Shown: positions 1 to 64,000, numbered from the stretch's first letter. The stretch: 64,000 nt of DNA from Poseidonia sp. (GCA_040261535.1 JBDQNU010000002.1:56661-120660); one strand, 5' to 3'. A program made the numbers and translations. Notes: generated from the sequence alone by a model not told the origin.

Positions 1-1260
1 ACCCGTGTCGTCGGCAGGAATCATGGCCGTCCCGACCGCATCGTTCGAGTTGTTCAACGAATTTGAAGCGGCCCATGCGAGGGAGACGTCGCCGTCGGCG
101 TCAAGCAAAAGAGCACCTTCGTCAGCTACCGGCGGCCACGAGACATCCTCAACCCCGCCGGCTGCGACGGAGATGCCACCGCCTCGCCACGTGACGGTCA
201 CCACCGCATCACCGGGGTTGGCCAAGCGCAACGTCCCGTTCATGAGGGGCGGGAGGAATTCGTGGCCGAGGTACATGCCGGTCATCGAAGGCCAAGCCGT
301 TATTCCGTGGTCGTTTCCGGTGTTGGATTTCAGGAGGAGGCGTGAAGGGGAACTCGTCGTGATGTGGGCGACGGTGTCGGCCTCAACGGTGAGTTCGTGG
401 GTAAACGCCACGGCGGTTCGTGAAAGCCCACTCGGTAGGGCGTAGTGGATGCTGGTTTCCTCGCCGACCGTGATGTGAATCTGGTTGGCTTTTTGGCTGA
501 GCAAGTGAAGGGCAGTGGTGCCTTCCTTCAGCGGGATGGACCAGGCGTGGCCTTTCTTGTCGGAGGGTTCTGGGGCGTTTGGTAGGACATAGGTCGCACC
601 GCTGTCCCCTGTTTCACCAAACACCGTAAGGCCATGGCTCGATGTTAACACGGCCTCGCCGATGCTGGAAAGGTCAAACGATGCCGTTTCATCCACGCGC
701 AAGGCGACGTTTTCCGCCTCTTCGCCGTCCACGGTCAGAGCGACATCAATGGGTCCAAGCGGCATGGCGAGGCCCGGCGTGACGGTGAAAACGACCCTGT
801 CGAGGAGGCTCTCAAGGGTGTAGTAGTACGGCCGGTCCGGGCCGAGTCGCAAATCGGTGACACAAACCGCCTCAACAAAACTCTCCGGGTGTCGGATTTC
901 CAATTCGTCGTCAAAGTCCAGCGCACCACGTGCCCGCAGGGTCATGTCTTCCTGCCACGTTGCTGAATACCACATCCCGCCTCGCATGCTGTCCCACACC
1001 AGATTGCCGTCGACAGGAATCAGGGTTGCGTGGGTTGAATCTCCGGGCATACCGCGTTCGCTGAGGGTGGAGGTTTGGTGAGCGAGGAGCGTCATTTGGG
1101 AGGACATGTCGTGACGTTCAACCGATCCCTCCATCTCCTCAATGACGGGCATCATCGAGATCATCATGAGGCCGATGATGGAGAGGACACCGCCGAACAG
1201 GAGAACCGTTGCCACGGCGGCGGAGACCGCTTCATCTTCACGACGAAGTTGGCCCCTCAA
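1..1260 (-). CDS. Archaeal type IV pilin-like protein (class III signal peptide); C-terminus runs off the window
   Basis: Absent from the ORF track because it has no stop in the window. My minus-strand translation from TTG at 1260 gives LRGQLRREDEAVSAAVATVLLFGGVLSIIGLMMISMMPVIEE..., a charged leader plus AVS plus a hydrophobic helix, as in the upstream paralog. TTG 1260 is the first possible start after the in-frame TGA at 1291-1293. The frame stays open for 420 codons to position 1. The TTG overlaps the upstream stop (TTGA). Confidence 0.55.
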   Translation of the reverse strand, partial: MRGQLRREDEAVSAAVATVLLFGGVLSIIGLMMISMMPVIEEMEGSVERHDMSSQMTLLAHQTSTLSERGMPGDSTHATLIPVDGNLVWDSMRGGMWYSATWQEDMTLRARGALDFDDELEIRHPESFVEAVCVTDLRLGPDRPYYYTLESLLDRVVFTVTPGLAMPLGPIDVALTVDGEEAENVALRVDETASFDLSSIGEAVLTSSHGLTVFGETGDSGATYVLPNAPEPSDKKGHAWSIPLKEGTTALHLLSQKANQIHITVGEETSIHYALPSGLSRTAVAFTHELTVEADTVAHITTSSPSRLLLKSNTGNDHGITAWPSMTGMYLGHEFLPPLMNGTLRLANPGDAVVTVTWRGGGISVAAGGVEDVSWPPVADEGALLLDADGDVSLAWAASNSLNNSNDAVGTAMIPADDTG

Positions 1261-2342
1261 CGACTCACCTCGATGCGTTGCAGGTCGACTTCAAAATACA
1301 GCGGCAAGTTGTGAGACGAGACGCTGAAACCGTCAGCGCCGCTTGCTCGTTCGTACGGGGAGAACCCGATGTAGGTGTCGAGCGTCCCTGCAGCTCGCTG
1401 AACGTTGTACTCCGAGAGCCAGTTATCGTGGTATTGAGGCGTCACCACGTCATGAAGAGCGTTGGTCACGGTGAATTGAACGTTGTAGGCGCGGCCGCTG
1501 AAAAGCGTCATGGGGCCTTGCGATACAAATTGCAAACCGATGTTCGAACCCGTTCCGATGCTTCCGTTGGTGAGGACATCCGTCAGGAGCATGGACAATC
1601 GCAACTCCTCGTTGGCCATGCGGTCAAACTCCACCAGTGGCATGGCGCTGACTTCCCATGCCCCGTTCGGGAAACGTTCTGCTCGGGCGTTGTTCATCAG
1701 CACAATTTGATGTTCACCCTGGCCGAGCGAGGTGTGAATTTCCAAGCCCGAGAGGGTCCATGAAACCTGCCGGTAAAGGGGCTCATCGTCCGCACCGTAC
1801 ACGGTGACGATCATCCAGTGGCTGGCGCTGGCGTTATGCGAGACCATCACTTCCTGATGGCTGGCAACCACCTCCCTCGTGAACGAGACACCGGGCGATT
1901 GAACGGTGATGCTTCGAGCGGTTTCATTGGCGACAAGGACGGCGATGGTGGTGTCGTTCACATGACGTAACGAGATTCTTTCCGACGCAGTAAGGTCGGC
2001 TCCAATTGTCCAATGCTCGACGTTTTGAACCGGTCGAATCGACGTGGACTGGATGGCGAGCGTGTTTCTGAAACCCGTGCCGTCCGGGGCGTTTCCGGCC
2101 ACTTCAATGCGGTCCTCGATTCGGTCGGCGAGCCCGGAGGCAGAATTCCAGTTCGTGTTGTCCTCAAAATCGGACAGGTACGGGTTGAGGAAAATCCAGA
2201 CCCCGCCCATGATGGTGATGACCATGGCCAGCAACATCACGACGCCCAGAACTTCGCTCACCGCCCGTTCTTCACCCCGCAGGTGGCGGGTAGCGGACTG
2301 CGCCGTTTGCCGGTTCACGCTTTGGACACGATGAGGTATCAT
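1257..2342 (-). CDS. Archaeal type IV pilin-like protein (class III / DUF1628-type signal peptide) with a ~300 aa C-terminal domain
   Basis: The N-terminus ...TRHLRGEERAVSEVLGVVMLLAMVITIMGGVWIFLNPYL has the charged leader, AVS and single hydrophobic helix typical of archaeal prepilins. It is the only long coherent ORF here. Confidence 0.6.
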   Translation of the reverse strand: MIPHRVQSVNRQTAQSATRHLRGEERAVSEVLGVVMLLAMVITIMGGVWIFLNPYLSDFEDNTNWNSASGLADRIEDRIEVAGNAPDGTGFRNTLAIQSTSIRPVQNVEHWTIGADLTASERISLRHVNDTTIAVLVANETARSITVQSPGVSFTREVVASHQEVMVSHNASASHWMIVTVYGADDEPLYRQVSWTLSGLEIHTSLGQGEHQIVLMNNARAERFPNGAWEVSAMPLVEFDRMANEELRLSMLLTDVLTNGSIGTGSNIGLQFVSQGPMTLFSGRAYNVQFTVTNALHDVVTPQYHDNWLSEYNVQRAAGTLDTYIGFSPYERASGADGFSVSSHNLPLYFEVDLQRIEVSR

Positions 2343-2374
2343 TTAGCCATTCACCCCAAATCCTGCGATGAGGC

Positions 2375-3184
2375 TTAGTTGTGCAGGGGTGATTCGGCCT
2401 CGGTTTCGGATGGCTGCCCGATGTAATGGGAAAAATCAGGGCCGTCTTGTTCCGAGATTTTCAGGTCGCCAGTAAAGACGTCCGCAATGTGATAGAGCAC
2501 GGTTGATTCTGCAATATGGGGACGGTTGTTTTTCTGGCTCAGGTGCGTCAGGACGATGGTTCGCGTGGCTTCCGTGCATACTTCGGCCAAGAATTGCCCG
2601 GTTTGGTCGTTCGACAAGTGGCCTCCACGGCCGGAGATGCGATCCTTCAAACTGTAGGGGTAGGGTCCACCAAGCAACTTCTTCTCGTCGTAATTGGCCT
2701 CGATGGAAATGTGTTCGCAACCTCGGACGTGGGTGACCAATTCATCGGTCCACGAACCGAGGTCGGTGATGATGGCGGCACGCTCACCGTTGTGGCTCGC
2801 GACGAAGGCCACGTTGTCCGAACCGGCATGGGGGACGGGAACGGGCAGAACGGCAAGGTCATCACCGACCCGTATCAAATCGAGCGCAGCGAAGTGGGTG
2901 GTCAACGGAGGAAGCAGGTCGAGTTCAAGCGCTGTGCGCTCGTTGGCGAGGATTTGGGTGTTCCACCGTGTTTGCATGACGCGAGCGCCGCCCCCGTGGT
3001 CGCCGTGGTGATGGGAGATGAAGACGCAGTCAATGTCCTCGGGCGTGAGGTCAAGGCGAGCGAGCCGTTTCTGCAGTTGTGCGCCGCTAAAGCCCTGGTC
3101 GATGAGGACCCGAACCTTGGGGGTTTCCAGCAGCGTCGAGTTGCCCCGGCTCCCGGTTCCAAGGTGGGTGATGGTCATCGTCAT
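2375..3184 (-). CDS. MBL-fold metallo-hydrolase
   Basis: HxHxDH motif (FISHHHGDHGGG) and N-terminal MTMTITHLGTGSRGNSTLLE typical of the beta-lactamase-fold hydrolase superfamily. I place the start at internal ATG 3184 (MTMTITHLG). The track ORF extends to 3373, which would overlap the divergent giant gene's start at 3372. Confidence 0.8.
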   Translation of the reverse strand: MTMTITHLGTGSRGNSTLLETPKVRVLIDQGFSGAQLQKRLARLDLTPEDIDCVFISHHHGDHGGGARVMQTRWNTQILANERTALELDLLPPLTTHFAALDLIRVGDDLAVLPVPVPHAGSDNVAFVASHNGERAAIITDLGSWTDELVTHVRGCEHISIEANYDEKKLLGGPYPYSLKDRISGRGGHLSNDQTGQFLAEVCTEATRTIVLTHLSQKNNRPHIAESTVLYHIADVFTGDLKISEQDGPDFSHYIGQPSETEAESPLHN

Positions 3185-3371
3185 GCGAACAAGTACAAGC
3201 GGTCGCGGGAGATTCTTGAACACACCGACAGAACCCGACGGTATCGAGTGTTTTGGTGTGCTTTCGCACGACGTCAAGGCGTGCATGTATGAACAATGTT
3301 CCATCACCCTCATAAGCAATCTGAGCAAGGTATTCTTTGAGCGAAGCGTATGCTTTGCAGCAGGCGAGAAC

Positions 3372-6300
3372 ATGAGGCGCAGTCAAACCACGCTCCTGAC
3401 CACCCTCGCTGTCGTCGCGAGTTTGCTCTTCATGTCGCAATTTCCATCGATTTCAAACGTGGCCAACGTTCACCCCGACGACACCACGCAAACCCCTCCG
3501 CCCAACACGGATTCGGACGGAGATCTCATTCCCGACGTTCACGAAACGCTTTTCGAGGGTTGGATGAACTGGACGGCACCCGACGGTCGTCCCGTTGCGG
3601 TGAAAGGTTTGGACAAGGACGACGCTTCCGATGCTGACACCGACCGAGACCTTGACGGTTTGAACGCCACCGAGGAATTCTGTTGGCCCTATCCCGCCAA
3701 CTGCACCGCTCCCGGCTTCCCTCGTGGTCTCACCGGTGAGCTGGATGAGAACAACGACCGAGTCTATCTTGACCCTCGCATGGCTGACACGGACGGCGAT
3801 GGCATGCCCGACGGGTTTGAGGCGTACATGTGTCAGCGAATGGGCGGTTTTGACCTCGTGAACTTGCGATTCATCTGCCCTTCTTTTGACCCGTTGAACG
3901 GCAGCGACGTGACCTTGGATTCGGACAACGACGGCTTCGATGTGGACAGGGACGGTTTCATGAGCGAAGCCGAACGTTACACCGCACCCGAAGAATACGC
4001 ACACGGCATGCCGTCAAATTACACCACCGAACTTGACGGATTGTGGTGCTTTGCAACGCTTCCCGACGGGGCTCTTCTCAAAAATTGGCCGTACATCCCT
4101 TCGGGTGCCAACGCCACGTTCCACAACCTGTTGCCCGCCTGCACCAACCGTGACGTCGCACACGTCGGCGAGGATTTGTGGCTCGGTACCGACCCGTTGC
4201 TCGATGACTCTGACCGCTACTTGTGGGACGGATTTTCCATCAGGACATTGTACCCCTCGTTCGGAGACGGTATTCCAGACGGTTGGGAAGTTCACTTTGG
4301 TCTTGACCCGCTGAACCGTTCAAACGCCCTTTCCGATCCCGATCGGGACGGATGGGACGCCAATCGAGACGGTGGCATTTCCGAAGACCTTTCTCGGACC
4401 TACACGGCCCTCAAGGTCGGTGAAGCGCTCTCGACGCTTGAAGAATACACGGTTCACTATGACAACGGAAACATGGTTTATCCGGGCTTGAAAACCACGT
4501 ACGTTGGCGATGAGGAATCGTTTTCCACCTTCCCTCTGGTCTACGATGCGGAAGCTGATGCGCTTTCCGTGTTGCACCATGACGTGCGAGCGCTTGACGA
4601 GCACGACGGTACGGTCTACGTCATGACGCGATACGGTATCAGCACGGTCAACGAGGAGGAGTCCACCCAATCCCATCAATGGCTTCCGCAGGGCGTTGAG
4701 TTGACCGACGGTTTCCTCGCTCGCTCGAACAACCTGCCGTTCGGTTTGGTGATGGGCACTACCGCCGGTTTTGCCGTCGCCCCTTTGCTGGCTGACGGAA
4801 GCCTCGGTACGCCCGCCACCTGGGATTGGTCGTTAACGGGCCATGTGAACGCCATCGCCCCGCTTTCCGGGGACGGGACCTCGTTGTACGTCCTCGGTTT
4901 GGCCGATGCCGGTGAGGGCGCGTTGATTGAACTCGGCAACGCTGCTGCGATTTCAGAGACCCACGAACTAGGTATTGGGTTGGTCTCAACGCTTGCCGAA
5001 GCAAACGCTACGGTCACCGATATTGAACACGGCATGGCCGGAGGCTCAACCCTCACGCTCTTTGTTGGAACGGACCGCGGTCTCCTCGTCGTTGAAACCG
5101 CCTCAGCCCGGGACGAGGCGACCGGCGACTGGCGCTTCTCGTACACCCAAGACGATGTGGACCTTCCAGCGAACGTGGACGAGGTTCGAAGCCTCCCCCT
5201 TGGCTCGACCGGCAACCCTGCTGAAGTTCGTACCATGATTCTCGACGGCCCCACGTCCACCAACGCCCAAGTGCTCTGGTTCGGCACCCCTGCCGGCTTG
5301 CACAAACTCAACCTTAACGACGATTCCATTGACCACAGCGGGCTGCTCCTCCATCCGGGCGTTGACGGTACGATGGCGCGTGAAACGAACAGCATTCAGA
5401 GCATCCACCCCACCGGTGACGAAATTTTGGTCGGTTCGGATTGGGGGCTTTGGGCGGTTGCTGGCGATTACGCCTCGGTCTACGGTCTTCAGGACCAAAC
5501 CCGACTGCCGGGTGAAATCGTCGCCATCACGACCGCCGTCGGCGAAGGGAACGTGACCGTTTACGGTGCAGCCTCCCCTGGCCAATACGCCAACCTCTTG
5601 CTCATGGACCCCGGGGCAAACGACTCCGATGCCGACGGGATGCCCGACGGTTGGGAGGTCGTCCACGGATTGGATCCCACCGATCCTTGGGACGCCCTTT
5701 ACGACAACGACGGGGACGGCATTGACCTTGACCAATCCGGCGACATGAACCTCGAGCGACTCTGGACGAATCTCGACGAATTCAGGTACACCAAACTCAC
5801 ACCTGAAGGCTACGATTCAACCGACCCTCGTGTCGGCGATACCGACGGGGACGGTCTGGGAGACGGCGCAGAATACTTCGGTTTCTTCTTTGAACAATCC
5901 ACCCTTTGGTGCCATTACACCGTTCAGTTGGTTCACGTCTGCGATGACGCAGCGGGTCAAGCCGCCAACGCAACCTATCTTGCTGTTGCGAACGTTGACA
6001 GCGCCACCGATCCGACCAACGAGGACTCCGACGGCGACGGCATGCCCGACGGTTGGGAAATTGAACACCGACGATGGGTTGGAAGCACCTTCTCGGGCGG
6101 AAACAACTGGAGCCTTGATCCTCTGCGAGCCGAGGATGCAAACTGGGATGCTGACGGGGACGGTTTGCCGAACCTCTGCGAATATCAGTGGTCTGTCGTA
6201 CGCCTCATGGGCTTGAACGGCGACCTTTTGGCGGATTACGGTGAATCGCCCGAAGCCGTTGAGTCCTGGGCGGTGGCCGACCCGAACCTCATCGATTCTG

Positions 6301-9122
6301 ACGGGGATACACTTCCCGACGGATGGGAGTCCAAGGGCCTGTGTTCGTGGGACCCTACCCGCGTGGGCGTCAACCCCCTCAACGGTTCAGATGCCTTTGA
6401 AAATCCCGATGGGGACGGGTACGACATCGACCACGACGGTGTTTTGAGCCAGGATGAAGCCTTCGTGAACTATCTTGAATATCACGTCCGGACCGACCTT
6501 TTCAGCGGCAACATGACGTTGTCCGGTGTCCCTCTCCCCGAAGGCTTCAGCACCCAACTTTTCGACCGTATTGATGAACAGGGTCAACCCGACGCTACCT
6601 TCGCAGAGCGCGCCTCGGGGGCCGTCACCTCCGGCCAATCCGCCTACAGCGTCGGAGCAGCTGACCCGCTGAGTTCGGACACCGACCAAGACGGCATGCC
6701 CGACGGATGGGAAATATGGCACGCTCGGTGGAACCTGCTTGACGATGCATGGACGCTGAATCCCTTGGATTCCACGGACCGTTGGGACGATGCTGACAGC
6801 GATGGCATGACGAACTGGGAAGAGTACAACGCCGTCTCACCGCTTCTAAGTGAGACGGATGCGAACCGCTCATCTCCGCAATGGTTTGTGACCACCATCG
6901 GGACGGCCTTTGCCCTGCAACAATGGCCAGGTATCCCAACGGAATCCTCGTTCGGTGATTTCCTCACGCAGGACCAGATTAACCTCACGGGTTGGACATC
7001 CGACCCCAACAACGTCGACACCGACGGCGACGGTATGCTGGACGGCGTTGAATTGCTCTTCACCTCGTGGAACGTCTCCGCCGCAACATGGACGCTCAAT
7101 CCGCTCGTTGCAGGTGACGGTGATTTCGACGGTGACGAAGACGGTCTCATCGACCGACAAGAGTTCGCTCTCGCCACCGAACAGCCTGACAACGGCGTTG
7201 ACCATCCAAGCGATGCTCCGTTGATGCACGTGGACGGCGATTTCCAACAACCCACGGAAAAAGCCCAGCGCGTGTTCAACATCCTCATCTCGAAGGAGAC
7301 TCGAGGGAAGCGTTTGCTGAACGACTTCAACGCTTGGCAACAGGGTGAACCTCCCAACGCCTTCATCGAAGTCGTCCTTGGAATGACCGACCCCACCATT
7401 CCGGACACGGATGGCGACGGGATGTACGACGGCTTTGAGTACTGGTTCACGTCGTGGGATTTGGACCAAAACCGTTGGTCCATCAACCCGCTGATCGACG
7501 GTGACGTTAATCTGGATTCGGATCAAGACAGTTTTGACTGCAACGCAGACGGTGAAATCGACGGAAACGAAACCTTCTCAAATCTGCGCGAGTGGGAATC
7601 CAGAACGTGGGGGAAATTCCTCAACCGGAACACAGTTCCCGCTTCCATGGGCATCATCGACTTTGGCGAGGATGCCATGCTCGCCTACCAAGAAGAGCTG
7701 GGCTACTCGCTGATTCAGGCCCAAGCAGCCCTCTACCAAGACTTCGTTGAGAAAGGGCAAGAGTCCGCCGATCGAATGGCAAAAATCAACTCGCTGGAAA
7801 GCGAGAATTTCAATCGAAGTCTTCGGGGCGTTGCTGACCCAACACACGCTGATTCAGACAGTGACGGCATTCCGGACGGGTGGGAATATTGCTATGCGAT
7901 TTTCGGGATGGATGACGCTACGACGCAGAACCATTGGGCTGCCAATCCGATCAACCCGTGGGACGTGGCTTACGACGGCGACCACGACGGATGGTACGAC
8001 CGAACGGCGTTTGACATTCCTGCTGTTCAAGGCACGTGGGACGATCGTACCTTTACGCCCTCCGGCATCACGATTCAGAACGGAATCGGCGACTTGCCGT
8101 TCACCAACGCCATGGAATACGATAATGAAACGCGCCCCGATCTCAACGACAGCGACGAGGACAGCCGCACCTTCATCACCGTTGTAGAGAACGGAGCGGT
8201 GGTCTCTCACGAACGGGATTACAACTACTCCGATGGCCGTGAAGTGTTCAAGTACGGCTCCAATCCCAGCGACAACGATACCGACGGTGACATGCTCCCC
8301 GATTGGTATGAATACAAGCTCGGATGGAACGAAAGCAACGACAATTTCAGTTCCTACCTTGAAATCCAGGTCGTTTGGATCGATGTCGCTACCGGTGGAC
8401 CTTGCGGTACATCGACCACGTCGTGTCTCCCTCTGTCGCAGGACGGTGGAGGCGGTACCTTGAGTCGCCCCGACATCGATATGGCTTGGTTCACGATGAA
8501 TCCTGCCGATCCAAACGATGCGAACGCTGACCCCGACCAAGATGGGAATTGGGATTGTTCAGGGGCGGGATGCACCTACGAACCCTACACCAACTTCCAG
8601 GAGTTTTACGCCATCACGCTCAACGTTTACGCTTCTCCAAACGCCGTGAGGTTGAGCGGGTTGACCTACGACGGGTCGCCGGTGACGGAAGGCTGGCAGT
8701 TCCGTGCCGCTCTCCTCGGTCTTGGCCAGTCCAACGAGTTGGTTCTGAACTATTTGAAGCTGGACAAATACGCCGGCCCAGACCGCCAATACGGCTACAT
8801 CGTGGACGACAAAGATACGGATTTCTTGTCGGTTGATCCAAGCGATGACGTGGTGTTGATGGCCGGAAACCGAACCGACCAGTGGGACATCTACTATGCC
8901 GGATCGCCAAACACCGCTCCTGTGCGAAGCGTTGGCGAGCACGAGTTCGGTTGGTACCTGCTCGATTACGACGACGACCACTTGGCCGAAGGTTCAAACC
9001 CCATGAACTGGGATACGGACGGGGATTGGATGAACGATTGGTTCGAGGTTCGGGACGACGAAGAGGACGGTGTCCGGGGCGATTCCTCTCCGATTCGATA
9101 CGACTCACGTCAAACCAGTTGA
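3372..9122 (+). CDS. Giant secreted protein (1916 aa) with thrombospondin type-3-like Ca-binding repeats and a central propeller-like region; no C-terminal TM
   Basis: Sec signal MRRSQTTLLTTLAVVASLLFMSQFPSISNVANV starts at ATG 3372 (track ORF starts at 3018). By eye there are about two dozen DxDxDG-type loops and six exact PDGWE motifs (e.g. DSDGDGMPDGWEIEH). The middle has GT-x-x-GL repeats (LFVGTDRGLLVV, LWFGTPAGLHKL, ILVGSDWGLWAV). Many N-x-S/T sequons. Confidence 0.85.
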   Translation: MRRSQTTLLTTLAVVASLLFMSQFPSISNVANVHPDDTTQTPPPNTDSDGDLIPDVHETLFEGWMNWTAPDGRPVAVKGLDKDDASDADTDRDLDGLNATEEFCWPYPANCTAPGFPRGLTGELDENNDRVYLDPRMADTDGDGMPDGFEAYMCQRMGGFDLVNLRFICPSFDPLNGSDVTLDSDNDGFDVDRDGFMSEAERYTAPEEYAHGMPSNYTTELDGLWCFATLPDGALLKNWPYIPSGANATFHNLLPACTNRDVAHVGEDLWLGTDPLLDDSDRYLWDGFSIRTLYPSFGDGIPDGWEVHFGLDPLNRSNALSDPDRDGWDANRDGGISEDLSRTYTALKVGEALSTLEEYTVHYDNGNMVYPGLKTTYVGDEESFSTFPLVYDAEADALSVLHHDVRALDEHDGTVYVMTRYGISTVNEEESTQSHQWLPQGVELTDGFLARSNNLPFGLVMGTTAGFAVAPLLADGSLGTPATWDWSLTGHVNAIAPLSGDGTSLYVLGLADAGEGALIELGNAAAISETHELGIGLVSTLAEANATVTDIEHGMAGGSTLTLFVGTDRGLLVVETASARDEATGDWRFSYTQDDVDLPANVDEVRSLPLGSTGNPAEVRTMILDGPTSTNAQVLWFGTPAGLHKLNLNDDSIDHSGLLLHPGVDGTMARETNSIQSIHPTGDEILVGSDWGLWAVAGDYASVYGLQDQTRLPGEIVAITTAVGEGNVTVYGAASPGQYANLLLMDPGANDSDADGMPDGWEVVHGLDPTDPWDALYDNDGDGIDLDQSGDMNLERLWTNLDEFRYTKLTPEGYDSTDPRVGDTDGDGLGDGAEYFGFFFEQSTLWCHYTVQLVHVCDDAAGQAANATYLAVANVDSATDPTNEDSDGDGMPDGWEIEHRRWVGSTFSGGNNWSLDPLRAEDANWDADGDGLPNLCEYQWSVVRLMGLNGDLLADYGESPEAVESWAVADPNLIDSDGDTLPDGWESKGLCSWDPTRVGVNPLNGSDAFENPDGDGYDIDHDGVLSQDEAFVNYLEYHVRTDLFSGNMTLSGVPLPEGFSTQLFDRIDEQGQPDATFAERASGAVTSGQSAYSVGAADPLSSDTDQDGMPDGWEIWHARWNLLDDAWTLNPLDSTDRWDDADSDGMTNWEEYNAVSPLLSETDANRSSPQWFVTTIGTAFALQQWPGIPTESSFGDFLTQDQINLTGWTSDPNNVDTDGDGMLDGVELLFTSWNVSAATWTLNPLVAGDGDFDGDEDGLIDRQEFALATEQPDNGVDHPSDAPLMHVDGDFQQPTEKAQRVFNILISKETRGKRLLNDFNAWQQGEPPNAFIEVVLGMTDPTIPDTDGDGMYDGFEYWFTSWDLDQNRWSINPLIDGDVNLDSDQDSFDCNADGEIDGNETFSNLREWESRTWGKFLNRNTVPASMGIIDFGEDAMLAYQEELGYSLIQAQAALYQDFVEKGQESADRMAKINSLESENFNRSLRGVADPTHADSDSDGIPDGWEYCYAIFGMDDATTQNHWAANPINPWDVAYDGDHDGWYDRTAFDIPAVQGTWDDRTFTPSGITIQNGIGDLPFTNAMEYDNETRPDLNDSDEDSRTFITVVENGAVVSHERDYNYSDGREVFKYGSNPSDNDTDGDMLPDWYEYKLGWNESNDNFSSYLEIQVVWIDVATGGPCGTSTTSCLPLSQDGGGGTLSRPDIDMAWFTMNPADPNDANADPDQDGNWDCSGAGCTYEPYTNFQEFYAITLNVYASPNAVRLSGLTYDGSPVTEGWQFRAALLGLGQSNELVLNYLKLDKYAGPDRQYGYIVDDKDTDFLSVDPSDDVVLMAGNRTDQWDIYYAGSPNTAPVRSVGEHEFGWYLLDYDDDHLAEGSNPMNWDTDGDWMNDWFEVRDDEEDGVRGDSSPIRYDSRQTS

Positions 9123-9184
9123 TGTCGGCCCCCATCTGACCTTGAACCGCATGGTTCAAATCGTAGGTCGGCTGTCTTCTAGCC

Positions 9185-12100
9185 ATGCAGAGCGGCGGAC
9201 AGCATACAATCGGCACTCGCGGCGTCTTTTTACTCCTCGTCGGCCTTATGTTTCTCACGCCGCTGAGCCCTCTTGCCAACATGACGGCGCTGGACGCCGA
9301 AGCGGCTCCCGGGACACGGCACGTCTACCTCTTCAAGGACGGGTCAACCGAACACATCGCCCTCTACCAAGGCGCCAACCCCGACCTCGGCGCCATGGTC
9401 GAACTCCCTCGAGGTGCCTTGGTGACCGACGTGACCATGACCCTTTCAGGCGCTTCCGCCACGGGATGGTCGCAAGTCGTTGCCGATGACCGTGTCCACT
9501 GGGTTCGCGGCGCTGAATCCGGAACGGACGACCGCAGCGGCGATTTGACGCTTGCCCTCTCCAACGTGAGCCGCAACTTCCTGCCGCACGGAAACGATGC
9601 TTACATTCATCCCAATTCCGATGCATGGTTGGACAACGGTTCCTATGCCTTGCGCCAACCGCACACCTCCAACGCAACGGAGACCCTCTTCTCCCAGCAG
9701 CTGACCAAGACCTCTTCGTCCTTTATGGCCCAAAGCCAAGGGGCCATTCTGAAGCATCACGATTGGTTGTTCCTCTCCACATGGTCGTCCTCGACCTTCC
9801 ACAACGTGGTGGAGCGCCTGTACCCCAACAACGCCACCCGTGAGTCGGTCATCACGCTTGAGCAGGCTTCGTGCACCTTGCCTCAGAAGCATTCCTCCTC
9901 GTACTACGCCTATTACGGGTTCCGTGATTGGACCGTGACCGACGACGAACGCTTGTTCGGTATCCTTTCGGGCTACCGCTACTCCTACGGTTCCACGGCT
10001 CCCGTCAACTACCATCGAGTGATGGAAATGGACATCTCACGTGACGACACGTGGACCTGCATTGATTCCTATGACATCTCTCCATCGGTTGGCGAGTACA
10101 CCGGAATCGCTTACGATCGGGACACTGGAAAGGTTTGGGTGGCGCACAACGCCATGAATCGGCTCTACGCTTACGATTTCGCTGGAGACGGAACGTCCAC
10201 CTACACCCGCAGTCAAGAATTCTACACCTACACCTCGTCCTCCAGTTCAACCTGGGAATGTGGCGGTAGCACGTCGAACAACCAGAAGCAAATGCTACGC
10301 GGCTTGGAAGTCAACGGATCGACCTTCTACATGCGATGCCAGAAGGACTACTACTACAATGACCGGGACCAACTTGAGGCCTGGTCGGTTTCGGGTTCCT
10401 CCTCTGCTCTGATTCCCGAGTCAACCGTCCGCCAAATCTCTCGACTTGGGTACGGCTTGCAATTTGACGGCGAGCGCTTTGTTACCGTTGATTGTGGCTA
10501 CTCAACGTGGTCCGGCGCTACGCTCTACTACCGTGAATTCGGAACCGGATGGCTCTACGAAACAACACCGTCGCCGGGCACGACCACTTGGTACGGCGAT
10601 GTGATTCAAACGGGCGACCCTGTTTTGGCTGCGAACGTTCAGACCTACTGGTCCGCCGCATCCATTGGTGACCGCGTTGACTACTGGGTCTCCGCTGACA
10701 ACGGAACGCACTGGGAAGAAGTGGAATCGAACTCGACCATTCACTTTGACTACCCAGGGACCGAATTGGTGTGGAAGGCCCAACTCATCGGCTCCACGGC
10801 GGTGTCGTGGTGGGTTGACATGGATTATGCCACGGCCTATTCTTCGCAAGGCGATTGGACCTCTCCGTACTTCAACACCGGCACCAAGGTCGGAAAGGTT
10901 CGTCCGCAATGGACCGCCGATGTTCCCGCTGGAACCACGCTGACCGTCCAAGTCTCAAACGACAACGGAACCACCTGGCTGGACGCCACGAACAATGCAG
11001 AAACGAGCTTTTCAACCGAAGCCGCTGGAAACACGCTTCGCTATGCCGTGGTGATGGGAACCAACGACGCCACCAAGACGCCCAAACTCGACCGCTTTGT
11101 CTTGGAATACGAGGAAGGTTACCCGGACCGGCCCATGCTCGATATTGGCGGTGACGGGACGTACGATTGGGAATCCGATATTTTCCTCAACGAGTCTTCC
11201 GTCGTCGCCTCCGATGACTCGCCGGTCGGTGAGATCGTCAAGCGAGCTCCAACCCTCGTGGACGCCTTCAACGACCACATCCCCGAAAACGGAGACGGCA
11301 TGGTGACCGTTCCAATTGGCGTGAAAGCAGCGAGTGCAGGCCGTGTGAAGATCTCCAACATCGACATCACCTATGCCATGCAGACTCGCGCCGTGGATGC
11401 GTCCTTCGAGGGCGGCCTCGCTGCCCCGGACGGGATCTACAGGAACTTCATCACACGGGTTGCTCCGGGTGACGAAGTCGACCGTGTTACCAAGGCGGTC
11501 ATCGCCATCGACCACACGTATGGCGAGAACCCTTCGTTCAACTGGGAGCGAGGCGATGTTTGCTCGGTCAATTCGGACGGCGGTGGCATTGTCGTCTTCG
11601 ACGTCACCAACTGCACCTCAACCGTCGATGCCAACGATGTCGTCTCCATTTGGATGCCAACCAAGGTGAACTGGAGTTGGAACGACGAGGCAAGTACCGA
11701 AGCCATCATTTCGGTCGAGGACGACTTGGGACCATCGGTGACCCAGTGGATGACCTCGGACATGGAATTGGTCGTTGAAAACGACATCCAGCTTGACGGC
11801 CTGCGTGTCTGGGAAGAAACCGGTCGGCAACTCTATCCGATGGATTGGGTGCGTGGAGGATTCAACCTCAGTTTCAGCGGCTCGATCCACTTCCAGGACT
11901 CACAACTCATGCCTCCAGCAGGGAGTTTCTCTCTGCGCGTCATCGGTCAGAACGTCACCTTCGACGGCGACCCGATGGGTGAACCCATGGTGCTCTATGA
12001 AGAGGTGAACCCGGCCTTCGGTGCCTACAACATGACCTTCACCTCTCCCATTGAATCCGCTCCTGGAGGGATGATCTTCTACGTCCAAGCCGTCGACCTC

Positions 12101-14632
12101 GAAAACGGTTCAACCTTCACCAACCCCAACTACAACAGCATCCGTTTGATTCTCGACGGCAATTCACCGCTCGTGCTGAGCGCCACCCCGCTTGACGGTA
12201 CTGAACGCCATGCTGGCGCAGCCGGCGTCGGTCAACCCGTCTCCATCGTGGTCCAAGATTCGGTTGACCCTCCGCGGCAGTTGAACCTTCACTACTGGGT
12301 TGGGTGCAAAGCCAGCGAAGCCATCGGCTGTACGGATTACAACTTTGACGGGCTCCCCAACGAAGACGAGTACGAACTGGTCACCCTTTCCTCGCCTGAA
12401 ACGCGAGCCGGTGGCCTCAACATCTTCGAAGGGCTCATTGACGATTCCATGCTCCTGCATCGACAGCGGGTTTCGTTTTACGTCTCGGGTGAAGACGAGC
12501 AAAACAATCAGATCGCCATGGGCCAAGGACCCGTATGTCCCGCCTCGACCATCACCTGCGGCAACCGCCCGGGTGAAGTGCTCCCCGATTGGGATGCAGA
12601 TTTGGTCACCTACCACATTCGTCAAGAATTTGAACCTGAAGTTGACCTTGGGAACACGTCGATCCTCGGTCACGATGACTACGCCCCCCTTCACCCCGGC
12701 ATCCCCTACACTGCGCAGATCAAGTTGAGCGACACGAACGGATGGCAGGACATTCAGTATGTCCAAGTCGCCCTTGGAGGTGACTTCGATGACGACGAAT
12801 CCTCGTTGTTCATTTCCCTCGCCGAAGGTCAAGACGGTCATCCAAAAGCGGTCATGACTCCGGGTTCGAGCAACATCGCTGTTTCCAACCTGTATTCGAC
12901 GGTTTCACTGGAGGAAGGTGACGATTCCGTGGTGGTCATTCAAGCACGCTTCCAACTAACCTGGATGTTCCCCGAATCCTTTGACACAAACGGCGTGAGT
13001 CACTTCCTCCCCCGGGTCAAAGTCACCGACATGCCGTGCAACGACAACGAGGTGACGCCTTGTTTCGAGGTCATGGAAGGCATGGGCGACGATTGGTGGA
13101 GCCTTGACAACGATTTCCGCTTTGATACGGAAGCAGGTCACATTCGTGCCATCGAACTGAGGAACAGCGAGAACCACTACAACGAAGAAAATTTCGAAAC
13201 GATCATCGGTGCTGGCCAAGCCCTCCGGGTTTCCGGGCGGGTGCTGTTCTCGGAAGACGAAACTCCGGCTCCTCCCGGTGCCTTTGACGTCGTGTTTGGG
13301 GATTTCCAAAACAACTGGAGAACCTCCACTCGCGAGGACGGTGACTTCAGTCTTGATTTGCTTGTTCCTTCGGTGCGTTCGGGCCGTTTGGACCTCCGTT
13401 TGAGCATGGACGATTTGCCCGGTTTGGCCGTTGACGAAAGCGAATTTTCGCCTCGGGTCCGCCTCGCCGTTGACAGTTCACGGCCCACCATCGACAGCAT
13501 CTCCCTTGGCGGCGTGCCCGTTGGCTCCCCGTTATCGATTGGGGCTGCTGAGAACCTCGAGGTCATTCTTGTTACCAACGATGAAAACGGGTTTGACTTT
13601 GAGGAGGCCGCTGTGCTTCACTATCGCGTGAAGGCCGGTGAAGCCGAAATTTCTCGAGGCAGCGTTCTGCTCCCCGACATCACCAGTTTCGGTCAGGAAT
13701 ACTTCTGGAGCGGCAGATTGGATTTGACGGATGCGGGTGCAACGACGCTGTTGCCGTCGTACACCGTTGACGTTTGGGTTTCTGGCTCGGACAAGGCAGG
13801 AAACCCCTTCAACACCGTCGACAATTCGATGATGGAACCGTTTGCTTCATGGCCGCTCGCTCTGCTGGGTCCCCGCATCGATTTGCAGCATGAAGCGTCC
13901 AGTCTTCAATGGGACATTCCGTCTCCGTACGAAGGCGAAACCGCAACGTTGTTCGTTGAAACCGAGAATCTGGGCGGTAGCGGTCAAGTTGAGTACGCTC
14001 TGCAAACCTTGGTCGAGGGTGGATTCTGGTCCACCGTTGAAATTGCAGGCGTTGAAGCGACGGCTGGAGCGACCCTCACGGCTGCCTTGCCGGTAACGCC
14101 TGTGGAAAGCGCCGGCTCCACCATTGAGTACCGGGTTTTGGTCTTGGTTGACGGCGTTGAAATGGACCGTGCCACCGTTGCCTCGTTGTTCATCAAGGAA
14201 GAAACGGTTCGTGACGGCGAAGCGCTCACGCAACAACTCTCCAGCGATGTGTTCAGCGTGACGTTGTTCGTCATCGCCCTCGCCTCGGTTTCGTTCGGGA
14301 TGTACGCTCTCGTGCTTCGTCGGCGCTTGCTCGCCCCTGAAACCGAGGAAGAACTCGCCGATCAAACCGATGTGGTCGTCGAGGAAATGGTCTCGGGCAA
14401 GACCGTCCCAACGCTTCAGGCTCCGCCCGTACCGCCTGCACCGTCAGGCCAAGTGCCGCCACCGCCTCCCGGTGCCAAAGCACCGCCTGCTCCTCAACAA
14501 GCACCGGCTGCGCCCGGTCCTGACCGAAGTTCACCTCCTCCGGTTCCTCCAACCGGCCTTCCCGAGGGTTGGACCCAAGCACAGTGGGACTCGTACGGCT
14601 GGAAGTACATCGACGCCCTCGCCAAGAAATGA
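9185..14632 (+). CDS. Giant type I membrane surface protein (1815 aa): signal peptide, large ectodomain, C-terminal TM, Pro-rich cytoplasmic tail
   Basis: N-terminal signal GVFLLLVGLMFLTPLSPLANMTALDA. C-terminal TM VFSVTLFVIALASVSFGMYALVL followed by RRR. The tail ends PPVPPTGLPEGWTQAQWDSYGWKYIDALAKK. Single uninterrupted ORF. Confidence 0.85.
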   Translation: MQSGGQHTIGTRGVFLLLVGLMFLTPLSPLANMTALDAEAAPGTRHVYLFKDGSTEHIALYQGANPDLGAMVELPRGALVTDVTMTLSGASATGWSQVVADDRVHWVRGAESGTDDRSGDLTLALSNVSRNFLPHGNDAYIHPNSDAWLDNGSYALRQPHTSNATETLFSQQLTKTSSSFMAQSQGAILKHHDWLFLSTWSSSTFHNVVERLYPNNATRESVITLEQASCTLPQKHSSSYYAYYGFRDWTVTDDERLFGILSGYRYSYGSTAPVNYHRVMEMDISRDDTWTCIDSYDISPSVGEYTGIAYDRDTGKVWVAHNAMNRLYAYDFAGDGTSTYTRSQEFYTYTSSSSSTWECGGSTSNNQKQMLRGLEVNGSTFYMRCQKDYYYNDRDQLEAWSVSGSSSALIPESTVRQISRLGYGLQFDGERFVTVDCGYSTWSGATLYYREFGTGWLYETTPSPGTTTWYGDVIQTGDPVLAANVQTYWSAASIGDRVDYWVSADNGTHWEEVESNSTIHFDYPGTELVWKAQLIGSTAVSWWVDMDYATAYSSQGDWTSPYFNTGTKVGKVRPQWTADVPAGTTLTVQVSNDNGTTWLDATNNAETSFSTEAAGNTLRYAVVMGTNDATKTPKLDRFVLEYEEGYPDRPMLDIGGDGTYDWESDIFLNESSVVASDDSPVGEIVKRAPTLVDAFNDHIPENGDGMVTVPIGVKAASAGRVKISNIDITYAMQTRAVDASFEGGLAAPDGIYRNFITRVAPGDEVDRVTKAVIAIDHTYGENPSFNWERGDVCSVNSDGGGIVVFDVTNCTSTVDANDVVSIWMPTKVNWSWNDEASTEAIISVEDDLGPSVTQWMTSDMELVVENDIQLDGLRVWEETGRQLYPMDWVRGGFNLSFSGSIHFQDSQLMPPAGSFSLRVIGQNVTFDGDPMGEPMVLYEEVNPAFGAYNMTFTSPIESAPGGMIFYVQAVDLENGSTFTNPNYNSIRLILDGNSPLVLSATPLDGTERHAGAAGVGQPVSIVVQDSVDPPRQLNLHYWVGCKASEAIGCTDYNFDGLPNEDEYELVTLSSPETRAGGLNIFEGLIDDSMLLHRQRVSFYVSGEDEQNNQIAMGQGPVCPASTITCGNRPGEVLPDWDADLVTYHIRQEFEPEVDLGNTSILGHDDYAPLHPGIPYTAQIKLSDTNGWQDIQYVQVALGGDFDDDESSLFISLAEGQDGHPKAVMTPGSSNIAVSNLYSTVSLEEGDDSVVVIQARFQLTWMFPESFDTNGVSHFLPRVKVTDMPCNDNEVTPCFEVMEGMGDDWWSLDNDFRFDTEAGHIRAIELRNSENHYNEENFETIIGAGQALRVSGRVLFSEDETPAPPGAFDVVFGDFQNNWRTSTREDGDFSLDLLVPSVRSGRLDLRLSMDDLPGLAVDESEFSPRVRLAVDSSRPTIDSISLGGVPVGSPLSIGAAENLEVILVTNDENGFDFEEAAVLHYRVKAGEAEISRGSVLLPDITSFGQEYFWSGRLDLTDAGATTLLPSYTVDVWVSGSDKAGNPFNTVDNSMMEPFASWPLALLGPRIDLQHEASSLQWDIPSPYEGETATLFVETENLGGSGQVEYALQTLVEGGFWSTVEIAGVEATAGATLTAALPVTPVESAGSTIEYRVLVLVDGVEMDRATVASLFIKEETVRDGEALTQQLSSDVFSVTLFVIALASVSFGMYALVLRRRLLAPETEEELADQTDVVVEEMVSGKTVPTLQAPPVPPAPSGQVPPPPPGAKAPPAPQQAPAAPGPDRSSPPPVPPTGLPEGWTQAQWDSYGWKYIDALAKK

Positions 14633-14645
14633 GGATTGATTCAGC

Positions 14646-15086
14646 GTGGTTGACACCCCTGTTGACGGCATGGTCACCTTGCAGGAGCGTACCGTGAACT
14701 TGGTGAATCAACTCAACATGCCGCTGGTTGAAGTGTCCTTGGTTCTTGCCCGCCACATCAATCGGCTCATGCAAACGTTGACCGAGCATCTTGACGCCAC
14801 CAATCAGTCAGCGAGCGAACGCGTTACACGTCCGTGGCCTCTAGATGTTGAGGCGGCGGCTTCTTCGTCGAATTTCTCGCTTGACAAGGTCATGGACATC
14901 GTCGACCAGCAACGAATGGACATTCTGGATACGCTTATTCGCGTCACCTTGGTTGAAATCAACGCCTCGGTCATCGACGCCCTGCTCGCTCTCCGGGCTT
15001 GGGAACACCTCGCTCGTATGCAGCTGGCGCTTGCAACCGGACCGGGGCAGTTGTTCTCTCCGTTGGAGATTCCAGAAGACTGGTGA
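14646..15086 (+). CDS. Hypothetical small helical protein (no signal peptide)
   Basis: 146-aa ORF starting at GTG, 13 nt after the giant gene's stop (alternative ATG at 14670). No recognisable motif. Supported by its position between two same-strand genes. Confidence 0.45.
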   Translation: MVDTPVDGMVTLQERTVNLVNQLNMPLVEVSLVLARHINRLMQTLTEHLDATNQSASERVTRPWPLDVEAAASSSNFSLDKVMDIVDQQRMDILDTLIRVTLVEINASVIDALLALRAWEHLARMQLALATGPGQLFSPLEIPEDW

Positions 15087-15123
15087 ACAAGGACTTCAAA
15101 AACGAGGGCGGCGAGGTCGTGTC

Positions 15124-15912
15124 ATGACCCATGCCCGTGGAACGGCCCTCGTGCTCGTGACGCTGGTGTTGTTGGTGCCGGCCTCAGGCTGCTTGGGCGA
15201 AGATGGGCTGCAGGTTTTCCCCGAAAAGAAAGGCGTTCCCGGCGGCCTTACTTTGGCGTGTTTGCGGGACGCTTCGTTCACGTCGATGGTGATTGAAATC
15301 GACCACGCCCCCGGTTACCGGCCGTACACGAGTTCCACGGACCTTTTGGTGGAGCGGTTGGAACAAGTTTGTGAAAAACCCGGAGGCATCCGCATTCAAT
15401 ACAACGAGGTGGCGTTTGGAGAACAGGCTTCATGGAGCGCCCAAGATGTTCGCGACGAAGGTTGGGAGAACAAGGACGCCTCTCCCATGGACGGGAACAC
15501 GCTTCGATGGCAGATCCTCTTCCCAGAGGGGACCTACGAAGACGAGAGTGTTCTCGGTGTCGCCGTCGATGCATCGACCATGGCGCTTTTCAGCGATGCG
15601 ATTGAGGAGGCTGACGGCCTGTTTGGCCGACCTTCCGTTGAAGACGTTGAGAACAGCGTCATCGTCCACGAGGCAGGCCACCTGCTCGGTTTGGTTAACC
15701 TCGTCTACACCTCTCCCGTGAATCACGAAGATCCGGATCACCCGGGGCACTCAAGCAACGACGATTCGGTGATGTATTGGGCCATTGAATCCACGGGACT
15801 GGTGAATTTCATCACGGGCGACCTTCCAACGGCGTTTGATGACGATGATTTGGCGGATCTTGCAGGTTTGGCGAGCGGGGACATCCCGGTTGGAGATCAA
15901 CTCTGGCCTTGA
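15124..15912 (+). CDS. Metzincin-like zinc metalloprotease, predicted lipoprotein
   Basis: Start at ATG 15124: MTHARGTALVLVTLVLLVPASGC, a signal peptide plus lipobox-like SGC. Zinc motif HEAGHLLGLVN, nearby HEDPDHPGH, and a possible Met-turn SVMYW. The track ORF start at 14845 overlaps the previous gene. Confidence 0.7.
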   Translation: MTHARGTALVLVTLVLLVPASGCLGEDGLQVFPEKKGVPGGLTLACLRDASFTSMVIEIDHAPGYRPYTSSTDLLVERLEQVCEKPGGIRIQYNEVAFGEQASWSAQDVRDEGWENKDASPMDGNTLRWQILFPEGTYEDESVLGVAVDASTMALFSDAIEEADGLFGRPSVEDVENSVIVHEAGHLLGLVNLVYTSPVNHEDPDHPGHSSNDDSVMYWAIESTGLVNFITGDLPTAFDDDDLADLAGLASGDIPVGDQLWP

Positions 15913-16232
15913 CCCATCCCTGCCACGGCGTCCCGCCAGGCATCGAAGATGGACCAGACGTAGAGCAGAACCCAGAGAACGATGGTGAGCGCCAACGGAA
16001 TTTGCAACAAACTCCAGTCCGTTGCTCGCTGATGTTGTCGGTTGAAATGTTGGCCGAGGAACAGGAACGGCACCGCGGCGAGAAGGGCTGCAATCAGCGG
16101 TCTCAGGGCGCCCCACATGCCTACGCCAAAGGTGATTTCACGCCAAATCTCTCGAAGAATTCGGGTGCCGAGAAACCCTCCCTCGTTGGCGTTGGAATCC
16201 GGGCTGAGTTGGACCACCAATTCCTCTTCCAT
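15897..16232 (-). CDS. Small membrane protein (2 predicted TM helices), hypothetical
   Basis: 111 aa with two hydrophobic stretches (LRPLIAALLAAVPFLFLG, LLQIPLALTIVLWVLLYVWSIF). It is the only ORF here with protein-like composition. Confidence 0.4.
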   Translation of the reverse strand: MEEELVVQLSPDSNANEGGFLGTRILREIWREITFGVGMWGALRPLIAALLAAVPFLFLGQHFNRQHQRATDWSLLQIPLALTIVLWVLLYVWSIFDAWRDAVAGMGQGQS

Positions 16233-16318
16233 GGACTGTGCTCGTCGTGCTCATTTGTGAACTTGGCGCATGGAAGCGGGGGGATTGGATGAAAAACCCC
16301 TGCCTTGATGGCCGTTCA

Positions 16319-17395
16319 ATGTCGGTCAAATCCGTTCTTGTCACGGGTTTTGAACCGTTTGGGGGTCACACCAAGAACGTCAGCGCTGAAGTGGCGAGAC
16401 GGTTGAGCGACCTCACGGAAATTGTGCATCCGTGGACGGGAACATCGGTTCCAGTTTCGGTAACCATGGATGTCTTGAGCGTTGACCGAAAAGGTGCATG
16501 CAAAACAGCTGCGCGTATACGAAACGGGGAGACGTACGATGCCATCCTGCACCTCGGCCTTTGTGAGCGGTGCGAACATCCGCAAATCGAACGCTTGGCC
16601 AGAGATCGATTGGACATGCGAATACCGGACAACCTCGGTCGTCAAGTCCGTGAAACGCCGTTGGACGGAGAGGGGGATAGGGGCATTTGGGTTGACCCTT
16701 CTCGTTGGCCAGCCAACGCCTTCAACGTGCCTTTTCACCTGTCGACCAACGCAGGAGCCTACTTGTGCAACGAGACGTTCTTTGAAACGCTCAAATCGCT
16801 CGGTGAAACCACCCAAAAGCCTCTGCCCCCGCCTTGCGTATTTGTTCATCTCCCCGATGCTCACCGTTTGCCGGTCGAAGCAAGCACGGCGTTCTCACAA
16901 CACGTGCTGGCCTTCCTTCTTCATCCAACGCCGAATGTCCCTGTCCATGTCGTTGCTGGCTACCTTTCGGATGGCATGGGCAAGCACCTCATTGCGAAAC
17001 GAAGTCCGGGTGAATTTGACGCCGGGTCATGGGAATTTCCCGGCGGGAAAATTGAGGCAGGTGAGTCGTGGGCAGCGTCCGTTGAGCGTGAACTTCGTGA
17101 AGAATTGAGACTTGATGTCACGGGCCGTCACCTTCTCGGCACGGTGGTGCGAGATGTCGGCACGACCACCTATGCGGTGCATCTTGTTCGTTGCGATTGG
17201 CCCGGGGCGTTGGACCGGCTCGCCCTCGATGTCCACGATGCCGTTGCGTGGGTGAATCTCACGGACAGCGACCGACCTTGGGCGGGTCGGGATGCCGAAT
17301 TTCATTCGCTGATCTGCGACTTGACTCACAACCAGGTTGAGGCGTCTCCGTCCTCGGTCATCGCTCGTTCATCGTTGATGGAACGCGGGACCTGA
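16319..17395 (+). CDS. pcp: Pyrrolidone-carboxylate peptidase (peptidase C15) fused to a Nudix hydrolase domain
   Basis: N-terminal half: KSVLVTGFEPFGG, the Cys motif AGAYLCNETFF and VFVHLP, which are Pcp hallmarks. C-terminal half: Nudix box GGKIEAGESWAASVERELREELRL. Start chosen at ATG 16319 (MSVKSVLVTGFEPFGG). Confidence 0.8.
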   Translation: MSVKSVLVTGFEPFGGHTKNVSAEVARRLSDLTEIVHPWTGTSVPVSVTMDVLSVDRKGACKTAARIRNGETYDAILHLGLCERCEHPQIERLARDRLDMRIPDNLGRQVRETPLDGEGDRGIWVDPSRWPANAFNVPFHLSTNAGAYLCNETFFETLKSLGETTQKPLPPPCVFVHLPDAHRLPVEASTAFSQHVLAFLLHPTPNVPVHVVAGYLSDGMGKHLIAKRSPGEFDAGSWEFPGGKIEAGESWAASVERELREELRLDVTGRHLLGTVVRDVGTTTYAVHLVRCDWPGALDRLALDVHDAVAWVNLTDSDRPWAGRDAEFHSLICDLTHNQVEASPSSVIARSSLMERGT

Positions 17396-17841
17396 CTTCG
17401 GCCGGGATGCCAAGTTGCCGCTTGGAGCCACTCGTCCAGTCCGTTGCCCTCAATGGCGACGGTGAACACGCCGCCGAGCGGTGCTTCCCCCGGAATGGGG
17501 AAGGCAATTTTTCCAGCCAGAGCCGCAAGCCGAGAGATGGTGAATTCGGTTTTGTCCCCTTGCAGTCCTCCCGCCATGGCGTCCAGAGCCGTATCGAGGA
17601 TTCGCTGTTCGTGGAGCAAATGGAGGAAGGTTTTGAGAGAGACGCTCTCGAAGGACCAATCCACGTTTGAGGCCTTTCCAAAGACGGGTTCGGGTGTTTC
17701 TTGCCCTCCGCCTGCTTCGGGGAACACGTTGAGAAGGGCGGTCGTCACTTGAATCGGAGAGTCGGCTCCCCGAAGTTGCGTTGAAACCACGACGGAAAAT
17801 CCCTCCCCAACCCCGCTGAGACGGAGCCGTTGGTCAACCAT
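17326..17841 (-). CDS. Probable UPF0201 / COG1931-type RNA-binding protein
   Basis: VVVSTQLRGADSPIQVTTALLNVFPE and FTISRLAALAGKIAFPIPGEAPLGGVFTVAIEG resemble my memory of the UPF0201 family pattern. The 3' end overlaps the convergent pcp-nudix gene by 70 bp. Confidence 0.45.
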   Translation of the reverse strand: MVDQRLRLSGVGEGFSVVVSTQLRGADSPIQVTTALLNVFPEAGGGQETPEPVFGKASNVDWSFESVSLKTFLHLLHEQRILDTALDAMAGGLQGDKTEFTISRLAALAGKIAFPIPGEAPLGGVFTVAIEGNGLDEWLQAATWHPGRSQVPRSINDERAMTEDGDASTWL

Positions 17842-17930
17842 GCTCCCGGGAGAGGGCCGTAGGCCAAGAAGGTAGGGGTCAAGGGAAAAACGAGCGAAGG
17901 GGTGAAGTGAACATTGCCTACCCCGATGGC

Positions 17931-18968
17931 ATGAATGACGAGCGGAGCCCTTCGGTGGCGACCGTCATTCCCGTTTACAACGAGGCGGAGCACATTGAGG
18001 CCTGCCTCCACGGACTTCTCCATCAAACACTTGCTCCATCAGAACACATGATTCTCGTTCTTGATGGCGGTTCAAGCGACGGAACCGTCGCCAAGGTGGA
18101 GGCCTTCATCGCCTGTTTTTGCGGGCCCGAATATCCGACCCTTCAACTCATGAACAACCCCGGAAGGACCGTCCCGCATGCACGAAACCTTGCCCTTGAG
18201 CATCTTCCCCAATCGGTGCGGTTCCTCGTTGAGATGATCGGACACGCAGAAGTTCAACCCGACCATCTCGAGAAACGTTTGGAGAGTTGGAGTCAGTGCA
18301 CATCCATGGCGTCACGTCCGCTCGCCGGCGTTGGTGTTCGCGTGGTGGCCTCCGAGGCAGAGGAAGGTCCGGTTTCCCGATGGATTGAGTCGGTCCTCGC
18401 CTCCAAGATCGGGCAAAGCGGCGGTCAATTCAGTCCGTTTTCTCGAACGGAGCCAACCGATGTTCCGGCGTTCGTGATGCACGATCGCACCGCGCTCGAG
18501 GCCGTGAACGGATGGGATGCATCGTTTATCACCAGCCAGGACAGCGAACTTTCCATGCGACTCGTGAAAGCCGGCTACGGTCTTTACCGAACGCCTGAGC
18601 CGGCCGTCGCTATGCACAAGCGGTCGACGCTTGGCCAATGGTGGCGTATGGGTCACCGGTACGGTTTTTGGCGAACCAAGGTGCTGATGCGTCACCCACG
18701 GCGTGCACGATGGCAGGAGTTCCTTCCTTGGTTTGGCTTTCTTGCGACGTTGGGCTTGCTTCTCAACGGTGCTGTGTTTTGGTGGGCGCTCCCTGCCGCT
18801 TACGGCGGCGTCCTGTTCGTTCTTGCCTTCGTCAACGCGTTTGCACACCGTTCCCTCGCAAGTCTGTTTGGCGTGCCGCTCTGCTTCGTCATGCTGCACA
18901 CGAGTTTTTCCATCGGTTTGATGGACGGTCTTCTCCGCAAAGGGCGTCTGCCTCGTGACCGTGGTTGA
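17931..18968 (+). CDS. Family 2 glycosyltransferase with C-terminal TM helices
   Basis: VATVIPVYNEAEHIEACL and LDGGSSDGT are GT2 signatures. Hydrophobic C-terminus. ATG at 17931; the track start is GTG 17907. Confidence 0.8.
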   Translation: MNDERSPSVATVIPVYNEAEHIEACLHGLLHQTLAPSEHMILVLDGGSSDGTVAKVEAFIACFCGPEYPTLQLMNNPGRTVPHARNLALEHLPQSVRFLVEMIGHAEVQPDHLEKRLESWSQCTSMASRPLAGVGVRVVASEAEEGPVSRWIESVLASKIGQSGGQFSPFSRTEPTDVPAFVMHDRTALEAVNGWDASFITSQDSELSMRLVKAGYGLYRTPEPAVAMHKRSTLGQWWRMGHRYGFWRTKVLMRHPRRARWQEFLPWFGFLATLGLLLNGAVFWWALPAAYGGVLFVLAFVNAFAHRSLASLFGVPLCFVMLHTSFSIGLMDGLLRKGRLPRDRG

Positions 18969-19004
18969 GAACAACCACCCAATAGATACATCAGCGACGG
19001 GACC

Positions 19005-19958
19005 ATGAACAGGGTGAACATCATGAGTGAAAAACGACGCATGACCTCTCGCGGTTTGAGCGTCTTGCCCCTACTCTTGATGGGCGTGACCCATCTCTCT
19101 CTCCCACCTCTCCAATCGATGTTTGACCTTGAACCCCGGCTGATGTACGGGTACTACGGCGTTGCCCTCGTTCTTGGCGTTGTGCTTTTCCGACGGTCTG
19201 GCGTTGTCAAAGACCACGAATACAACCGATCGAAAGCCATGAAAAAAATCCGGCATGTCTACGAGGCTGAAGCCCGAGGTGTATGGGAAACCAACGCCCC
19301 CCTCGATCCCAACATGGATGCGAAAACACAGGCGAACATGTCGAAGTCTGTTGGCGAATTCTCGGGTGAGGGTGCCGAAATTGAACTCCCGGACGATGAG
19401 CAGGTGGAGGTGAGGATGTTGTCGGAAGCGGCTCACGTTGTCATGGCAAATGCCCGTGTTTCCGGAGAAGCCTCCTTTGACGATGACGCCACGGGAGGAA
19501 CGGTTGGGGCAACCCGAAACGTGGGCCCCATGGACCGCTTTTTGGATGCTTTGTTCGGCTTTTTCGGTCGCGATAGCCGTGCTGAACGCGAAGCTCAAAG
19601 GCGACGACGTCTTGAACAGGCGGCCTCAAATTCACCCGTGCTTGCTCAACGGCCGGTCGCCCCTCTGCGCTTCAACAAAACCGATGACTCAAGTGAGGTC
19701 AACATGGTATCGATGAGCGATGAAGGCGGTGTTGAGACGGTCATCTCTACAACGGGCATGGAAAAAGAGGTCCCGATGCTTGGTGGGCAGGAGCCTCAAC
19801 CCAGCCAAATGCAAGAATCCTTGGAGAGCATGGCCATGATGGGTCAAGCCCCGTCCTCTTCCAACACCTTTGCGACAGCAGGCCCTCAATGCCGCGGCTG
19901 CAGTTCGCCGGTCTCTCCAACCGAACGGTTCTGCCCGCATTGCGGGTTGGACCTCTGA
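19005..19958 (+). CDS. Membrane protein with a disordered cytoplasmic region and a C-terminal zinc ribbon
   Basis: Two N-terminal hydrophobic segments, an acidic low-complexity middle, and a C-terminal CRGCSSPVSPTERFCPHCG (CxxC...CxxC). Confidence 0.5.
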   Translation: MNRVNIMSEKRRMTSRGLSVLPLLLMGVTHLSLPPLQSMFDLEPRLMYGYYGVALVLGVVLFRRSGVVKDHEYNRSKAMKKIRHVYEAEARGVWETNAPLDPNMDAKTQANMSKSVGEFSGEGAEIELPDDEQVEVRMLSEAAHVVMANARVSGEASFDDDATGGTVGATRNVGPMDRFLDALFGFFGRDSRAEREAQRRRRLEQAASNSPVLAQRPVAPLRFNKTDDSSEVNMVSMSDEGGVETVISTTGMEKEVPMLGGQEPQPSQMQESLESMAMMGQAPSSSNTFATAGPQCRGCSSPVSPTERFCPHCGLDL

Positions 19959-20014
19959 AGCGAAGCGTGAGGTTGAAAGCGGGCCCCTCGTAGTAGCAAG
20001 CGGAGACGAAGGCG

Positions 20015-21139
20015 ATGGCTGACAAACGGGACTATTACGAGGTCTTGGGCGTTGAGAAATCTGCCTCGCAAGCGGATCTCAAGAATGCCTTTCGTCGCCT
20101 CGCCCGAAAGTACCATCCTGACCGAAGCACCGAAGAGGACGCCGAAGATCGGTTCAAGGAAATTCAAGAAGCCTATGCGGTGCTTTCGGACGATGAAAAG
20201 CGAAGTCAGTACGACCGGTTCGGTCATGGTGGGCCCCAAGGGAATCCCTTTGGTGGATTTGGGGGAGGCTTCAACATCAACCTTGACGAAATTCTCGGGG
20301 GGGATTTTTTCTCCTCCTTTTTCGGCGGTGGCTCCGGTCGCCGCCGCCGGAGCCGACGTGGTTCTGACATCTTGCTTCGCCACTCAATCAACCTTGAAGA
20401 CGTGCTCAACGGAACGGAACAAGAGGTTGTTCTCGACCTACCGGAACCTTGCACCTCATGCGAAGGCACGGGGGCTGAAGGCGGAGATTTGGTGACCTGC
20501 TCAGCATGTTCAGGCCAAGGTCAGGTGCGTGTTCGCCAGCAGGTTGGTCCCTTCATTCAGGAATCTGTTCAGGCCTGTGACCCGTGCTCCGGGCGAGGCC
20601 GAGTCTCGGACCGTCCATGCGAGGATTGCAACGGGCGAGGTCAGGAATTGAAGTCGAACACGCTTCGGTTCCACGTCCCAGAAGGCGCAGAATCCGGCAC
20701 GCGTCTGCGGATGCGAGGGAAGGGTGAACCTGCTCCGCAAGGGTCGGGTGAACCCGGTGACTTGTTCATCGAGTTGGAAGTTGATCCTCATCCTTGGTTT
20801 GAGCGAAACGGTTCCGACCTCATCATGTCGCTTCCGCTTGGCTACGCCGATCTTCTGCTCGGTACGACGGTGACCTTGGACCATATCGATGGAAAACCGC
20901 TTGTGATCAAAATTCCTGCACACTCCAATTCTGGGGAGACCGTTGAAATCCGAAAACGGGGCTTGCCTCGTCAACGGGGTTCCGGGCGTGGCGATGTGGT
21001 TGTTCTGCTCAAATTGTACATGCCAAAAAAGGCCAGCAAGGCCACAAGGAAGGCGTTGGAGTCGGTTCGAGATGACCTTGCCCCGAAGGACGTCACGCAG
21101 AGCATCCTCGACGATGCAGAAGAACGTCGAACCTCATGA
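20015..21139 (+). CDS. dnaJ: Chaperone DnaJ (type I Hsp40)
   Basis: J domain DYYEVLGV...YHPD, a G/F-rich linker, and four CxxCxGxG repeats (CTSCEGTG, CSACSGQG, CDPCSGRG, CEDCNGRG). Confidence 0.95.
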   Translation: MADKRDYYEVLGVEKSASQADLKNAFRRLARKYHPDRSTEEDAEDRFKEIQEAYAVLSDDEKRSQYDRFGHGGPQGNPFGGFGGGFNINLDEILGGDFFSSFFGGGSGRRRRSRRGSDILLRHSINLEDVLNGTEQEVVLDLPEPCTSCEGTGAEGGDLVTCSACSGQGQVRVRQQVGPFIQESVQACDPCSGRGRVSDRPCEDCNGRGQELKSNTLRFHVPEGAESGTRLRMRGKGEPAPQGSGEPGDLFIELEVDPHPWFERNGSDLIMSLPLGYADLLLGTTVTLDHIDGKPLVIKIPAHSNSGETVEIRKRGLPRQRGSGRGDVVVLLKLYMPKKASKATRKALESVRDDLAPKDVTQSILDDAEERRTS

Positions 21140-21142
21140 GTT

Positions 21143-23356
21143 CTAATCGGCACGTTCGACGGTTTCTGGCATTCGGGCAGCGAACGGTTCTCCGCCGACT
21201 CGGCCGTTGAGTTCAACATCAACGCGTTGTCCAGGCCCTTCAAGCTCAACGACCACGTAGGCTCGGTGGCCTTCGTGAAGTTGGTCTAAGAAAAGTTCCT
21301 CGCCCTGGTGCAAGAAACGAGGTTCCACGTGGACGACTTCAAAGGCCTGGCCTTCGGGCGCGTCAAACCGCAAGGCAGCGAGTTCCCACGCATCGGAAAG
21401 GATGTGCACGCCGACGACCAAGACCCAATTGCCTTCGGTTTTTGCGAGCCGTGGGTCCACCTGCCACACCGCCAGTGCGACGGATTCAGTGCGGTGTTCA
21501 ACCCGTTCGTTCCCCCATGCATCCATGCCTTCCTGCCAGTCAAGTTGAGCCACCGCTTCAAGCACGTTTGAGAGGTCCGTTCGGGCTTCCTTCACGCTCG
21601 TCTCACCGCTGTCAAGGCGGGCGGTGTACCACGCCAGCCGTTGTTTCTGTTCGGCCAGCACACGGGCAAACCGCCGGTTCCGTCGAAGTGTAACGGTCAA
21701 GTACATAACGGGAAGAAGGAACAGGAATCCGAGGAACCAGCGAGCAACGCCACCCCAAAACACCGCATCATCGCTGGGAGGGAACCACGGTTCTTCGCCC
21801 TCATCGATCAGAGAGTAGGCTGTCTGCACCGTGTAGGTGCGGGATTCAACATCTTCTCCCCAGAGATGAGGTGTCGCTTCGGAGGCGTTTTGGAAGCGAA
21901 ACTGGACATAATGCGTGCCCCGACCGACTTGAAGGCCGATGCTCAACGTATCGCCGACGGGCCGTGTAATGTCCGTGAGGAGCACCTCGCCCGTCTTTTG
22001 GTCGATGTCCCAGAGTTGCGCTTCCAAGCCCGCCACGTCCCCATCGATGCTAAACTGAACATAGTGGATGGAATCCAGCCAACCGTCCACTTCAAGCCGG
22101 TACGTGTCAGCAGTATCGTGAACGGAGAGGGTGAATTCCCCGGTGGTGGTGCTCGTTAAGTTGAGAAGGGGCCAACTGCTGTTGTTGGCTTCAAGGCTTG
22201 AAGGACGATAGGCCGGGGCTTCCAAGCCGTCGTGGTCAGCGAACGACACGCTCAGGAGTTCAAGGGAAAAGACGGATGTGTTGAGGACATTGAGGCGACC
22301 AACGGTGGTGTTCGGGTACGGGCGGACCGTCAGGGATTCTCCGGAACCCACGACGGAGGGGGTGCCCGTGACCCAAGAACCGCTCATGAGTTGGTCGATT
22401 TGAACCGTGGCTCCGGAGAGTCGTGATTGGAGGTGGAGCGTGTCAACATCGGGCCAAGAAAAGAGGACCTCTCGGGAACCGTGTCCGAGGACTTCCGCAC
22501 CGTATCGCAGGTCGTCGTCGACAAGATTCAGCGTTTCTGATGCCGGATGGAGCATCACGTGCGCCGCCCACACAGCTCCCTGTTCGTGCGAGGAAAGGCG
22601 AGCGATGAAACGGCCATCCTCTTCCGCCGTCCACCATGCAGCGTTGGGTGGTTGTCCTGAGAGTTCGCTAAAACCGGCAACGGCTTCGTGAACGTTCTCG
22701 TGAGTTTGCTCGGTCGTGTTGGATTGATGGTACATTCGTACGTCGACGGCTCGGGTGGCTGCCAACCACTGCCACTCCAGCGAATCGCCGGCTTGGACAT
22801 CCATCACGATGTATTCGTCGTTGGCCGAATCCAAGTGACCTGCGAGGCGGAATTCCATGTCTTGGGAGGACATGATGCGAGAGGCGAGGGTCCCCGTCTT
22901 GGCGTCAAGGCACGCTTCGACCGGATCGCAAATGCCCACAGAGGTTGTGGTAGCGATTTCGCCGGGTGCCGGGCGAACGGTAGGATGCGCTTCATCGATC
23001 GGCGAAACCACCATCAACGAAACCGTTTCTTCGGTGGAACTCGTCACGCTGATCGTCACCTCCGTTGCGTCTGAAGCGATGATGGCCAACGTGTTCAACG
23101 CTCCTTCTTCCGTGGTGATGTCGCTTCCAGCCACCTCCACGGCGCAGGCGTTGCAATCCCAAGAAAGGAGGGCGAGTTCCCCGGTGTTCAAGGACATGCG
23201 CTGTTCATGGGGTGCCTCCGGCGAGACGTTCACCACGGTGATGCGACCGGGATCTTCCGCAGTTCCTTGAGCCAGCGCATGGGTCATCGGAAGAAAGCAG
23301 AAGGAAAGGAACAACAGGAGCAATGAGCAACGCGCAACACCCGAAGCCCACCTCAT
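21143..23356 (-). CDS. Type I membrane surface protein (737 aa) with a ~170 aa cytoplasmic domain
   Basis: Signal MRWASGVARCSLLLLFLSFCFLPMTHALAQG. TM VARWFLGFLFLLPVMYLTVTL followed by RRNRR. The C-terminal ~170 aa are not low-complexity. Confidence 0.7.
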   Translation of the reverse strand: MRWASGVARCSLLLLFLSFCFLPMTHALAQGTAEDPGRITVVNVSPEAPHEQRMSLNTGELALLSWDCNACAVEVAGSDITTEEGALNTLAIIASDATEVTISVTSSTEETVSLMVVSPIDEAHPTVRPAPGEIATTTSVGICDPVEACLDAKTGTLASRIMSSQDMEFRLAGHLDSANDEYIVMDVQAGDSLEWQWLAATRAVDVRMYHQSNTTEQTHENVHEAVAGFSELSGQPPNAAWWTAEEDGRFIARLSSHEQGAVWAAHVMLHPASETLNLVDDDLRYGAEVLGHGSREVLFSWPDVDTLHLQSRLSGATVQIDQLMSGSWVTGTPSVVGSGESLTVRPYPNTTVGRLNVLNTSVFSLELLSVSFADHDGLEAPAYRPSSLEANNSSWPLLNLTSTTTGEFTLSVHDTADTYRLEVDGWLDSIHYVQFSIDGDVAGLEAQLWDIDQKTGEVLLTDITRPVGDTLSIGLQVGRGTHYVQFRFQNASEATPHLWGEDVESRTYTVQTAYSLIDEGEEPWFPPSDDAVFWGGVARWFLGFLFLLPVMYLTVTLRRNRRFARVLAEQKQRLAWYTARLDSGETSVKEARTDLSNVLEAVAQLDWQEGMDAWGNERVEHRTESVALAVWQVDPRLAKTEGNWVLVVGVHILSDAWELAALRFDAPEGQAFEVVHVEPRFLHQGEELFLDQLHEGHRAYVVVELEGPGQRVDVELNGRVGGEPFAARMPETVERAD

Positions 23357-23440
23357 GTCTTTGCGTGGGGGAGGAGTCTTTCAAATCCACCCCTTTCAAG
23401 GGTTCAAACCTTTCAAGAAGCGAAGGTCTCAGCACGGTTC

Positions 23441-25222
23441 ATGGCGGATGTCTTGGGGCGCACGGTGTTGTCACGACACCGCTACGCTCGAGTTTGGGGT
23501 CTTGGGGACCGGAAACAACCAAGCTCACAAACGCCGGGCGTGGTGCTTCTCGAGGGCGACCCTTCGTTGCCCTTGAACTACGCACCGTTTGAATCAAGCA
23601 CCACTCCAACTCTTCCTGCGAACCTTAACCTCCGTTCACGTGGTCCGTTTTCGCCGCCACAATTTTCCGAAAACCTCCCGAATTACAGCGTCTCCATCGG
23701 TCACGTCTTGCCTCCTTCGCTTGAGGACGCCAACGCTGGTGAACCTCAGGGCACAAGTGAACTCTTGCCCGTCTCTTGGCAGCGTATGCACCACGACGCC
23801 TCCCTCACCGACGCCGCTCTTTCTCCCGAAATTGTGGTTTTGACCGATGCCGTCCAACTCGCCAGCCAACCAGGAAAACTCCCTTCGGCCATCATCGCTC
23901 TCAAACATCGTTTCCCCGGAGCGTTGTTGTGGACTCCGGGCATCGGCGGTCCGGACAACCTTGCTGCGTTGGTTCACATGGGTGTGGATTTGGTTGACCT
24001 TGCCCGCTGTCACCAAGCGGTGGCGGTTGGCCTGGTTCTTACTCAAAACGGCCCCCGTCCTCCCCTCGAACATGAAGATACGAACCTCGAGACGCAAGCC
24101 TACCACATGATGAAGGCCATCGATGAAGTTCGTTCTTCCATCGCCCAGGGAAGCATCCAAACGCTGGCCGTTCGCTCATCGCTATCCAGCCCACGCTTGG
24201 TTGAGCACCTGCGCAAGCACCAAGCCCAATGCTCTGGCCAAGCCGGCTTGCTCGCCTCCCATGTCGATGCATCCCACGTTCTCGAGTGTTTCTCCCCCCA
24301 CATGCTCGACGATCCGGTGGTTACCGACTGGGAACGTTTCATCACCGAGGCGTACGTTCCGCCAACGCCGGTTCAAGATGTGATGATCTTCTTGCCGTGT
24401 TCGGCAAGAAAGCCGTACCGCCTCTCCAAATCCCACACGCAGTTTTTGCGAGCCATCCAATCCACGGGTTGTCACGAGGTGATGATGACCTCCCCGCTCG
24501 GACTCGTTCCTCGTGACTTGGAGGATGTTTGGCCAGCCGCCAATTACGATGTTCCGGTGACCGGAGACTGGTCGATGGATGAACTTGACAGGGTGCGACG
24601 CATGCTGGCTGCCCTTGTCAAGAAAGGGGGCTACAAACGCATCATCAACCACACCGGAATGGCATTGGATTTCTTGGACATCGATGTTGTCAACACCCGG
24701 GACGGGGACGGAGCCACGCATTACGACGCATTGCAACGGCTCTCTTCCGCCGTTAAAGAAGCAGTGGAAACGTTTGAACTTCGCAACCAAAAAAACAGTC
24801 TCCGCTTGCTTGAACACTTCAAGAGCATCGCTCGGAAAACCACGGGCACCGATGCATGGCTTGAGGGTGCAAAGGTCAAAGGAAAATTGCCCCGATGGAA
24901 ACTTGAGAAAGACGGGGTTCAACTCGCCGTTTGGTCGATTGACCGCAACGGTTTCTCTCTTTCCCGATCATCCATTGATGTTCTTCACGAACACGGTGCA
25001 CTCCACGAAGTGCATCTGCACTCGGATGTGGAATGGAAAGGGGACGTCTTTTTCCAACATGTGTCGTCCTTTGATGCTGAAATCCGGGCGGGCGATGATG
25101 TCCGAGTGTTGCAAAACGGTGAATGCATTGGCCTTGCAAGGTCACTTGCGCCGGGTTGGGAATGGTCAGGGACGCCGGGGATGCTGGCCAAAGCCCATCA
25201 ACGGAAGAAAAAATCCTCCTGA
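23441..25222 (+). CDS. arcS: Archaeosine synthase-like protein (ArcS: DUF5591 + PUA)
   Basis: PCxxxKPY motif (IFLPCSARKPYRLSKSH) and a C-terminal PUA-like segment (RAGDDVRVLQNGECIGLARSLAPGWEW). The length fits ArcS. Confidence 0.7.
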   Translation: MADVLGRTVLSRHRYARVWGLGDRKQPSSQTPGVVLLEGDPSLPLNYAPFESSTTPTLPANLNLRSRGPFSPPQFSENLPNYSVSIGHVLPPSLEDANAGEPQGTSELLPVSWQRMHHDASLTDAALSPEIVVLTDAVQLASQPGKLPSAIIALKHRFPGALLWTPGIGGPDNLAALVHMGVDLVDLARCHQAVAVGLVLTQNGPRPPLEHEDTNLETQAYHMMKAIDEVRSSIAQGSIQTLAVRSSLSSPRLVEHLRKHQAQCSGQAGLLASHVDASHVLECFSPHMLDDPVVTDWERFITEAYVPPTPVQDVMIFLPCSARKPYRLSKSHTQFLRAIQSTGCHEVMMTSPLGLVPRDLEDVWPAANYDVPVTGDWSMDELDRVRRMLAALVKKGGYKRIINHTGMALDFLDIDVVNTRDGDGATHYDALQRLSSAVKEAVETFELRNQKNSLRLLEHFKSIARKTTGTDAWLEGAKVKGKLPRWKLEKDGVQLAVWSIDRNGFSLSRSSIDVLHEHGALHEVHLHSDVEWKGDVFFQHVSSFDAEIRAGDDVRVLQNGECIGLARSLAPGWEWSGTPGMLAKAHQRKKKSS

Positions 25223-25292
25223 AAGCAACGCCGCTCGTTTGCGGAGTGATTAAGAAGGGGAGATAGGTCGGAAGTTCGCTTGGTGATGCTAA

Positions 25293-25751
25293 ATGGCACG
25301 TATGTACAAGTCCCGACGAGGCCAAAGCGGCTCCTCCCGTCCCCACGTTTCCGAGGCACCTTCGTGGTCCAACACCGATAAGGATGCCATTCAGTCCCTC
25401 ATTCTCGAAATGGGGAAATCCGGAATGTCTTCAGCAGAGATCGGAACGGTCCTGCGGGACAAGCACGCTGTCCCCAACGTCCGCCTTGTGCTCGGCAAGC
25501 GAATCGGCCAAGTCTTGGCTGAAAACGACATGGGGGGTTCCTACCCAGAGGACATGATGAACCTCATGCGTCAAGCCGTCGGTATCATCAACCATCTTGG
25601 CTCGGGCAACCACAAGGACATTCACAACAAGCGAGCGCTTGAGATCACCGAATCCAAGATTCGAAAACTCGCCAACTACTACAAGGGCGAAGGGCGCCTC
25701 CCAAGCGAGTGGCGCTACAAGCGGGACGAACTCCGCTTGATGGTTGAGTGA
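25293..25751 (+). CDS. rps15: Ribosomal protein uS15 (archaeal S15P/S13e)
   Basis: MARMYKSRRGQSGSSRP...SAEIGTVLRDKHAVPNV...NHKDIHNKRALEITESKIRKLANYYK. GGTGAT Shine-Dalgarno sequence 6 nt upstream of the ATG. Confidence 0.95.
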   Translation: MARMYKSRRGQSGSSRPHVSEAPSWSNTDKDAIQSLILEMGKSGMSSAEIGTVLRDKHAVPNVRLVLGKRIGQVLAENDMGGSYPEDMMNLMRQAVGIINHLGSGNHKDIHNKRALEITESKIRKLANYYKGEGRLPSEWRYKRDELRLMVE

Positions 25752-25797
25752 CCCCGGCACCTCGCCAAGGACACGTTGATGAGGGGCGACACGCCCC

Positions 25798-26736
25798 GTG
25801 GATTTGTTCACCATGAGAGATTTGTTCTCTGCACCGTTCATTCAACCCGTTTCGGGATTGCTCCAGCGGTACCTCGAACGACTCCAAGCGGCTGATACCG
25901 TCCAGTTGAGCGCGCCTGCGACCTTGGAGGGTGTGCTTGCGCTTGGGCAACTTGAGGGGGCGTTCTTGGATTGTGGAGTCAAGTACAGCCGCCGCTTCAC
26001 TGCACCTCGTGAACACGTTCCCAGAGATGAATGGGGCTTGCCCGAACCCCCTCCTCAAGGCCTGGGGGTCTTTCTTAACGTTGAAGACGAAACTTGGTCG
26101 GCAAGCGAACTTCCTGAGGAGGCGTTGGTGAACATTGCTCCTGTTCAAACCAACGTGGTCTTCGGTTCCAAAAACAAGGCCCACGCTGGGGCCCTCGACC
26201 CCGTTCTTCAAGCAGCAGCCTTGGCTGCGGCTTTGGCTCCAAACGGACGAAGGGTGCGTTCGTTGCGCCCTTTCATTTCGCTGGGCTTGTGGATGCGTGG
26301 TTCCCTTGATACGAGTTACGATCCCATTCACTCAGCCACGGTTGCGCATCTCCAAGACGAGGGAAGCATCCGAACCGTCCCTCTTCCAGAAGTGGGCGAT
26401 CCGGTGGTGGACATGATGCCGGGGATGTCGTCTCGCCAACTCAAACGCTTGAGCAAAGCATGGGAGGGAATGGACGTGGACCAGCGAACGATGGCTTTGA
26501 GTGAGTTGGTTTTGCCTTGTTTGACCCATCCGGCCCTTTCCACCCCTCGCCTTGAGGAATTGGTGTGGCACCGAATGGTCCTCAAGGGTCACCCGCAAGA
26601 TGTGGTCAGTCAGGCCCACAAGGTGCAAAAATCGTGGCCAAAAGAACTCGACAAGGCCCGCCTGTTCGCCTCAAAAACACTTGATTCCTGGCTGCAAACC
26701 GGCATGTTGATTCCGTCAGAACAAGCGACGGATTGA
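25798..26736 (+). CDS. Hypothetical protein; possible degenerate RecJ/DHH-like protein (speculative)
   Basis: 312-aa ORF (GTG start) directly downstream of rps15, the slot often occupied by RecJ/GAN homologs in Euryarchaeota. No intact DHH or DxD motifs seen. Confidence 0.5.
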   Translation: MDLFTMRDLFSAPFIQPVSGLLQRYLERLQAADTVQLSAPATLEGVLALGQLEGAFLDCGVKYSRRFTAPREHVPRDEWGLPEPPPQGLGVFLNVEDETWSASELPEEALVNIAPVQTNVVFGSKNKAHAGALDPVLQAAALAAALAPNGRRVRSLRPFISLGLWMRGSLDTSYDPIHSATVAHLQDEGSIRTVPLPEVGDPVVDMMPGMSSRQLKRLSKAWEGMDVDQRTMALSELVLPCLTHPALSTPRLEELVWHRMVLKGHPQDVVSQAHKVQKSWPKELDKARLFASKTLDSWLQTGMLIPSEQATD

Positions 26737-26743
26737 AGCCACC

Positions 26744-27112
26744 TTGGGCCTTGGGAGGTTCATGGCGATTGAACGGTTGTTGACAGGAAGCATCCAAAAC
26801 CAAATTCAAGAGTTGATGTCAACCGAAGATTTGGTCATCGAGGCGTTCCGTGATTTGGTCAAGGATGAACTCAAGGCACACATCAGGGCAAAGGTTGACG
26901 ATGACCCCGATCTGAAAGCCGAAATCAAGGAGGCCGTTGCCTATTATTTCCACTCCAAGGCCCGTAGCATTTACGCGGAGTTGAAAGCCACCAGGGCCGC
27001 AACCCGGCTCGGCTTGCGCCTGCTTCCCGATGAATTGCAAGGCGAGGTCGGCGAGGCTTTGGTCACGCTGTTCGAAAAAGAACTTGGGGCTCTCCTCGAA
27101 AAAGCACTTTGA
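26744..27112 (+). CDS. Hypothetical small helical protein
   Basis: 122-aa ORF with charged helical composition (alternative ATG at 26762). Tightly packed between same-strand genes. Confidence 0.45.
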   Translation: MGLGRFMAIERLLTGSIQNQIQELMSTEDLVIEAFRDLVKDELKAHIRAKVDDDPDLKAEIKEAVAYYFHSKARSIYAELKATRAATRLGLRLLPDELQGEVGEALVTLFEKELGALLEKAL

Positions 27113-27177
27113 GGCTCATCGGCTCACCGCGAGGCGTTCATGTTATGTGCAGGTCGTCCGTGGAACGGCTGAAAGCC

Positions 27178-29196
27178 ATGCGTGGTGCCGTCCTTCTCAG
27201 TTCGCTGTTTGTTTTGACAGCGTTGCTGCCGTTGGTGCAGACGGTCCAAGCGGCTGAAACGGAGGACGTCCGGGTCTGTTGCGATGCATCCGAGGTGGAA
27301 CTCTACCTTTTGGGCAACGATGCCAACAAAAAACTCACGCCGTTCGCCTCGGAACTCGCAGAAGAGGCCCAGTCCCTGTCGCTCGAAACCTCAATTTCCT
27401 CCCAAGAAAGCCTCGGGCGCTGGGTTCTCCCGGACACTTGGGGTGGCGTCATCCCCACGTCCACCTGGCAGTTTCAGATGAATTACGAGGTCACGAACGC
27501 TGCAGGGGTCCAAATCAACGCCACGGCCACGGTCAACATCGGCTCCAAGAGCTTCAGCGCTCAAACCGACCCGGGCTCTTCCTTCCTTGCGCAAGGAACC
27601 GGCGTTCTGAGTTTTGACATTGAAGTGGACGAGTTGACCACTTCAGGTTCTTCCAACATCGAGTTGGAATTCACGGCACAGGCCGTTGTGTTCAGCGTGC
27701 CGGGTGCCGATGCCAAGTTGGAGTTCTTGTGGGGCGGTGAAGACGACGCCTCGTCCATCGAGGCCACGATTCCTCTCATGGATATCATGATGCTCAAACC
27801 CGAAATCGAGGGCTCGGACGTCTACTTGGCGGTCCTCCTCGATTCACCATGGGGTCTCTCGACCCTCGCCCTCGCCGAATCCATCAACCTCCGCGTGAAC
27901 GGGAATACGGTCAGCGGTGACCCGATTGAAACGGGTTCAAACGACGCCGTCCGCGTGACGTGGACGTGGATGGGTGCCGCTGGAGGTGAAGAAACGATCA
28001 ACGTTGAAGTCGAATTGCTTTTCCAGCAAGGCAAACCTTCGTTGCAAGGGTCGACCACCTTTGACATCGAGACGTTTGATTCCGGTGGAGGAACGGGCAC
28101 CTATTATCCGCCCGATGAACCGCTCCGAACCGACGGAAGCGGGAGCGAGTTGGACGTTGAGATGGACATCGCTCTGAGCAACGATGGGAACGGTTTGATC
28201 CTTGAACGTGTCACCAGTTTGACGATCGATGATGAGTTGGCTTTCTGGATGCGTTGGGGAATGGACCACATCGGGGATGACAACCCAGCTCTCTCCTCCA
28301 TGCTTCGTGCGTTTTCAGCCGGTCCGGTGACCGACGATGACCGGGTCAGCCGCTTCATCGAGGACGTTGAACTTGCTGAGTTTGAGCGCCAGATGATTTC
28401 GTTGGGCCCAATGTATCTCAACGCCGGTTTGGGGCTTGAGACCGAAGAATTGCTCGGCGATTTCCGAGAGTTCAACGAAGTTCGAATCGAGGTTGACCTC
28501 AACGGGGAAAACGCCGTCATCAATCACCCCGTTACGTTGCGATTCTCCACGACACAACTCATTACGGACGGCGTACGGTTTGACCTGTTGCGAAATTTCG
28601 TGGTGGTCCAACCCGCCCCGCTTTGGAGCGGCATGGACATCGACGTCACGGCAACTTCCGATTCCATGACGGCATTGAGCAGCAGTATTCTTCGAGAATC
28701 GGATGCGTTTGAGTTCTCGGTTGTTCGTCTTCCTTGGGGCGACCGCATCTCCTTGAGCGGAGAAGGCCTCGAGCAAGATGAGAAATTCACCTTGGCCACT
28801 CTTCCAACCTCGTCCATCGCCTTCGCACCGCTGGCCCTAACGGCTCTGACGGTTGCCGCCCTGTTCGCCTCCTTCATCATCGGATTGCGCTTGACGCGAC
28901 AGCGCCGCCGAACCTACCTTTACCTCGAACTCGTGCTCGTTCCGGTGGCTCTTATGGTGACCTTCTTCGGTTACCCTCCGCTGTTTATCGGCATTGCGTT
29001 GGGCGTTGTTTCCTTTGTTTGGTGGGTCACGGCCATCGCGAGCCCTCGGGTGATTGGTGGGCGCCCTTCCCGCGCTCAGGTGCACCCGACGGTCCCGTGT
29101 CCGGCATGCCAGACCATGAACGCCGTTACCACAACGGAGCGGCCACACCGCTTTGCTTGCGTGGGATGCCAGCGCACCATCAAATTGGTCGCTTGA
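27178..29196 (+). CDS. Surface protein with signal peptide, two C-terminal TM helices and a terminal zinc ribbon
   Basis: MRGAVLLSSLFVLTALLPLVQTVQAAE at ATG 27178 (track start is TTG 27109). C-terminal TMs (LALTALTVAALFASFIIGL, LVLVPVALMVTFFGYPPLFIGIALGVVSFVWWV), then CPACQTMN...FACVGCQ. Confidence 0.7.
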   Translation: MRGAVLLSSLFVLTALLPLVQTVQAAETEDVRVCCDASEVELYLLGNDANKKLTPFASELAEEAQSLSLETSISSQESLGRWVLPDTWGGVIPTSTWQFQMNYEVTNAAGVQINATATVNIGSKSFSAQTDPGSSFLAQGTGVLSFDIEVDELTTSGSSNIELEFTAQAVVFSVPGADAKLEFLWGGEDDASSIEATIPLMDIMMLKPEIEGSDVYLAVLLDSPWGLSTLALAESINLRVNGNTVSGDPIETGSNDAVRVTWTWMGAAGGEETINVEVELLFQQGKPSLQGSTTFDIETFDSGGGTGTYYPPDEPLRTDGSGSELDVEMDIALSNDGNGLILERVTSLTIDDELAFWMRWGMDHIGDDNPALSSMLRAFSAGPVTDDDRVSRFIEDVELAEFERQMISLGPMYLNAGLGLETEELLGDFREFNEVRIEVDLNGENAVINHPVTLRFSTTQLITDGVRFDLLRNFVVVQPAPLWSGMDIDVTATSDSMTALSSSILRESDAFEFSVVRLPWGDRISLSGEGLEQDEKFTLATLPTSSIAFAPLALTALTVAALFASFIIGLRLTRQRRRTYLYLELVLVPVALMVTFFGYPPLFIGIALGVVSFVWWVTAIASPRVIGGRPSRAQVHPTVPCPACQTMNAVTTTERPHRFACVGCQRTIKLVA

Positions 29197-29607
29197 TCAC
29201 AATTTCAAATCTTTGAGATTCTTGACAAGTTGAACCGCTTCCTGATAGTCACCCGGTGAAAAGTAGCCGACGAATTCGTCGTTGTCATCCACCGCCACGA
29301 CCGCCTGTGGACTCCGTTCCTGTACGTCCGCAAGAACGGCCTTCAGATCGTCGTCCAAACGGACGGTCATCAAATCCATCTCCATGTGCTCGTGACATCG
29401 ATCAGCGGTGGCATCAACGCCATCGGCAAGCGCTTTCACCAGTTGGCGTTGCCCAAGAACTCCTTGGACTCGGTTTTCATCGTTCAGGACGACCAAAATC
29501 CCGCCGGGGACGGTCAGCAAACGCTTCGCCGCCTCCTGGACCGTATCGTCGCTTCCGATGGTCATGTGTTCGTCGTCAAGCGTGAGGTCCCGCACGGTCT
29601 TGCCCAT
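29197..29607 (-). CDS. CBS-domain pair protein
   Basis: From ATG 29607: MGKTVRDLTLDDEHMTIGSDDTVQEAAKRLL...VVLNDENRVQGVLGQRQL...MTVRLDDDLKAVLADVQE...VVAVDDNDEFVGYFSPGD, i.e. two CBS motifs. The track ORF (to 29916) would overlap the 3' end of gltX. Confidence 0.75.
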   Translation of the reverse strand: MGKTVRDLTLDDEHMTIGSDDTVQEAAKRLLTVPGGILVVLNDENRVQGVLGQRQLVKALADGVDATADRCHEHMEMDLMTVRLDDDLKAVLADVQERSPQAVVAVDDNDEFVGYFSPGDYQEAVQLVKNLKDLKL

Positions 29608-29644
29608 GGTACGCCACAGGCGTTGGGCTCTTTGTAGATTGGGC

Positions 29645-31381
29645 TCAGGGTTCGTCCGTTGTTTCATGGCACAACATGAGGCATCCGTCGTCCATGACAC
29701 GGGCGTAGCCGATTCGCTCCAACTGAACGATGGTTCCCGCTTTGTGGTTGTGGTGTTCAAGTTGGCCGCTGATGCGTTGAATCTGGTTGTTCTTGGTTTC
29801 CAAGAGAATCCCTTCGCTTGCGTGCGAGGCGGGCAACCAGTGAACAATAGGATGCGAATCTTGCCGCTCAATGGACGTGATACGGGCTTCGTTATCGTGG
29901 AGTTCAACATCGGCAAATTCCTTCAAACGGACGTCCATTTTTGCAACGTCATCGGCTTCAAGCCAAATCGTACCTTCGTTCAGCGTCCACGTTCTCCACC
30001 CCATGTCGTCATGGTTTGGGTGAACGGGGACCTTGACGTCAAGGGGGTGTTCTCCTTCGAGGTTGAACGCAGCGGCATCCCTTACGAACGAAAGTCGAGG
30101 AGCTTTGTCGTCCACCGCCTTCGTGTTGTGTGCGTAAAGCGTCGCCAACGGTACGGAAATGTCCTTTTGCGTAATGCCGAGTTCAAGCCAAAATTGCTCG
30201 AGGGCTTTGGCTTGAATGCCCCGGTCCCTCAGTGCCGAGAGCGTGGGCAGTCTCGGATCGTTCCACCCATCGTAAAGACCCGATTCGATGTCCTTGCGCA
30301 TCTGCGAGGTGGAAAAACCGCCCCATTCGTGAACTTTGACCCTTCCCCAGTACAAGGTTTCGGGATACTTCCACCCGAAGTGCTCGTAGAGCAGGGTTTG
30401 CTTTCGGGTGGAATCCATCAAATCCTTGCCTCGCACGATGTGCGTAACGTCCTGGAGATGATCCTCCACCGCACTTTGGAAATCCAAGAGGGGCCACACG
30501 GTGTAGGTTGAACCCACTTCTGGCCGTGGATGGGGGTGGGCTTTCGTGTCTTGGATTCTTAAGGCGGGCCAATCCCTTAACGCCGGGTTTTTCAGTTCCA
30601 TATCCGTCTTCACCCGAACCACGGCGTCCCCGGGCTTGTACGTGCCTTTGAGCATGCCTTTCCAGAGGGTGAGGTTGTCCGACGGGATCTGGTCTCGACA
30701 CGGACAATTTGTCTTCGCTTGCCGGTGTTCTTTGAATTCCTCAGCCGAGCAACGGCAAACGTACCCGAACCCGTTCTCCAACATCTGCTCAGCGTGTTGG
30801 TAGTAGTGGTCCATTCGGTCGGAGGCGATGATCACTCGGTCCGGTGCCCGGCCCGTTAACCACGTCGCTTCTTCCACAATCTGTTCGTAGGCTTCCAGCA
30901 TGGGGGGCTTTACTTTCGTGTCCGTGTCGTCAAAGCGGAGGATGAAGACACCATCGTACATGTTTCGGTAGGTGCTGTTGATGACAAGACCGCGAGCATG
31001 ACCGAAGGACAACGGACCGTTTGGATTGGGTGCAAAACGCAGAACGACCTTCCCTTGGGTGGCGTCGGTGAGTTCGGTCAAGCCCTCCTTCCGTGGCTTT
31101 GTTTCCCGCTTTTCGAGAAGGTGAGGGGCTTCGTTTTCAAGTATGGAACGAAGATGGTCCAAGCCTTTTGTTTCGGCGAGTTGGTTGGCCTGTGCCACCC
31201 GTTGAGCGACCAAGCCGTTGACGGCCTTCCCGTGGGGACGAAGGTCGCTTCGTGTTGCCATGATCCGTCCAATCACGGAACCCACGGCCGCCTTCCCTTC
31301 ATACTCCAGAGCGTTTTGGAGAGCTAGGTGATGGATGAGGTTCTCCGTTGCTTCATCGGGTTTCCAATCCATGCCGCTCAT
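29645..31381 (-). CDS. gltX: Glutamyl-tRNA synthetase (archaeal/eukaryal-type class I)
   Basis: FAPNPNGPLSFGHARG (HIGH region), a typical Glu/GlnRS core and an anticodon-binding C-terminus. First ATG at 31381; TTG at 31405 would overlap the rnhB stop. Confidence 0.9.
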   Translation of the reverse strand: MSGMDWKPDEATENLIHHLALQNALEYEGKAAVGSVIGRIMATRSDLRPHGKAVNGLVAQRVAQANQLAETKGLDHLRSILENEAPHLLEKRETKPRKEGLTELTDATQGKVVLRFAPNPNGPLSFGHARGLVINSTYRNMYDGVFILRFDDTDTKVKPPMLEAYEQIVEEATWLTGRAPDRVIIASDRMDHYYQHAEQMLENGFGYVCRCSAEEFKEHRQAKTNCPCRDQIPSDNLTLWKGMLKGTYKPGDAVVRVKTDMELKNPALRDWPALRIQDTKAHPHPRPEVGSTYTVWPLLDFQSAVEDHLQDVTHIVRGKDLMDSTRKQTLLYEHFGWKYPETLYWGRVKVHEWGGFSTSQMRKDIESGLYDGWNDPRLPTLSALRDRGIQAKALEQFWLELGITQKDISVPLATLYAHNTKAVDDKAPRLSFVRDAAAFNLEGEHPLDVKVPVHPNHDDMGWRTWTLNEGTIWLEADDVAKMDVRLKEFADVELHDNEARITSIERQDSHPIVHWLPASHASEGILLETKNNQIQRISGQLEHHNHKAGTIVQLERIGYARVMDDGCLMLCHETTDEP

Positions 31382-31401
31382 TCCTGCGTGGTGCCACCCC
31401 T

Positions 31402-32145
31402 TCAAGTAATGCGTGGACGGGTGTCGTCAAACAGCGTTCGCTGCACGGCCAGAGGTTTTCCTCGAACGGGAACATCACCTGCTCGGTTCGTTTCCCAAAA
31501 CCGCTTGACCGTTGCCCACCCCCAACGGAGATCAACGTCAAGACCGGTTTGAGGGCAGAGGTCGGGAAGCACCCGTTGCGTTGCGGGGTCGCTTGGATAT
31601 CCTGAGCCGATGGCGAAACCAAGCCGCTGTTCAATGGCGCTGACAGCACGTTCTCTCGCCTCTTTTGCGAGAATGCTGGCCATGCTGACGACCGGATGCT
31701 GTTCGTCGGCCTTGTGCTCTGCTCGAAGGGTTGAGTTCGGCCAAGGCCAATTCGGCAGACCGTCCATGATGCGGCGTGCGAAGCGTTCAGTGTTCACGTC
31801 GCATGCATCCGCCATGACCGAGACATCGGCCCGGTGGGGCAACAAAAGCAGAGCTTCTTGGAAGCCCTCAACTTCGAGCAGATTGAGACTCGTGTCTTGC
31901 ATAGCGAGGTCAATTCGTTCAGCAGGAAGAGTGATGACTCCACCAAACCAACGGCGCTCTTCGCTTTTCTCGTTGAACCAAGCCTCAAGTTCTCGCCTCT
32001 TCTTGGGGGATAGGTCTTTGGAATCGCGAACACCTTGTTCCTTTAACAACGCAAGATCACCCTCGGGAATGGCACACACGCCGACGATGAGGGGCCCGAG
32101 AACCGGACCTCTGCCGGCTTCGTCAACGCCAACATGCCAGTTCAT
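31402..32145 (-). CDS. rnhB: Ribonuclease HII
   Basis: MNWHVGVDEAGRGPVLGPLIVGVCAI and DSKDLSPKKRREL. ATG at 32145, 2 nt after the upstream gene's TGA (32148-32150). Confidence 0.9.
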   Translation of the reverse strand: MNWHVGVDEAGRGPVLGPLIVGVCAIPEGDLALLKEQGVRDSKDLSPKKRRELEAWFNEKSEERRWFGGVITLPAERIDLAMQDTSLNLLEVEGFQEALLLLPHRADVSVMADACDVNTERFARRIMDGLPNWPWPNSTLRAEHKADEQHPVVSMASILAKEARERAVSAIEQRLGFAIGSGYPSDPATQRVLPDLCPQTGLDVDLRWGWATVKRFWETNRAGDVPVRGKPLAVQRTLFDDTRPRIT

Positions 32146-32147
32146 GC

Positions 32148-34568
32148 TCAAAACTCCAGATCATCCTCAGGTTGTTGCTTGGAGGGGGCCATCGCCTCTT
32201 GGAGCGGTTGAACATCGGACAACACGGTGGTCGGGACTGGCTCGCTTGCAGAGGTGGGCGAGAGGGGATGACCTGGGTTTTGAAGCGATGACAACCCATC
32301 GTTTGCCTTGGCTTTGCTGATGTCTTCGGTTCGTTTGTCCAGCACCAAGGTTGCGGCACTCACAAGCGCATCGTCAACCGGGGACTGAGGTTGGCTTGCC
32401 TGCCCGTGGGCATGACGAAACATCGCTTCGTAGGTCTCTTTTGGAACCGCTTGTAAGGGCTCGCGAGGAGGCTCAGGATCTTCAACGGGCGTTGGTTCTT
32501 TTTGGTAGCGAGCCATCCAGTCGTCCTCCGCACTTTTTTCCTGGTAGGGCAACACGTTTTGCTGTTCCAGTCGACGGTCACGGTCAATCACCGCCTTGTA
32601 AATCACGAGGCTCGCGAACACGATGGCAAGCAACACGCCTGACCATGCTTTGAGATAGAGCACGGCGGTGCTGGCCATGCCGCCCCAATCGATGCCTGCG
32701 TCCTCTTCGTCGACCGGTTGCCAGGCTTGCCCCAGATAGTCGCCGGTCGAGGTGTGAATAAACGGCAATTCTGGAGCGTAGCGCGACCGAATGCTGGTGG
32801 TGATGGTGACCGTGCCGTTGTTGACCTGGTCTTGAGGGAGTTGAACCCAAGCACGGATGGTGAAGTTGGAGTTGAGAGGAACATCGTTGATTTCGAAGGA
32901 ACGTGGGAACTCAACATCCTCCTCGTAAACAGCGTTTTCAGGAGGGATGAACCCCATATCGACCACGTGGCTTGATTGCAATTGGACGATGAGGCCATCC
33001 ACGGCATTTCCATCGTTTCTCGCCTCCATGGCGATGGTGAGGCGACCCCTTGCATTGACCTGCTCAGCAACGTTTCTGAAGGTCCAATTGATTTCTGGTC
33101 CGACGACCAACGGAACGCTGACCGTGTCAAGGACGGTTCCAGCATCACCAAGAACCTCGATGGAGGCAAGGCCGGTCATGAAGGCAACGCTCCCTTCATC
33201 GGCGCCCACGCTGAGAGGGGCGAAGGTTTTGGTTTGGCCTTGCTGAACGAGCATGGTATTGGCAGGGAGCGCGACCTCAAACCCGTCCGTGACTTCACTG
33301 AGGCGCAGGAGATAGGTGTTGTACGAATTGCCCGTGTTGAGCACGCTAATGCTAACTGAACATGGTTGAGTGGACAGAATGTTGTTGCACCCGTTTTCGC
33401 TGTAGCTTGCCGATGCCGATGCTGTGCGGTTGATGGTGGCCGTCATCGGGGCCGTTCGCAACAAGGTACTCGCTCCGTTGGCAAAAACTTGCAGTTGAAT
33501 GCTGAGGCCACCTTCGAATTCATTCGGTGCTTGGAAACCGATCTCAACGGTTCGGCTCTCGTTGGGTTGGAGGACGATGTCTTCCAGACCGCCGAAGAGG
33601 GCGACGACCCATCCATCCTCCGTAAACCGGTCGGACGGTGATGAGCCCGGGAGGAGTCCTCCGTTTTCATCCAGCGGTTGAAGGGTGATGTTCAGCGTGT
33701 TGGGTGTGTTCCCAACGTTACGAACGACCGCATACAGGCGTCCGTCCTGGTTGGGTGCGACTTCCAAAAGCGGGTCGTAGGCGTCGATTGTCGCGTTCTT
33801 CTTTTCATTCATCATCAAATCAACGGACCATTGAACCGCCGCTCTGTCAAGCGAGGAAGTGGCCGTGAGCGTAAATCGCGGGCCGGTTTCAAAGAGGGGC
33901 ATGCCGTTTTGAATGGCGGGGACATCCACCCAGAAATAGGCGTAGACGAGTTGTCCTGGCTGCACAAGGAGGTGGGCCGTTCCGTCGACGATGTTTTGCA
34001 TGTCCCAGCCCCATGCCCAACCGGAATTGGAGGAGAGGGAGAAGGACACGTTGTCAGCCATGGTTCCGTTGTTGGAGAGGTTCATCGCAACGGAGGTTCG
34101 TACCTTTTCATCAACCGTCAGTTGACTGACGCCTTGGGCTCCAAAGTTGAGGTTGGACCAAGGGGCAACGATGACGTTCATGCTGATGGTTTTCGATTCG
34201 GCCCCCTCAAGGTCGCTTGAGACGCTGAACGAGACCGTGTGGTTTTGGAACGCTGCGGTTGCGTTGGCTTTAATGGAGAACGTGAGCTGTCGCAGGTGAT
34301 TGGGGACAACGATTTCGGAGAGCGGCAGGCCCAAGACCGTGAGCGGTTCGGGCACGCTCAACACCTCCACGGTCAAGGCTTGGTTCGCGTTTGCTTTGTT
34401 TTGGACCGTGATGTAGGTCGAGACGGTTTCGTTTTGATGCACGATGACCTCGCTCGGGGCGATGGCGCCGATAACGTCTTCATCACGTCCATCCGGAAGA
34501 CTTTCTGCCCCAAAGACTGGGCTCATGGTCGGGAGCGCCAAGAGGACCAAGACCGCTACCCAGCGCAT
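32148..34568 (-). CDS. Type I membrane surface protein with CARDB/COG1470-like Ig modules
   Basis: Signal MRWVAVLVLLALPTMSPVFGAES (ATG 34568). Repeated x-N-x-G-N strands (LSNNGTMADNV, VRNVGNTPNTL, VLNTGNSYNTY, EARNDGNAVDG). C-terminal TM VLLAIVFASLVIYKAV plus a ~190 aa tail. Confidence 0.75.
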   Translation of the reverse strand: MRWVAVLVLLALPTMSPVFGAESLPDGRDEDVIGAIAPSEVIVHQNETVSTYITVQNKANANQALTVEVLSVPEPLTVLGLPLSEIVVPNHLRQLTFSIKANATAAFQNHTVSFSVSSDLEGAESKTISMNVIVAPWSNLNFGAQGVSQLTVDEKVRTSVAMNLSNNGTMADNVSFSLSSNSGWAWGWDMQNIVDGTAHLLVQPGQLVYAYFWVDVPAIQNGMPLFETGPRFTLTATSSLDRAAVQWSVDLMMNEKKNATIDAYDPLLEVAPNQDGRLYAVVRNVGNTPNTLNITLQPLDENGGLLPGSSPSDRFTEDGWVVALFGGLEDIVLQPNESRTVEIGFQAPNEFEGGLSIQLQVFANGASTLLRTAPMTATINRTASASASYSENGCNNILSTQPCSVSISVLNTGNSYNTYLLRLSEVTDGFEVALPANTMLVQQGQTKTFAPLSVGADEGSVAFMTGLASIEVLGDAGTVLDTVSVPLVVGPEINWTFRNVAEQVNARGRLTIAMEARNDGNAVDGLIVQLQSSHVVDMGFIPPENAVYEEDVEFPRSFEINDVPLNSNFTIRAWVQLPQDQVNNGTVTITTSIRSRYAPELPFIHTSTGDYLGQAWQPVDEEDAGIDWGGMASTAVLYLKAWSGVLLAIVFASLVIYKAVIDRDRRLEQQNVLPYQEKSAEDDWMARYQKEPTPVEDPEPPREPLQAVPKETYEAMFRHAHGQASQPQSPVDDALVSAATLVLDKRTEDISKAKANDGLSSLQNPGHPLSPTSASEPVPTTVLSDVQPLQEAMAPSKQQPEDDLEF

Positions 34569-34664
34569 GAAGTCGGCTAAGGCAGGCCCCCTATGAAACA
34601 CTCCCCTTCATGCTGGATTTAGCCGTAGCGTAGGTTTCTTCAATCATGTTGAACAGGCCTGCTC

Positions 34665-35090
34665 ATGCCTCCGTTCTGGCCGTTCAAAAAGAAGGATGTC
34701 GTTGCTGAAGTGGATGAAGCGCCGCCTGCGCCCATGGTCTACAAGCGGGGCGAAGACCCGCATGCCCGCCCGGAGGTGACCTCCGATGCCGAGGCGTACA
34801 AGGATGCGCTCGCTCTTTTTGGCGATGGTTCTCAGACCGTCAAAGCGGCAACGGACCAATCGGTTCACTTCGACGGTATAACGGCCTCGGATGAACCAGG
34901 GTCACCCTCGGAGGGAGAATCACCAAGCACGGTTGATTCCTCGGACAATGCAGAAAACAGTCCTGTTGAAGAGGACGTGACCTGGATTCACCACACCGAT
35001 GGTTACCACTACAAACAACGTGCGGACGGTTCGTTTGAGCCGACACCGTACACGTTGGGCGAGGACGGCTCGTATCAGCCGTATTCCTGA
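34665..35090 (+). CDS. Small acidic hypothetical protein
   Basis: 141 aa, Asp/Glu/Ser-rich, ending VTWIHHTDGYHYKQRADGSFEPTPYTLGEDGSYQPYS. The 3' end overlaps the convergent SRAP gene by 16 bp. Confidence 0.45.
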   Translation: MPPFWPFKKKDVVAEVDEAPPAPMVYKRGEDPHARPEVTSDAEAYKDALALFGDGSQTVKAATDQSVHFDGITASDEPGSPSEGESPSTVDSSDNAENSPVEEDVTWIHHTDGYHYKQRADGSFEPTPYTLGEDGSYQPYS

Positions 35091-35758
35091 TCAAACAACG
35101 TTGGAATCGGTTTGACCAATCCAGGATGGTTCGCCGTCACGCGGTTCACTTCCTTGGAAACGGGATGGCGAGCGATGGTTGAGTTCGGTGTTTCGTGGGG
35201 TGAGTCACCTTCGCTTAGCCACGCACCGAGGTGGTCGGTTGTCATCAACACCGGCATCCGGTTGTGAACCGGTGCACAATCGGCGTTCGCACTCCGCGTC
35301 AACATGGCAAACGATTCGAGGGTTGTACCCTCTGATGTCCATGTGTCCCATATTGCCGCAAAAAGGCAAGGATTCTCGTCGTTTCGCCGGTGAAAAAAGG
35401 GAATCTTTCCCTGCGGTGTCGTCATCCACTCGTACCATCCATCAGCGACGACGACCCCCCGTCGTCGCTCAAAGGCCGAACGAAACATCGGCTTTTCATG
35501 AACGGATTCAAGGCGTGCGTTGATGGGTTCACGATGACTTTGTTTCGCCCAAGATGCCCGAAATCCCCACCGCATCATGCGGAGGTGCCTTGGCACTTGA
35601 CCTTCGCCATGAACACCGTGCTGCGTCATGACGGGGACCATGGTGGTGGGAGCGACGTTCCATGAGGATTCGAACGGTGTCAAATCAGATAGGGGTTCAG
35701 ATGCAAAAAGCGCTGCGATGTCATCAAGCGGGGTCGCAAGAGCGAATCGACCGCACAT
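35075..35758 (-). CDS. SOS-response associated peptidase (SRAP / YedK / HMCES family)
   Basis: Diagnostic N-terminus MCGRFA (catalytic Cys2) and matching family length. Confidence 0.85.
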   Translation of the reverse strand: MCGRFALATPLDDIAALFASEPLSDLTPFESSWNVAPTTMVPVMTQHGVHGEGQVPRHLRMMRWGFRASWAKQSHREPINARLESVHEKPMFRSAFERRRGVVVADGWYEWMTTPQGKIPFFHRRNDENPCLFAAIWDTWTSEGTTLESFAMLTRSANADCAPVHNRMPVLMTTDHLGAWLSEGDSPHETPNSTIARHPVSKEVNRVTANHPGLVKPIPTLFDQEYG

Positions 35759-35767
35759 GGTCTTCCC

Positions 35768-37516
35768 TCAAACGGGGTCCTCGATCAAACCAGCAAGAGT
35801 TGTCACGTCAAACTCGGCCCCGTTCAAGGGCACACGCAGGTCGTAGAGCACAGCGACGGCGGGATCAAGTTCTCCAAAGCAACCCACCCATGTTCCGTTG
35901 ACCAGAACCTTGGCGGCCCGGCCAGCGAGCCACGGCCCCTCTCCGTCCGGCAAGGCTTCCACCGACCAATCGGTCACGCCCAAGTCGGTGCAGAGGGCCT
36001 GGATTCGTCCACGAACCGCTGCAAACCCTCCCGCCCGCTCGGCGGTCAAGAACGCAAGACGTTCCGTGTTGGCGTGGTTGCGCACCACCGTTCCCAATTC
36101 GTACACCGATTGGGGCAGGTCGTGATGCCGATTCGCACCGAGGAGTCGAAGCAAACCTGGGAGAAGGTGTTGCCTCAAAACGGTGTGATCCACCGTGATG
36201 GGGTTGGTGATTTTTGTAACCGCGTGTTGAGGCTCCCAGCGCATGTTGGTGAACTGGTCCCGTTCGTTTGAGAGGGTGAGGGATTGGATTTGCATCATTC
36301 CCAGTCCTTGCATCGCGTCTCTCAAACGCCGGCGAAGGTGATGGTCAGGTCGGGCAGTGGCCGTAAATTGGGCTTTGGGGTGGTCCACCCCCAAGTCTTC
36401 GTAACCGTGGCCAATGGCCAATTCTTCGACGAGGTCCACGGGATGGAGAAGATCAAATCGCCATCGAGGCATGGTGAAAACAAGTTCGGAGGTTCCAGCG
36501 CTCGCAACCGCCATTTTTGTGCTCTTCTCGGGAGCGTCATCGTCAACGGGCTGGCGTCCTTCGAGCCGACCGCCCATACGATTGATGGCGCGGTGCAATT
36601 CCTCGTCGGTGAAACTTCGCCCAAGCAGGCTGGTAACCAACTCTTCGGGAACGAGATGGCGTTGGCCTTCGCCAACGGGCAGGGTTCGTTGCTCACCGGA
36701 GCACGTTGTGACGTCAACGGTCTGTACCGTCCCTCCCCGTTCCATCAGTTGGAGACAGATGAGCATCAAGGAGGATTCGCAAGCACGCTCGTCCCATCCG
36801 GTCACGTCGATGAAGAAATCACGCGTGGTGTGCGTCACGGTCGTGTGGTCCCCGTTGATGATGGGTGGGAAGGAGAGGACGTCGTCGTTGTCGTCCAAGA
36901 TCAGCGGATAAGCCTCGGCTCCCTCCAACAAATGTGCGTATTCCGTTCCTTTGGGGTGTTGTTCCAAAATTTGTTTGACCGTCATCGGCTTGTCGCAGGC
37001 GAGCGGGACAAAGGCAACGGTTTCAGGAACGGTGACAACGCGAAACGGAGGGCGAAGTTTGGCCAAGTCATGGACACCAATGGAGACCCGTCGTCGCCCT
37101 CGCCCGATGGCGAAATGCAATTTCTCCTGATGATCCATCAAGCCCTTGATGAAGAGGTCAAGTTCATCGGCATCCTCCGGCAAATCGACGCCTCGAACGA
37201 CGGCACAATGAACCACCGGGCGAACGGTGCTGAGGCTCGGATCCACACTGACGGTGATGCCGCTTGGAGTAGTGGGCATGTCGGGTTGGGCTGGTGCGTG
37301 GTGCAGGAACGGAGCCATGGCAAAGGCCAAGGTTTCGCCGCTCAACAAGTCTGGACGGTCGGGAAAAATTTCGATATCGAGGGTTTCCTCGGTGCATGCA
37401 TCAATGTCCGTTCCCAGCAACGGCAACTCTTCGTGTGTTTGGCTTACGTCGTGGGCGAGCCCACGCTTTTTCATCAACGAGCGGAGGAGCGATTGCGGGA
37501 TGGATATGGTGGGCAT
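35768..37516 (-). CDS. pheT: Phenylalanyl-tRNA synthetase beta subunit (archaeal type)
   Basis: MPTISIPQSLLRSLMKK... N-terminus and ~580 aa length fit the archaeal PheT architecture. ATG at 37516 avoids overlap with the upstream gene's stop at 37525. Confidence 0.9.
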   Translation of the reverse strand: MPTISIPQSLLRSLMKKRGLAHDVSQTHEELPLLGTDIDACTEETLDIEIFPDRPDLLSGETLAFAMAPFLHHAPAQPDMPTTPSGITVSVDPSLSTVRPVVHCAVVRGVDLPEDADELDLFIKGLMDHQEKLHFAIGRGRRRVSIGVHDLAKLRPPFRVVTVPETVAFVPLACDKPMTVKQILEQHPKGTEYAHLLEGAEAYPLILDDNDDVLSFPPIINGDHTTVTHTTRDFFIDVTGWDERACESSLMLICLQLMERGGTVQTVDVTTCSGEQRTLPVGEGQRHLVPEELVTSLLGRSFTDEELHRAINRMGGRLEGRQPVDDDAPEKSTKMAVASAGTSELVFTMPRWRFDLLHPVDLVEELAIGHGYEDLGVDHPKAQFTATARPDHHLRRRLRDAMQGLGMMQIQSLTLSNERDQFTNMRWEPQHAVTKITNPITVDHTVLRQHLLPGLLRLLGANRHHDLPQSVYELGTVVRNHANTERLAFLTAERAGGFAAVRGRIQALCTDLGVTDWSVEALPDGEGPWLAGRAAKVLVNGTWVGCFGELDPAVAVLYDLRVPLNGAEFDVTTLAGLIEDPV

Positions 37517-37524
37517 GTGTTCAC

Positions 37525-39117
37525 CTACCGTGCGAACCAATGGGGAAGAGGGCGGCCGTAGCCCGCCAGACGAAGGCCGCTGACGGCAGCCGTCTCCTGG
37601 TCAAGAGCTCTGAGGTGCTTTCGGTCCAACAAGTCAATGCTGCTCAGTCCGATACGGCGAAGGTGGTGCGCAAGGTCGTCTTGGGTTCCCTGAAGCCAGT
37701 ACGCGATGTCCTCGCCGTCCGCCATGGGTGCAACGCACGCAACGAGGTCAACGCCCGAGGCCATCAAAACAGCCAAGTCGTGACCGGATGCCGCAAAGCC
37801 CAGTAGGAAGCCTGCTTGCGTGGTGGTTCCTTGCAAATGTTCTTTCTTTGAGCGGCCCATCATGGGGAGAGCCGCTGCTTCGGAAAGTCCAGAACCGTCT
37901 TCGATTCGAGCCAGGGCAACATCGACGCCGTGGTAGGCGGCTCGTGCGTGCAAGGCTTGGATGCGGCTAATGCCTTGGATGAGAATGACCGGCACGTTGG
38001 TTGGAGCAATGGAGCGCAAGGCGACAAGCAATCCGTCAAGTTGCTCGGCGTTCATGGGCGGAAGTTCGTCGAGGTCAACGGCAAAGCCGCCGGCGTCGGG
38101 GAGCCAAGAAGCCACATCAAGGAGGTTGGATTGACCGATCAACATCACGTCGACGGCGCGTGGTTCAGCCTCGACAAGGGCAGGGTGGCGATTGAGAATT
38201 GAGGTCACGTCGGCGGGGGTGTTCCCGTCCGGCGACATGGTGCTTCCACTGACCACGTTGGCCAGGAGCGGGACCGGGAGTGCCAGGGACTTCACGTAGT
38301 CGCGAGTCCCAATCAAAGCCACCGTGTCAACGGTTTGGTAGGTCCTCAAGGGAGGATTTTCCTCGTTGATGAGGCCGATTTGAGAGAGGTCGCCCGAAGA
38401 CACCACGAACCCTCCGTGCTCGACATGGAGTTTTTCTTGGGCCATCAAACAGACCGCATCGGACGGGACATGCAAGGATTCGTCGTCCAGCATGGCGTTG
38501 ATTTCCTTCACTTCATCCGCTTCCAAGGGGCGGAGCATGGCACCGGGTGCAGGAGGTGGACAACGACCGTTGACAACGATGCGACCCCCGCTCATGCCTG
38601 CTCCGGGATCGGGCCCAACATCGCCGTGAACCACGATGAGCCCTCCTTCCATGCCACCACCAACGCGGGCTCCGCTTGCACCTCGGATGACCAAGATGCC
38701 GCCTCGCATGGCCGCACCGGCGTCGTCGCCGGTTCCGTCGAGGACCGTGATGCTGCCGTCGGCCATGCCGTAACCGGTAAAATGCCCAGCCATCTGTTCA
38801 CAGACCACGGTCGTCCCGAGATTGCCAGCGCCCAAGAACGACCCCGCATCGCCTTGAATCGTGAACGAACCGCCCTGTCCAAAGGCAGCAACCCACGACC
38901 CGAGAACGCCGAGTGCTCGAAGCCGAGCGCCTTCGGGGAGTGCGGGGCACAACCCCAACTCACCATTCTTTGGAACGGGGTCGCCTGCATTGGTCCAACC
39001 GATGCGGAGGATGGCGTTTTGTTCGGCTGCCGCCTTCAGGCGGGGGCCGAGTTTCTCGTTGATGTTCAACGACCTTGCGACCACCTCGTGGATATCCGCC
39101 ATGACCTTTGGTTTCAA
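37525..39117 (-). CDS. GXGXG-domain protein (glutamate synthase alpha C-terminal domain / FwdC-like) fused to a divergent C-terminal region
   Basis: N-terminal ~200 aa carry stacked repeats: GDAGSFLGAGNLG, GYGMADGSITVLDGTGDDAGAAMRGGILVIRGASGARVGGGMEGGLIVVHGDVGPDPGAGMSGGRIVVNG. The C-terminal ~300 aa only loosely resemble the FMN domain; I could not find the GGTGA-type motif. Confidence 0.6.
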   Translation of the reverse strand: MKPKVMADIHEVVARSLNINEKLGPRLKAAAEQNAILRIGWTNAGDPVPKNGELGLCPALPEGARLRALGVLGSWVAAFGQGGSFTIQGDAGSFLGAGNLGTTVVCEQMAGHFTGYGMADGSITVLDGTGDDAGAAMRGGILVIRGASGARVGGGMEGGLIVVHGDVGPDPGAGMSGGRIVVNGRCPPPAPGAMLRPLEADEVKEINAMLDDESLHVPSDAVCLMAQEKLHVEHGGFVVSSGDLSQIGLINEENPPLRTYQTVDTVALIGTRDYVKSLALPVPLLANVVSGSTMSPDGNTPADVTSILNRHPALVEAEPRAVDVMLIGQSNLLDVASWLPDAGGFAVDLDELPPMNAEQLDGLLVALRSIAPTNVPVILIQGISRIQALHARAAYHGVDVALARIEDGSGLSEAAALPMMGRSKKEHLQGTTTQAGFLLGFAASGHDLAVLMASGVDLVACVAPMADGEDIAYWLQGTQDDLAHHLRRIGLSSIDLLDRKHLRALDQETAAVSGLRLAGYGRPLPHWFAR

Positions 39118-39241
39118 CCATCACCCAAATAGCCTGCTATCCATCACTTCCCGTCGGTCGCTGTTTTCACATCGCTGCGGCCTTTGCAGAGGCGAAGAAG
39201 CCTTTATTGACGGGCTCAATGAGCAGAGCATGGAGAAGGTC

Positions 39242-40279
39242 ATGACCGTTAAAGTCGCCATCAACGGATACGGGACAATTGGAAAACGCGTTGCAGATGC
39301 TGTTGATGCGCAAGACGACATGGTCGTCATTGGCGTCACCAAAACACGCCCCTCGTTTGGCTGCGATTTGGCGGTTCGCAAAGGGTTTCCCCTGTATTGC
39401 ACCTTCAATGACGCCGACCGAATTGCTGCTTTTGGCGAGGCAGGCTACGAGTGTCACGGTGGCCTTAGCGATCTCCTCGCTGTTGCCGACGTGGTGGTGG
39501 ATTGTTCTCCCGGCAAGGTCGGTGCAGCGAACAAAGAAGCCTACCTCGCTGCCGGTGTGAAGTACATCTTCCAGGGTGGGGAAAAACACGCCATGGCGGG
39601 GATGTCCTACACCTCTTCGGCCAACCATCTCGAAAACCTCAACGCTACCGGAACCCGAGTGGTTTCCTGCAACACCACCGGACTTTCCCGCACCCTCGTC
39701 CCGCTGTACAATCTCTGCGGGAGTCTGAAGGTTGAATGCACGATGATTCGACGGGCTGCTGACCCGGGAGATTCTGCGAAAGGCCCGATCAACGCCATCA
39801 AACCCGTGCTCAAAGTCCCCTCGCATCACGGACCGGATGTGATGACCGTCAAACCGGAGATTCAAATTAATTCGATGGCGGTTGCCGTTCCAACGACCTT
39901 GATGCACTGCCATTCCATCGTTGCAACGCTTCCTGAAGGCCACGGCCTCACCACCGAATCGGTGATTGAGTTGTGGAAAAAGGAACCACGTATCATCATC
40001 ATGAACGGTGCCGAAACGGGCATTTCCACAACGGCGGAAGTGATGGAGTACGCCCGTGATATTGGCAGGAAGTGGGGCGATTTGCATGAAATCTTCGTTT
40101 GGGAAGACGGGGTGAAACTTGACGGCAACACCTTGTACTATTTCCAAGCCATCCACCAAGAATCCGATGTTATTCCTGAAAACGTGGATGCAATCCGCGC
40201 CTTGATGGGTACGGAAGATGACTGGCGTGCTTCGGTTGCAAAGACCGATGCCGCCATCTCTTCATACAACGGCTTGTGA
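39242..40279 (+). CDS. gap: Glyceraldehyde-3-phosphate dehydrogenase, archaeal type II
   Basis: MTVKVAINGYGTIGKRVADAV and catalytic VVSCNTTGL. Alternative ATG at 39230. The track ORF starts at 38861 inside the convergent gene. Confidence 0.9.
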   Translation: MTVKVAINGYGTIGKRVADAVDAQDDMVVIGVTKTRPSFGCDLAVRKGFPLYCTFNDADRIAAFGEAGYECHGGLSDLLAVADVVVDCSPGKVGAANKEAYLAAGVKYIFQGGEKHAMAGMSYTSSANHLENLNATGTRVVSCNTTGLSRTLVPLYNLCGSLKVECTMIRRAADPGDSAKGPINAIKPVLKVPSHHGPDVMTVKPEIQINSMAVAVPTTLMHCHSIVATLPEGHGLTTESVIELWKKEPRIIIMNGAETGISTTAEVMEYARDIGRKWGDLHEIFVWEDGVKLDGNTLYYFQAIHQESDVIPENVDAIRALMGTEDDWRASVAKTDAAISSYNGL

Positions 40280-40346
40280 CGCTTCAGTGAGCGGATTCAG
40301 CACACGCAAGAGGTTGATTCAAAAGACGAGCGGGAGTCCGAGAGCC

Positions 40347-43300
40347 ATGAAATCCAGAGCATGGCTCGTTGTCGTCCTCTTTCTGTTGGTTTCAACCCCT
40401 CTTACCGGTGCAGTTGAACCGGTTGCATCGAAGGATTTCATCAGCGCATCCGACGAGGTCAACGCACCCGCTATTGAGCCTTTGACGGAGGCCCAACGGC
40501 TCGTCATCGCCAAAGAACACTGGTCACCGATGCCAGCAGCAACGATGTTCGAGTCGTCGCTTAAACCCTCATCGGGTCTTGTCCACCAAGCAGCAGGTTC
40601 GTTCGATCCCTTGCTCTCGATAGGTCCGACCCTGCCAGGCGAACTCACCAGAGCGGAAGACATGGCGCACACCGGCCTTGTCATCGTCCAATTGAACACG
40701 CCGAACGGCGACCTCATGCAATCCATCGCAGAGGACCTCGGCTTGACCGTGCTCGACGCTTCCGGTGACGAGGCTTGGCTGCTTCGACTTCCGGAAAGTC
40801 CGGATGCCGCCGTTGCCGGACTCGGCTCAAGTGAACACGTTCGCTGGTTCGGCTCTCAACAACCCGGTTGGCGATTGGCTTCATCCCTCGTCGTCAATCC
40901 AGCCTCCTCGCCCACCGTTCATTTGGTGCCGGCATCGGATCTGGCATTGGGCGGCTACGGCGTTCTTGCAACGGATTTGGTGCGGTACGGGGCATCCGAA
41001 GTTGCTTGCGATGCTTGGTCGTGCACCGCTTCGGTGAACCCAGAAATCGCTCAGATCTTCGTCCAAAACATCGCCCATGATGGACGAATTCTCTGGACAG
41101 AACCCGGACATGAACTTCGGGTGCACAACGCCTTGGCCTACGCTGTTTCGGGAATCCAAAACACCGCGAACAACGCCACGTTCACCCTTGACGGCTCCGG
41201 TGAGATGGTCGCCATCGCCGACACCGGTCTTGACAGCAACCACCCCGACCTTTCCGGTCGAGTGGCTGCTACCTACACCCAGTTTGGCCTTGACCCCTCA
41301 CCCGCTGACTCAAACGGTGGCCACGGCACCCACATCGCCATCACGGTCTTGGGCAACGGCTCCGGTGACGCCGCAGCTCGAGGCATGGCGCCCTCGGCAA
41401 CGCTGGTCATGTATGCGCTTGAACACGACCCCACCGGGACCTTCGGACGAATTGGTTCAATCTACGACATGCTTCGGGATGCAGAACAAATGACGGCCCG
41501 TATTTCGGTCAATGCTTGGGGATTGAACGGGAATTACGGGCAATACACCGCCGATGCACGTTCCGTCGACACCTTCGTCCACGACCGTAAGGATTTGACA
41601 CCCATCTTCTCCGTGGGCGACCGAGGTGGGTCCGGTGCCTCCCAAGTCACCTCCCCGGCGACAGCAAAGAACGTCATCGCTGTGGGTGCATCAACCACCG
41701 GGGCAAGCGGAACCCCCGGAGCAGGGGCCGTCGCGAACTTCTCATCGCTCGGTCCGAGTTTGGACGGTCGTGTGAAACCCGATGTGGTGGCTCCCGGTGT
41801 CGGCATTTGCTCCGGACTCGCCGAAGAGGCTCGCAATCCAGCGGGTTCGAATTGCCTCTCCGGGTCTCACGCAAGCGGGAATGCCTACTACATGTCGTTG
41901 AGCGGCACATCGCAAGCAACGGCCGTTGCATCAGGTGTCGCTGCGTTGACCCGAGAATTCATCCGGGAACAAGCCATGGTATCCTCGCCTTCCAGCGCTC
42001 TGGTCAAGGGCGCCCTCATCAACGGGGCAACCGATCTGGGCGACCCCGACATTCCCAACGCCGCTGAAGGCTGGGGTCAAGTGAATCTCGAACGGACCGT
42101 GCTTCCGATGGACGGCTCCACGCCCCTGGACACCTTCTTCGACGACAAAAAATCCCTTGAGCCAGGCTTTGGGTTGTTGTATTCATTCGACCTGAACCCG
42201 AGTCACGGTCTTGACTTGACGTTGACGTGGACGGACCTCGCAGGGAGCGCCAACGCAGCTCAATCCGAGAGCCGCCTCGTCAACGACCTCGATTTGGTCC
42301 TCGTCAGTCCGGACGGCACGGAATGGCTCGGGAACAACTTCGTTTCCGGGTTTTCAATATCGGGAGGCGTGGCCGACGATGTCAACAACGTTGAACGGAT
42401 ACGCATCGCACCGGGGACGTTGCCCTCCACCACCGAAAGTTGGATTGTTAAGGTGCTCCATCGAAGCGGGTCGACGCAAGATTTTGCCCTGGTCATGACC
42501 GCCTTGGCCACGCCCACGCCTCGAGCCGACCTCGTGGTCTTTGACGGAAGCATTCTGACCTCTTCAGCGAACCCGCTCAAAGACGATTTGATTTCCATTC
42601 GAATCGCTTGGGCCAACCAAGGAACAAGCCAAGCCCCTGCCTTTTCGGTCAAATTGGAGGACCTCACCACCCAGACCACCTTGGCGACCGCGACACGGCC
42701 CAGTCTTGGTCCGGGCATGATCGACTCAACGACCATCTTCCATCAGTTCACGACCACGGGGATTCACCAACTGCGTTTATCCATCGACACCAACAACACC
42801 GTCGTGGAGATGAACGATGCCGTTAACGGTGTTGACAACAACGTCTTGGTACAGGATGTCGAGGTCAAGGCCTTGGGCGTTCGCGTGGTGGTTGAGAATG
42901 CGGACGGCAGCATCCCCACCTCGCCTGAGGACCGAGCGAACAACGCCAACATGGTGCTTGACGTTCGCAACGACTCCGGCATTGATATTCCGCTGTCCAT
43001 CCTGCACGAAGGTACGGGCAACCAATCGGTGAAACTCTCGGTGACCACGGTTCAAATCCCTGCTCCCGGGCGTGATGATTTCTTCCTCCCAAGTGCTGAC
43101 CAGTGGACCCGAACGTTCAGCGAATCATCGACGTTCATGCTCACGGCCCAAGGGACGTCAACCGCGAACAATTCCCTCAACCTCCGCCTCGAGGACATTG
43201 ATGCGGACTTGACGGGCGACCCCTCAAACCCTCGCTATGTTCGTTCCGGAACATACGTGGTGGATGTCACGGCGAGATACGAAATGCAACCCACCGTCGC

Positions 43301-45332
43301 CCACACACAACGGATTTTTATCGAGGTTGAACAACTTGACCAAGTTCAAGTCGTCGCAGCCGGAACAATCGGGCTTGAAGCGGCTCCTGGGGGCTCCAGC
43401 TTCTTTTCCATCTCCGTGCGCAACACCGGCAATGCACCTGCACAATACAGCATGGAATGTCTTTCAGAGAACCGCTGGCAGGTCATGTTGGGTTCATCCA
43501 ATTCGTCACAGTTGGATTTTGAAGCCTTGAACATCCTTGAATACCTCCCGATGTCCATCCGCGTGATTGTCCCGGAAGTTGCCAACGGGTTGCCTGCTGC
43601 TGGTGATACGGACCAAGTGACCTGTTACGTGACCTCTGCGACCGACCCGAGCATGAATTTCACGGAAACCGTGACCATTGCGGTTCTTGCACAAGAGTCG
43701 TTTGACGTGCACTTGATGGACGACGATGGCAGGGTAGGACCCAACCAGCTTTCACCCGACCTTGCGGTCGATAGCGGGCAACAAGTTCACATGAACCTCA
43801 GCATCGAAAACACCGGGAACATCATGGTCGAACTGGACATTTCGGTCCTTCCCAACAACCCACAATGGGCGATACAAGTCAGCTACGATGATGTGAGCGA
43901 CACCCGTCGCCTCTCCCTCTCTCTCGGCCCTGGTGACGAGGCCGTTGTTCACTTTATTTTCGCCGTGCCGCTAACGGCAGAGGAAGGAGACTCCAACTCC
44001 TTCACCATCCGCACGGAACGATCCCTGTCGAACTTCCGGCAAAACATCACTCGTTTGGTGGTGAAGGACGAGTTGGGCGTTCAACTCACGGCCCCTGAGA
44101 GCATGCGCATCGATGCGGTCATTTCCGACCTGTTCACCTACGGTGAATTTGTGGTCAAGAACACCGGCAACACCAATTTGGGTCTGAACTGGACACACGG
44201 GCTGGCTCCCGATGGTTGGCGTGTTGGGTTTGCCAATCCCACCGTGTATCTTGAACCGCGGGAAGAGAAGGTCGTCCGATTCGGTTTGGTCCCTCCTGCA
44301 GGCACCCCCGCAACCCAAGAGGCGTTCGAACTGCTGGTGATGGTCAACGCCACCAACAACGGACGTTTCGTGGAGGCCTCTCAAACCGTGACCGTCGGCG
44401 TGTTGGATTCGATGTTTGGCAACATCACTTCGCCGTTGACTGGGAAGGAATTGCTTGGTATCTCTCGGGATGAAGGGCGAACGTCCTCCTTCGTGGTGCG
44501 TAACGACGGCAACGTGCCTCTGTCAGCCGACCTCACCGCTTTACTTCTCGATGATGAAATGGTCCAAAAGCAGGATTGGACGATTCGGGTGGAACCCGAT
44601 GTTGTCGCTAACCTCGACGTTGGCGAAAGCGTGACGGTTGAGGTGACCCTCAAGCCGAAGGAAAACGTTGCGCGCGGCATTTCAAACCTCTACCTTAACC
44701 TCACCAATAACGATGGTCTCCTTGGCCAACTCACGCTCGAGGTCAGCGCATCGACCGCCACGGGTTCATCGGGTCTTTTCAGCATCTTGCCTCCCGCAGT
44801 GAGCATTGGTTTGGTGACCGTCTTGCTTGCCGGTGCCGTGGTCTTGGCTCGGCGCATGAAGAAGGGCGGTGAATTGGTTGACAACAGCACCGATCTCGTT
44901 GCACCCGACACCCACGGAGACCCCGACACGCTTGGCCTCCGAAGAGGAGAAGCTTTGGACCTTGGTACGGCCGTTGACGAACTCACCAGCGGCGAAGTGA
45001 GCGATGAGGAAATTGCCCAAGCCATCATGCAATCGATTGATTTGCCCGTCGTCCCTGCAGCCGTGCCCTCGGGTCTGCCGCCCTCGGGCATGCCTCCAAG
45101 AGCAGCCCCTCCAGCAGCGCTTCCTCCCGCAGGGATGCCACCCGCTGGCTTGCCTCCCTCGGCCTCGAAAGCCCTACCGCCGCTCCCCCAACCCACCGCT
45201 GTTCAGCCGGTAGCCCGCTCCGTACAACTCCCCCAAGCACCTCCGCTACCGCCCACCGGTCTTCCCGCAGGTTGGACCATGGAACAGTGGCAGCACTACG
45301 GTCACGAATGGCTGGCCCGGCAAAACCAATGA
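40347..45332 (+). CDS. Giant membrane-anchored subtilisin-like serine protease (S8) with a long Ig-like stalk, TM and Pro-rich tail
   Basis: Signal MKSRAWLVVVLFLLVSTPLTGAVEP (ATG 40347). Catalytic triad motifs AIADTGLDSNHPD, HGTHIAITVLG and SGTSQATAVASGVAAL. More than 900 aa of x-N-x-G-N modules (VRNTGNAPAQ, IENTGNIMVE, VKNTGNTNLG, VRNDGNVPLS). TM VSIGLVTVLLAGAVVLARR. The tail ends PPLPPTGLPAGWTMEQWQHYGHEWLARQNQ. Confidence 0.9.
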   Translation: MKSRAWLVVVLFLLVSTPLTGAVEPVASKDFISASDEVNAPAIEPLTEAQRLVIAKEHWSPMPAATMFESSLKPSSGLVHQAAGSFDPLLSIGPTLPGELTRAEDMAHTGLVIVQLNTPNGDLMQSIAEDLGLTVLDASGDEAWLLRLPESPDAAVAGLGSSEHVRWFGSQQPGWRLASSLVVNPASSPTVHLVPASDLALGGYGVLATDLVRYGASEVACDAWSCTASVNPEIAQIFVQNIAHDGRILWTEPGHELRVHNALAYAVSGIQNTANNATFTLDGSGEMVAIADTGLDSNHPDLSGRVAATYTQFGLDPSPADSNGGHGTHIAITVLGNGSGDAAARGMAPSATLVMYALEHDPTGTFGRIGSIYDMLRDAEQMTARISVNAWGLNGNYGQYTADARSVDTFVHDRKDLTPIFSVGDRGGSGASQVTSPATAKNVIAVGASTTGASGTPGAGAVANFSSLGPSLDGRVKPDVVAPGVGICSGLAEEARNPAGSNCLSGSHASGNAYYMSLSGTSQATAVASGVAALTREFIREQAMVSSPSSALVKGALINGATDLGDPDIPNAAEGWGQVNLERTVLPMDGSTPLDTFFDDKKSLEPGFGLLYSFDLNPSHGLDLTLTWTDLAGSANAAQSESRLVNDLDLVLVSPDGTEWLGNNFVSGFSISGGVADDVNNVERIRIAPGTLPSTTESWIVKVLHRSGSTQDFALVMTALATPTPRADLVVFDGSILTSSANPLKDDLISIRIAWANQGTSQAPAFSVKLEDLTTQTTLATATRPSLGPGMIDSTTIFHQFTTTGIHQLRLSIDTNNTVVEMNDAVNGVDNNVLVQDVEVKALGVRVVVENADGSIPTSPEDRANNANMVLDVRNDSGIDIPLSILHEGTGNQSVKLSVTTVQIPAPGRDDFFLPSADQWTRTFSESSTFMLTAQGTSTANNSLNLRLEDIDADLTGDPSNPRYVRSGTYVVDVTARYEMQPTVAHTQRIFIEVEQLDQVQVVAAGTIGLEAAPGGSSFFSISVRNTGNAPAQYSMECLSENRWQVMLGSSNSSQLDFEALNILEYLPMSIRVIVPEVANGLPAAGDTDQVTCYVTSATDPSMNFTETVTIAVLAQESFDVHLMDDDGRVGPNQLSPDLAVDSGQQVHMNLSIENTGNIMVELDISVLPNNPQWAIQVSYDDVSDTRRLSLSLGPGDEAVVHFIFAVPLTAEEGDSNSFTIRTERSLSNFRQNITRLVVKDELGVQLTAPESMRIDAVISDLFTYGEFVVKNTGNTNLGLNWTHGLAPDGWRVGFANPTVYLEPREEKVVRFGLVPPAGTPATQEAFELLVMVNATNNGRFVEASQTVTVGVLDSMFGNITSPLTGKELLGISRDEGRTSSFVVRNDGNVPLSADLTALLLDDEMVQKQDWTIRVEPDVVANLDVGESVTVEVTLKPKENVARGISNLYLNLTNNDGLLGQLTLEVSASTATGSSGLFSILPPAVSIGLVTVLLAGAVVLARRMKKGGELVDNSTDLVAPDTHGDPDTLGLRRGEALDLGTAVDELTSGEVSDEEIAQAIMQSIDLPVVPAAVPSGLPPSGMPPRAAPPAALPPAGMPPAGLPPSASKALPPLPQPTAVQPVARSVQLPQAPPLPPTGLPAGWTMEQWQHYGHEWLARQNQ

Positions 45333-45366
45333 TGAAGGTTGAAAGGGAGGACACTCTCCCGAACCT

Positions 45367-45993
45367 ATGGGCAGCATCGTCTTGTTCGGTCCTCCAGGTG
45401 CTGGCAAAGGCACGCAGGCACAACGCATCATGGAACACACCGGCCTTCCCCAAGTCTCCACGGGCGACATGCTTCGTGCCGCCGTAAAAGCTGGCACGCA
45501 AGTGGGCATGGAAGCCAAGCGCTTCATGGACGAAGGCGCTTTGGTGCCTGACGAAGTGATTCTTGCGCTCATCAAGCAGCGCATTCAGGAACCGGATGCG
45601 GTTGATGGCGTGATGTTTGATGGTTTTCCACGCACGGTGCCACAAGCAGAAGCCCTGAGCGAACTCGCTGATATCAGCCATGTCCTCGCCATTGAAGTTC
45701 CGGATGAGCGAATCGTTGAGCGTATTTGTGGCCGGGTTACCTGCGGCAGCTGCGGTTCGGTCTTTCACGACACGTTCAATCCGGTACCTGCCAACGGATG
45801 CAGTTGCGGGAATTTTGAGGAGAAGCGACGTGTGGACGATAACGAAGACACGGTGCTGAATCGCCTCGATGCCTACCATCGTCAAACCTCCCCTCTGGCG
45901 GCATGGTATTTGGAGCGGGGCCTTTTCCACCGCGTTGATGGTGACCGAGACATCGCTGCCATCACGGCGGATTTGCTGACCCTTTTGGAGTGA
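45367..45993 (+). CDS. adk: Adenylate kinase (bacterial-type, Cys-containing lid)
   Basis: MGSIVLFGPPGAGKGTQAQRI...STGDMLRAAV. The lid has CGRVTCGSCG...CSCG. Confidence 0.95.
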   Translation: MGSIVLFGPPGAGKGTQAQRIMEHTGLPQVSTGDMLRAAVKAGTQVGMEAKRFMDEGALVPDEVILALIKQRIQEPDAVDGVMFDGFPRTVPQAEALSELADISHVLAIEVPDERIVERICGRVTCGSCGSVFHDTFNPVPANGCSCGNFEEKRRVDDNEDTVLNRLDAYHRQTSPLAAWYLERGLFHRVDGDRDIAAITADLLTLLE

Positions 45994-46003
45994 GGCGGAC
46001 ACC

Positions 46004-46354
46004 ATGGGGCGACGAAGGCGGAGGTCAAACAAAACCGACCGCCGCGGAAACGCTCTCCTTGCTCAGCAACACCTTTCCTCCATTCTGCAAAAACCAGCCA
46101 TGGTTCCTTCTGAGGTCTTGGATTCGGCTTCCGTGCACCTGATCAAAACCTCTCGGCGCCATCGTTTACCGCTCCCCGCAGAGGGCCGAAACCTCGTATG
46201 CAGAGCGTGTTGGTCGCATCTTGCGAGCCCCTCAAGATTCCGAGTTCGGATCAAGGCAGGACAGCGCGTCAAGACCTGCTTGCGATGCGGAAGCGTGCGC
46301 CGTTATGGTGGTGGCCCGAAACATCATCGCCGTTCGAGGGGGGGCACGTCATGA
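46004..46354 (+). CDS. rnp4: RNase P protein component 4 (Rpp21/Rpr2 zinc ribbon)
   Basis: VCRACWSHLASPSRFRVRIKAGQRVKTCLRCGSVRRY matches the Rpr2 CxxC...CxxC pattern. Confidence 0.75.
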   Translation: MGRRRRRSNKTDRRGNALLAQQHLSSILQKPAMVPSEVLDSASVHLIKTSRRHRLPLPAEGRNLVCRACWSHLASPSRFRVRIKAGQRVKTCLRCGSVRRYGGGPKHHRRSRGGTS

Positions 46355-46617
46355 GCGATGTTCCGAAGCATATCCTCCGAGAAGCAGCATCGCGCGACTT
46401 CAAACCCAGCGTTCGCGTGGGGAAAGCAGGGCTGAGCGAAACGGTCGTTGACGAGATCATGCAGCAATTCAATTCACGCAACCTCGTGAAGGTCAAAATC
46501 AACAAAGGTCTCTATGAGCGCCAGCAGCGAAGCGAGGTGTGGGCGTATCTCGCTTCGAACACCGGTTCAATAATGGTCTTGCAACGCGGGAACATCGGTG
46601 TTTTGTGGCGGAGGTAA
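46351..46617 (+). CDS. CRM-domain (CRS1/YhbY) RNA-binding protein
   Basis: From ATG 46351: MSDVPKHILREAASRDFKPSVRVGKAGLSETVVDEIMQQFNSRNLVKVKI. ATGA start/stop overlap with rnp4. The track ORF starts upstream at 46198 in the same frame. Confidence 0.75.
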   Translation: MSDVPKHILREAASRDFKPSVRVGKAGLSETVVDEIMQQFNSRNLVKVKINKGLYERQQRSEVWAYLASNTGSIMVLQRGNIGVLWRR

Positions 46618-46671
46618 TCCAATGCGAACCAAAGGGTCAAAGGGGGCCTTCATCCCCCGACGAAACGAGGC

Positions 46672-48399
46672 TTGCTCATGAATACGCACCTGTTTACCAA
46701 CCGAAGTCGGCAAATTGCCTTCGGCCTTTTGATGTTCATCGGCGCCATGATGTTTGCCAATCCAACACGGGCAGGCGGTGGCGGAGGGATTGACCTCGGC
46801 ATTGAAATCCGTGATGGACTCGAATCCCAAGCCGTTTACGTCGGTCTTGGGATTCTCGTTGCGGTCTACGTGCTCATCATCTTCGAAACGGTGCACCGCA
46901 CCCTCGCTGCAGCCGTTGGTGGCCTTGTTGCTTTGTTCGCCTTGAACCACTACAAAGTCGGCGATGCCTTGACGCTTGCAGAAGTTACCACGCTCATTGA
47001 CTGGGAAACCATCGGCCTGCTGTTGGGGATGATGGTGATGGTTGGTATTCTGTCCAACACGGGCGTGTTCGAGTATTTCGCCGTTCTTTCGTACAAGAAA
47101 AGCGGTGGTTCAATTTGGACGCTGGTGGTCATTCTCTGTTCGGTGACGGCTGTTTTGTCGGCCTTCCTTGACAACGTGACGACGATGCTTTTGCTCACGC
47201 CCGTCACGATTCAACTCGCAAAAGTTCTGGATATCAAACCCATTCCTCTCCTGATTTCTGAAGTGTTGTTCTCAAACATCGGCGGGGCGGCGACCATGAT
47301 CGGCGACCCCCCAAACATCATGATTGGGTCCGGTCTTTCCCCAACAAAAATCGAGGAAGCGGGTTACCCTGAATTGGCCCAATTCGGTGTGACGTTCAAC
47401 GACTTTATCTTCGAAATGGGGCCAGGGATTTTGATGTGCATCGTCCCGAGTTTCATGCTGCTCAAATGGTATTACGCCGATGAATTCTCGGGTTCACGGA
47501 TTCGTGATGTTGCTGAATTGGAGGCCAAGTACGGCATCAAAGACCCGCAAATGCTCAAAGTTGCGGGTTTTATCCTTGTTCTCGTGATTCTCAACTTCTT
47601 CCTTCACCCCATCACCCACATCGCCGTCTCCTGGATTGCTCTTGTGGGCGCCGTTGTGATGCTCCTGGCCACCGACCGGCACGAACTGGAAGAACCGCTC
47701 CATCATGTCGAATGGACCACCCTTCTCTTCTTCGCAGGTCTCTTTGTCCTGGTTCACTCCCTTCAAGAAATGGGAGTTATCAACTACATCGGCAAGTACG
47801 TCATGGCCGCCATCGAATATTTCGGCAGCGACACTGGAGACGGCCAAACCGTTCGGCTGGCAGCAGCCATTCTGATCGTGCTCTGGGTTTCAGCCGTAGC
47901 CTCTGCCTTCATCGATAACATTCCTTACACGGCAACCATGATTCCCATCGTCCTCCAAATTTCCGACGAATTGGGAGGTTACTTGCTTGATCCACTGATC
48001 TGGGCCCTTGCCTTCGGCGCTTGTTTGGGTGGGAACGGGACGCTGATCGGTGCGTCGGCCAACGTGGTCACGGCGGGAATGTCAGAGGAGGCCGGTTATC
48101 CGATTTCGTTCAATGAATTCTTCAAAGCGGGTTTCCCAGTGATGATTCTCACCACGTTCATCGTATCGCTCTACATGCTGCTGGTGTTCATCGTCGGCGG
48201 CGAGGACAACGCTGTCTTCGTGAAACTCATCCTCGTGGGGGTCACGCTTTTGAGCATCATCGGTCAATTGGCTCGTGGTCGAAGCAAAGGGAAAACGTTC
48301 GCCGAAGCCCTCGTTGATGACGAGATGCAAGGCCTTGGTGAGTTCGTCGTCGAAGCCAAGAGCAAAGCGACCAAGATGCTTCGCGGCGAAGAAGAGTGA
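46672..48399 (+). CDS. ArsB/NhaD-superfamily (citrate transporter-like) permease
   Basis: Polytopic membrane protein with LSAFLDNVTTMLLLTPVT...SNIGGAATMIGDPPNIMIG and the mirrored ASAFIDNIPYTATMIPI...GGNGTLIGASANV. Confidence 0.8.
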   Translation: MLMNTHLFTNRSRQIAFGLLMFIGAMMFANPTRAGGGGGIDLGIEIRDGLESQAVYVGLGILVAVYVLIIFETVHRTLAAAVGGLVALFALNHYKVGDALTLAEVTTLIDWETIGLLLGMMVMVGILSNTGVFEYFAVLSYKKSGGSIWTLVVILCSVTAVLSAFLDNVTTMLLLTPVTIQLAKVLDIKPIPLLISEVLFSNIGGAATMIGDPPNIMIGSGLSPTKIEEAGYPELAQFGVTFNDFIFEMGPGILMCIVPSFMLLKWYYADEFSGSRIRDVAELEAKYGIKDPQMLKVAGFILVLVILNFFLHPITHIAVSWIALVGAVVMLLATDRHELEEPLHHVEWTTLLFFAGLFVLVHSLQEMGVINYIGKYVMAAIEYFGSDTGDGQTVRLAAAILIVLWVSAVASAFIDNIPYTATMIPIVLQISDELGGYLLDPLIWALAFGACLGGNGTLIGASANVVTAGMSEEAGYPISFNEFFKAGFPVMILTTFIVSLYMLLVFIVGGEDNAVFVKLILVGVTLLSIIGQLARGRSKGKTFAEALVDDEMQGLGEFVVEAKSKATKMLRGEEE

Positions 48400-48459
48400 C
48401 CGCTCAGGCGGGCGTTGACTTCAAGTCCTGTCGGGCCAACGACGCATCGGGGCAGAACC

Positions 48460-50085
48460 ATGTTTGAGTGTCAAATCTGCGGATTGCTCTCCTTGGGCGG
48501 GACGGCGTGCCCTGCCTGCGGTAGTCAACTGCGGACCGACCTGGCCGTGGACATGGAAGGCGGTGAAAACCTCCCTTCCGAGGTGCCGGGCTTGGACGAT
48601 GCTGCGGAAGCATGGTACGATTTGGAAGGCATTGAGCCTCCAACCGAAGAGACGGGGGATGAGCCCGTTTCCGCTCAACAAGAGAGCGATTCAGGAGGGC
48701 TTCCGTTTGGCTTCCAAGGCGAGTCCAAGGTCTTCGCTCCACGGTTGCCTTTTGGCATCGGGAGTTCTGCCGAAGGTATTCCGTTCGACGCTGGCAACGG
48801 TTCTTCTCCAGTCTCCGGTGGTTCCACCGATCATGCAGTCGCCCCACCGCAAGTTTCGGACGTCCCCGCCGCCCCCGTTCCTGTCGCTTCGCTACCAGCG
48901 GAAGGAAAGCCAACAGAGCCTGTTGCTGTATCCGAACCGTTGGAGAATCAGCCTACGGAAACACCGTTCAACGAACCCGTTGCTGCGGCTGATACTCAAC
49001 CCATATCCCAACCGCCCGTGTCTGAATCTCCAGCACCTTCCTTGGACCACCCACCAACACCGGCGCCAGCCTTGGAGGCAACGCCAACGACGCCATCATC
49101 GGTCCAAAGCGAGGTGGCGCCCATCGTTCCGGCCACACCCACTCCCTCTACATCCGTCACGCCGATTGACTCAGAAGCCACCATGGTCGCCGCACCGGTC
49201 GCTACGGACTCCGGTCATTCAACCGAACCCGTTCGGCTCCAAACCGCCCGTTTGGTTCAGCCCTCACCGGTTGCTTCGCCCGTTGAAACGATGGCTGTAT
49301 CGGAAGCACCGGCTCAATCCGGGGCGGAAGATTTTCCTGACTACTGGAAAATTGACGCCGCCATTCCAAACTACGAAGAAATCTACGAACAGCAGGAAGA
49401 CGTCGTTGAGGTGGAATTCGGTTCGTACAACGAGGATGTCGTCGTCTACGACCACACAACGGATTCGCCCGCAGCCGTCTTCCACACACCTTTGGAAGCA
49501 AGTCCCGCTGCGGCTGCTGCGCCCTCCATCACGCTCGCCCTTCACCCCGTACAGGCCTTGCAGGTCGACGTGGGGGCGTCGACGGAGCTCTCTGCTGCGC
49601 TGAGTGAAGGATTTGCGAAGATGCAACAAGCATCTTGGTCCCAGGCCGCTCGCGTGTTTCAACGCATGGCAGCCAGTTTGCCCAACAACCCGGAGGTGTT
49701 CAACAACTACGGGATTTCGCTCCTCCAACGGGCCATCGGCATGCGTGATGGCGCTGACCCCCAACAGCACGGTTTGGCCGAAGCTCAGTTTGAGTCTGCG
49801 ATTCTCGCCCTCAGGGAGGCGGCGAAAGGTGCGCCGTCAAACGGGGACATTCTGGTCAATCTCGCCGTTGCCTTGGTCGAGAGCGGCCGTGCTGAGAAAG
49901 CGCTTGGCATCATGAACGTGCACAACGCCCGCTCACCAGGCTCAGCAAAGGGGTTGAACACGGCAGCGGTGGCGATGTTTAACCTCGGCCAATTGAGTCA
50001 GGCCAACGAAACGCTGCGAAAGGTCAGCGGCGATGCGGTTGCTCAGGAAAATCTTCAGAAATTGGCCCCCGCTCAACGCGCTTGA
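48460..50085 (+). CDS. Zinc-ribbon / Pro-Thr-rich linker / TPR-like protein
   Basis: MFECQICGLLSLGGTACPACGSQL at ATG 48460, a ~300 aa P/T/S/V-rich linker, and a C-terminal helical-repeat region (NPEVFNNYGISLLQRA..., GDILVNLAVALVESGRAEKAL...). Confidence 0.65.
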   Translation: MFECQICGLLSLGGTACPACGSQLRTDLAVDMEGGENLPSEVPGLDDAAEAWYDLEGIEPPTEETGDEPVSAQQESDSGGLPFGFQGESKVFAPRLPFGIGSSAEGIPFDAGNGSSPVSGGSTDHAVAPPQVSDVPAAPVPVASLPAEGKPTEPVAVSEPLENQPTETPFNEPVAAADTQPISQPPVSESPAPSLDHPPTPAPALEATPTTPSSVQSEVAPIVPATPTPSTSVTPIDSEATMVAAPVATDSGHSTEPVRLQTARLVQPSPVASPVETMAVSEAPAQSGAEDFPDYWKIDAAIPNYEEIYEQQEDVVEVEFGSYNEDVVVYDHTTDSPAAVFHTPLEASPAAAAAPSITLALHPVQALQVDVGASTELSAALSEGFAKMQQASWSQAARVFQRMAASLPNNPEVFNNYGISLLQRAIGMRDGADPQQHGLAEAQFESAILALREAAKGAPSNGDILVNLAVALVESGRAEKALGIMNVHNARSPGSAKGLNTAAVAMFNLGQLSQANETLRKVSGDAVAQENLQKLAPAQRA

Positions 50086-50156
50086 AATCGGAATCGTCTC
50101 AATTTCCCAAAAAAGGGACACTGTCCCTCAATGAAGCACCGAACGGTACCGATTTC

Positions 50157-50164
50157 TTCATATA
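50157..50164 (+). promoter_or_regulatory. Candidate TATA box of the 23S-5S rRNA promoter
   Basis: TTCATATA in the only AT-rich patch between the upstream stop (50085) and the rRNA processing stem (50269). This resembles the archaeal TATA consensus (T/C)TTATATA. Confidence 0.4.
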
Positions 50165-50268
50165 CGGGGGGAAGGTCGGGTGGTTGCTTAGCACCCTGTC
50201 ATGCCTGTCATGGTGGGGGAAGGGCTGAGGAGAACCACCCTCGAGGAGGTGGTTTTCTGTTGAGGCCG

Positions 50269-50320
50269 AATTGGCATGACTAGATACCGAAGGGTTACTC
50301 ATATGGTGTGGAAACATACA
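50269..50320 (+). other. 5' strand of the pre-23S rRNA processing helix
   Basis: AATTGGCATGACTAGATACCGAAGGGTTACTCATATGGTGTGGAAACATACA is largely complementary to 53181-53235. The reverse complement of that segment reads AATTGGCATGATCTTTTAGACGAAGGGCACTCATGGTGCGGATACATACATCACG. Confidence 0.6.
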
Positions 50321-50325
50321 CATGT

Positions 50326-53174
<2,849 letters not shown>

Positions 53175-53180
53175 TTTTTT

Positions 53181-53235
53181 CGTGATGTATGTATCCGCAC
53201 CATGAGTGCCCTTCGTCTAAAAGATCATGCCAATT
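53181..53235 (+). other. 3' strand of the pre-23S rRNA processing helix
   Basis: Complementary to 50269-50320 (see the partner feature). Unpaired stretches lie next to helix 1, where a bulge-helix-bulge site would be expected. Confidence 0.6.
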
Positions 53236-53279
53236 CATTTGCGACGCTACGTCGCATCCTATCCGATTCGAAAAGAGAT

Positions 53280-53400
53280 GGGTGCACGGTCACAGCGTAG
53301 GTGTTTACCTGGTCCCATTCCGAACCCAGAAGTCAAGCCCTACTGCGTCTCTCCCATTACTGTGGTACGAGAGTCCACGGGAAAGGAAGTCACTGTGCCC
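53280..53400 (+). rRNA. rrf: 5S ribosomal RNA
   Basis: GGGTGCACGGTCACAGCG...CCTGGTCCCATTCCGAACCCAGAAGTCAAGCCC...GTACGAGAGTCCACGGGAA...CACTGTGCCC. The conserved loop-C/helix-III block CCGAACC-AGAAGT-AAGC is present, and the terminal helix forms between the two ends. Confidence 0.85.
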
Positions 53401-53442
53401 CTCTCTTTTCACTTCGGATCCTCGACCCGAAAGGGCGCTTAA

Positions 53443-53480
53443 GGCCGGTCCTCGTCACGAGGCCGGCCTTTTTTGCGTTT
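53443..53480 (+). terminator. Hairpin plus oligo-T terminator after 5S rRNA
   Basis: GGCCGGTCCTCG-TCA-CGAGGCCGGCC (11 bp, one bulged T) followed by TTTTTTGCGTTTT. Archaeal termination uses oligo-T tracts. Confidence 0.5.
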
Positions 53481-53521
53481 TCAAAAACACTCGTGCAAAA
53501 CGAACACACAGGAGCGAACTC

Positions 53522-54184
53522 ATGCCGATTGATGCCGTTGATATCTTTGGCAGCGACCAAGTCGGGATTCATCTCGCTTCGGTTGGCGGTGTTCTCTTTC
53601 ACCCACCTGAACTTCCACCTTTGGTCGTTGAGATGCTCGCAACCAACCTCGAACTTGAGCTTCAACCAATGACGGTTGGAGGATCAAACCTTGTTGGTGC
53701 CCTTGTTTGTGGAAACTCCAGAGGCATCGCCGTTGCCGATATCGCCACCGAAGGAGACATTGATGTCCTGACCGCCTTCGGCGATGTGGTCGTGATGGAA
53801 GGCGGTGTAAACACCGCTGGAAACCTCTTGGTTGTGAACGAACAAGGGGCTGTGGCGTCCCCGAGCATTCCGCACGAAGGTCTTGAGATTCTCGCAGAGG
53901 TCCTCGGGGTTGATGTCGCCTCGACAACCGTTGCGGGCCAGGATGTCGTAGGTAGTCTCGCTGTCGCCAACGATCAGGGGGTTTTGCTTCACCCTGATGT
54001 TACGCCCGATGAAGCTATGCTCATCGAGGATGTTCTCGGCGTGAAACCCATGGTTGGAACCGTTTCGTTTGGTTCTCCTTACGTGGGAGCGGGCGTCTGC
54101 GCATCAAACACCGGCGCCATCAGCGGTTCGCAAACGACGGGTCCAGAACTCAACCGAATTGAAGACGCCCTTGGCTTCCTATGA
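53522..54184 (+). CDS. eif6: Translation initiation factor 6 (aIF6)
   Basis: MPIDAVDIFGSDQVGIHLASVGG...GGSNLVGALVCGNSRGIAV...GVNTAGNLLVVNEQGAVASP shows the pentameric aIF6 repeat pattern. AGGAG lies 8 nt upstream. The track ORF start at 53189 runs through the 5S gene. Confidence 0.9.
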   Translation: MPIDAVDIFGSDQVGIHLASVGGVLFHPPELPPLVVEMLATNLELELQPMTVGGSNLVGALVCGNSRGIAVADIATEGDIDVLTAFGDVVVMEGGVNTAGNLLVVNEQGAVASPSIPHEGLEILAEVLGVDVASTTVAGQDVVGSLAVANDQGVLLHPDVTPDEAMLIEDVLGVKPMVGTVSFGSPYVGAGVCASNTGAISGSQTTGPELNRIEDALGFL

Positions 54185-54241
54185 CCAAGCCCATCAGCGG
54201 GCGCTGAAAGGTTCAAAGGCCGATTTTTTGAGTCATATGCC

Positions 54242-55147
54242 ATGGGAGAAATGCTCTACGAAGGCAAAGTCAAGCAAGTTTGGTCGACCGACGACCCCGA
54301 TGTCCTCGAATTCCGATTTACGAATCAAATTTCGGTGTTTGACCAAATCATTCCCTCGCTCATTCCTCGAAAGGGTGAATCCTTGAACCGAACAACCGCT
54401 CATTGGTTCAAACTCGTCGAGGATGCCGGCATCTGCAAAACCCACCTCATCGAAGTCAACGGTGCTGACCGGTGTCTCGTTCGCAAAGTGACCATCATCA
54501 AAGAACCCGGAGCGATTCCACGAGATATGGAATGGGTGTTCGTCCCCCTTGAAGTCATTGTCCGTCACTACCTGTCGGGCTCGGCATGGCGACGCTTTCA
54601 ACGAGGGGAACTCTCTGCAGAAGCGTTGGGTGTGTCACCCGATTGCGAGTACGGTGTGAAACTCGAGAAACCCTTCGTTGAAGTGACAACGAAGTTTGAG
54701 CAATTCGATCGGAACATCGACCGAGCAGAGGGGCTTGCTATTTCGAACATCACGGATGAAGAGTACGACGCCATCGTTGCTGCTGCACTCGCCGTTGACG
54801 AAATCATCGAAAAAGAAGCGGCCAAAAACGGCCTCATTCACGTTGATGGAAAGAAAGAATTCGCCCTTGGTGACAACCGGGAAATCGTTCTTGTCGATAC
54901 GTTTGGTACGCTTGACGAAGACCGCTGGTGGGATGCTGAAGCATATGCCAACGGCGAATGCATCGAACTCTCCAAAGAATTTGTTCGCTCACACTACATC
55001 GATATCGGTCACCAAACCGCTTTGAAAGCGGCTCGTGATGCGGGTACGGATGAACCTCCCATTCCTGCGTTGCCTCAATCGGTCATTGACGACACCGCTG
55101 CTCTCTACGCATCGATGTACGAGCGGTTGACCTCGCAATCCTTCTGA
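54242..55147 (+). CDS. purC: SAICAR synthetase
   Basis: LYEGKVKQVWSTDDPDVLEFRFTNQISVFD matches the PurC N-terminal signature. Confidence 0.9.
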   Translation: MGEMLYEGKVKQVWSTDDPDVLEFRFTNQISVFDQIIPSLIPRKGESLNRTTAHWFKLVEDAGICKTHLIEVNGADRCLVRKVTIIKEPGAIPRDMEWVFVPLEVIVRHYLSGSAWRRFQRGELSAEALGVSPDCEYGVKLEKPFVEVTTKFEQFDRNIDRAEGLAISNITDEEYDAIVAAALAVDEIIEKEAAKNGLIHVDGKKEFALGDNREIVLVDTFGTLDEDRWWDAEAYANGECIELSKEFVRSHYIDIGHQTALKAARDAGTDEPPIPALPQSVIDDTAALYASMYERLTSQSF

Positions 55148-55834
55148 TCATCGGTGAGAACGCAGAGCGAGGCCGACACGGCGACGCTCGGCGGCTTTGA
55201 GCAATGCGGAGAGATGTTTCGCAACATCCGCAACCCCTCCGTCAAGCGGTTCATCGTAGGACGCCGTCCATGCTCTGCTGGCGAAATCTTTTCGCAATTG
55301 ATGAACGCCGTCGGCGGATAAATATCCATGAATGCGCATGCCACCAAACCCGTTCTCAAAGCGGTCATGCCCTCTGTGAGCGTCACGGCAGCCATGAGAA
55401 AGTTGTTCCAATCCGTTGATCATTCGGTCGTAGAGGGCTTCGCCGTCGTTTTCGGTGATGCTCCGGTTTGGACGGATCTGCTCGAGCAGGTAAGCCAACG
55501 CTGAACCGTCCCCGTGGGGAAACCTCCCGAATCGTTCCCGAGTGAGGGTCTCTCCAAGCGGGAGCGGTCGACCGTCGTTGGTTAACTCAACACAGGAGGT
55601 GAAGAGAAGCGTAGCGGCGTCCCACTGGATGGTCTGGAAGGAATCGGGGGTTTCCACGCCCTGTTGTTTGAGGCGGGTTTCCAACGACGCATCCTCTTGA
55701 ACAAGCCTCTGCCAGAGTTGCTCATCGGCTTGCATGGCGGCTTCAATCGCCTGCATGACCTCCGAGGCAAGGTCCCCGTTGAACGCATCGAGCGTGTAAA
55801 ACGGAGACGTTGTGGAGAGGGTTTTCTCGTCCAT
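55148..55834 (-). CDS. Hypothetical cytoplasmic protein
   Basis: 228-aa ORF with normal composition and no motif recognised. It abuts the purC stop on the opposite strand. Confidence 0.5.
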   Translation of the reverse strand: MDEKTLSTTSPFYTLDAFNGDLASEVMQAIEAAMQADEQLWQRLVQEDASLETRLKQQGVETPDSFQTIQWDAATLLFTSCVELTNDGRPLPLGETLTRERFGRFPHGDGSALAYLLEQIRPNRSITENDGEALYDRMINGLEQLSHGCRDAHRGHDRFENGFGGMRIHGYLSADGVHQLRKDFASRAWTASYDEPLDGGVADVAKHLSALLKAAERRRVGLALRSHR

Positions 55835-55881
55835 GGTTTGGGGTCGGTTGCCGCTCGGTTAAGACCTTGCTTTCTCGAACT

Positions 55882-58800
55882 TCAGCGGTCACCAAAGAAA
55901 TCCCTCATCCGGTCTTCAATTGGACCTTCAGGTTGTTCATCACCTTGCTCCCCCATTTCCTCTCGGAGGGAGGCGAGTCGACCACTGGCGGTTGCCGGAG
56001 CATCGGGTTGCGTTTCTTCAATAACCTCGACCATCGGAAGGGCGTTCAGTTGGACTTCTTCGGTGCCGGGAGGTGTTTCTTCTACGGGCTCCTCCACTTG
56101 GAATTGAATATCGTCGCTCTCTGGTTCAGTTTCAGGGTTTGAAGGATCAACGTCCTTCTCCGTTTCTTCTTCGGCCTTCCCGCTTTCTTTCTGAGCGGGT
56201 TTGGGCCGACGATCTGGGGTCTTGCGGAGTTGGTTCCTTGGGGCCGGTTGACGAATCAATCCTCCAAACCAAGCGGCTGAAAACAAGACAGCAGCAATAC
56301 CAAGGACCCAACCAACCTCGTTGGAGGTTACGCTCAACAACCCCTCTGACTTGTAGAACGCACTCTTGGTGTCGTCGTCGGGGTCGTCATCGATGTCGAA
56401 GGGAACGCTGCATGAAACCGTGGCGGTGACCCTCTCATCTTTTTCGATGGAGTTCGGGTTCTCGATTGAAATGACCGGAGCAAACTCGGCGTAGGCAATG
56501 TCCACGACGTACGTTGTGCTCCAGCCGCCGGATGCTTCCACATAGAGCTCGCAGACGGCTTGTTCCAAAACGCTGTAACCGGTTCGCTGGATACCGACCG
56601 TGATGTCACCGTCTGCCGTCAATGAATTGATGCCAATGTTCCAATTTGCTGCCCGAGAGGTGACGTCGGTGTCGAGATTTACCAATTCTCGGCCGTATTG
56701 GTCATGCCCGGTCAGGACGATGCCGAACATGCCCGGTTCGGGCGTCCAATCAAGCACCGTGAGGTTGACGGTTTCTCGACCACCGGTGTTCACCGTCCAG
56801 ATTTCGGTTTGAAGGGGGACCCGTTCGCCCCTTGATGTGATCACCGTAAGAGCTGCTCGCAGGACTTCTGCATCGTCAGCAGCAAGATCGCATTGTGCAA
56901 CGGTCCCGCTGATTGGAACTTGTCCAAGATTGTCGAAGACGCCGGGGAGAAAGGCGCATGTTATGGTTGATTCAGGATAGGTGCGTGCAACCGCATAGAG
57001 CGAGAGGTTGGTTGAAGTGGACTCGCTGGAAAAGACGACTTCGTATTCGCCAGTGGTTGAGGGTTGGTTGAAGTTGACCGCATTTCCCTCCACCTGCAAG
57101 GTCAAACCGGAATTCACCGATGGAGAATCGCCGTCACCCAGATGGAATTCAACGGACTGATGGGTGCCGACATAGGCATCTCGAACCGGAGTTTGCGCCC
57201 ATGAGATTGATCCGTAGGCGACCTCAATGTTGTGGGCAACGGTTCCCAAAATGGGGTGATGCACGTTGAGCGTGACCAAAAACCGTTGACCGTTCCACCC
57301 AGTGGCCGGTATCAATTGAAGCGGGAGTCCGCTGATGTCGCCTGGAGCAAGAATCATTTGCGTTCCTTGTTGGGTTGACCAACCCTCGGGGAGGCCGTCG
57401 ACATCAACGCTGATCATGGCGATGTCGTTGCCGAGGTTGTGTATCCAAGCAGTCGGGTAGCCTCCTTGCTCGTTGACGGTCCATGCACTGCGATGGTCCA
57501 CGATGATGTTGGGTTGAGCCCCTACACGGACCGGTACCTCTTCCTCGATTGAACCGGAGGTGTCGTTTCCAGTGACGCGAATACGGAGAACACCAATTTC
57601 CCCCGCGACGGCGTTTGCGGGTGGTTCGACGAAGACGGTGAACATGACCGTGGAATACGGCGCAACACCCTCAATGGCATCGGGCAACGTGATGTTCCAT
57701 CCAGCTCCCGCCTTTGCAAAGAACGCCGTTTCGTAGGCGTTGCCGGTGTGGACGAGTTGGAGGGTGAGGTTTTCCCCGGTCGGTTCAATCTCAAGGTCGG
57801 CTCCTGTGAGGTTCAACCGCCAGCTCGAGACGGGGAGGACCTCAATGATGAGTGTCGTTTCACCCACGACATAGCCGCTGGTCATGTGCAACAAGGTCAC
57901 CTCTGCTTGCGACCCAGCCCATGCATTGGTCGGCACATCGAGGAGAAACCAAACCACCTGTGATGCGTTAACGGCTAAGGAGGTTGAGGCAACCGACTGG
58001 GAAGGCCATTGAGCGGTATCGTTGCCGAACGCTTGAACCTCGATCTGGGGGACGAGGGTGACGTCATCGATTGCATTTCCGAGGTTTTTGACCTCCAACG
58101 AAAGGTTGAGCACCTCGCCAGGGACCGTTTGATGGTTCGTTCCGTTGAGGGACGTGACTTCCCATTCGTGACTTGGTGCGGCCTGCAGGTTGACGGAAAC
58201 GGCGTCGAAGACCGCCCCGTTCCCCCCCTGAGAGGTCCAAGTAAACGTGATTTCGAAAGGAACCTGTGCAGGGACGTCCTCCGAGAGGACAATATCGACG
58301 GTTCCAATACCGGTGGAAAGCGGCCCGAGCGTCTTGACGGGATCGTAAAACGTGAATCCAACTTCTCCCGAAAAGTCGGTTTCGGATGAACTCACGGTCG
58401 CATCGAGTACAAACACGACCTGTCCGTTCCCGGGGTTGCTCAAGAACAACAAAAATCGGTGCGATTCCGTGACGTTGAGCGAAACGATATCCTCCGGGTT
58501 TTCGATCGCCGGTTCGATCAACGAAAGGTTGGCCCGATAAATTTGGAGAATATGCAATGATCCGTTAAAGACGGCTTCGGCGTCGGCCAAATCCACTCCA
58601 TGGAAGGCGTGACGCTTTGGTATTGCGTTCACCGGGAGCACCAATTCAAGTTCCCCGGTAACCGATTGCCCGGGACTCCCCTGCGCTTCGAGGTAGGTAC
58701 CGTTCGTTGACCAGTCACCGCTGGTCGACCACGTCCACCCGGTCTCCAAGAGTCCCATTTCTGCCATGTTCCACTGCACGATGCCGTTTGTGGGCAGGGT

Positions 58801-61659
58801 TCCGGTCAAGTTCCAACTCAAGGTGGCATCCGGAAGCGAGCGTTGATGGTTGGGGTCAAGGACGAATTTTTGCGAAGTGAACATGAAGGGCATGGATTCG
58901 CACAATGCGTCCTCTCCGCTGCCCATGCACATGGTCAGCGTGGATTCTGTCGAGGACCCGTAGGTTGCCGATGACGGCGTGGGGAGATGAGCGACGAGTT
59001 CCTTGGATTCACCGGGGGCTAGCGTGATGCTGAAGAGTTGAGTTCCCTCCAGCGTGTGGATGGAAGGCGAGCCTCCCCATGAAGGGGCTGACCAGGTGAT
59101 CGTCGTGGTGGTCTCCTCCGCATTTCCAAGATTTTCGACCATGAACCAGGCCTTTGCCGTGTAACCGGGACGACCAACCCCGTTTGATTCGTTGAGCCCT
59201 TGGGGACCGGTCAAATCCAATCCGCGAGTTCTCAAAACCTCAATCGGTAATTCAAGGCTTACGTTGATGCTCGGGTCGGCATCCAAACTCAAGAGCAACG
59301 AGACCACGCCCGAGGCATCGCCAAGTGCACTGGCGGGGACGTTGGCCTCGAAGGAAAGAATCTGGGGAGTCTGGGGAACGAGTTCCATCGCAAGCGATTG
59401 GCCCACAACAGGGGCGAAGGTCCAGTCTCCCGGTAGGTTTTGAGTGTCGTAGGTAAGGGTCCATTCCGCCGTTCTTGAACCGGTTGACGTGAGCATGATG
59501 TCGACGATTTCTTGGTCCCCGGGAAGAATTCGAGGAGGATCAAGCGGGCCAGAGAGTTCTGCGACGTACGGTTCAACCACCAGGTATTCAGCAAAAGCCC
59601 GGTTGTTGTCCTCCCGTTGTTCCGTGATGTTTTGATTGACGTCAAGAACCAACTCAAAGGTATGAAGTCCGAGTTGGGCCGTAAAATCAGCGGTGAAGGT
59701 CATGGGTCCACCCTCGCCGCTCGGTGCAACCGGTTGGCTGGACGTAAATCGCTCTCTGCGGAGTTCAACACCGTTCATCACAATGGCTGCATCCACGTCG
59801 TCATCCGCTTCGGCAGTGCCCATGTTTGAGAATTGAGCGGTCACCGTTACGGTCTGGCCAGGATCGGCCTGTGCCGGGTTAAAGGACAGGCCTCGGTTGT
59901 CGAGTGTCGGTACAAGGTCGACCCCTCTGTCGGAAATGAGGGTGTCGCCAAACAGTACGTCAAGGTGGCCGTCCCCGTCTACATCTGCTAGCGCTGGCGC
60001 CGTCCAAACTCGGTGAGGCATGGTCAACGGGGTCGACCACTCGTTGTTGATGTCGGCTGAAGCACCCGTATCGCCGTCAAAGGCCCAAAATCGTCGACCA
60101 AATCCAATCAGGATCTCGGGCGTCCCTTCGCCGTCTATGTCGAGCCAGAAGGGGGGCGAGGCTGCGATTTCGTCGTTGTCCGTTCCGCTGCCCCGTTCAA
60201 GGTCACGGACCCATTCGTTGACCGCATTTTCATCGCTGATGTCGGTGCAACCAAGCATGCCCTTTCGGCTGGTGGTCACGCTTGAGTCGGAGTACCAGGT
60301 GGCCCAACACAATCGGTCGGAAATGCCGTCGTCATCCGTGTCCATGGGCGTGGGTTGGGTGTCAGCATATCCGTTCGGTGCTCGAAAATTGAACACCTCG
60401 GTTGCTGAAGCGATGTCCATGCCGATGAAACGGGCGCCGGTGCCTGAGGTTCGTCCGTTGGCGTCCGTGGGGACCGTCAGCACCATTTCGGGTGCTGCAT
60501 CGCTGTCCAATTGCGTGATGACCGGGCCGGGGAGCCGAAGACGAGGTGCATCCGAATCGGAGTCCGTTCCCGGTACGGCAACACGCTCCCAATCAAGAGA
60601 ACCGGAGGCTCCGTCTATTTTCCAAATCCACATGTTCCCTGAATTGGAGTCGATCGTGGTGAGTAAAACTGAGGTTGTGGTGCTGTCCAGTTTTGCCCAA
60701 ACAGGATCCGAGGGATGCGTGCCTCGGTCGAGGTTCACACTCCAGTCTGAGGCGCTGGGTTGCGTTGTGGTCAAGGTGTAGGACTGAACGTATACTGAGG
60801 GGTTGTTTTCCGGGTCATCGACCACGGCGACCACCAATTCCGGGGTGCCGTCCAACTCAAGATCGGCCAACAGCGGTTGAGTCACGGCATCGTGATCTGA
60901 ATTGGCGGTCCAAATGTGGGGGGATGGCGAGCCAATCCGTACATCAGCATCGCTGTACGACCACATCAATTCGTTGCTGTGCCCGGAAATTTGCCAGTTG
61001 GATTCGGTGCAGGTGAGGCGAGGCGACCAAACGTCGATGTTCAAGGCGCTGGCCGTGTCATACACGACGATAATTTCAGGGGGACCATCACCGTCAATAT
61101 CGTGAATCATGGGCGTGGAGCGAATCGCCTCGGTGTTTCCAAGCGATGTTCGCCAAGCAATTTTGGCGTCGTTGCCCGAAACGATGTTTAGGTAACTTTC
61201 TCGGTTTCCGTCGGTGATTTCGCTTGAGATCATTACCGGAAACAACATGCCCTCTCCACAGCGTTCTCGTGCAGCCTCGGGGAAGGATACACTCGCAGAG
61301 AAGTCACCGATCACCGACCCGTAGGCGTCGCTTCCCTCACCGGTTTCAAAGACCTGCCAGTTCACCACAGGATGTTCCAGCGTCATGAGTTCCGTGATAT
61401 CGCTGACGTTGCCTTGACCCGGGCCACCGTCCGGTCCGTGCGAAGGAGCGGTTTGGTTGTGCGTGGGTGTTTTTCCGTATTGTCCCCAAGGTTGGTCTTC
61501 TCCGCTCCAGTCACTAGCTCCCGAAACCTGTTGGTTGCTCGTGGCTGAAGGCAATTTATCTCCTGCATTGAGCGGCGAGAAAAGAACCGTCAACAGCAAG
61601 AACACCGCAACCCCGGAAAAGTACCGTTGTCCCATTGTGGCGCCGGAGCTCGCTGACAT
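55882..61659 (-). CDS. Giant type I membrane surface protein (1925 aa): FG-GAP/VCBS propeller-like N-terminal region plus many CARDB-like Ig modules
   Basis: Signal FSGVAVFLLLTVLFSPLNAGD. FG-GAP-type Ca loops: HDIDGDGPPEIIVV, ADLELDGTPELVVAV, LDIDGEGTPEILIG, ADVDGDGHLDVLFG. x-N-x-G-N modules: VENLGNAEET, VKNLGNAIDD, IHNLGNDIAM. C-terminal TM VLGIAAVLFSAAWFGGLI plus an acidic tail. Confidence 0.85.
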   Translation of the reverse strand: MSASSGATMGQRYFSGVAVFLLLTVLFSPLNAGDKLPSATSNQQVSGASDWSGEDQPWGQYGKTPTHNQTAPSHGPDGGPGQGNVSDITELMTLEHPVVNWQVFETGEGSDAYGSVIGDFSASVSFPEAARERCGEGMLFPVMISSEITDGNRESYLNIVSGNDAKIAWRTSLGNTEAIRSTPMIHDIDGDGPPEIIVVYDTASALNIDVWSPRLTCTESNWQISGHSNELMWSYSDADVRIGSPSPHIWTANSDHDAVTQPLLADLELDGTPELVVAVVDDPENNPSVYVQSYTLTTTQPSASDWSVNLDRGTHPSDPVWAKLDSTTTSVLLTTIDSNSGNMWIWKIDGASGSLDWERVAVPGTDSDSDAPRLRLPGPVITQLDSDAAPEMVLTVPTDANGRTSGTGARFIGMDIASATEVFNFRAPNGYADTQPTPMDTDDDGISDRLCWATWYSDSSVTTSRKGMLGCTDISDENAVNEWVRDLERGSGTDNDEIAASPPFWLDIDGEGTPEILIGFGRRFWAFDGDTGASADINNEWSTPLTMPHRVWTAPALADVDGDGHLDVLFGDTLISDRGVDLVPTLDNRGLSFNPAQADPGQTVTVTAQFSNMGTAEADDDVDAAIVMNGVELRRERFTSSQPVAPSGEGGPMTFTADFTAQLGLHTFELVLDVNQNITEQREDNNRAFAEYLVVEPYVAELSGPLDPPRILPGDQEIVDIMLTSTGSRTAEWTLTYDTQNLPGDWTFAPVVGQSLAMELVPQTPQILSFEANVPASALGDASGVVSLLLSLDADPSINVSLELPIEVLRTRGLDLTGPQGLNESNGVGRPGYTAKAWFMVENLGNAEETTTTITWSAPSWGGSPSIHTLEGTQLFSITLAPGESKELVAHLPTPSSATYGSSTESTLTMCMGSGEDALCESMPFMFTSQKFVLDPNHQRSLPDATLSWNLTGTLPTNGIVQWNMAEMGLLETGWTWSTSGDWSTNGTYLEAQGSPGQSVTGELELVLPVNAIPKRHAFHGVDLADAEAVFNGSLHILQIYRANLSLIEPAIENPEDIVSLNVTESHRFLLFLSNPGNGQVVFVLDATVSSSETDFSGEVGFTFYDPVKTLGPLSTGIGTVDIVLSEDVPAQVPFEITFTWTSQGGNGAVFDAVSVNLQAAPSHEWEVTSLNGTNHQTVPGEVLNLSLEVKNLGNAIDDVTLVPQIEVQAFGNDTAQWPSQSVASTSLAVNASQVVWFLLDVPTNAWAGSQAEVTLLHMTSGYVVGETTLIIEVLPVSSWRLNLTGADLEIEPTGENLTLQLVHTGNAYETAFFAKAGAGWNITLPDAIEGVAPYSTVMFTVFVEPPANAVAGEIGVLRIRVTGNDTSGSIEEEVPVRVGAQPNIIVDHRSAWTVNEQGGYPTAWIHNLGNDIAMISVDVDGLPEGWSTQQGTQMILAPGDISGLPLQLIPATGWNGQRFLVTLNVHHPILGTVAHNIEVAYGSISWAQTPVRDAYVGTHQSVEFHLGDGDSPSVNSGLTLQVEGNAVNFNQPSTTGEYEVVFSSESTSTNLSLYAVARTYPESTITCAFLPGVFDNLGQVPISGTVAQCDLAADDAEVLRAALTVITSRGERVPLQTEIWTVNTGGRETVNLTVLDWTPEPGMFGIVLTGHDQYGRELVNLDTDVTSRAANWNIGINSLTADGDITVGIQRTGYSVLEQAVCELYVEASGGWSTTYVVDIAYAEFAPVISIENPNSIEKDERVTATVSCSVPFDIDDDPDDDTKSAFYKSEGLLSVTSNEVGWVLGIAAVLFSAAWFGGLIRQPAPRNQLRKTPDRRPKPAQKESGKAEEETEKDVDPSNPETEPESDDIQFQVEEPVEETPPGTEEVQLNALPMVEVIEETQPDAPATASGRLASLREEMGEQGDEQPEGPIEDRMRDFFGDR

Positions 61660-61925
61660 TGTGGATGACCGCCTTCGGGGGGTTGTTATGGATTATGGCG
61701 ATGCCGTGGTCTTAAACCCCTTTTGTTGCTTGCTTCAACGGTCGCCAACCGTTGGCCGCGAAGCGATTTCCGAGGGTGGCTTAATCCGTTTCAATTAAAT
61801 AGGGGTCGTCGGTGGAAGGAATGACTTCGGTCGCTTTCTCTCCTGAGGTAACCCGGTGAAGGACGGAACCGCTTCATAGCATCCGTGTTTCACCTTACCC
61901 CTTGAGAGGTTGAAGAGGTGAAAAA

Positions 61926-62486
61926 ATGTACAAGGTCGTAACCAAGGAAGACACCATCCGAATCCCTGCAGAATACATGCGGAAAGGACAGTCGCTCGAC
62001 CAACACATCGATCGTCTTTCGATGGATGCATTTGAGGGCAAGTTTGACTCGGAAAACCGCTTTGTCTTGGTGACGAACAATCACAAAACCATCGGCCGTG
62101 GACGCATCATTCACGGCGACGGTGCCATCTACCAGAAGGTTCAGTTCGACGCTGTTTTGTTCTGCATGGACGACCAAGAGGTTGTTGAAGGGGCCGTCTC
62201 GGAAGTCAACGAATTCGGGGCTTTTGTCCGAATTGGTCCCATGGAAGCTCTGCTGCACAAATCGCAAATCATGGACGAACCTGTCGACATCAACATCGGC
62301 GCGAACAAAATCACCGGCCGACAAACCGGACGTGAACTCGCCATCGGTTCTTTCGTACGAGCACGCATCGTTTCCCTCTCACCCGACACCTCCGACCCTC
62401 GCCGCTCAAAAATCGGTTTGACCAGCAAGCAGGAAGGTCTCGGTTCACCCTCGTGGGCCGGTGCAAAAGAAGACGGAGGCGAGTGA
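61926..62486 (+). CDS. rpoE1: DNA-directed RNA polymerase subunit E' (Rpo7)
   Basis: MYKVVTKEDTIRIPAEYM... followed by an S1-like domain. GAGGTGA lies 6 nt upstream of the ATG. Confidence 0.9.
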   Translation: MYKVVTKEDTIRIPAEYMRKGQSLDQHIDRLSMDAFEGKFDSENRFVLVTNNHKTIGRGRIIHGDGAIYQKVQFDAVLFCMDDQEVVEGAVSEVNEFGAFVRIGPMEALLHKSQIMDEPVDINIGANKITGRQTGRELAIGSFVRARIVSLSPDTSDPRRSKIGLTSKQEGLGSPSWAGAKEDGGE

Positions 62487-62487
62487 A

Positions 62488-62691
62488 ATGGTCAAGGTTC
62501 CGTTCGCCTGCGGGGAGTGTCACCTCGTTCTGGGAGACGATGTCGACCAGTGCCCACGTCACCCTTCCGCTCAGGTCTCCTCCGATTGGACCGGTTACGT
62601 CATTATCATGCAACCTGAACGCTCTGAAATCGCAAAGCGCCTTCAGACCGATCAACCCGGCCGTTACGCCTTGAAAGTCAACATCCGATGA
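62488..62691 (+). CDS. spt4: Transcription elongation factor Spt4 (RpoE'')
   Basis: MVKVPFACGECHLVLGDDVDQCPRHPS...DWTGYVIIMQPERSEIAKRL...GRYALKV. The ATG is 1 nt after the rpoE1 stop. Confidence 0.8.
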   Translation: MVKVPFACGECHLVLGDDVDQCPRHPSAQVSSDWTGYVIIMQPERSEIAKRLQTDQPGRYALKVNIR

Positions 62692-62701
62692 GGTGAATCA
62701 C

Positions 62702-63040
62702 ATGGAAATCAAAGACCGAAAAGAAAACAAAGTGCTGAACAGGGTTGAAATCTCGTTCAGTTGGAAGCATGACAAGAAAGCCACGCCCTCCCGCAAGGAA
62801 GTCATGGATTTGGTCCGAACGCTTGAGCCAGGTTCAGACCCGGACTTGATCGTTGTCAAAGACTGCGTGACGCGATTCGGCCAGCCCTTGACGACCGGTT
62901 TGGCCTACATCTACGAATCGGCTGACGCCATGTCGGTCGAGCCTGAATACATCTACAAGCGTCACGAACCCTTCCGCAGTGCAAAGCCTGCAGAAGAGGG
63001 CGACAGCGCTGAGAAAGCAACCGAAGGAGGCGATGAATGA
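62702..63040 (+). CDS. rps24e: Ribosomal protein eS24 (S24e)
   Basis: [38 protein letters not shown] (track start is GTG 62693). Confidence 0.9.
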
Positions 63041-63207
63041 TGGGAGACGGTCCAAACGCCAAAGCCAAGTGGTCAAAGTACAAAGTGGAAGACGGAAAAC
63101 TCATCCGCGCTGAAAATTGCCCGAACTGCGGTCCGGGTGTTTTCCTTGCACATCACAACAACCGCAAGTCATGCGGTCGTTGCGGTTTCACGTCGATGAA
63201 CGAGTGA
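63040..63207 (+). CDS. rps27ae: Ribosomal protein eS31 (S27ae), 55 aa; not in the supplied ORF track
   Basis: My translation from ATG 63040, which overlaps the S24e TGA by 1 nt: [55 protein letters not shown]. CPxCG...CGxCG zinc ribbon, in the canonical position after S24e. Confidence 0.85.
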
Positions 63208-63240
63208 TCAACCTTGGTTTACGGATGTGCGCAGCGGCGC

Positions 63241-63972
63241 TCAAAATTGGCTGTTTGCCCATGTTCCATCGTTGAACAGCACGAGCGGGCGCTCTCCATT
63301 CAGATGAATGTGGATTGGAATTTCTCGCGTTGGTTTTCGGTCGGACACGGTTGCCCCCAGAACCACTTCCTCTCGCCATCCGGCAATTCTCCAGCCCGGA
63401 AGTTGGTCGTCCCACGCAGCATGTTGAATTGGACCGCTTAGAAGGACGCGTTGGTGAACGTTCCCTGCCTGCAGCCAATACACTTCGCCATGAGCGGTGG
63501 CGACCAGTTCATGGGTCCCATGACGGTAATGGTGCTCAACGGGCCCTTCCACACCCTCGAGAACATACTCCTCCAGGAGTTGGCCCGAATCGGTCGACCG
63601 TCGCTGGACATGTCCTCCTCTTGAAACGATGATGAAATCCTTCTCAAGCTGGTGAAGAGCGACGGTTTCTTCGTTGCGTGGCCTACGTTTCGAATACTGC
63701 CATGTCGGGCTCGGCATTCGCCACCGCTCCTCTGCGTTGGTCGAGATGCTGTAAAGACCCCGTCGGTACAATTCAAAGACCAGCACGTCCCCTTTCCCCG
63801 CCAGTGCCAACGGCTCAGCATCAAGCGAATGCGACCACCGATTGCCCGCTGGATGGTGGTTTTTCGGCGTGTTGATCGCTGTTCGCAAATTGGCTCGAGT
63901 GGTTCCGTTTTCTTGCGATCCCAAGGGAAGCGACCCCATGAAGGCGAGGAGCAGTTCTCGGTCCAGCCACAT
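63241..63972 (-). CDS. Hypothetical protein, possibly beta-propeller-like; the 5' end may lie beyond the window
   Basis: 243-aa ORF from ATG 63972, but the frame remains open upstream to position 64000 (...TVTDGALHA-MWLDRE). Repetitive beta-strand-like segments. Confidence 0.45.
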   Translation of the reverse strand: MWLDRELLLAFMGSLPLGSQENGTTRANLRTAINTPKNHHPAGNRWSHSLDAEPLALAGKGDVLVFELYRRGLYSISTNAEERWRMPSPTWQYSKRRPRNEETVALHQLEKDFIIVSRGGHVQRRSTDSGQLLEEYVLEGVEGPVEHHYRHGTHELVATAHGEVYWLQAGNVHQRVLLSGPIQHAAWDDQLPGWRIAGWREEVVLGATVSDRKPTREIPIHIHLNGERPLVLFNDGTWANSQF

Positions 63973-64000
63973 CGCATGGAGCGCACCGTCCGTGACCGTT

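What the first reader, a model, noticed from the sequence alone, without database searches (positions are those of the whole stretch)
14537..14632. Near-identical extreme C-terminal tag PPxPPTGLPxGWTxxQWxxYG on the cytoplasmic tails of two unrelated giant surface proteins
The protein at 9185-14632 ends ...PPVPPTGLPEGWTQAQWDSYGWKYIDALAKK*. The S8 subtilase at 40347-45332 ends ...PPLPPTGLPAGWTMEQWQHYGHEWLARQNQ* (nt 45240-45332). Their ectodomains are unrelated. Both have the same tail architecture: TM helix, basic stop-transfer, acidic stretch, Pro-rich linker, then this Trp/Tyr-rich tag within the last ~30 residues. The other anchored proteins in the window (21143-23356, 32148-34568, 55882-61659) lack it. 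LPxGW recalls the first strand of a WW domain, but the rest does not fit. I do not recognise it as PGF-CTERM or any other known archaeal sorting signal, since those precede or include the TM, whereas this tag is cytoplasmic. It could be a docking or sorting tag that links selected surface giants to a cytoplasmic partner.
Basis: seen in the sequence. Interest (0 to 1): 0.7.

Follow-up and report, generated by a model that had tools for sequence, protein, structure and literature searches.

The report
Shared cytoplasmic tail tag, marine archaea
Many unrelated surface proteins of the abundant ocean archaea Poseidoniales (Marine Group II) end, on the cytoplasmic side of the membrane, in the same conserved and so far undescribed 25-30-residue peptide, which most likely docks them to a common but still unknown partner inside the cell.

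Summary
Two unrelated proteins of this Poseidonia (Marine Group II) window, 9185-14632 and 40347-45332, end in PP[VL]PPTGLPxGWTxxQWxxYG. The tail is their only similarity. DNA identity in the motif is 70%, with synonymous differences, so this is not a recent duplication. A profile of the tag finds 630 protein clusters among 1.84 billion. In every hit examined it lies at the C-terminus: in about 90% of the best hits 7-23 residues follow the YG, and the rest carry 32-75-residue extensions. It sits 28-144 residues after a single TM helix that obeys the positive-inside rule. At least seven unrelated ectodomain families carry it, in both Poseidoniales families. Among orthologues the tag is as conserved as the ectodomain (0.80), while the Pro-rich linker is not (0.41, with indels). 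Invariant residues use all synonymous codons, so selection acts on the peptide. AlphaFold predicts a disordered tether ending in an acidic amphipathic aromatic helix. Pfam, NCBIfam, Foldseek and the literature give no match, and the WW resemblance fails on testing. The best reading is a tethered docking peptide for an unidentified cytoplasmic partner. That function is inferred, not shown. Tails are modular cassettes that also carry other shared motifs.

The parts
9185..14632 (+). Gene for protein B (1815 aa). It is a type I surface protein with no Pfam domain above threshold, and it is the first tag carrier.
   Evidence: ORF list, Pfam scan. Syntenic orthologues in 10 Poseidoniales MAG loci all keep the tag.
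9185..9298 (+). N-terminal signal-like hydrophobic segment of protein B.
   Evidence: Sequence MQSGGQHTIGTRGVFLLLVGLMFLTPLSPLANMTALDA.
14249..14317 (+). Single TM helix of protein B (VFSVTLFVIALASVSFGMYALVL).
   Evidence: Hydropathy and coordinates. Identity among orthologues is 0.79.
14318..14398 (+). Juxtamembrane segment of protein B: basic stop-transfer (RRR) followed by an acidic stretch.
   Evidence: identity 0.72. Positive-inside statistics.
14399..14533 (+). Pro/Ala-rich linker of protein B, variable in length.
   Evidence: Length is 27-47 aa among orthologues, identity 0.41, and 30 of 52 columns contain gaps.
14534..14629 (+). C-terminal tag of protein B (core 14537-14611: PPVPPTGLPEGWTQAQWDSYGWKYI).
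   Evidence: Identity among orthologues is 0.80. Synonymous codons are saturated at invariant residues.
40347..45332 (+). Gene for protein E (1661 aa from the Met at 40347). It is an S8 subtilase (aa 283-577, nt 41193-42077) with a CARDB domain (nt 42525-42827). It is type I and is the second tag carrier.
   Evidence: Pfam scan. P0122, in a cluster that includes a Thalassarchaeaceae protein, is 38% identical over the full length and keeps the tag.
44775..44849 (+). Single TM helix of protein E.
   Evidence: The AF2 model of the tail has a helix at residues 14-38.
44850..45041 (+). Juxtamembrane basic then acidic segment of protein E. It contains a short predicted helix (DEEIAQAIMQ).
45042..45239 (+). 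Pro-rich linker of protein E with GLPP/GMPP repeats, predicted disordered.
   Evidence: AF2 pLDDT is about 50.
45240..45329 (+). C-terminal tag of protein E (PPLPPTGLPAGWTMEQWQHYGHEWLARQNQ).
   Evidence: AF2 predicts a helix at MEQWQHYGHEWLARQ with pLDDT 83-88.
32151..32168 (-). C-terminal EDDLEF of the untagged type I protein D (32148-34601). It resembles the LLDD[LF]D[LF]-COOH motif that ends the extended tails of a subset of tag carriers elsewhere.

Best explanation
The tag is a conserved C-terminal peptide module of about 25-30 residues. Its consensus is G-P-P-[LIV]-P-x-x-G-L-P-x-G-W-[TS]-M-E-Q-W-x-[HY]-Y-G-x-Q-[YW]-L, usually followed by 8-13 more residues. It is found on single-pass (type I) surface proteins of Poseidoniales. 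It hangs in the cytoplasm at the end of a disordered, variable-length Pro/Ala/Gln-rich tether, 28-144 residues after the TM helix. It consists of an extended Pro-rich stretch followed by an acidic amphipathic helix whose conserved Trp, Tyr, Gly, Met and Leu residues line one face. Shown here: the tag is real, it is selected at the protein level, it is cytoplasmic and C-terminal, it is shared by many unrelated ectodomain families, and it matches no described domain. Inferred: it is a tethered docking peptide. A common cytoplasmic partner, such as a scaffold, cytoskeletal or sorting/quality-control factor, would recognise it and so couple a chosen set of surface proteins to the cell interior. 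It would then work like the cytoplasmic-tail motifs of eukaryotic adhesion receptors or the Pro-rich tails of mycoplasma adhesins. Tails, from TM to tag, appear to have been exchanged as cassettes between genes over evolutionary time.
For: - **Spread.** A profile of the tag hits 630 cluster representatives at E<=1e-3 and 226 at E<=1e-10 among 1.84 billion.
- **C-terminal position.** In all 157 proteins examined the motif lies at the C-terminus, and in 142 of them 7-23 residues follow the YG.
- **Upstream TM.** All 96 copies in 80 marine metagenome loci have an upstream TM helix, 95 of them at 29-132 aa. The representative hits that lack a TM are nearly all short fragments. Short 'stand-alone' ORFs on Mb-size contigs are frameshift pieces of larger genes.
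- **Topology.** K+R is 0.27 before the TM and 2.98 after it, and 62 of 70 complete ORFs have an N-terminal hydrophobic signal.
- **Carrier families.** At least seven unrelated carrier families were found: PKD/CARDB, the protein B family, arylsulfotransferase-like, S8 subtilase and three without domains.
- **Taxa.** Source labels name Poseidonia, Poseidoniaceae and Thalassarchaeaceae.
- **Conserved island after a variable tether.** Tag identity is 0.80 against 0.41 for the linker, which also has length indels.
- **Selection on the peptide.** Invariant Pro and Gly residues use all four codons. Pairwise codon differences are 694 synonymous against 287 non-synonymous.
- **Predicted structure.** The only confident element in the tail after the TM is the tag helix, at pLDDT 83-88. 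The rest is at about 50 and pTM is 0.19.
- **Helix properties.** Conserved residues fall on one helical face. Net charge averages -1.6 and is positive in only 2% of tags.
- **Cassette exchange.** Two unrelated ectodomain families are similar only in their last 131 aa (35% identity, E 3e-14).
Against: No partner has been identified. Gene neighbourhoods show only conserved housekeeping synteny (TBP, thermosome, LonB, PheRS, DnaJ) and no neighbour common to all contexts. No interaction, localisation or expression data exist, because the organisms are uncultured. Only the best 150 of the 630 hits could be inspected, so divergent or non-C-terminal copies among the weaker hits cannot be excluded. 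The AlphaFold result for a short peptide may be biased towards a helix. The protein B family keeps its own flavour of the tag (SYGWQYIDAL), so there may be more than one partner or function.
Confidence: 0.55

Rival explanations
1. Self-association module. The aromatic helix of one tail binds the PPLP/Pro-rich stretch or the helix of neighbouring tails. This would cluster surface proteins into patches or a lattice without any separate partner.
For: The tag combines a PP[LIV]P stretch with a Trp/Tyr-rich helix, which are the two halves of classical proline-recognition interfaces (established knowledge). Many different carriers coexist per genome, and tandem pairs are common (16 of 80 loci). The best PDB sequence hit is the SAV1 WW region, including its second WW domain, which from memory is the atypical dimer-forming one.
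Against: The PDB hit is marginal (E 0.003 and 0.13). There is no evidence of oligomerisation. The helix is acidic (net charge -1.6), which would disfavour self-packing without counter-charges.
Confidence: 0.13
2. Interfacial membrane anchor. The amphipathic Trp/Tyr helix folds back and lies on the inner leaflet, stabilising or sensing the membrane.
For: The helix is predicted to be amphipathic, with aromatic residues on one face. Trp and Tyr favour membrane interfaces (established knowledge).
Against: Net charge is negative, and only 2% of tags are positive. Mean hydrophobicity is about 0. The strictly invariant G, L, P, G, W, Q and W are unusual for lipid-binding helices, which tolerate substitution. 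A 28-144-residue tether is not needed to reach a membrane the protein already spans.
Confidence: 0.08
3. Nascent-chain regulatory peptide. The W/P/G-rich sequence acts inside the ribosomal exit tunnel, as an elongation or termination pause, to coordinate release of large membrane proteins.
For: The tag usually ends 8-13 codons before the stop, so it sits in the exit tunnel at termination. It contains PP motifs and conserved Trp, Gly and Pro, as known arrest peptides do (established knowledge of SecM and TnaC). Conservation is at the amino-acid level.
Against: In about 30% of carriers the stop codon lies 39-75 residues further on. The conserved positions match a helical face. No downstream gene shows the dependent arrangement typical of arrest-peptide regulation.
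Confidence: 0.06
4. C-terminal degron or quality-control handle, recognised by a membrane protease or unfoldase such as LonB, for regulated turnover of surface proteins.
For: The location is exposed, C-terminal and disordered-tethered, as for other C-terminal degrons. One carrier family (cluster 24) sits next to lonB in every locus that extends past the gene.
Against: The LonB adjacency is a single syntenic context among several. It is hard to explain why dozens of stable structural surface proteins would keep a constitutive degron.
Confidence: 0.07
5. Truncated or atypical WW domain, or a self-folded PP-fold/Trp-cage-like miniprotein, that acts as a proline-binding domain rather than as a ligand.
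For: The LPxGW start, with G at +9 and Y/W at +12 from the Trp, matches the spacing of WW strands 1-2. SAV1 WW domains are the best PDB hits. A PPII stretch followed by an aromatic helix recalls the pancreatic-polypeptide fold (from memory).
Against: None of 59 tags hits any Pfam WW model, even at E<=10. The third strand and the second Trp, 20-22 residues on, are absent because the protein ends. AF2 predicts a helix, not a hairpin. Foldseek finds nothing.
Confidence: 0.05
6. The similarity is an artefact of recent duplication, gene conversion or low-complexity composition.
For: Both tails are Pro-rich, which inflates local alignments.
Against: Nucleotide identity is only 70% and is confined to the motif. 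Synonymous sites are saturated among orthologues. Shuffled windows give 0 hits. The profile E-values fall to 1e-17.
Confidence: 0.01

Closest known systems
Archaeosortase/exosortase C-terminal sorting signals (PGF-CTERM, PEF-CTERM, PEP-CTERM and similar)
   Same: A short signature shared by the C-termini of otherwise unrelated surface proteins within one lineage. It marks a selected subset of the secretome.
   Different: Those signals consist of a motif immediately before the TM helix, followed by a short basic tail, and they are cleaved at the outer face. Here the motif lies 28-144 residues after the TM, in the cytoplasm. No NCBIfam or Pfam CTERM model matches.
WW domain (Pfam PF00397), especially the atypical second WW domain of SAV1 (PDB 2DWV, 7BQF)
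   Same: It has the GLPxGW start, preceded by a PPLP-like stretch, and a Gly and an aromatic residue at WW-like spacing. SAV1 WW domains are the best PDB sequence hits (E 0.003 and 0.13).
   Different: There is no second Trp and no third strand. The Trp-Trp spacing is 5 residues. No Pfam WW hit occurs in 59 tags, and the region is predicted helical.
Cytoplasmic-tail docking motifs of eukaryotic adhesion receptors (for example integrin NPxY binding talin, or C-terminal PDZ ligands)
   Same: A single-pass receptor with a short conserved peptide in a disordered cytoplasmic tail, shared across different ectodomains. The tails carry several motifs in a modular arrangement.
   Different: There is no sequence relationship, the host is archaeal, and the partner is unknown. 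This is a functional analogy only.
Pro-rich cytoplasmic C-terminal tails of Mycoplasma pneumoniae adhesins P1 and P30 (from my own knowledge)
   Same: Surface adhesins anchored by one TM helix, with a Pro-rich cytoplasmic tail thought to connect to an internal cytoskeleton-like structure. The relatives Thermoplasma and Ferroplasma also lack a wall.
   Different: There is no sequence similarity. The mycoplasma tails have no equivalent conserved terminal Trp/Tyr helix. The envelope of Poseidoniales is unknown.
FtsZ C-terminal peptide bound by SepF (archaeal LDDFI...GID; PMC8178401)
   Same: This concerns only the second motif, LLDD[LF]D[LF]-COOH, found on extended tails. It is an acidic-hydrophobic C-terminal peptide after a disordered linker and resembles LDDFI. 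A probable divergent sepF-like gene lies directly downstream of those genes in the loci that extend past them (27 loci in all).
   Different: The GID core of archaeal FtsZ tails is absent. The main GLPxGW tag bears no resemblance. Adjacency may be plain synteny, and the SepF assignment is below the Pfam threshold.

Membership tests
WW domain (PF00397) | Match to the curated family HMM. | tested here: not met
   The 60-aa window tails gave no Pfam hit at E<=1. None of 59 tag sequences hit WW at E<=10.
WW domain (PF00397) | Two signature Trp residues about 20-22 residues apart, and a C-terminal Pro. | tested here: not met
   The two invariant Trp are 5 residues apart. Most proteins end 8-13 residues after the YG.
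WW domain (PF00397) | Three-stranded antiparallel beta-sheet. | tested here: not met
   AF2 with 59-sequence and 8-sequence alignments predicts a helix over MEQWxHYGxxWL at pLDDT 83-88 and no strands. This is a prediction only.
WW domain (PF00397) | Sequence similarity to solved WW domains. | tested here: inconclusive
   The profile against PDB gives SAV1 tandem WW at E 0.003 (the sum of two weak stretches), single WW2 at E 0.13, and an Itch 8-mer at E 0.8.
Archaeosortase-type C-terminal sorting signal (PGF-CTERM and relatives) | Signature motif directly N-terminal to the C-terminal TM helix, followed only by a short basic tail. | tested here: not met
   The tag lies 28-144 residues C-terminal to the TM, and basic residues follow the TM directly.
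Archaeosortase-type C-terminal sorting signal (PGF-CTERM and relatives) | Match to the NCBIfam/TIGRFAM CTERM models. | tested here: not met
   NCBIfam release 20 gives no hit in either tail at E<=1.
Type I secretion C-terminal signal (RTX-type adhesins) | No N-terminal signal peptide and no TM anchor, with an uncleaved C-terminal signal that is exported. | tested here: not met
   62 of 70 complete carriers have an N-terminal hydrophobic signal, and all have a TM before the tag.
Short linear docking motif in a disordered tail (functional class) | A conserved island flanked by fast-evolving, disordered sequence of variable length. | tested here: met
   Tag identity is 0.80 against 0.41 for the linker, whose length ranges 27-47 aa. 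AF2 pLDDT is about 50 in the linker and 83-88 in the tag.
Short linear docking motif in a disordered tail (functional class) | A defined binding partner. | not testable with these tools
   No multimer prediction, whole genomes or experimental data were available. The neighbourhood analysis found no common partner gene.
PP-fold / Trp-cage-like miniprotein | A polyproline-II segment packed against an aromatic alpha-helix in a monomeric fold. | tested here: inconclusive

The most novel reading that the evidence does not exclude
Poseidoniales may possess an inside-outside coupling system not yet known in archaea. In this reading a cytoplasmic hub protein, a scaffold or cytoskeletal element, recognises the GLPxGWTMEQWxHYG tag. 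Dozens of different surface enzymes and adhesins would then be physically tethered, positioned or sorted through interchangeable multi-motif tail cassettes. One companion motif, LLDDLDL-COOH, would mimic the FtsZ tail and engage a SepF-like protein, linking surface proteins to the division machinery. This would be a prokaryotic analogue of integrin-adaptor-cytoskeleton coupling in one of the ocean's most abundant archaeal groups.
Probability: 0.2. Interest if true: 0.85.

Novelty: new variant of a known kind. Interest (0 to 1): 0.62.

Why it matters
Poseidoniales are among the most abundant archaea in the surface ocean and remain uncultured. Their large surface proteases and adhesins are thought to underlie their use of particles and proteins as food. 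A single conserved cytoplasmic tag shared by many of these proteins implies a common intracellular handling or anchoring machinery that nobody has described. The tag provides three things:
- a sequence signature (HMM) that defines this subset of the surface proteome in metagenomes;
- a concrete bait peptide for finding the partner;
- an archaeal example of modular, multi-motif disordered cytoplasmic tails that were exchanged as cassettes, an organisation usually associated with eukaryotic receptors.

It also deserves a Pfam/NCBIfam entry, because the carriers whose database names I saw are labelled 'hypothetical protein', 'uncharacterized membrane protein' or 'S8 family serine peptidase'.

Tried and rejected
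- **Recent duplication or gene conversion.** Rejected: 70% nucleotide identity, confined to the motif.
- **Known domain.** Pfam, NCBIfam, a PDB sequence profile and Foldseek gave nothing beyond a marginal SAV1 WW hit.
- **Literature.** String searches for GWTMEQW, LPEGWT, LPAGWT and GLPEGW, and topical searches, found no description.
- **Viral carriage.** Six IMG/VR contigs contain a GWTMEQW coding pattern, but none is the tag.
- **Stand-alone small soluble tag proteins.** The three short ORFs checked on long contigs are frameshift fragments of large genes in long-read assemblies.
- **Partner by gene neighbourhood.** I clustered 988 ORFs from 96 loci. Only lineage synteny appeared, and no neighbour was shared by all contexts.
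- **The search for homologous proteins.** With the tag as query it returned only short fragments, so it added no domain census.
- **AF2 of the protein B tail with orthologue rows.** A heterogeneous tail alignment for protein E was used instead.
- **Poseidoniales FtsZ.** I looked for one in the held loci to compare its C-terminal peptide with LLDDLDL, and found none.
Full report
**1. Observation**

The two tails read exactly as reported. ORF 9185-14632 (protein B, 1815 aa) ends ...PPVPPTGLPEGWTQAQWDSYGWKYIDALAKK*. ORF 40347-45332 (protein E, 1661 aa) ends ...PPLPPTGLPAGWTMEQWQHYGHEWLARQNQ*.
- A six-frame regex scan finds only these two copies in the window.
- In 300 codon-shuffled windows the strict pattern never occurred and a loose pattern occurred 0.013 times per window.
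- BLASTP of the two full proteins aligns only the tails (E 4e-5).
- Protein E has an S8 subtilase and a CARDB domain. Protein B has no Pfam domain above threshold.
- Over the 22 motif codons the DNA is 46/66 identical, with synonymous differences, and the similarity stops at the motif. This is not a recently duplicated tail.

Both proteins share the same layout:
- an N-terminal signal-like segment;
- one TM helix (14249-14317 in B, 44775-44849 in E);
- a basic then acidic juxtamembrane stretch;
- a Pro-rich linker;
- the tag (14534-14629 in B, 45240-45329 in E).

**2. Organism**

The window encodes archaeal markers: eIF-6 and DUF5591, which I recognise as an archaeosine tRNA-guanine transglycosylase domain. 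Its DnaJ is 91% identical to that of a Poseidonia sp. MAG, and the best matches are all Poseidoniales. The window therefore comes from a Marine Group IIa archaeon.

**3. How widespread the tag is and where it sits**

A 34-position profile of 11 tags was searched against 1.84 billion representative proteins. It gave 630 hits at E<=1e-3 and 226 at E<=1e-10. I examined 157 proteins in all: the 150 best hits plus the other first-search hits.
- In every one the motif is C-terminal. The median is 10 residues after the YG, and 142 of 157 have 7-23.
- A TM helix lies 28-144 residues upstream (median 70) wherever enough sequence is present. The hits without a TM are nearly all short fragments.

A scan of marine metagenome contigs returned 80 loci (947 kb) holding 96 copies.
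- All 96 have an upstream TM, 95 of them at 29-132 residues.
- The reading frames carrying them are 133-1841 aa long.
- 16 loci carry two tagged genes.

Short 'stand-alone' ORFs with the tag on Mb-size contigs are frameshift fragments of large genes in long-read assemblies.

The positive-inside rule places the tail in the cytoplasm. K+R averages 0.27 in the 12 residues before the TM and 2.98 after it, and the count is higher after the TM in 96 of 105 tails. Of 70 complete ORFs, 62 start with a hydrophobic signal-like segment. Some apparently complete carriers are small: P0099 is 215 aa and P0132 is 357 aa. The tag is therefore not confined to giants.

**4. Who carries it**

Clustering all ORFs of the loci puts tagged proteins into at least seven unrelated families:
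- a PKD/CARDB family of about 1200 aa, present in at least three different syntenic contexts and often as tandem pairs;
- the protein B family;
- an arylsulfotransferase-like family;
- the S8 subtilases;
- three families without known domains.

Source labels, where present, are Poseidonia sp., Ca. Poseidoniaceae, Ca. Thalassarchaeaceae, or generic Thermoplasmatota/Euryarchaeota. Names are 'hypothetical protein', 'uncharacterized membrane protein' or 'S8 family serine peptidase'. P0122, an S8 homologue whose cluster includes a Thalassarchaeaceae protein, is 38% identical to protein E over its whole length and keeps the tag. The six IMG/VR viral contigs that match the GWTMEQW coding pattern do not carry the tag.

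**5. Selection**

Ten syntenic orthologues of protein B from Poseidoniales MAGs all keep the tag. Mean pairwise identity by segment is as follows:

| Segment | Identity | Note |
|---|---|---|
| Last 211 ectodomain residues | 0.75 | |
| TM helix | 0.79 | |
| Juxtamembrane stretch | 0.72 | |
| Pro-rich linker | 0.41 | length 27-47 aa; gaps in 30 of 52 columns |
| Tag | 0.80 | |

Invariant Pro and Gly positions use all four codons. Pairwise codon differences within the tag are 694 synonymous against 287 non-synonymous. Conservation therefore acts on the peptide, not on an overlapping DNA or RNA element or on the antisense ORF 14271-14789.

**6. Structure**

The consensus from the top hits is GPP[LIV]PxxGLPxGW[TS]MEQWx[HY]YGxQ[YW]L. 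The apparent invariance is inflated by hit selection.

AlphaFold2 gave these results:
- On a 59-sequence tag alignment it predicts a single helix over MEQWQHYGHEWLARQ, with pLDDT 85-88 across the 20 residues that include it.
- On the whole protein E tail it predicts the TM helix, a largely disordered tether (pLDDT about 50), and again the tag helix (pLDDT 83-86). The pTM of 0.19 indicates no compact fold.

On a helical wheel the conserved T, M, W, Y, G, Y/W and L residues fall on one face. The segment is acidic, with a mean net charge of -1.6, and only 2% of 310 distinct tags are positive.

**7. Comparison with known families**

- Pfam and NCBIfam give no hit for the tails.
- None of 59 tags hits WW or any other relevant Pfam model, even at E<=10.
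- A PDB sequence-profile search gives the SAV1 WW domains as best hits, but marginally: E 0.003 for the tandem construct and 0.13 for WW2 alone.
- The WW hallmarks are absent: a second Trp 20-22 residues on, a third strand, and a beta fold.
- Foldseek finds nothing.
- Archaeosortase-type signals differ in topology, because their motif sits before the TM and is followed only by a short basic tail.
- Literature searches for the sequence strings and the topic found no description.

**8. Mechanism**

The anatomy is that of a tethered short linear or peptide docking module. It is a protein-level-conserved island at the end of a disordered tether of variable length. It is acidic, it has one conserved aromatic face and invariant Gly and Pro residues, and it is shared by unrelated membrane proteins. 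I therefore favour recognition by a common cytoplasmic partner (confidence 0.55). The nature of that partner, whether scaffold or cytoskeleton, sorting factor or quality-control factor, is unresolved. Gene neighbourhoods reflect housekeeping synteny only.

The rivals, with my confidence in each:
- tail-tail self-association (0.13);
- inner-leaflet amphipathic anchor (0.08), disfavoured by the negative charge and the strict invariance;
- C-terminal degron (0.07);
- nascent-chain pause peptide (0.06), disfavoured by the variable distance to the stop codon;
- truncated WW or miniprotein domain (0.05);
- duplication or composition artefact (0.01), refuted.

**9. Modular tails**

About 30% of carriers (28 of 96 in the metagenome loci) extend 39-75 residues beyond the tag and end in LLDD[LF]D[LF]-COOH. 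The untagged window protein D ends in EDDLEF.

A further motif, [NS]SMYGG[AT]Q[ED][IL]FxQP, lies upstream of the tag in two unrelated families and in 34 of 264 tails. It occurs in none of about 880 untagged ORFs.

Those two families are similar only over their last 131 residues, from TM to end (35% identity, E 3e-14), and their ectodomains are unrelated. Whole tails therefore behave as exchangeable cassettes.

**10. Verdict**

This is a real, widespread and apparently undescribed cytoplasmic C-terminal module of Poseidoniales surface proteins. Its function is inferred, not shown. Limits:
- only the best 150 of 630 hits could be inspected;
- no whole-genome census was possible;
- no partner was identified;
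- the structures are predictions.

Noticed in passing
L101, L108, L110, L112, L122, L123, L134, L144, L146, L150, L159, L160 and others (second gene of tandem pairs); window 32151-32168 (-): About 30% of tag carriers continue 39-75 aa past the tag and end in LLDD[LF]D[LF]-COOH. In the metagenome loci these all belong to one PKD/CARDB subfamily. The untagged window protein D (32148-34601) ends ...QQPEDDLEF*. The motif resembles the LDDFI part of the archaeal FtsZ C-terminal peptide that SepF binds (PMC8178401).
   Followed up: partly
e.g. L108:9517-10107 (+), L101:10746-11306, L144:7908-8516; 27 loci in all: A conserved gene of about 195 aa lies directly downstream of the LLDDLDL-ending genes. 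It has an N-terminal MxSLWQFFGLPDP amphipathic start and a long linker containing vPxGWxGPvTxDGEPFHDL, which has WW-like spacing. Its C-terminal core matches Pfam SepF only weakly (E 0.008-0.05, below the cutoff). It is probably a divergent SepF.
   Followed up: partly
Tails of cluster 24 (e.g. L166:2412-6032, L001:7751-8207) and part of cluster 0 (e.g. L127:6518-10105): A third shared cytoplasmic motif, [NS]SMYGG[AT]Q[ED][IL]FxQP, lies between the TM and the tag in two unrelated ectodomain families and in none of about 880 untagged ORFs. Other recurrent tail elements are GYEDSLSATYGAVAAAP and GPP[IV]SxGPP[IV] repeats. The two families are similar only in their last 131 aa.
   Followed up: partly
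L001 4720-8207; L168 about 6852-10255; L169 about 8535-10261: Mb-scale ENA contigs with names ending in '_pilon' split large surface-protein genes into several overlapping ORFs through frameshifts. This produces spurious small 'proteins' made of just the tag, and these populate the protein databases.
   Followed up: yes
window 3018-9122 (+): A 2034-aa ORF immediately upstream of protein B carries repeated DxDGDGMPDGWE motifs (thrombospondin type 3-like calcium-binding repeats) and no C-terminal TM or tag. The GMPDGW strings are unrelated to the tag. The first ~80 residues of the ORF as called look non-native, so the true start is probably further downstream.
   Followed up: no
window 14845-15912 (+) and the small ORF family at L006:4547-5062: Two conserved genes without Pfam domains follow the protein B gene in the Poseidoniales loci that carry it (clusters 6 and 14). 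The small one (about 150-170 aa, helical and acidic) was not called in the window because of ORF overlap. Its function is unknown, and it was not tested as a possible partner.
   Followed up: no
window 14534-14629 vs 45240-45329; L002-L015: The protein B family keeps its own flavour of the tag (GW[TS]Q[ED]QWNSYGWQYIDAL) across species, distinct from the common GWTMEQWxHYGxQ[YW]L. This hints at subfamily-specific binding properties or more than one partner.
   Followed up: partly
window 27109-29196 (+), 19005-19958 (+): Other membrane or cytoplasmic proteins in the window end in Zn-ribbon-like CxxC...CxxC segments, for example ...CPACQTMNAVTTTERPHRFACVGCQ. A Zn-ribbon protein also lies near a tagged gene in L001. 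No link to the tag was examined.
   Followed up: no
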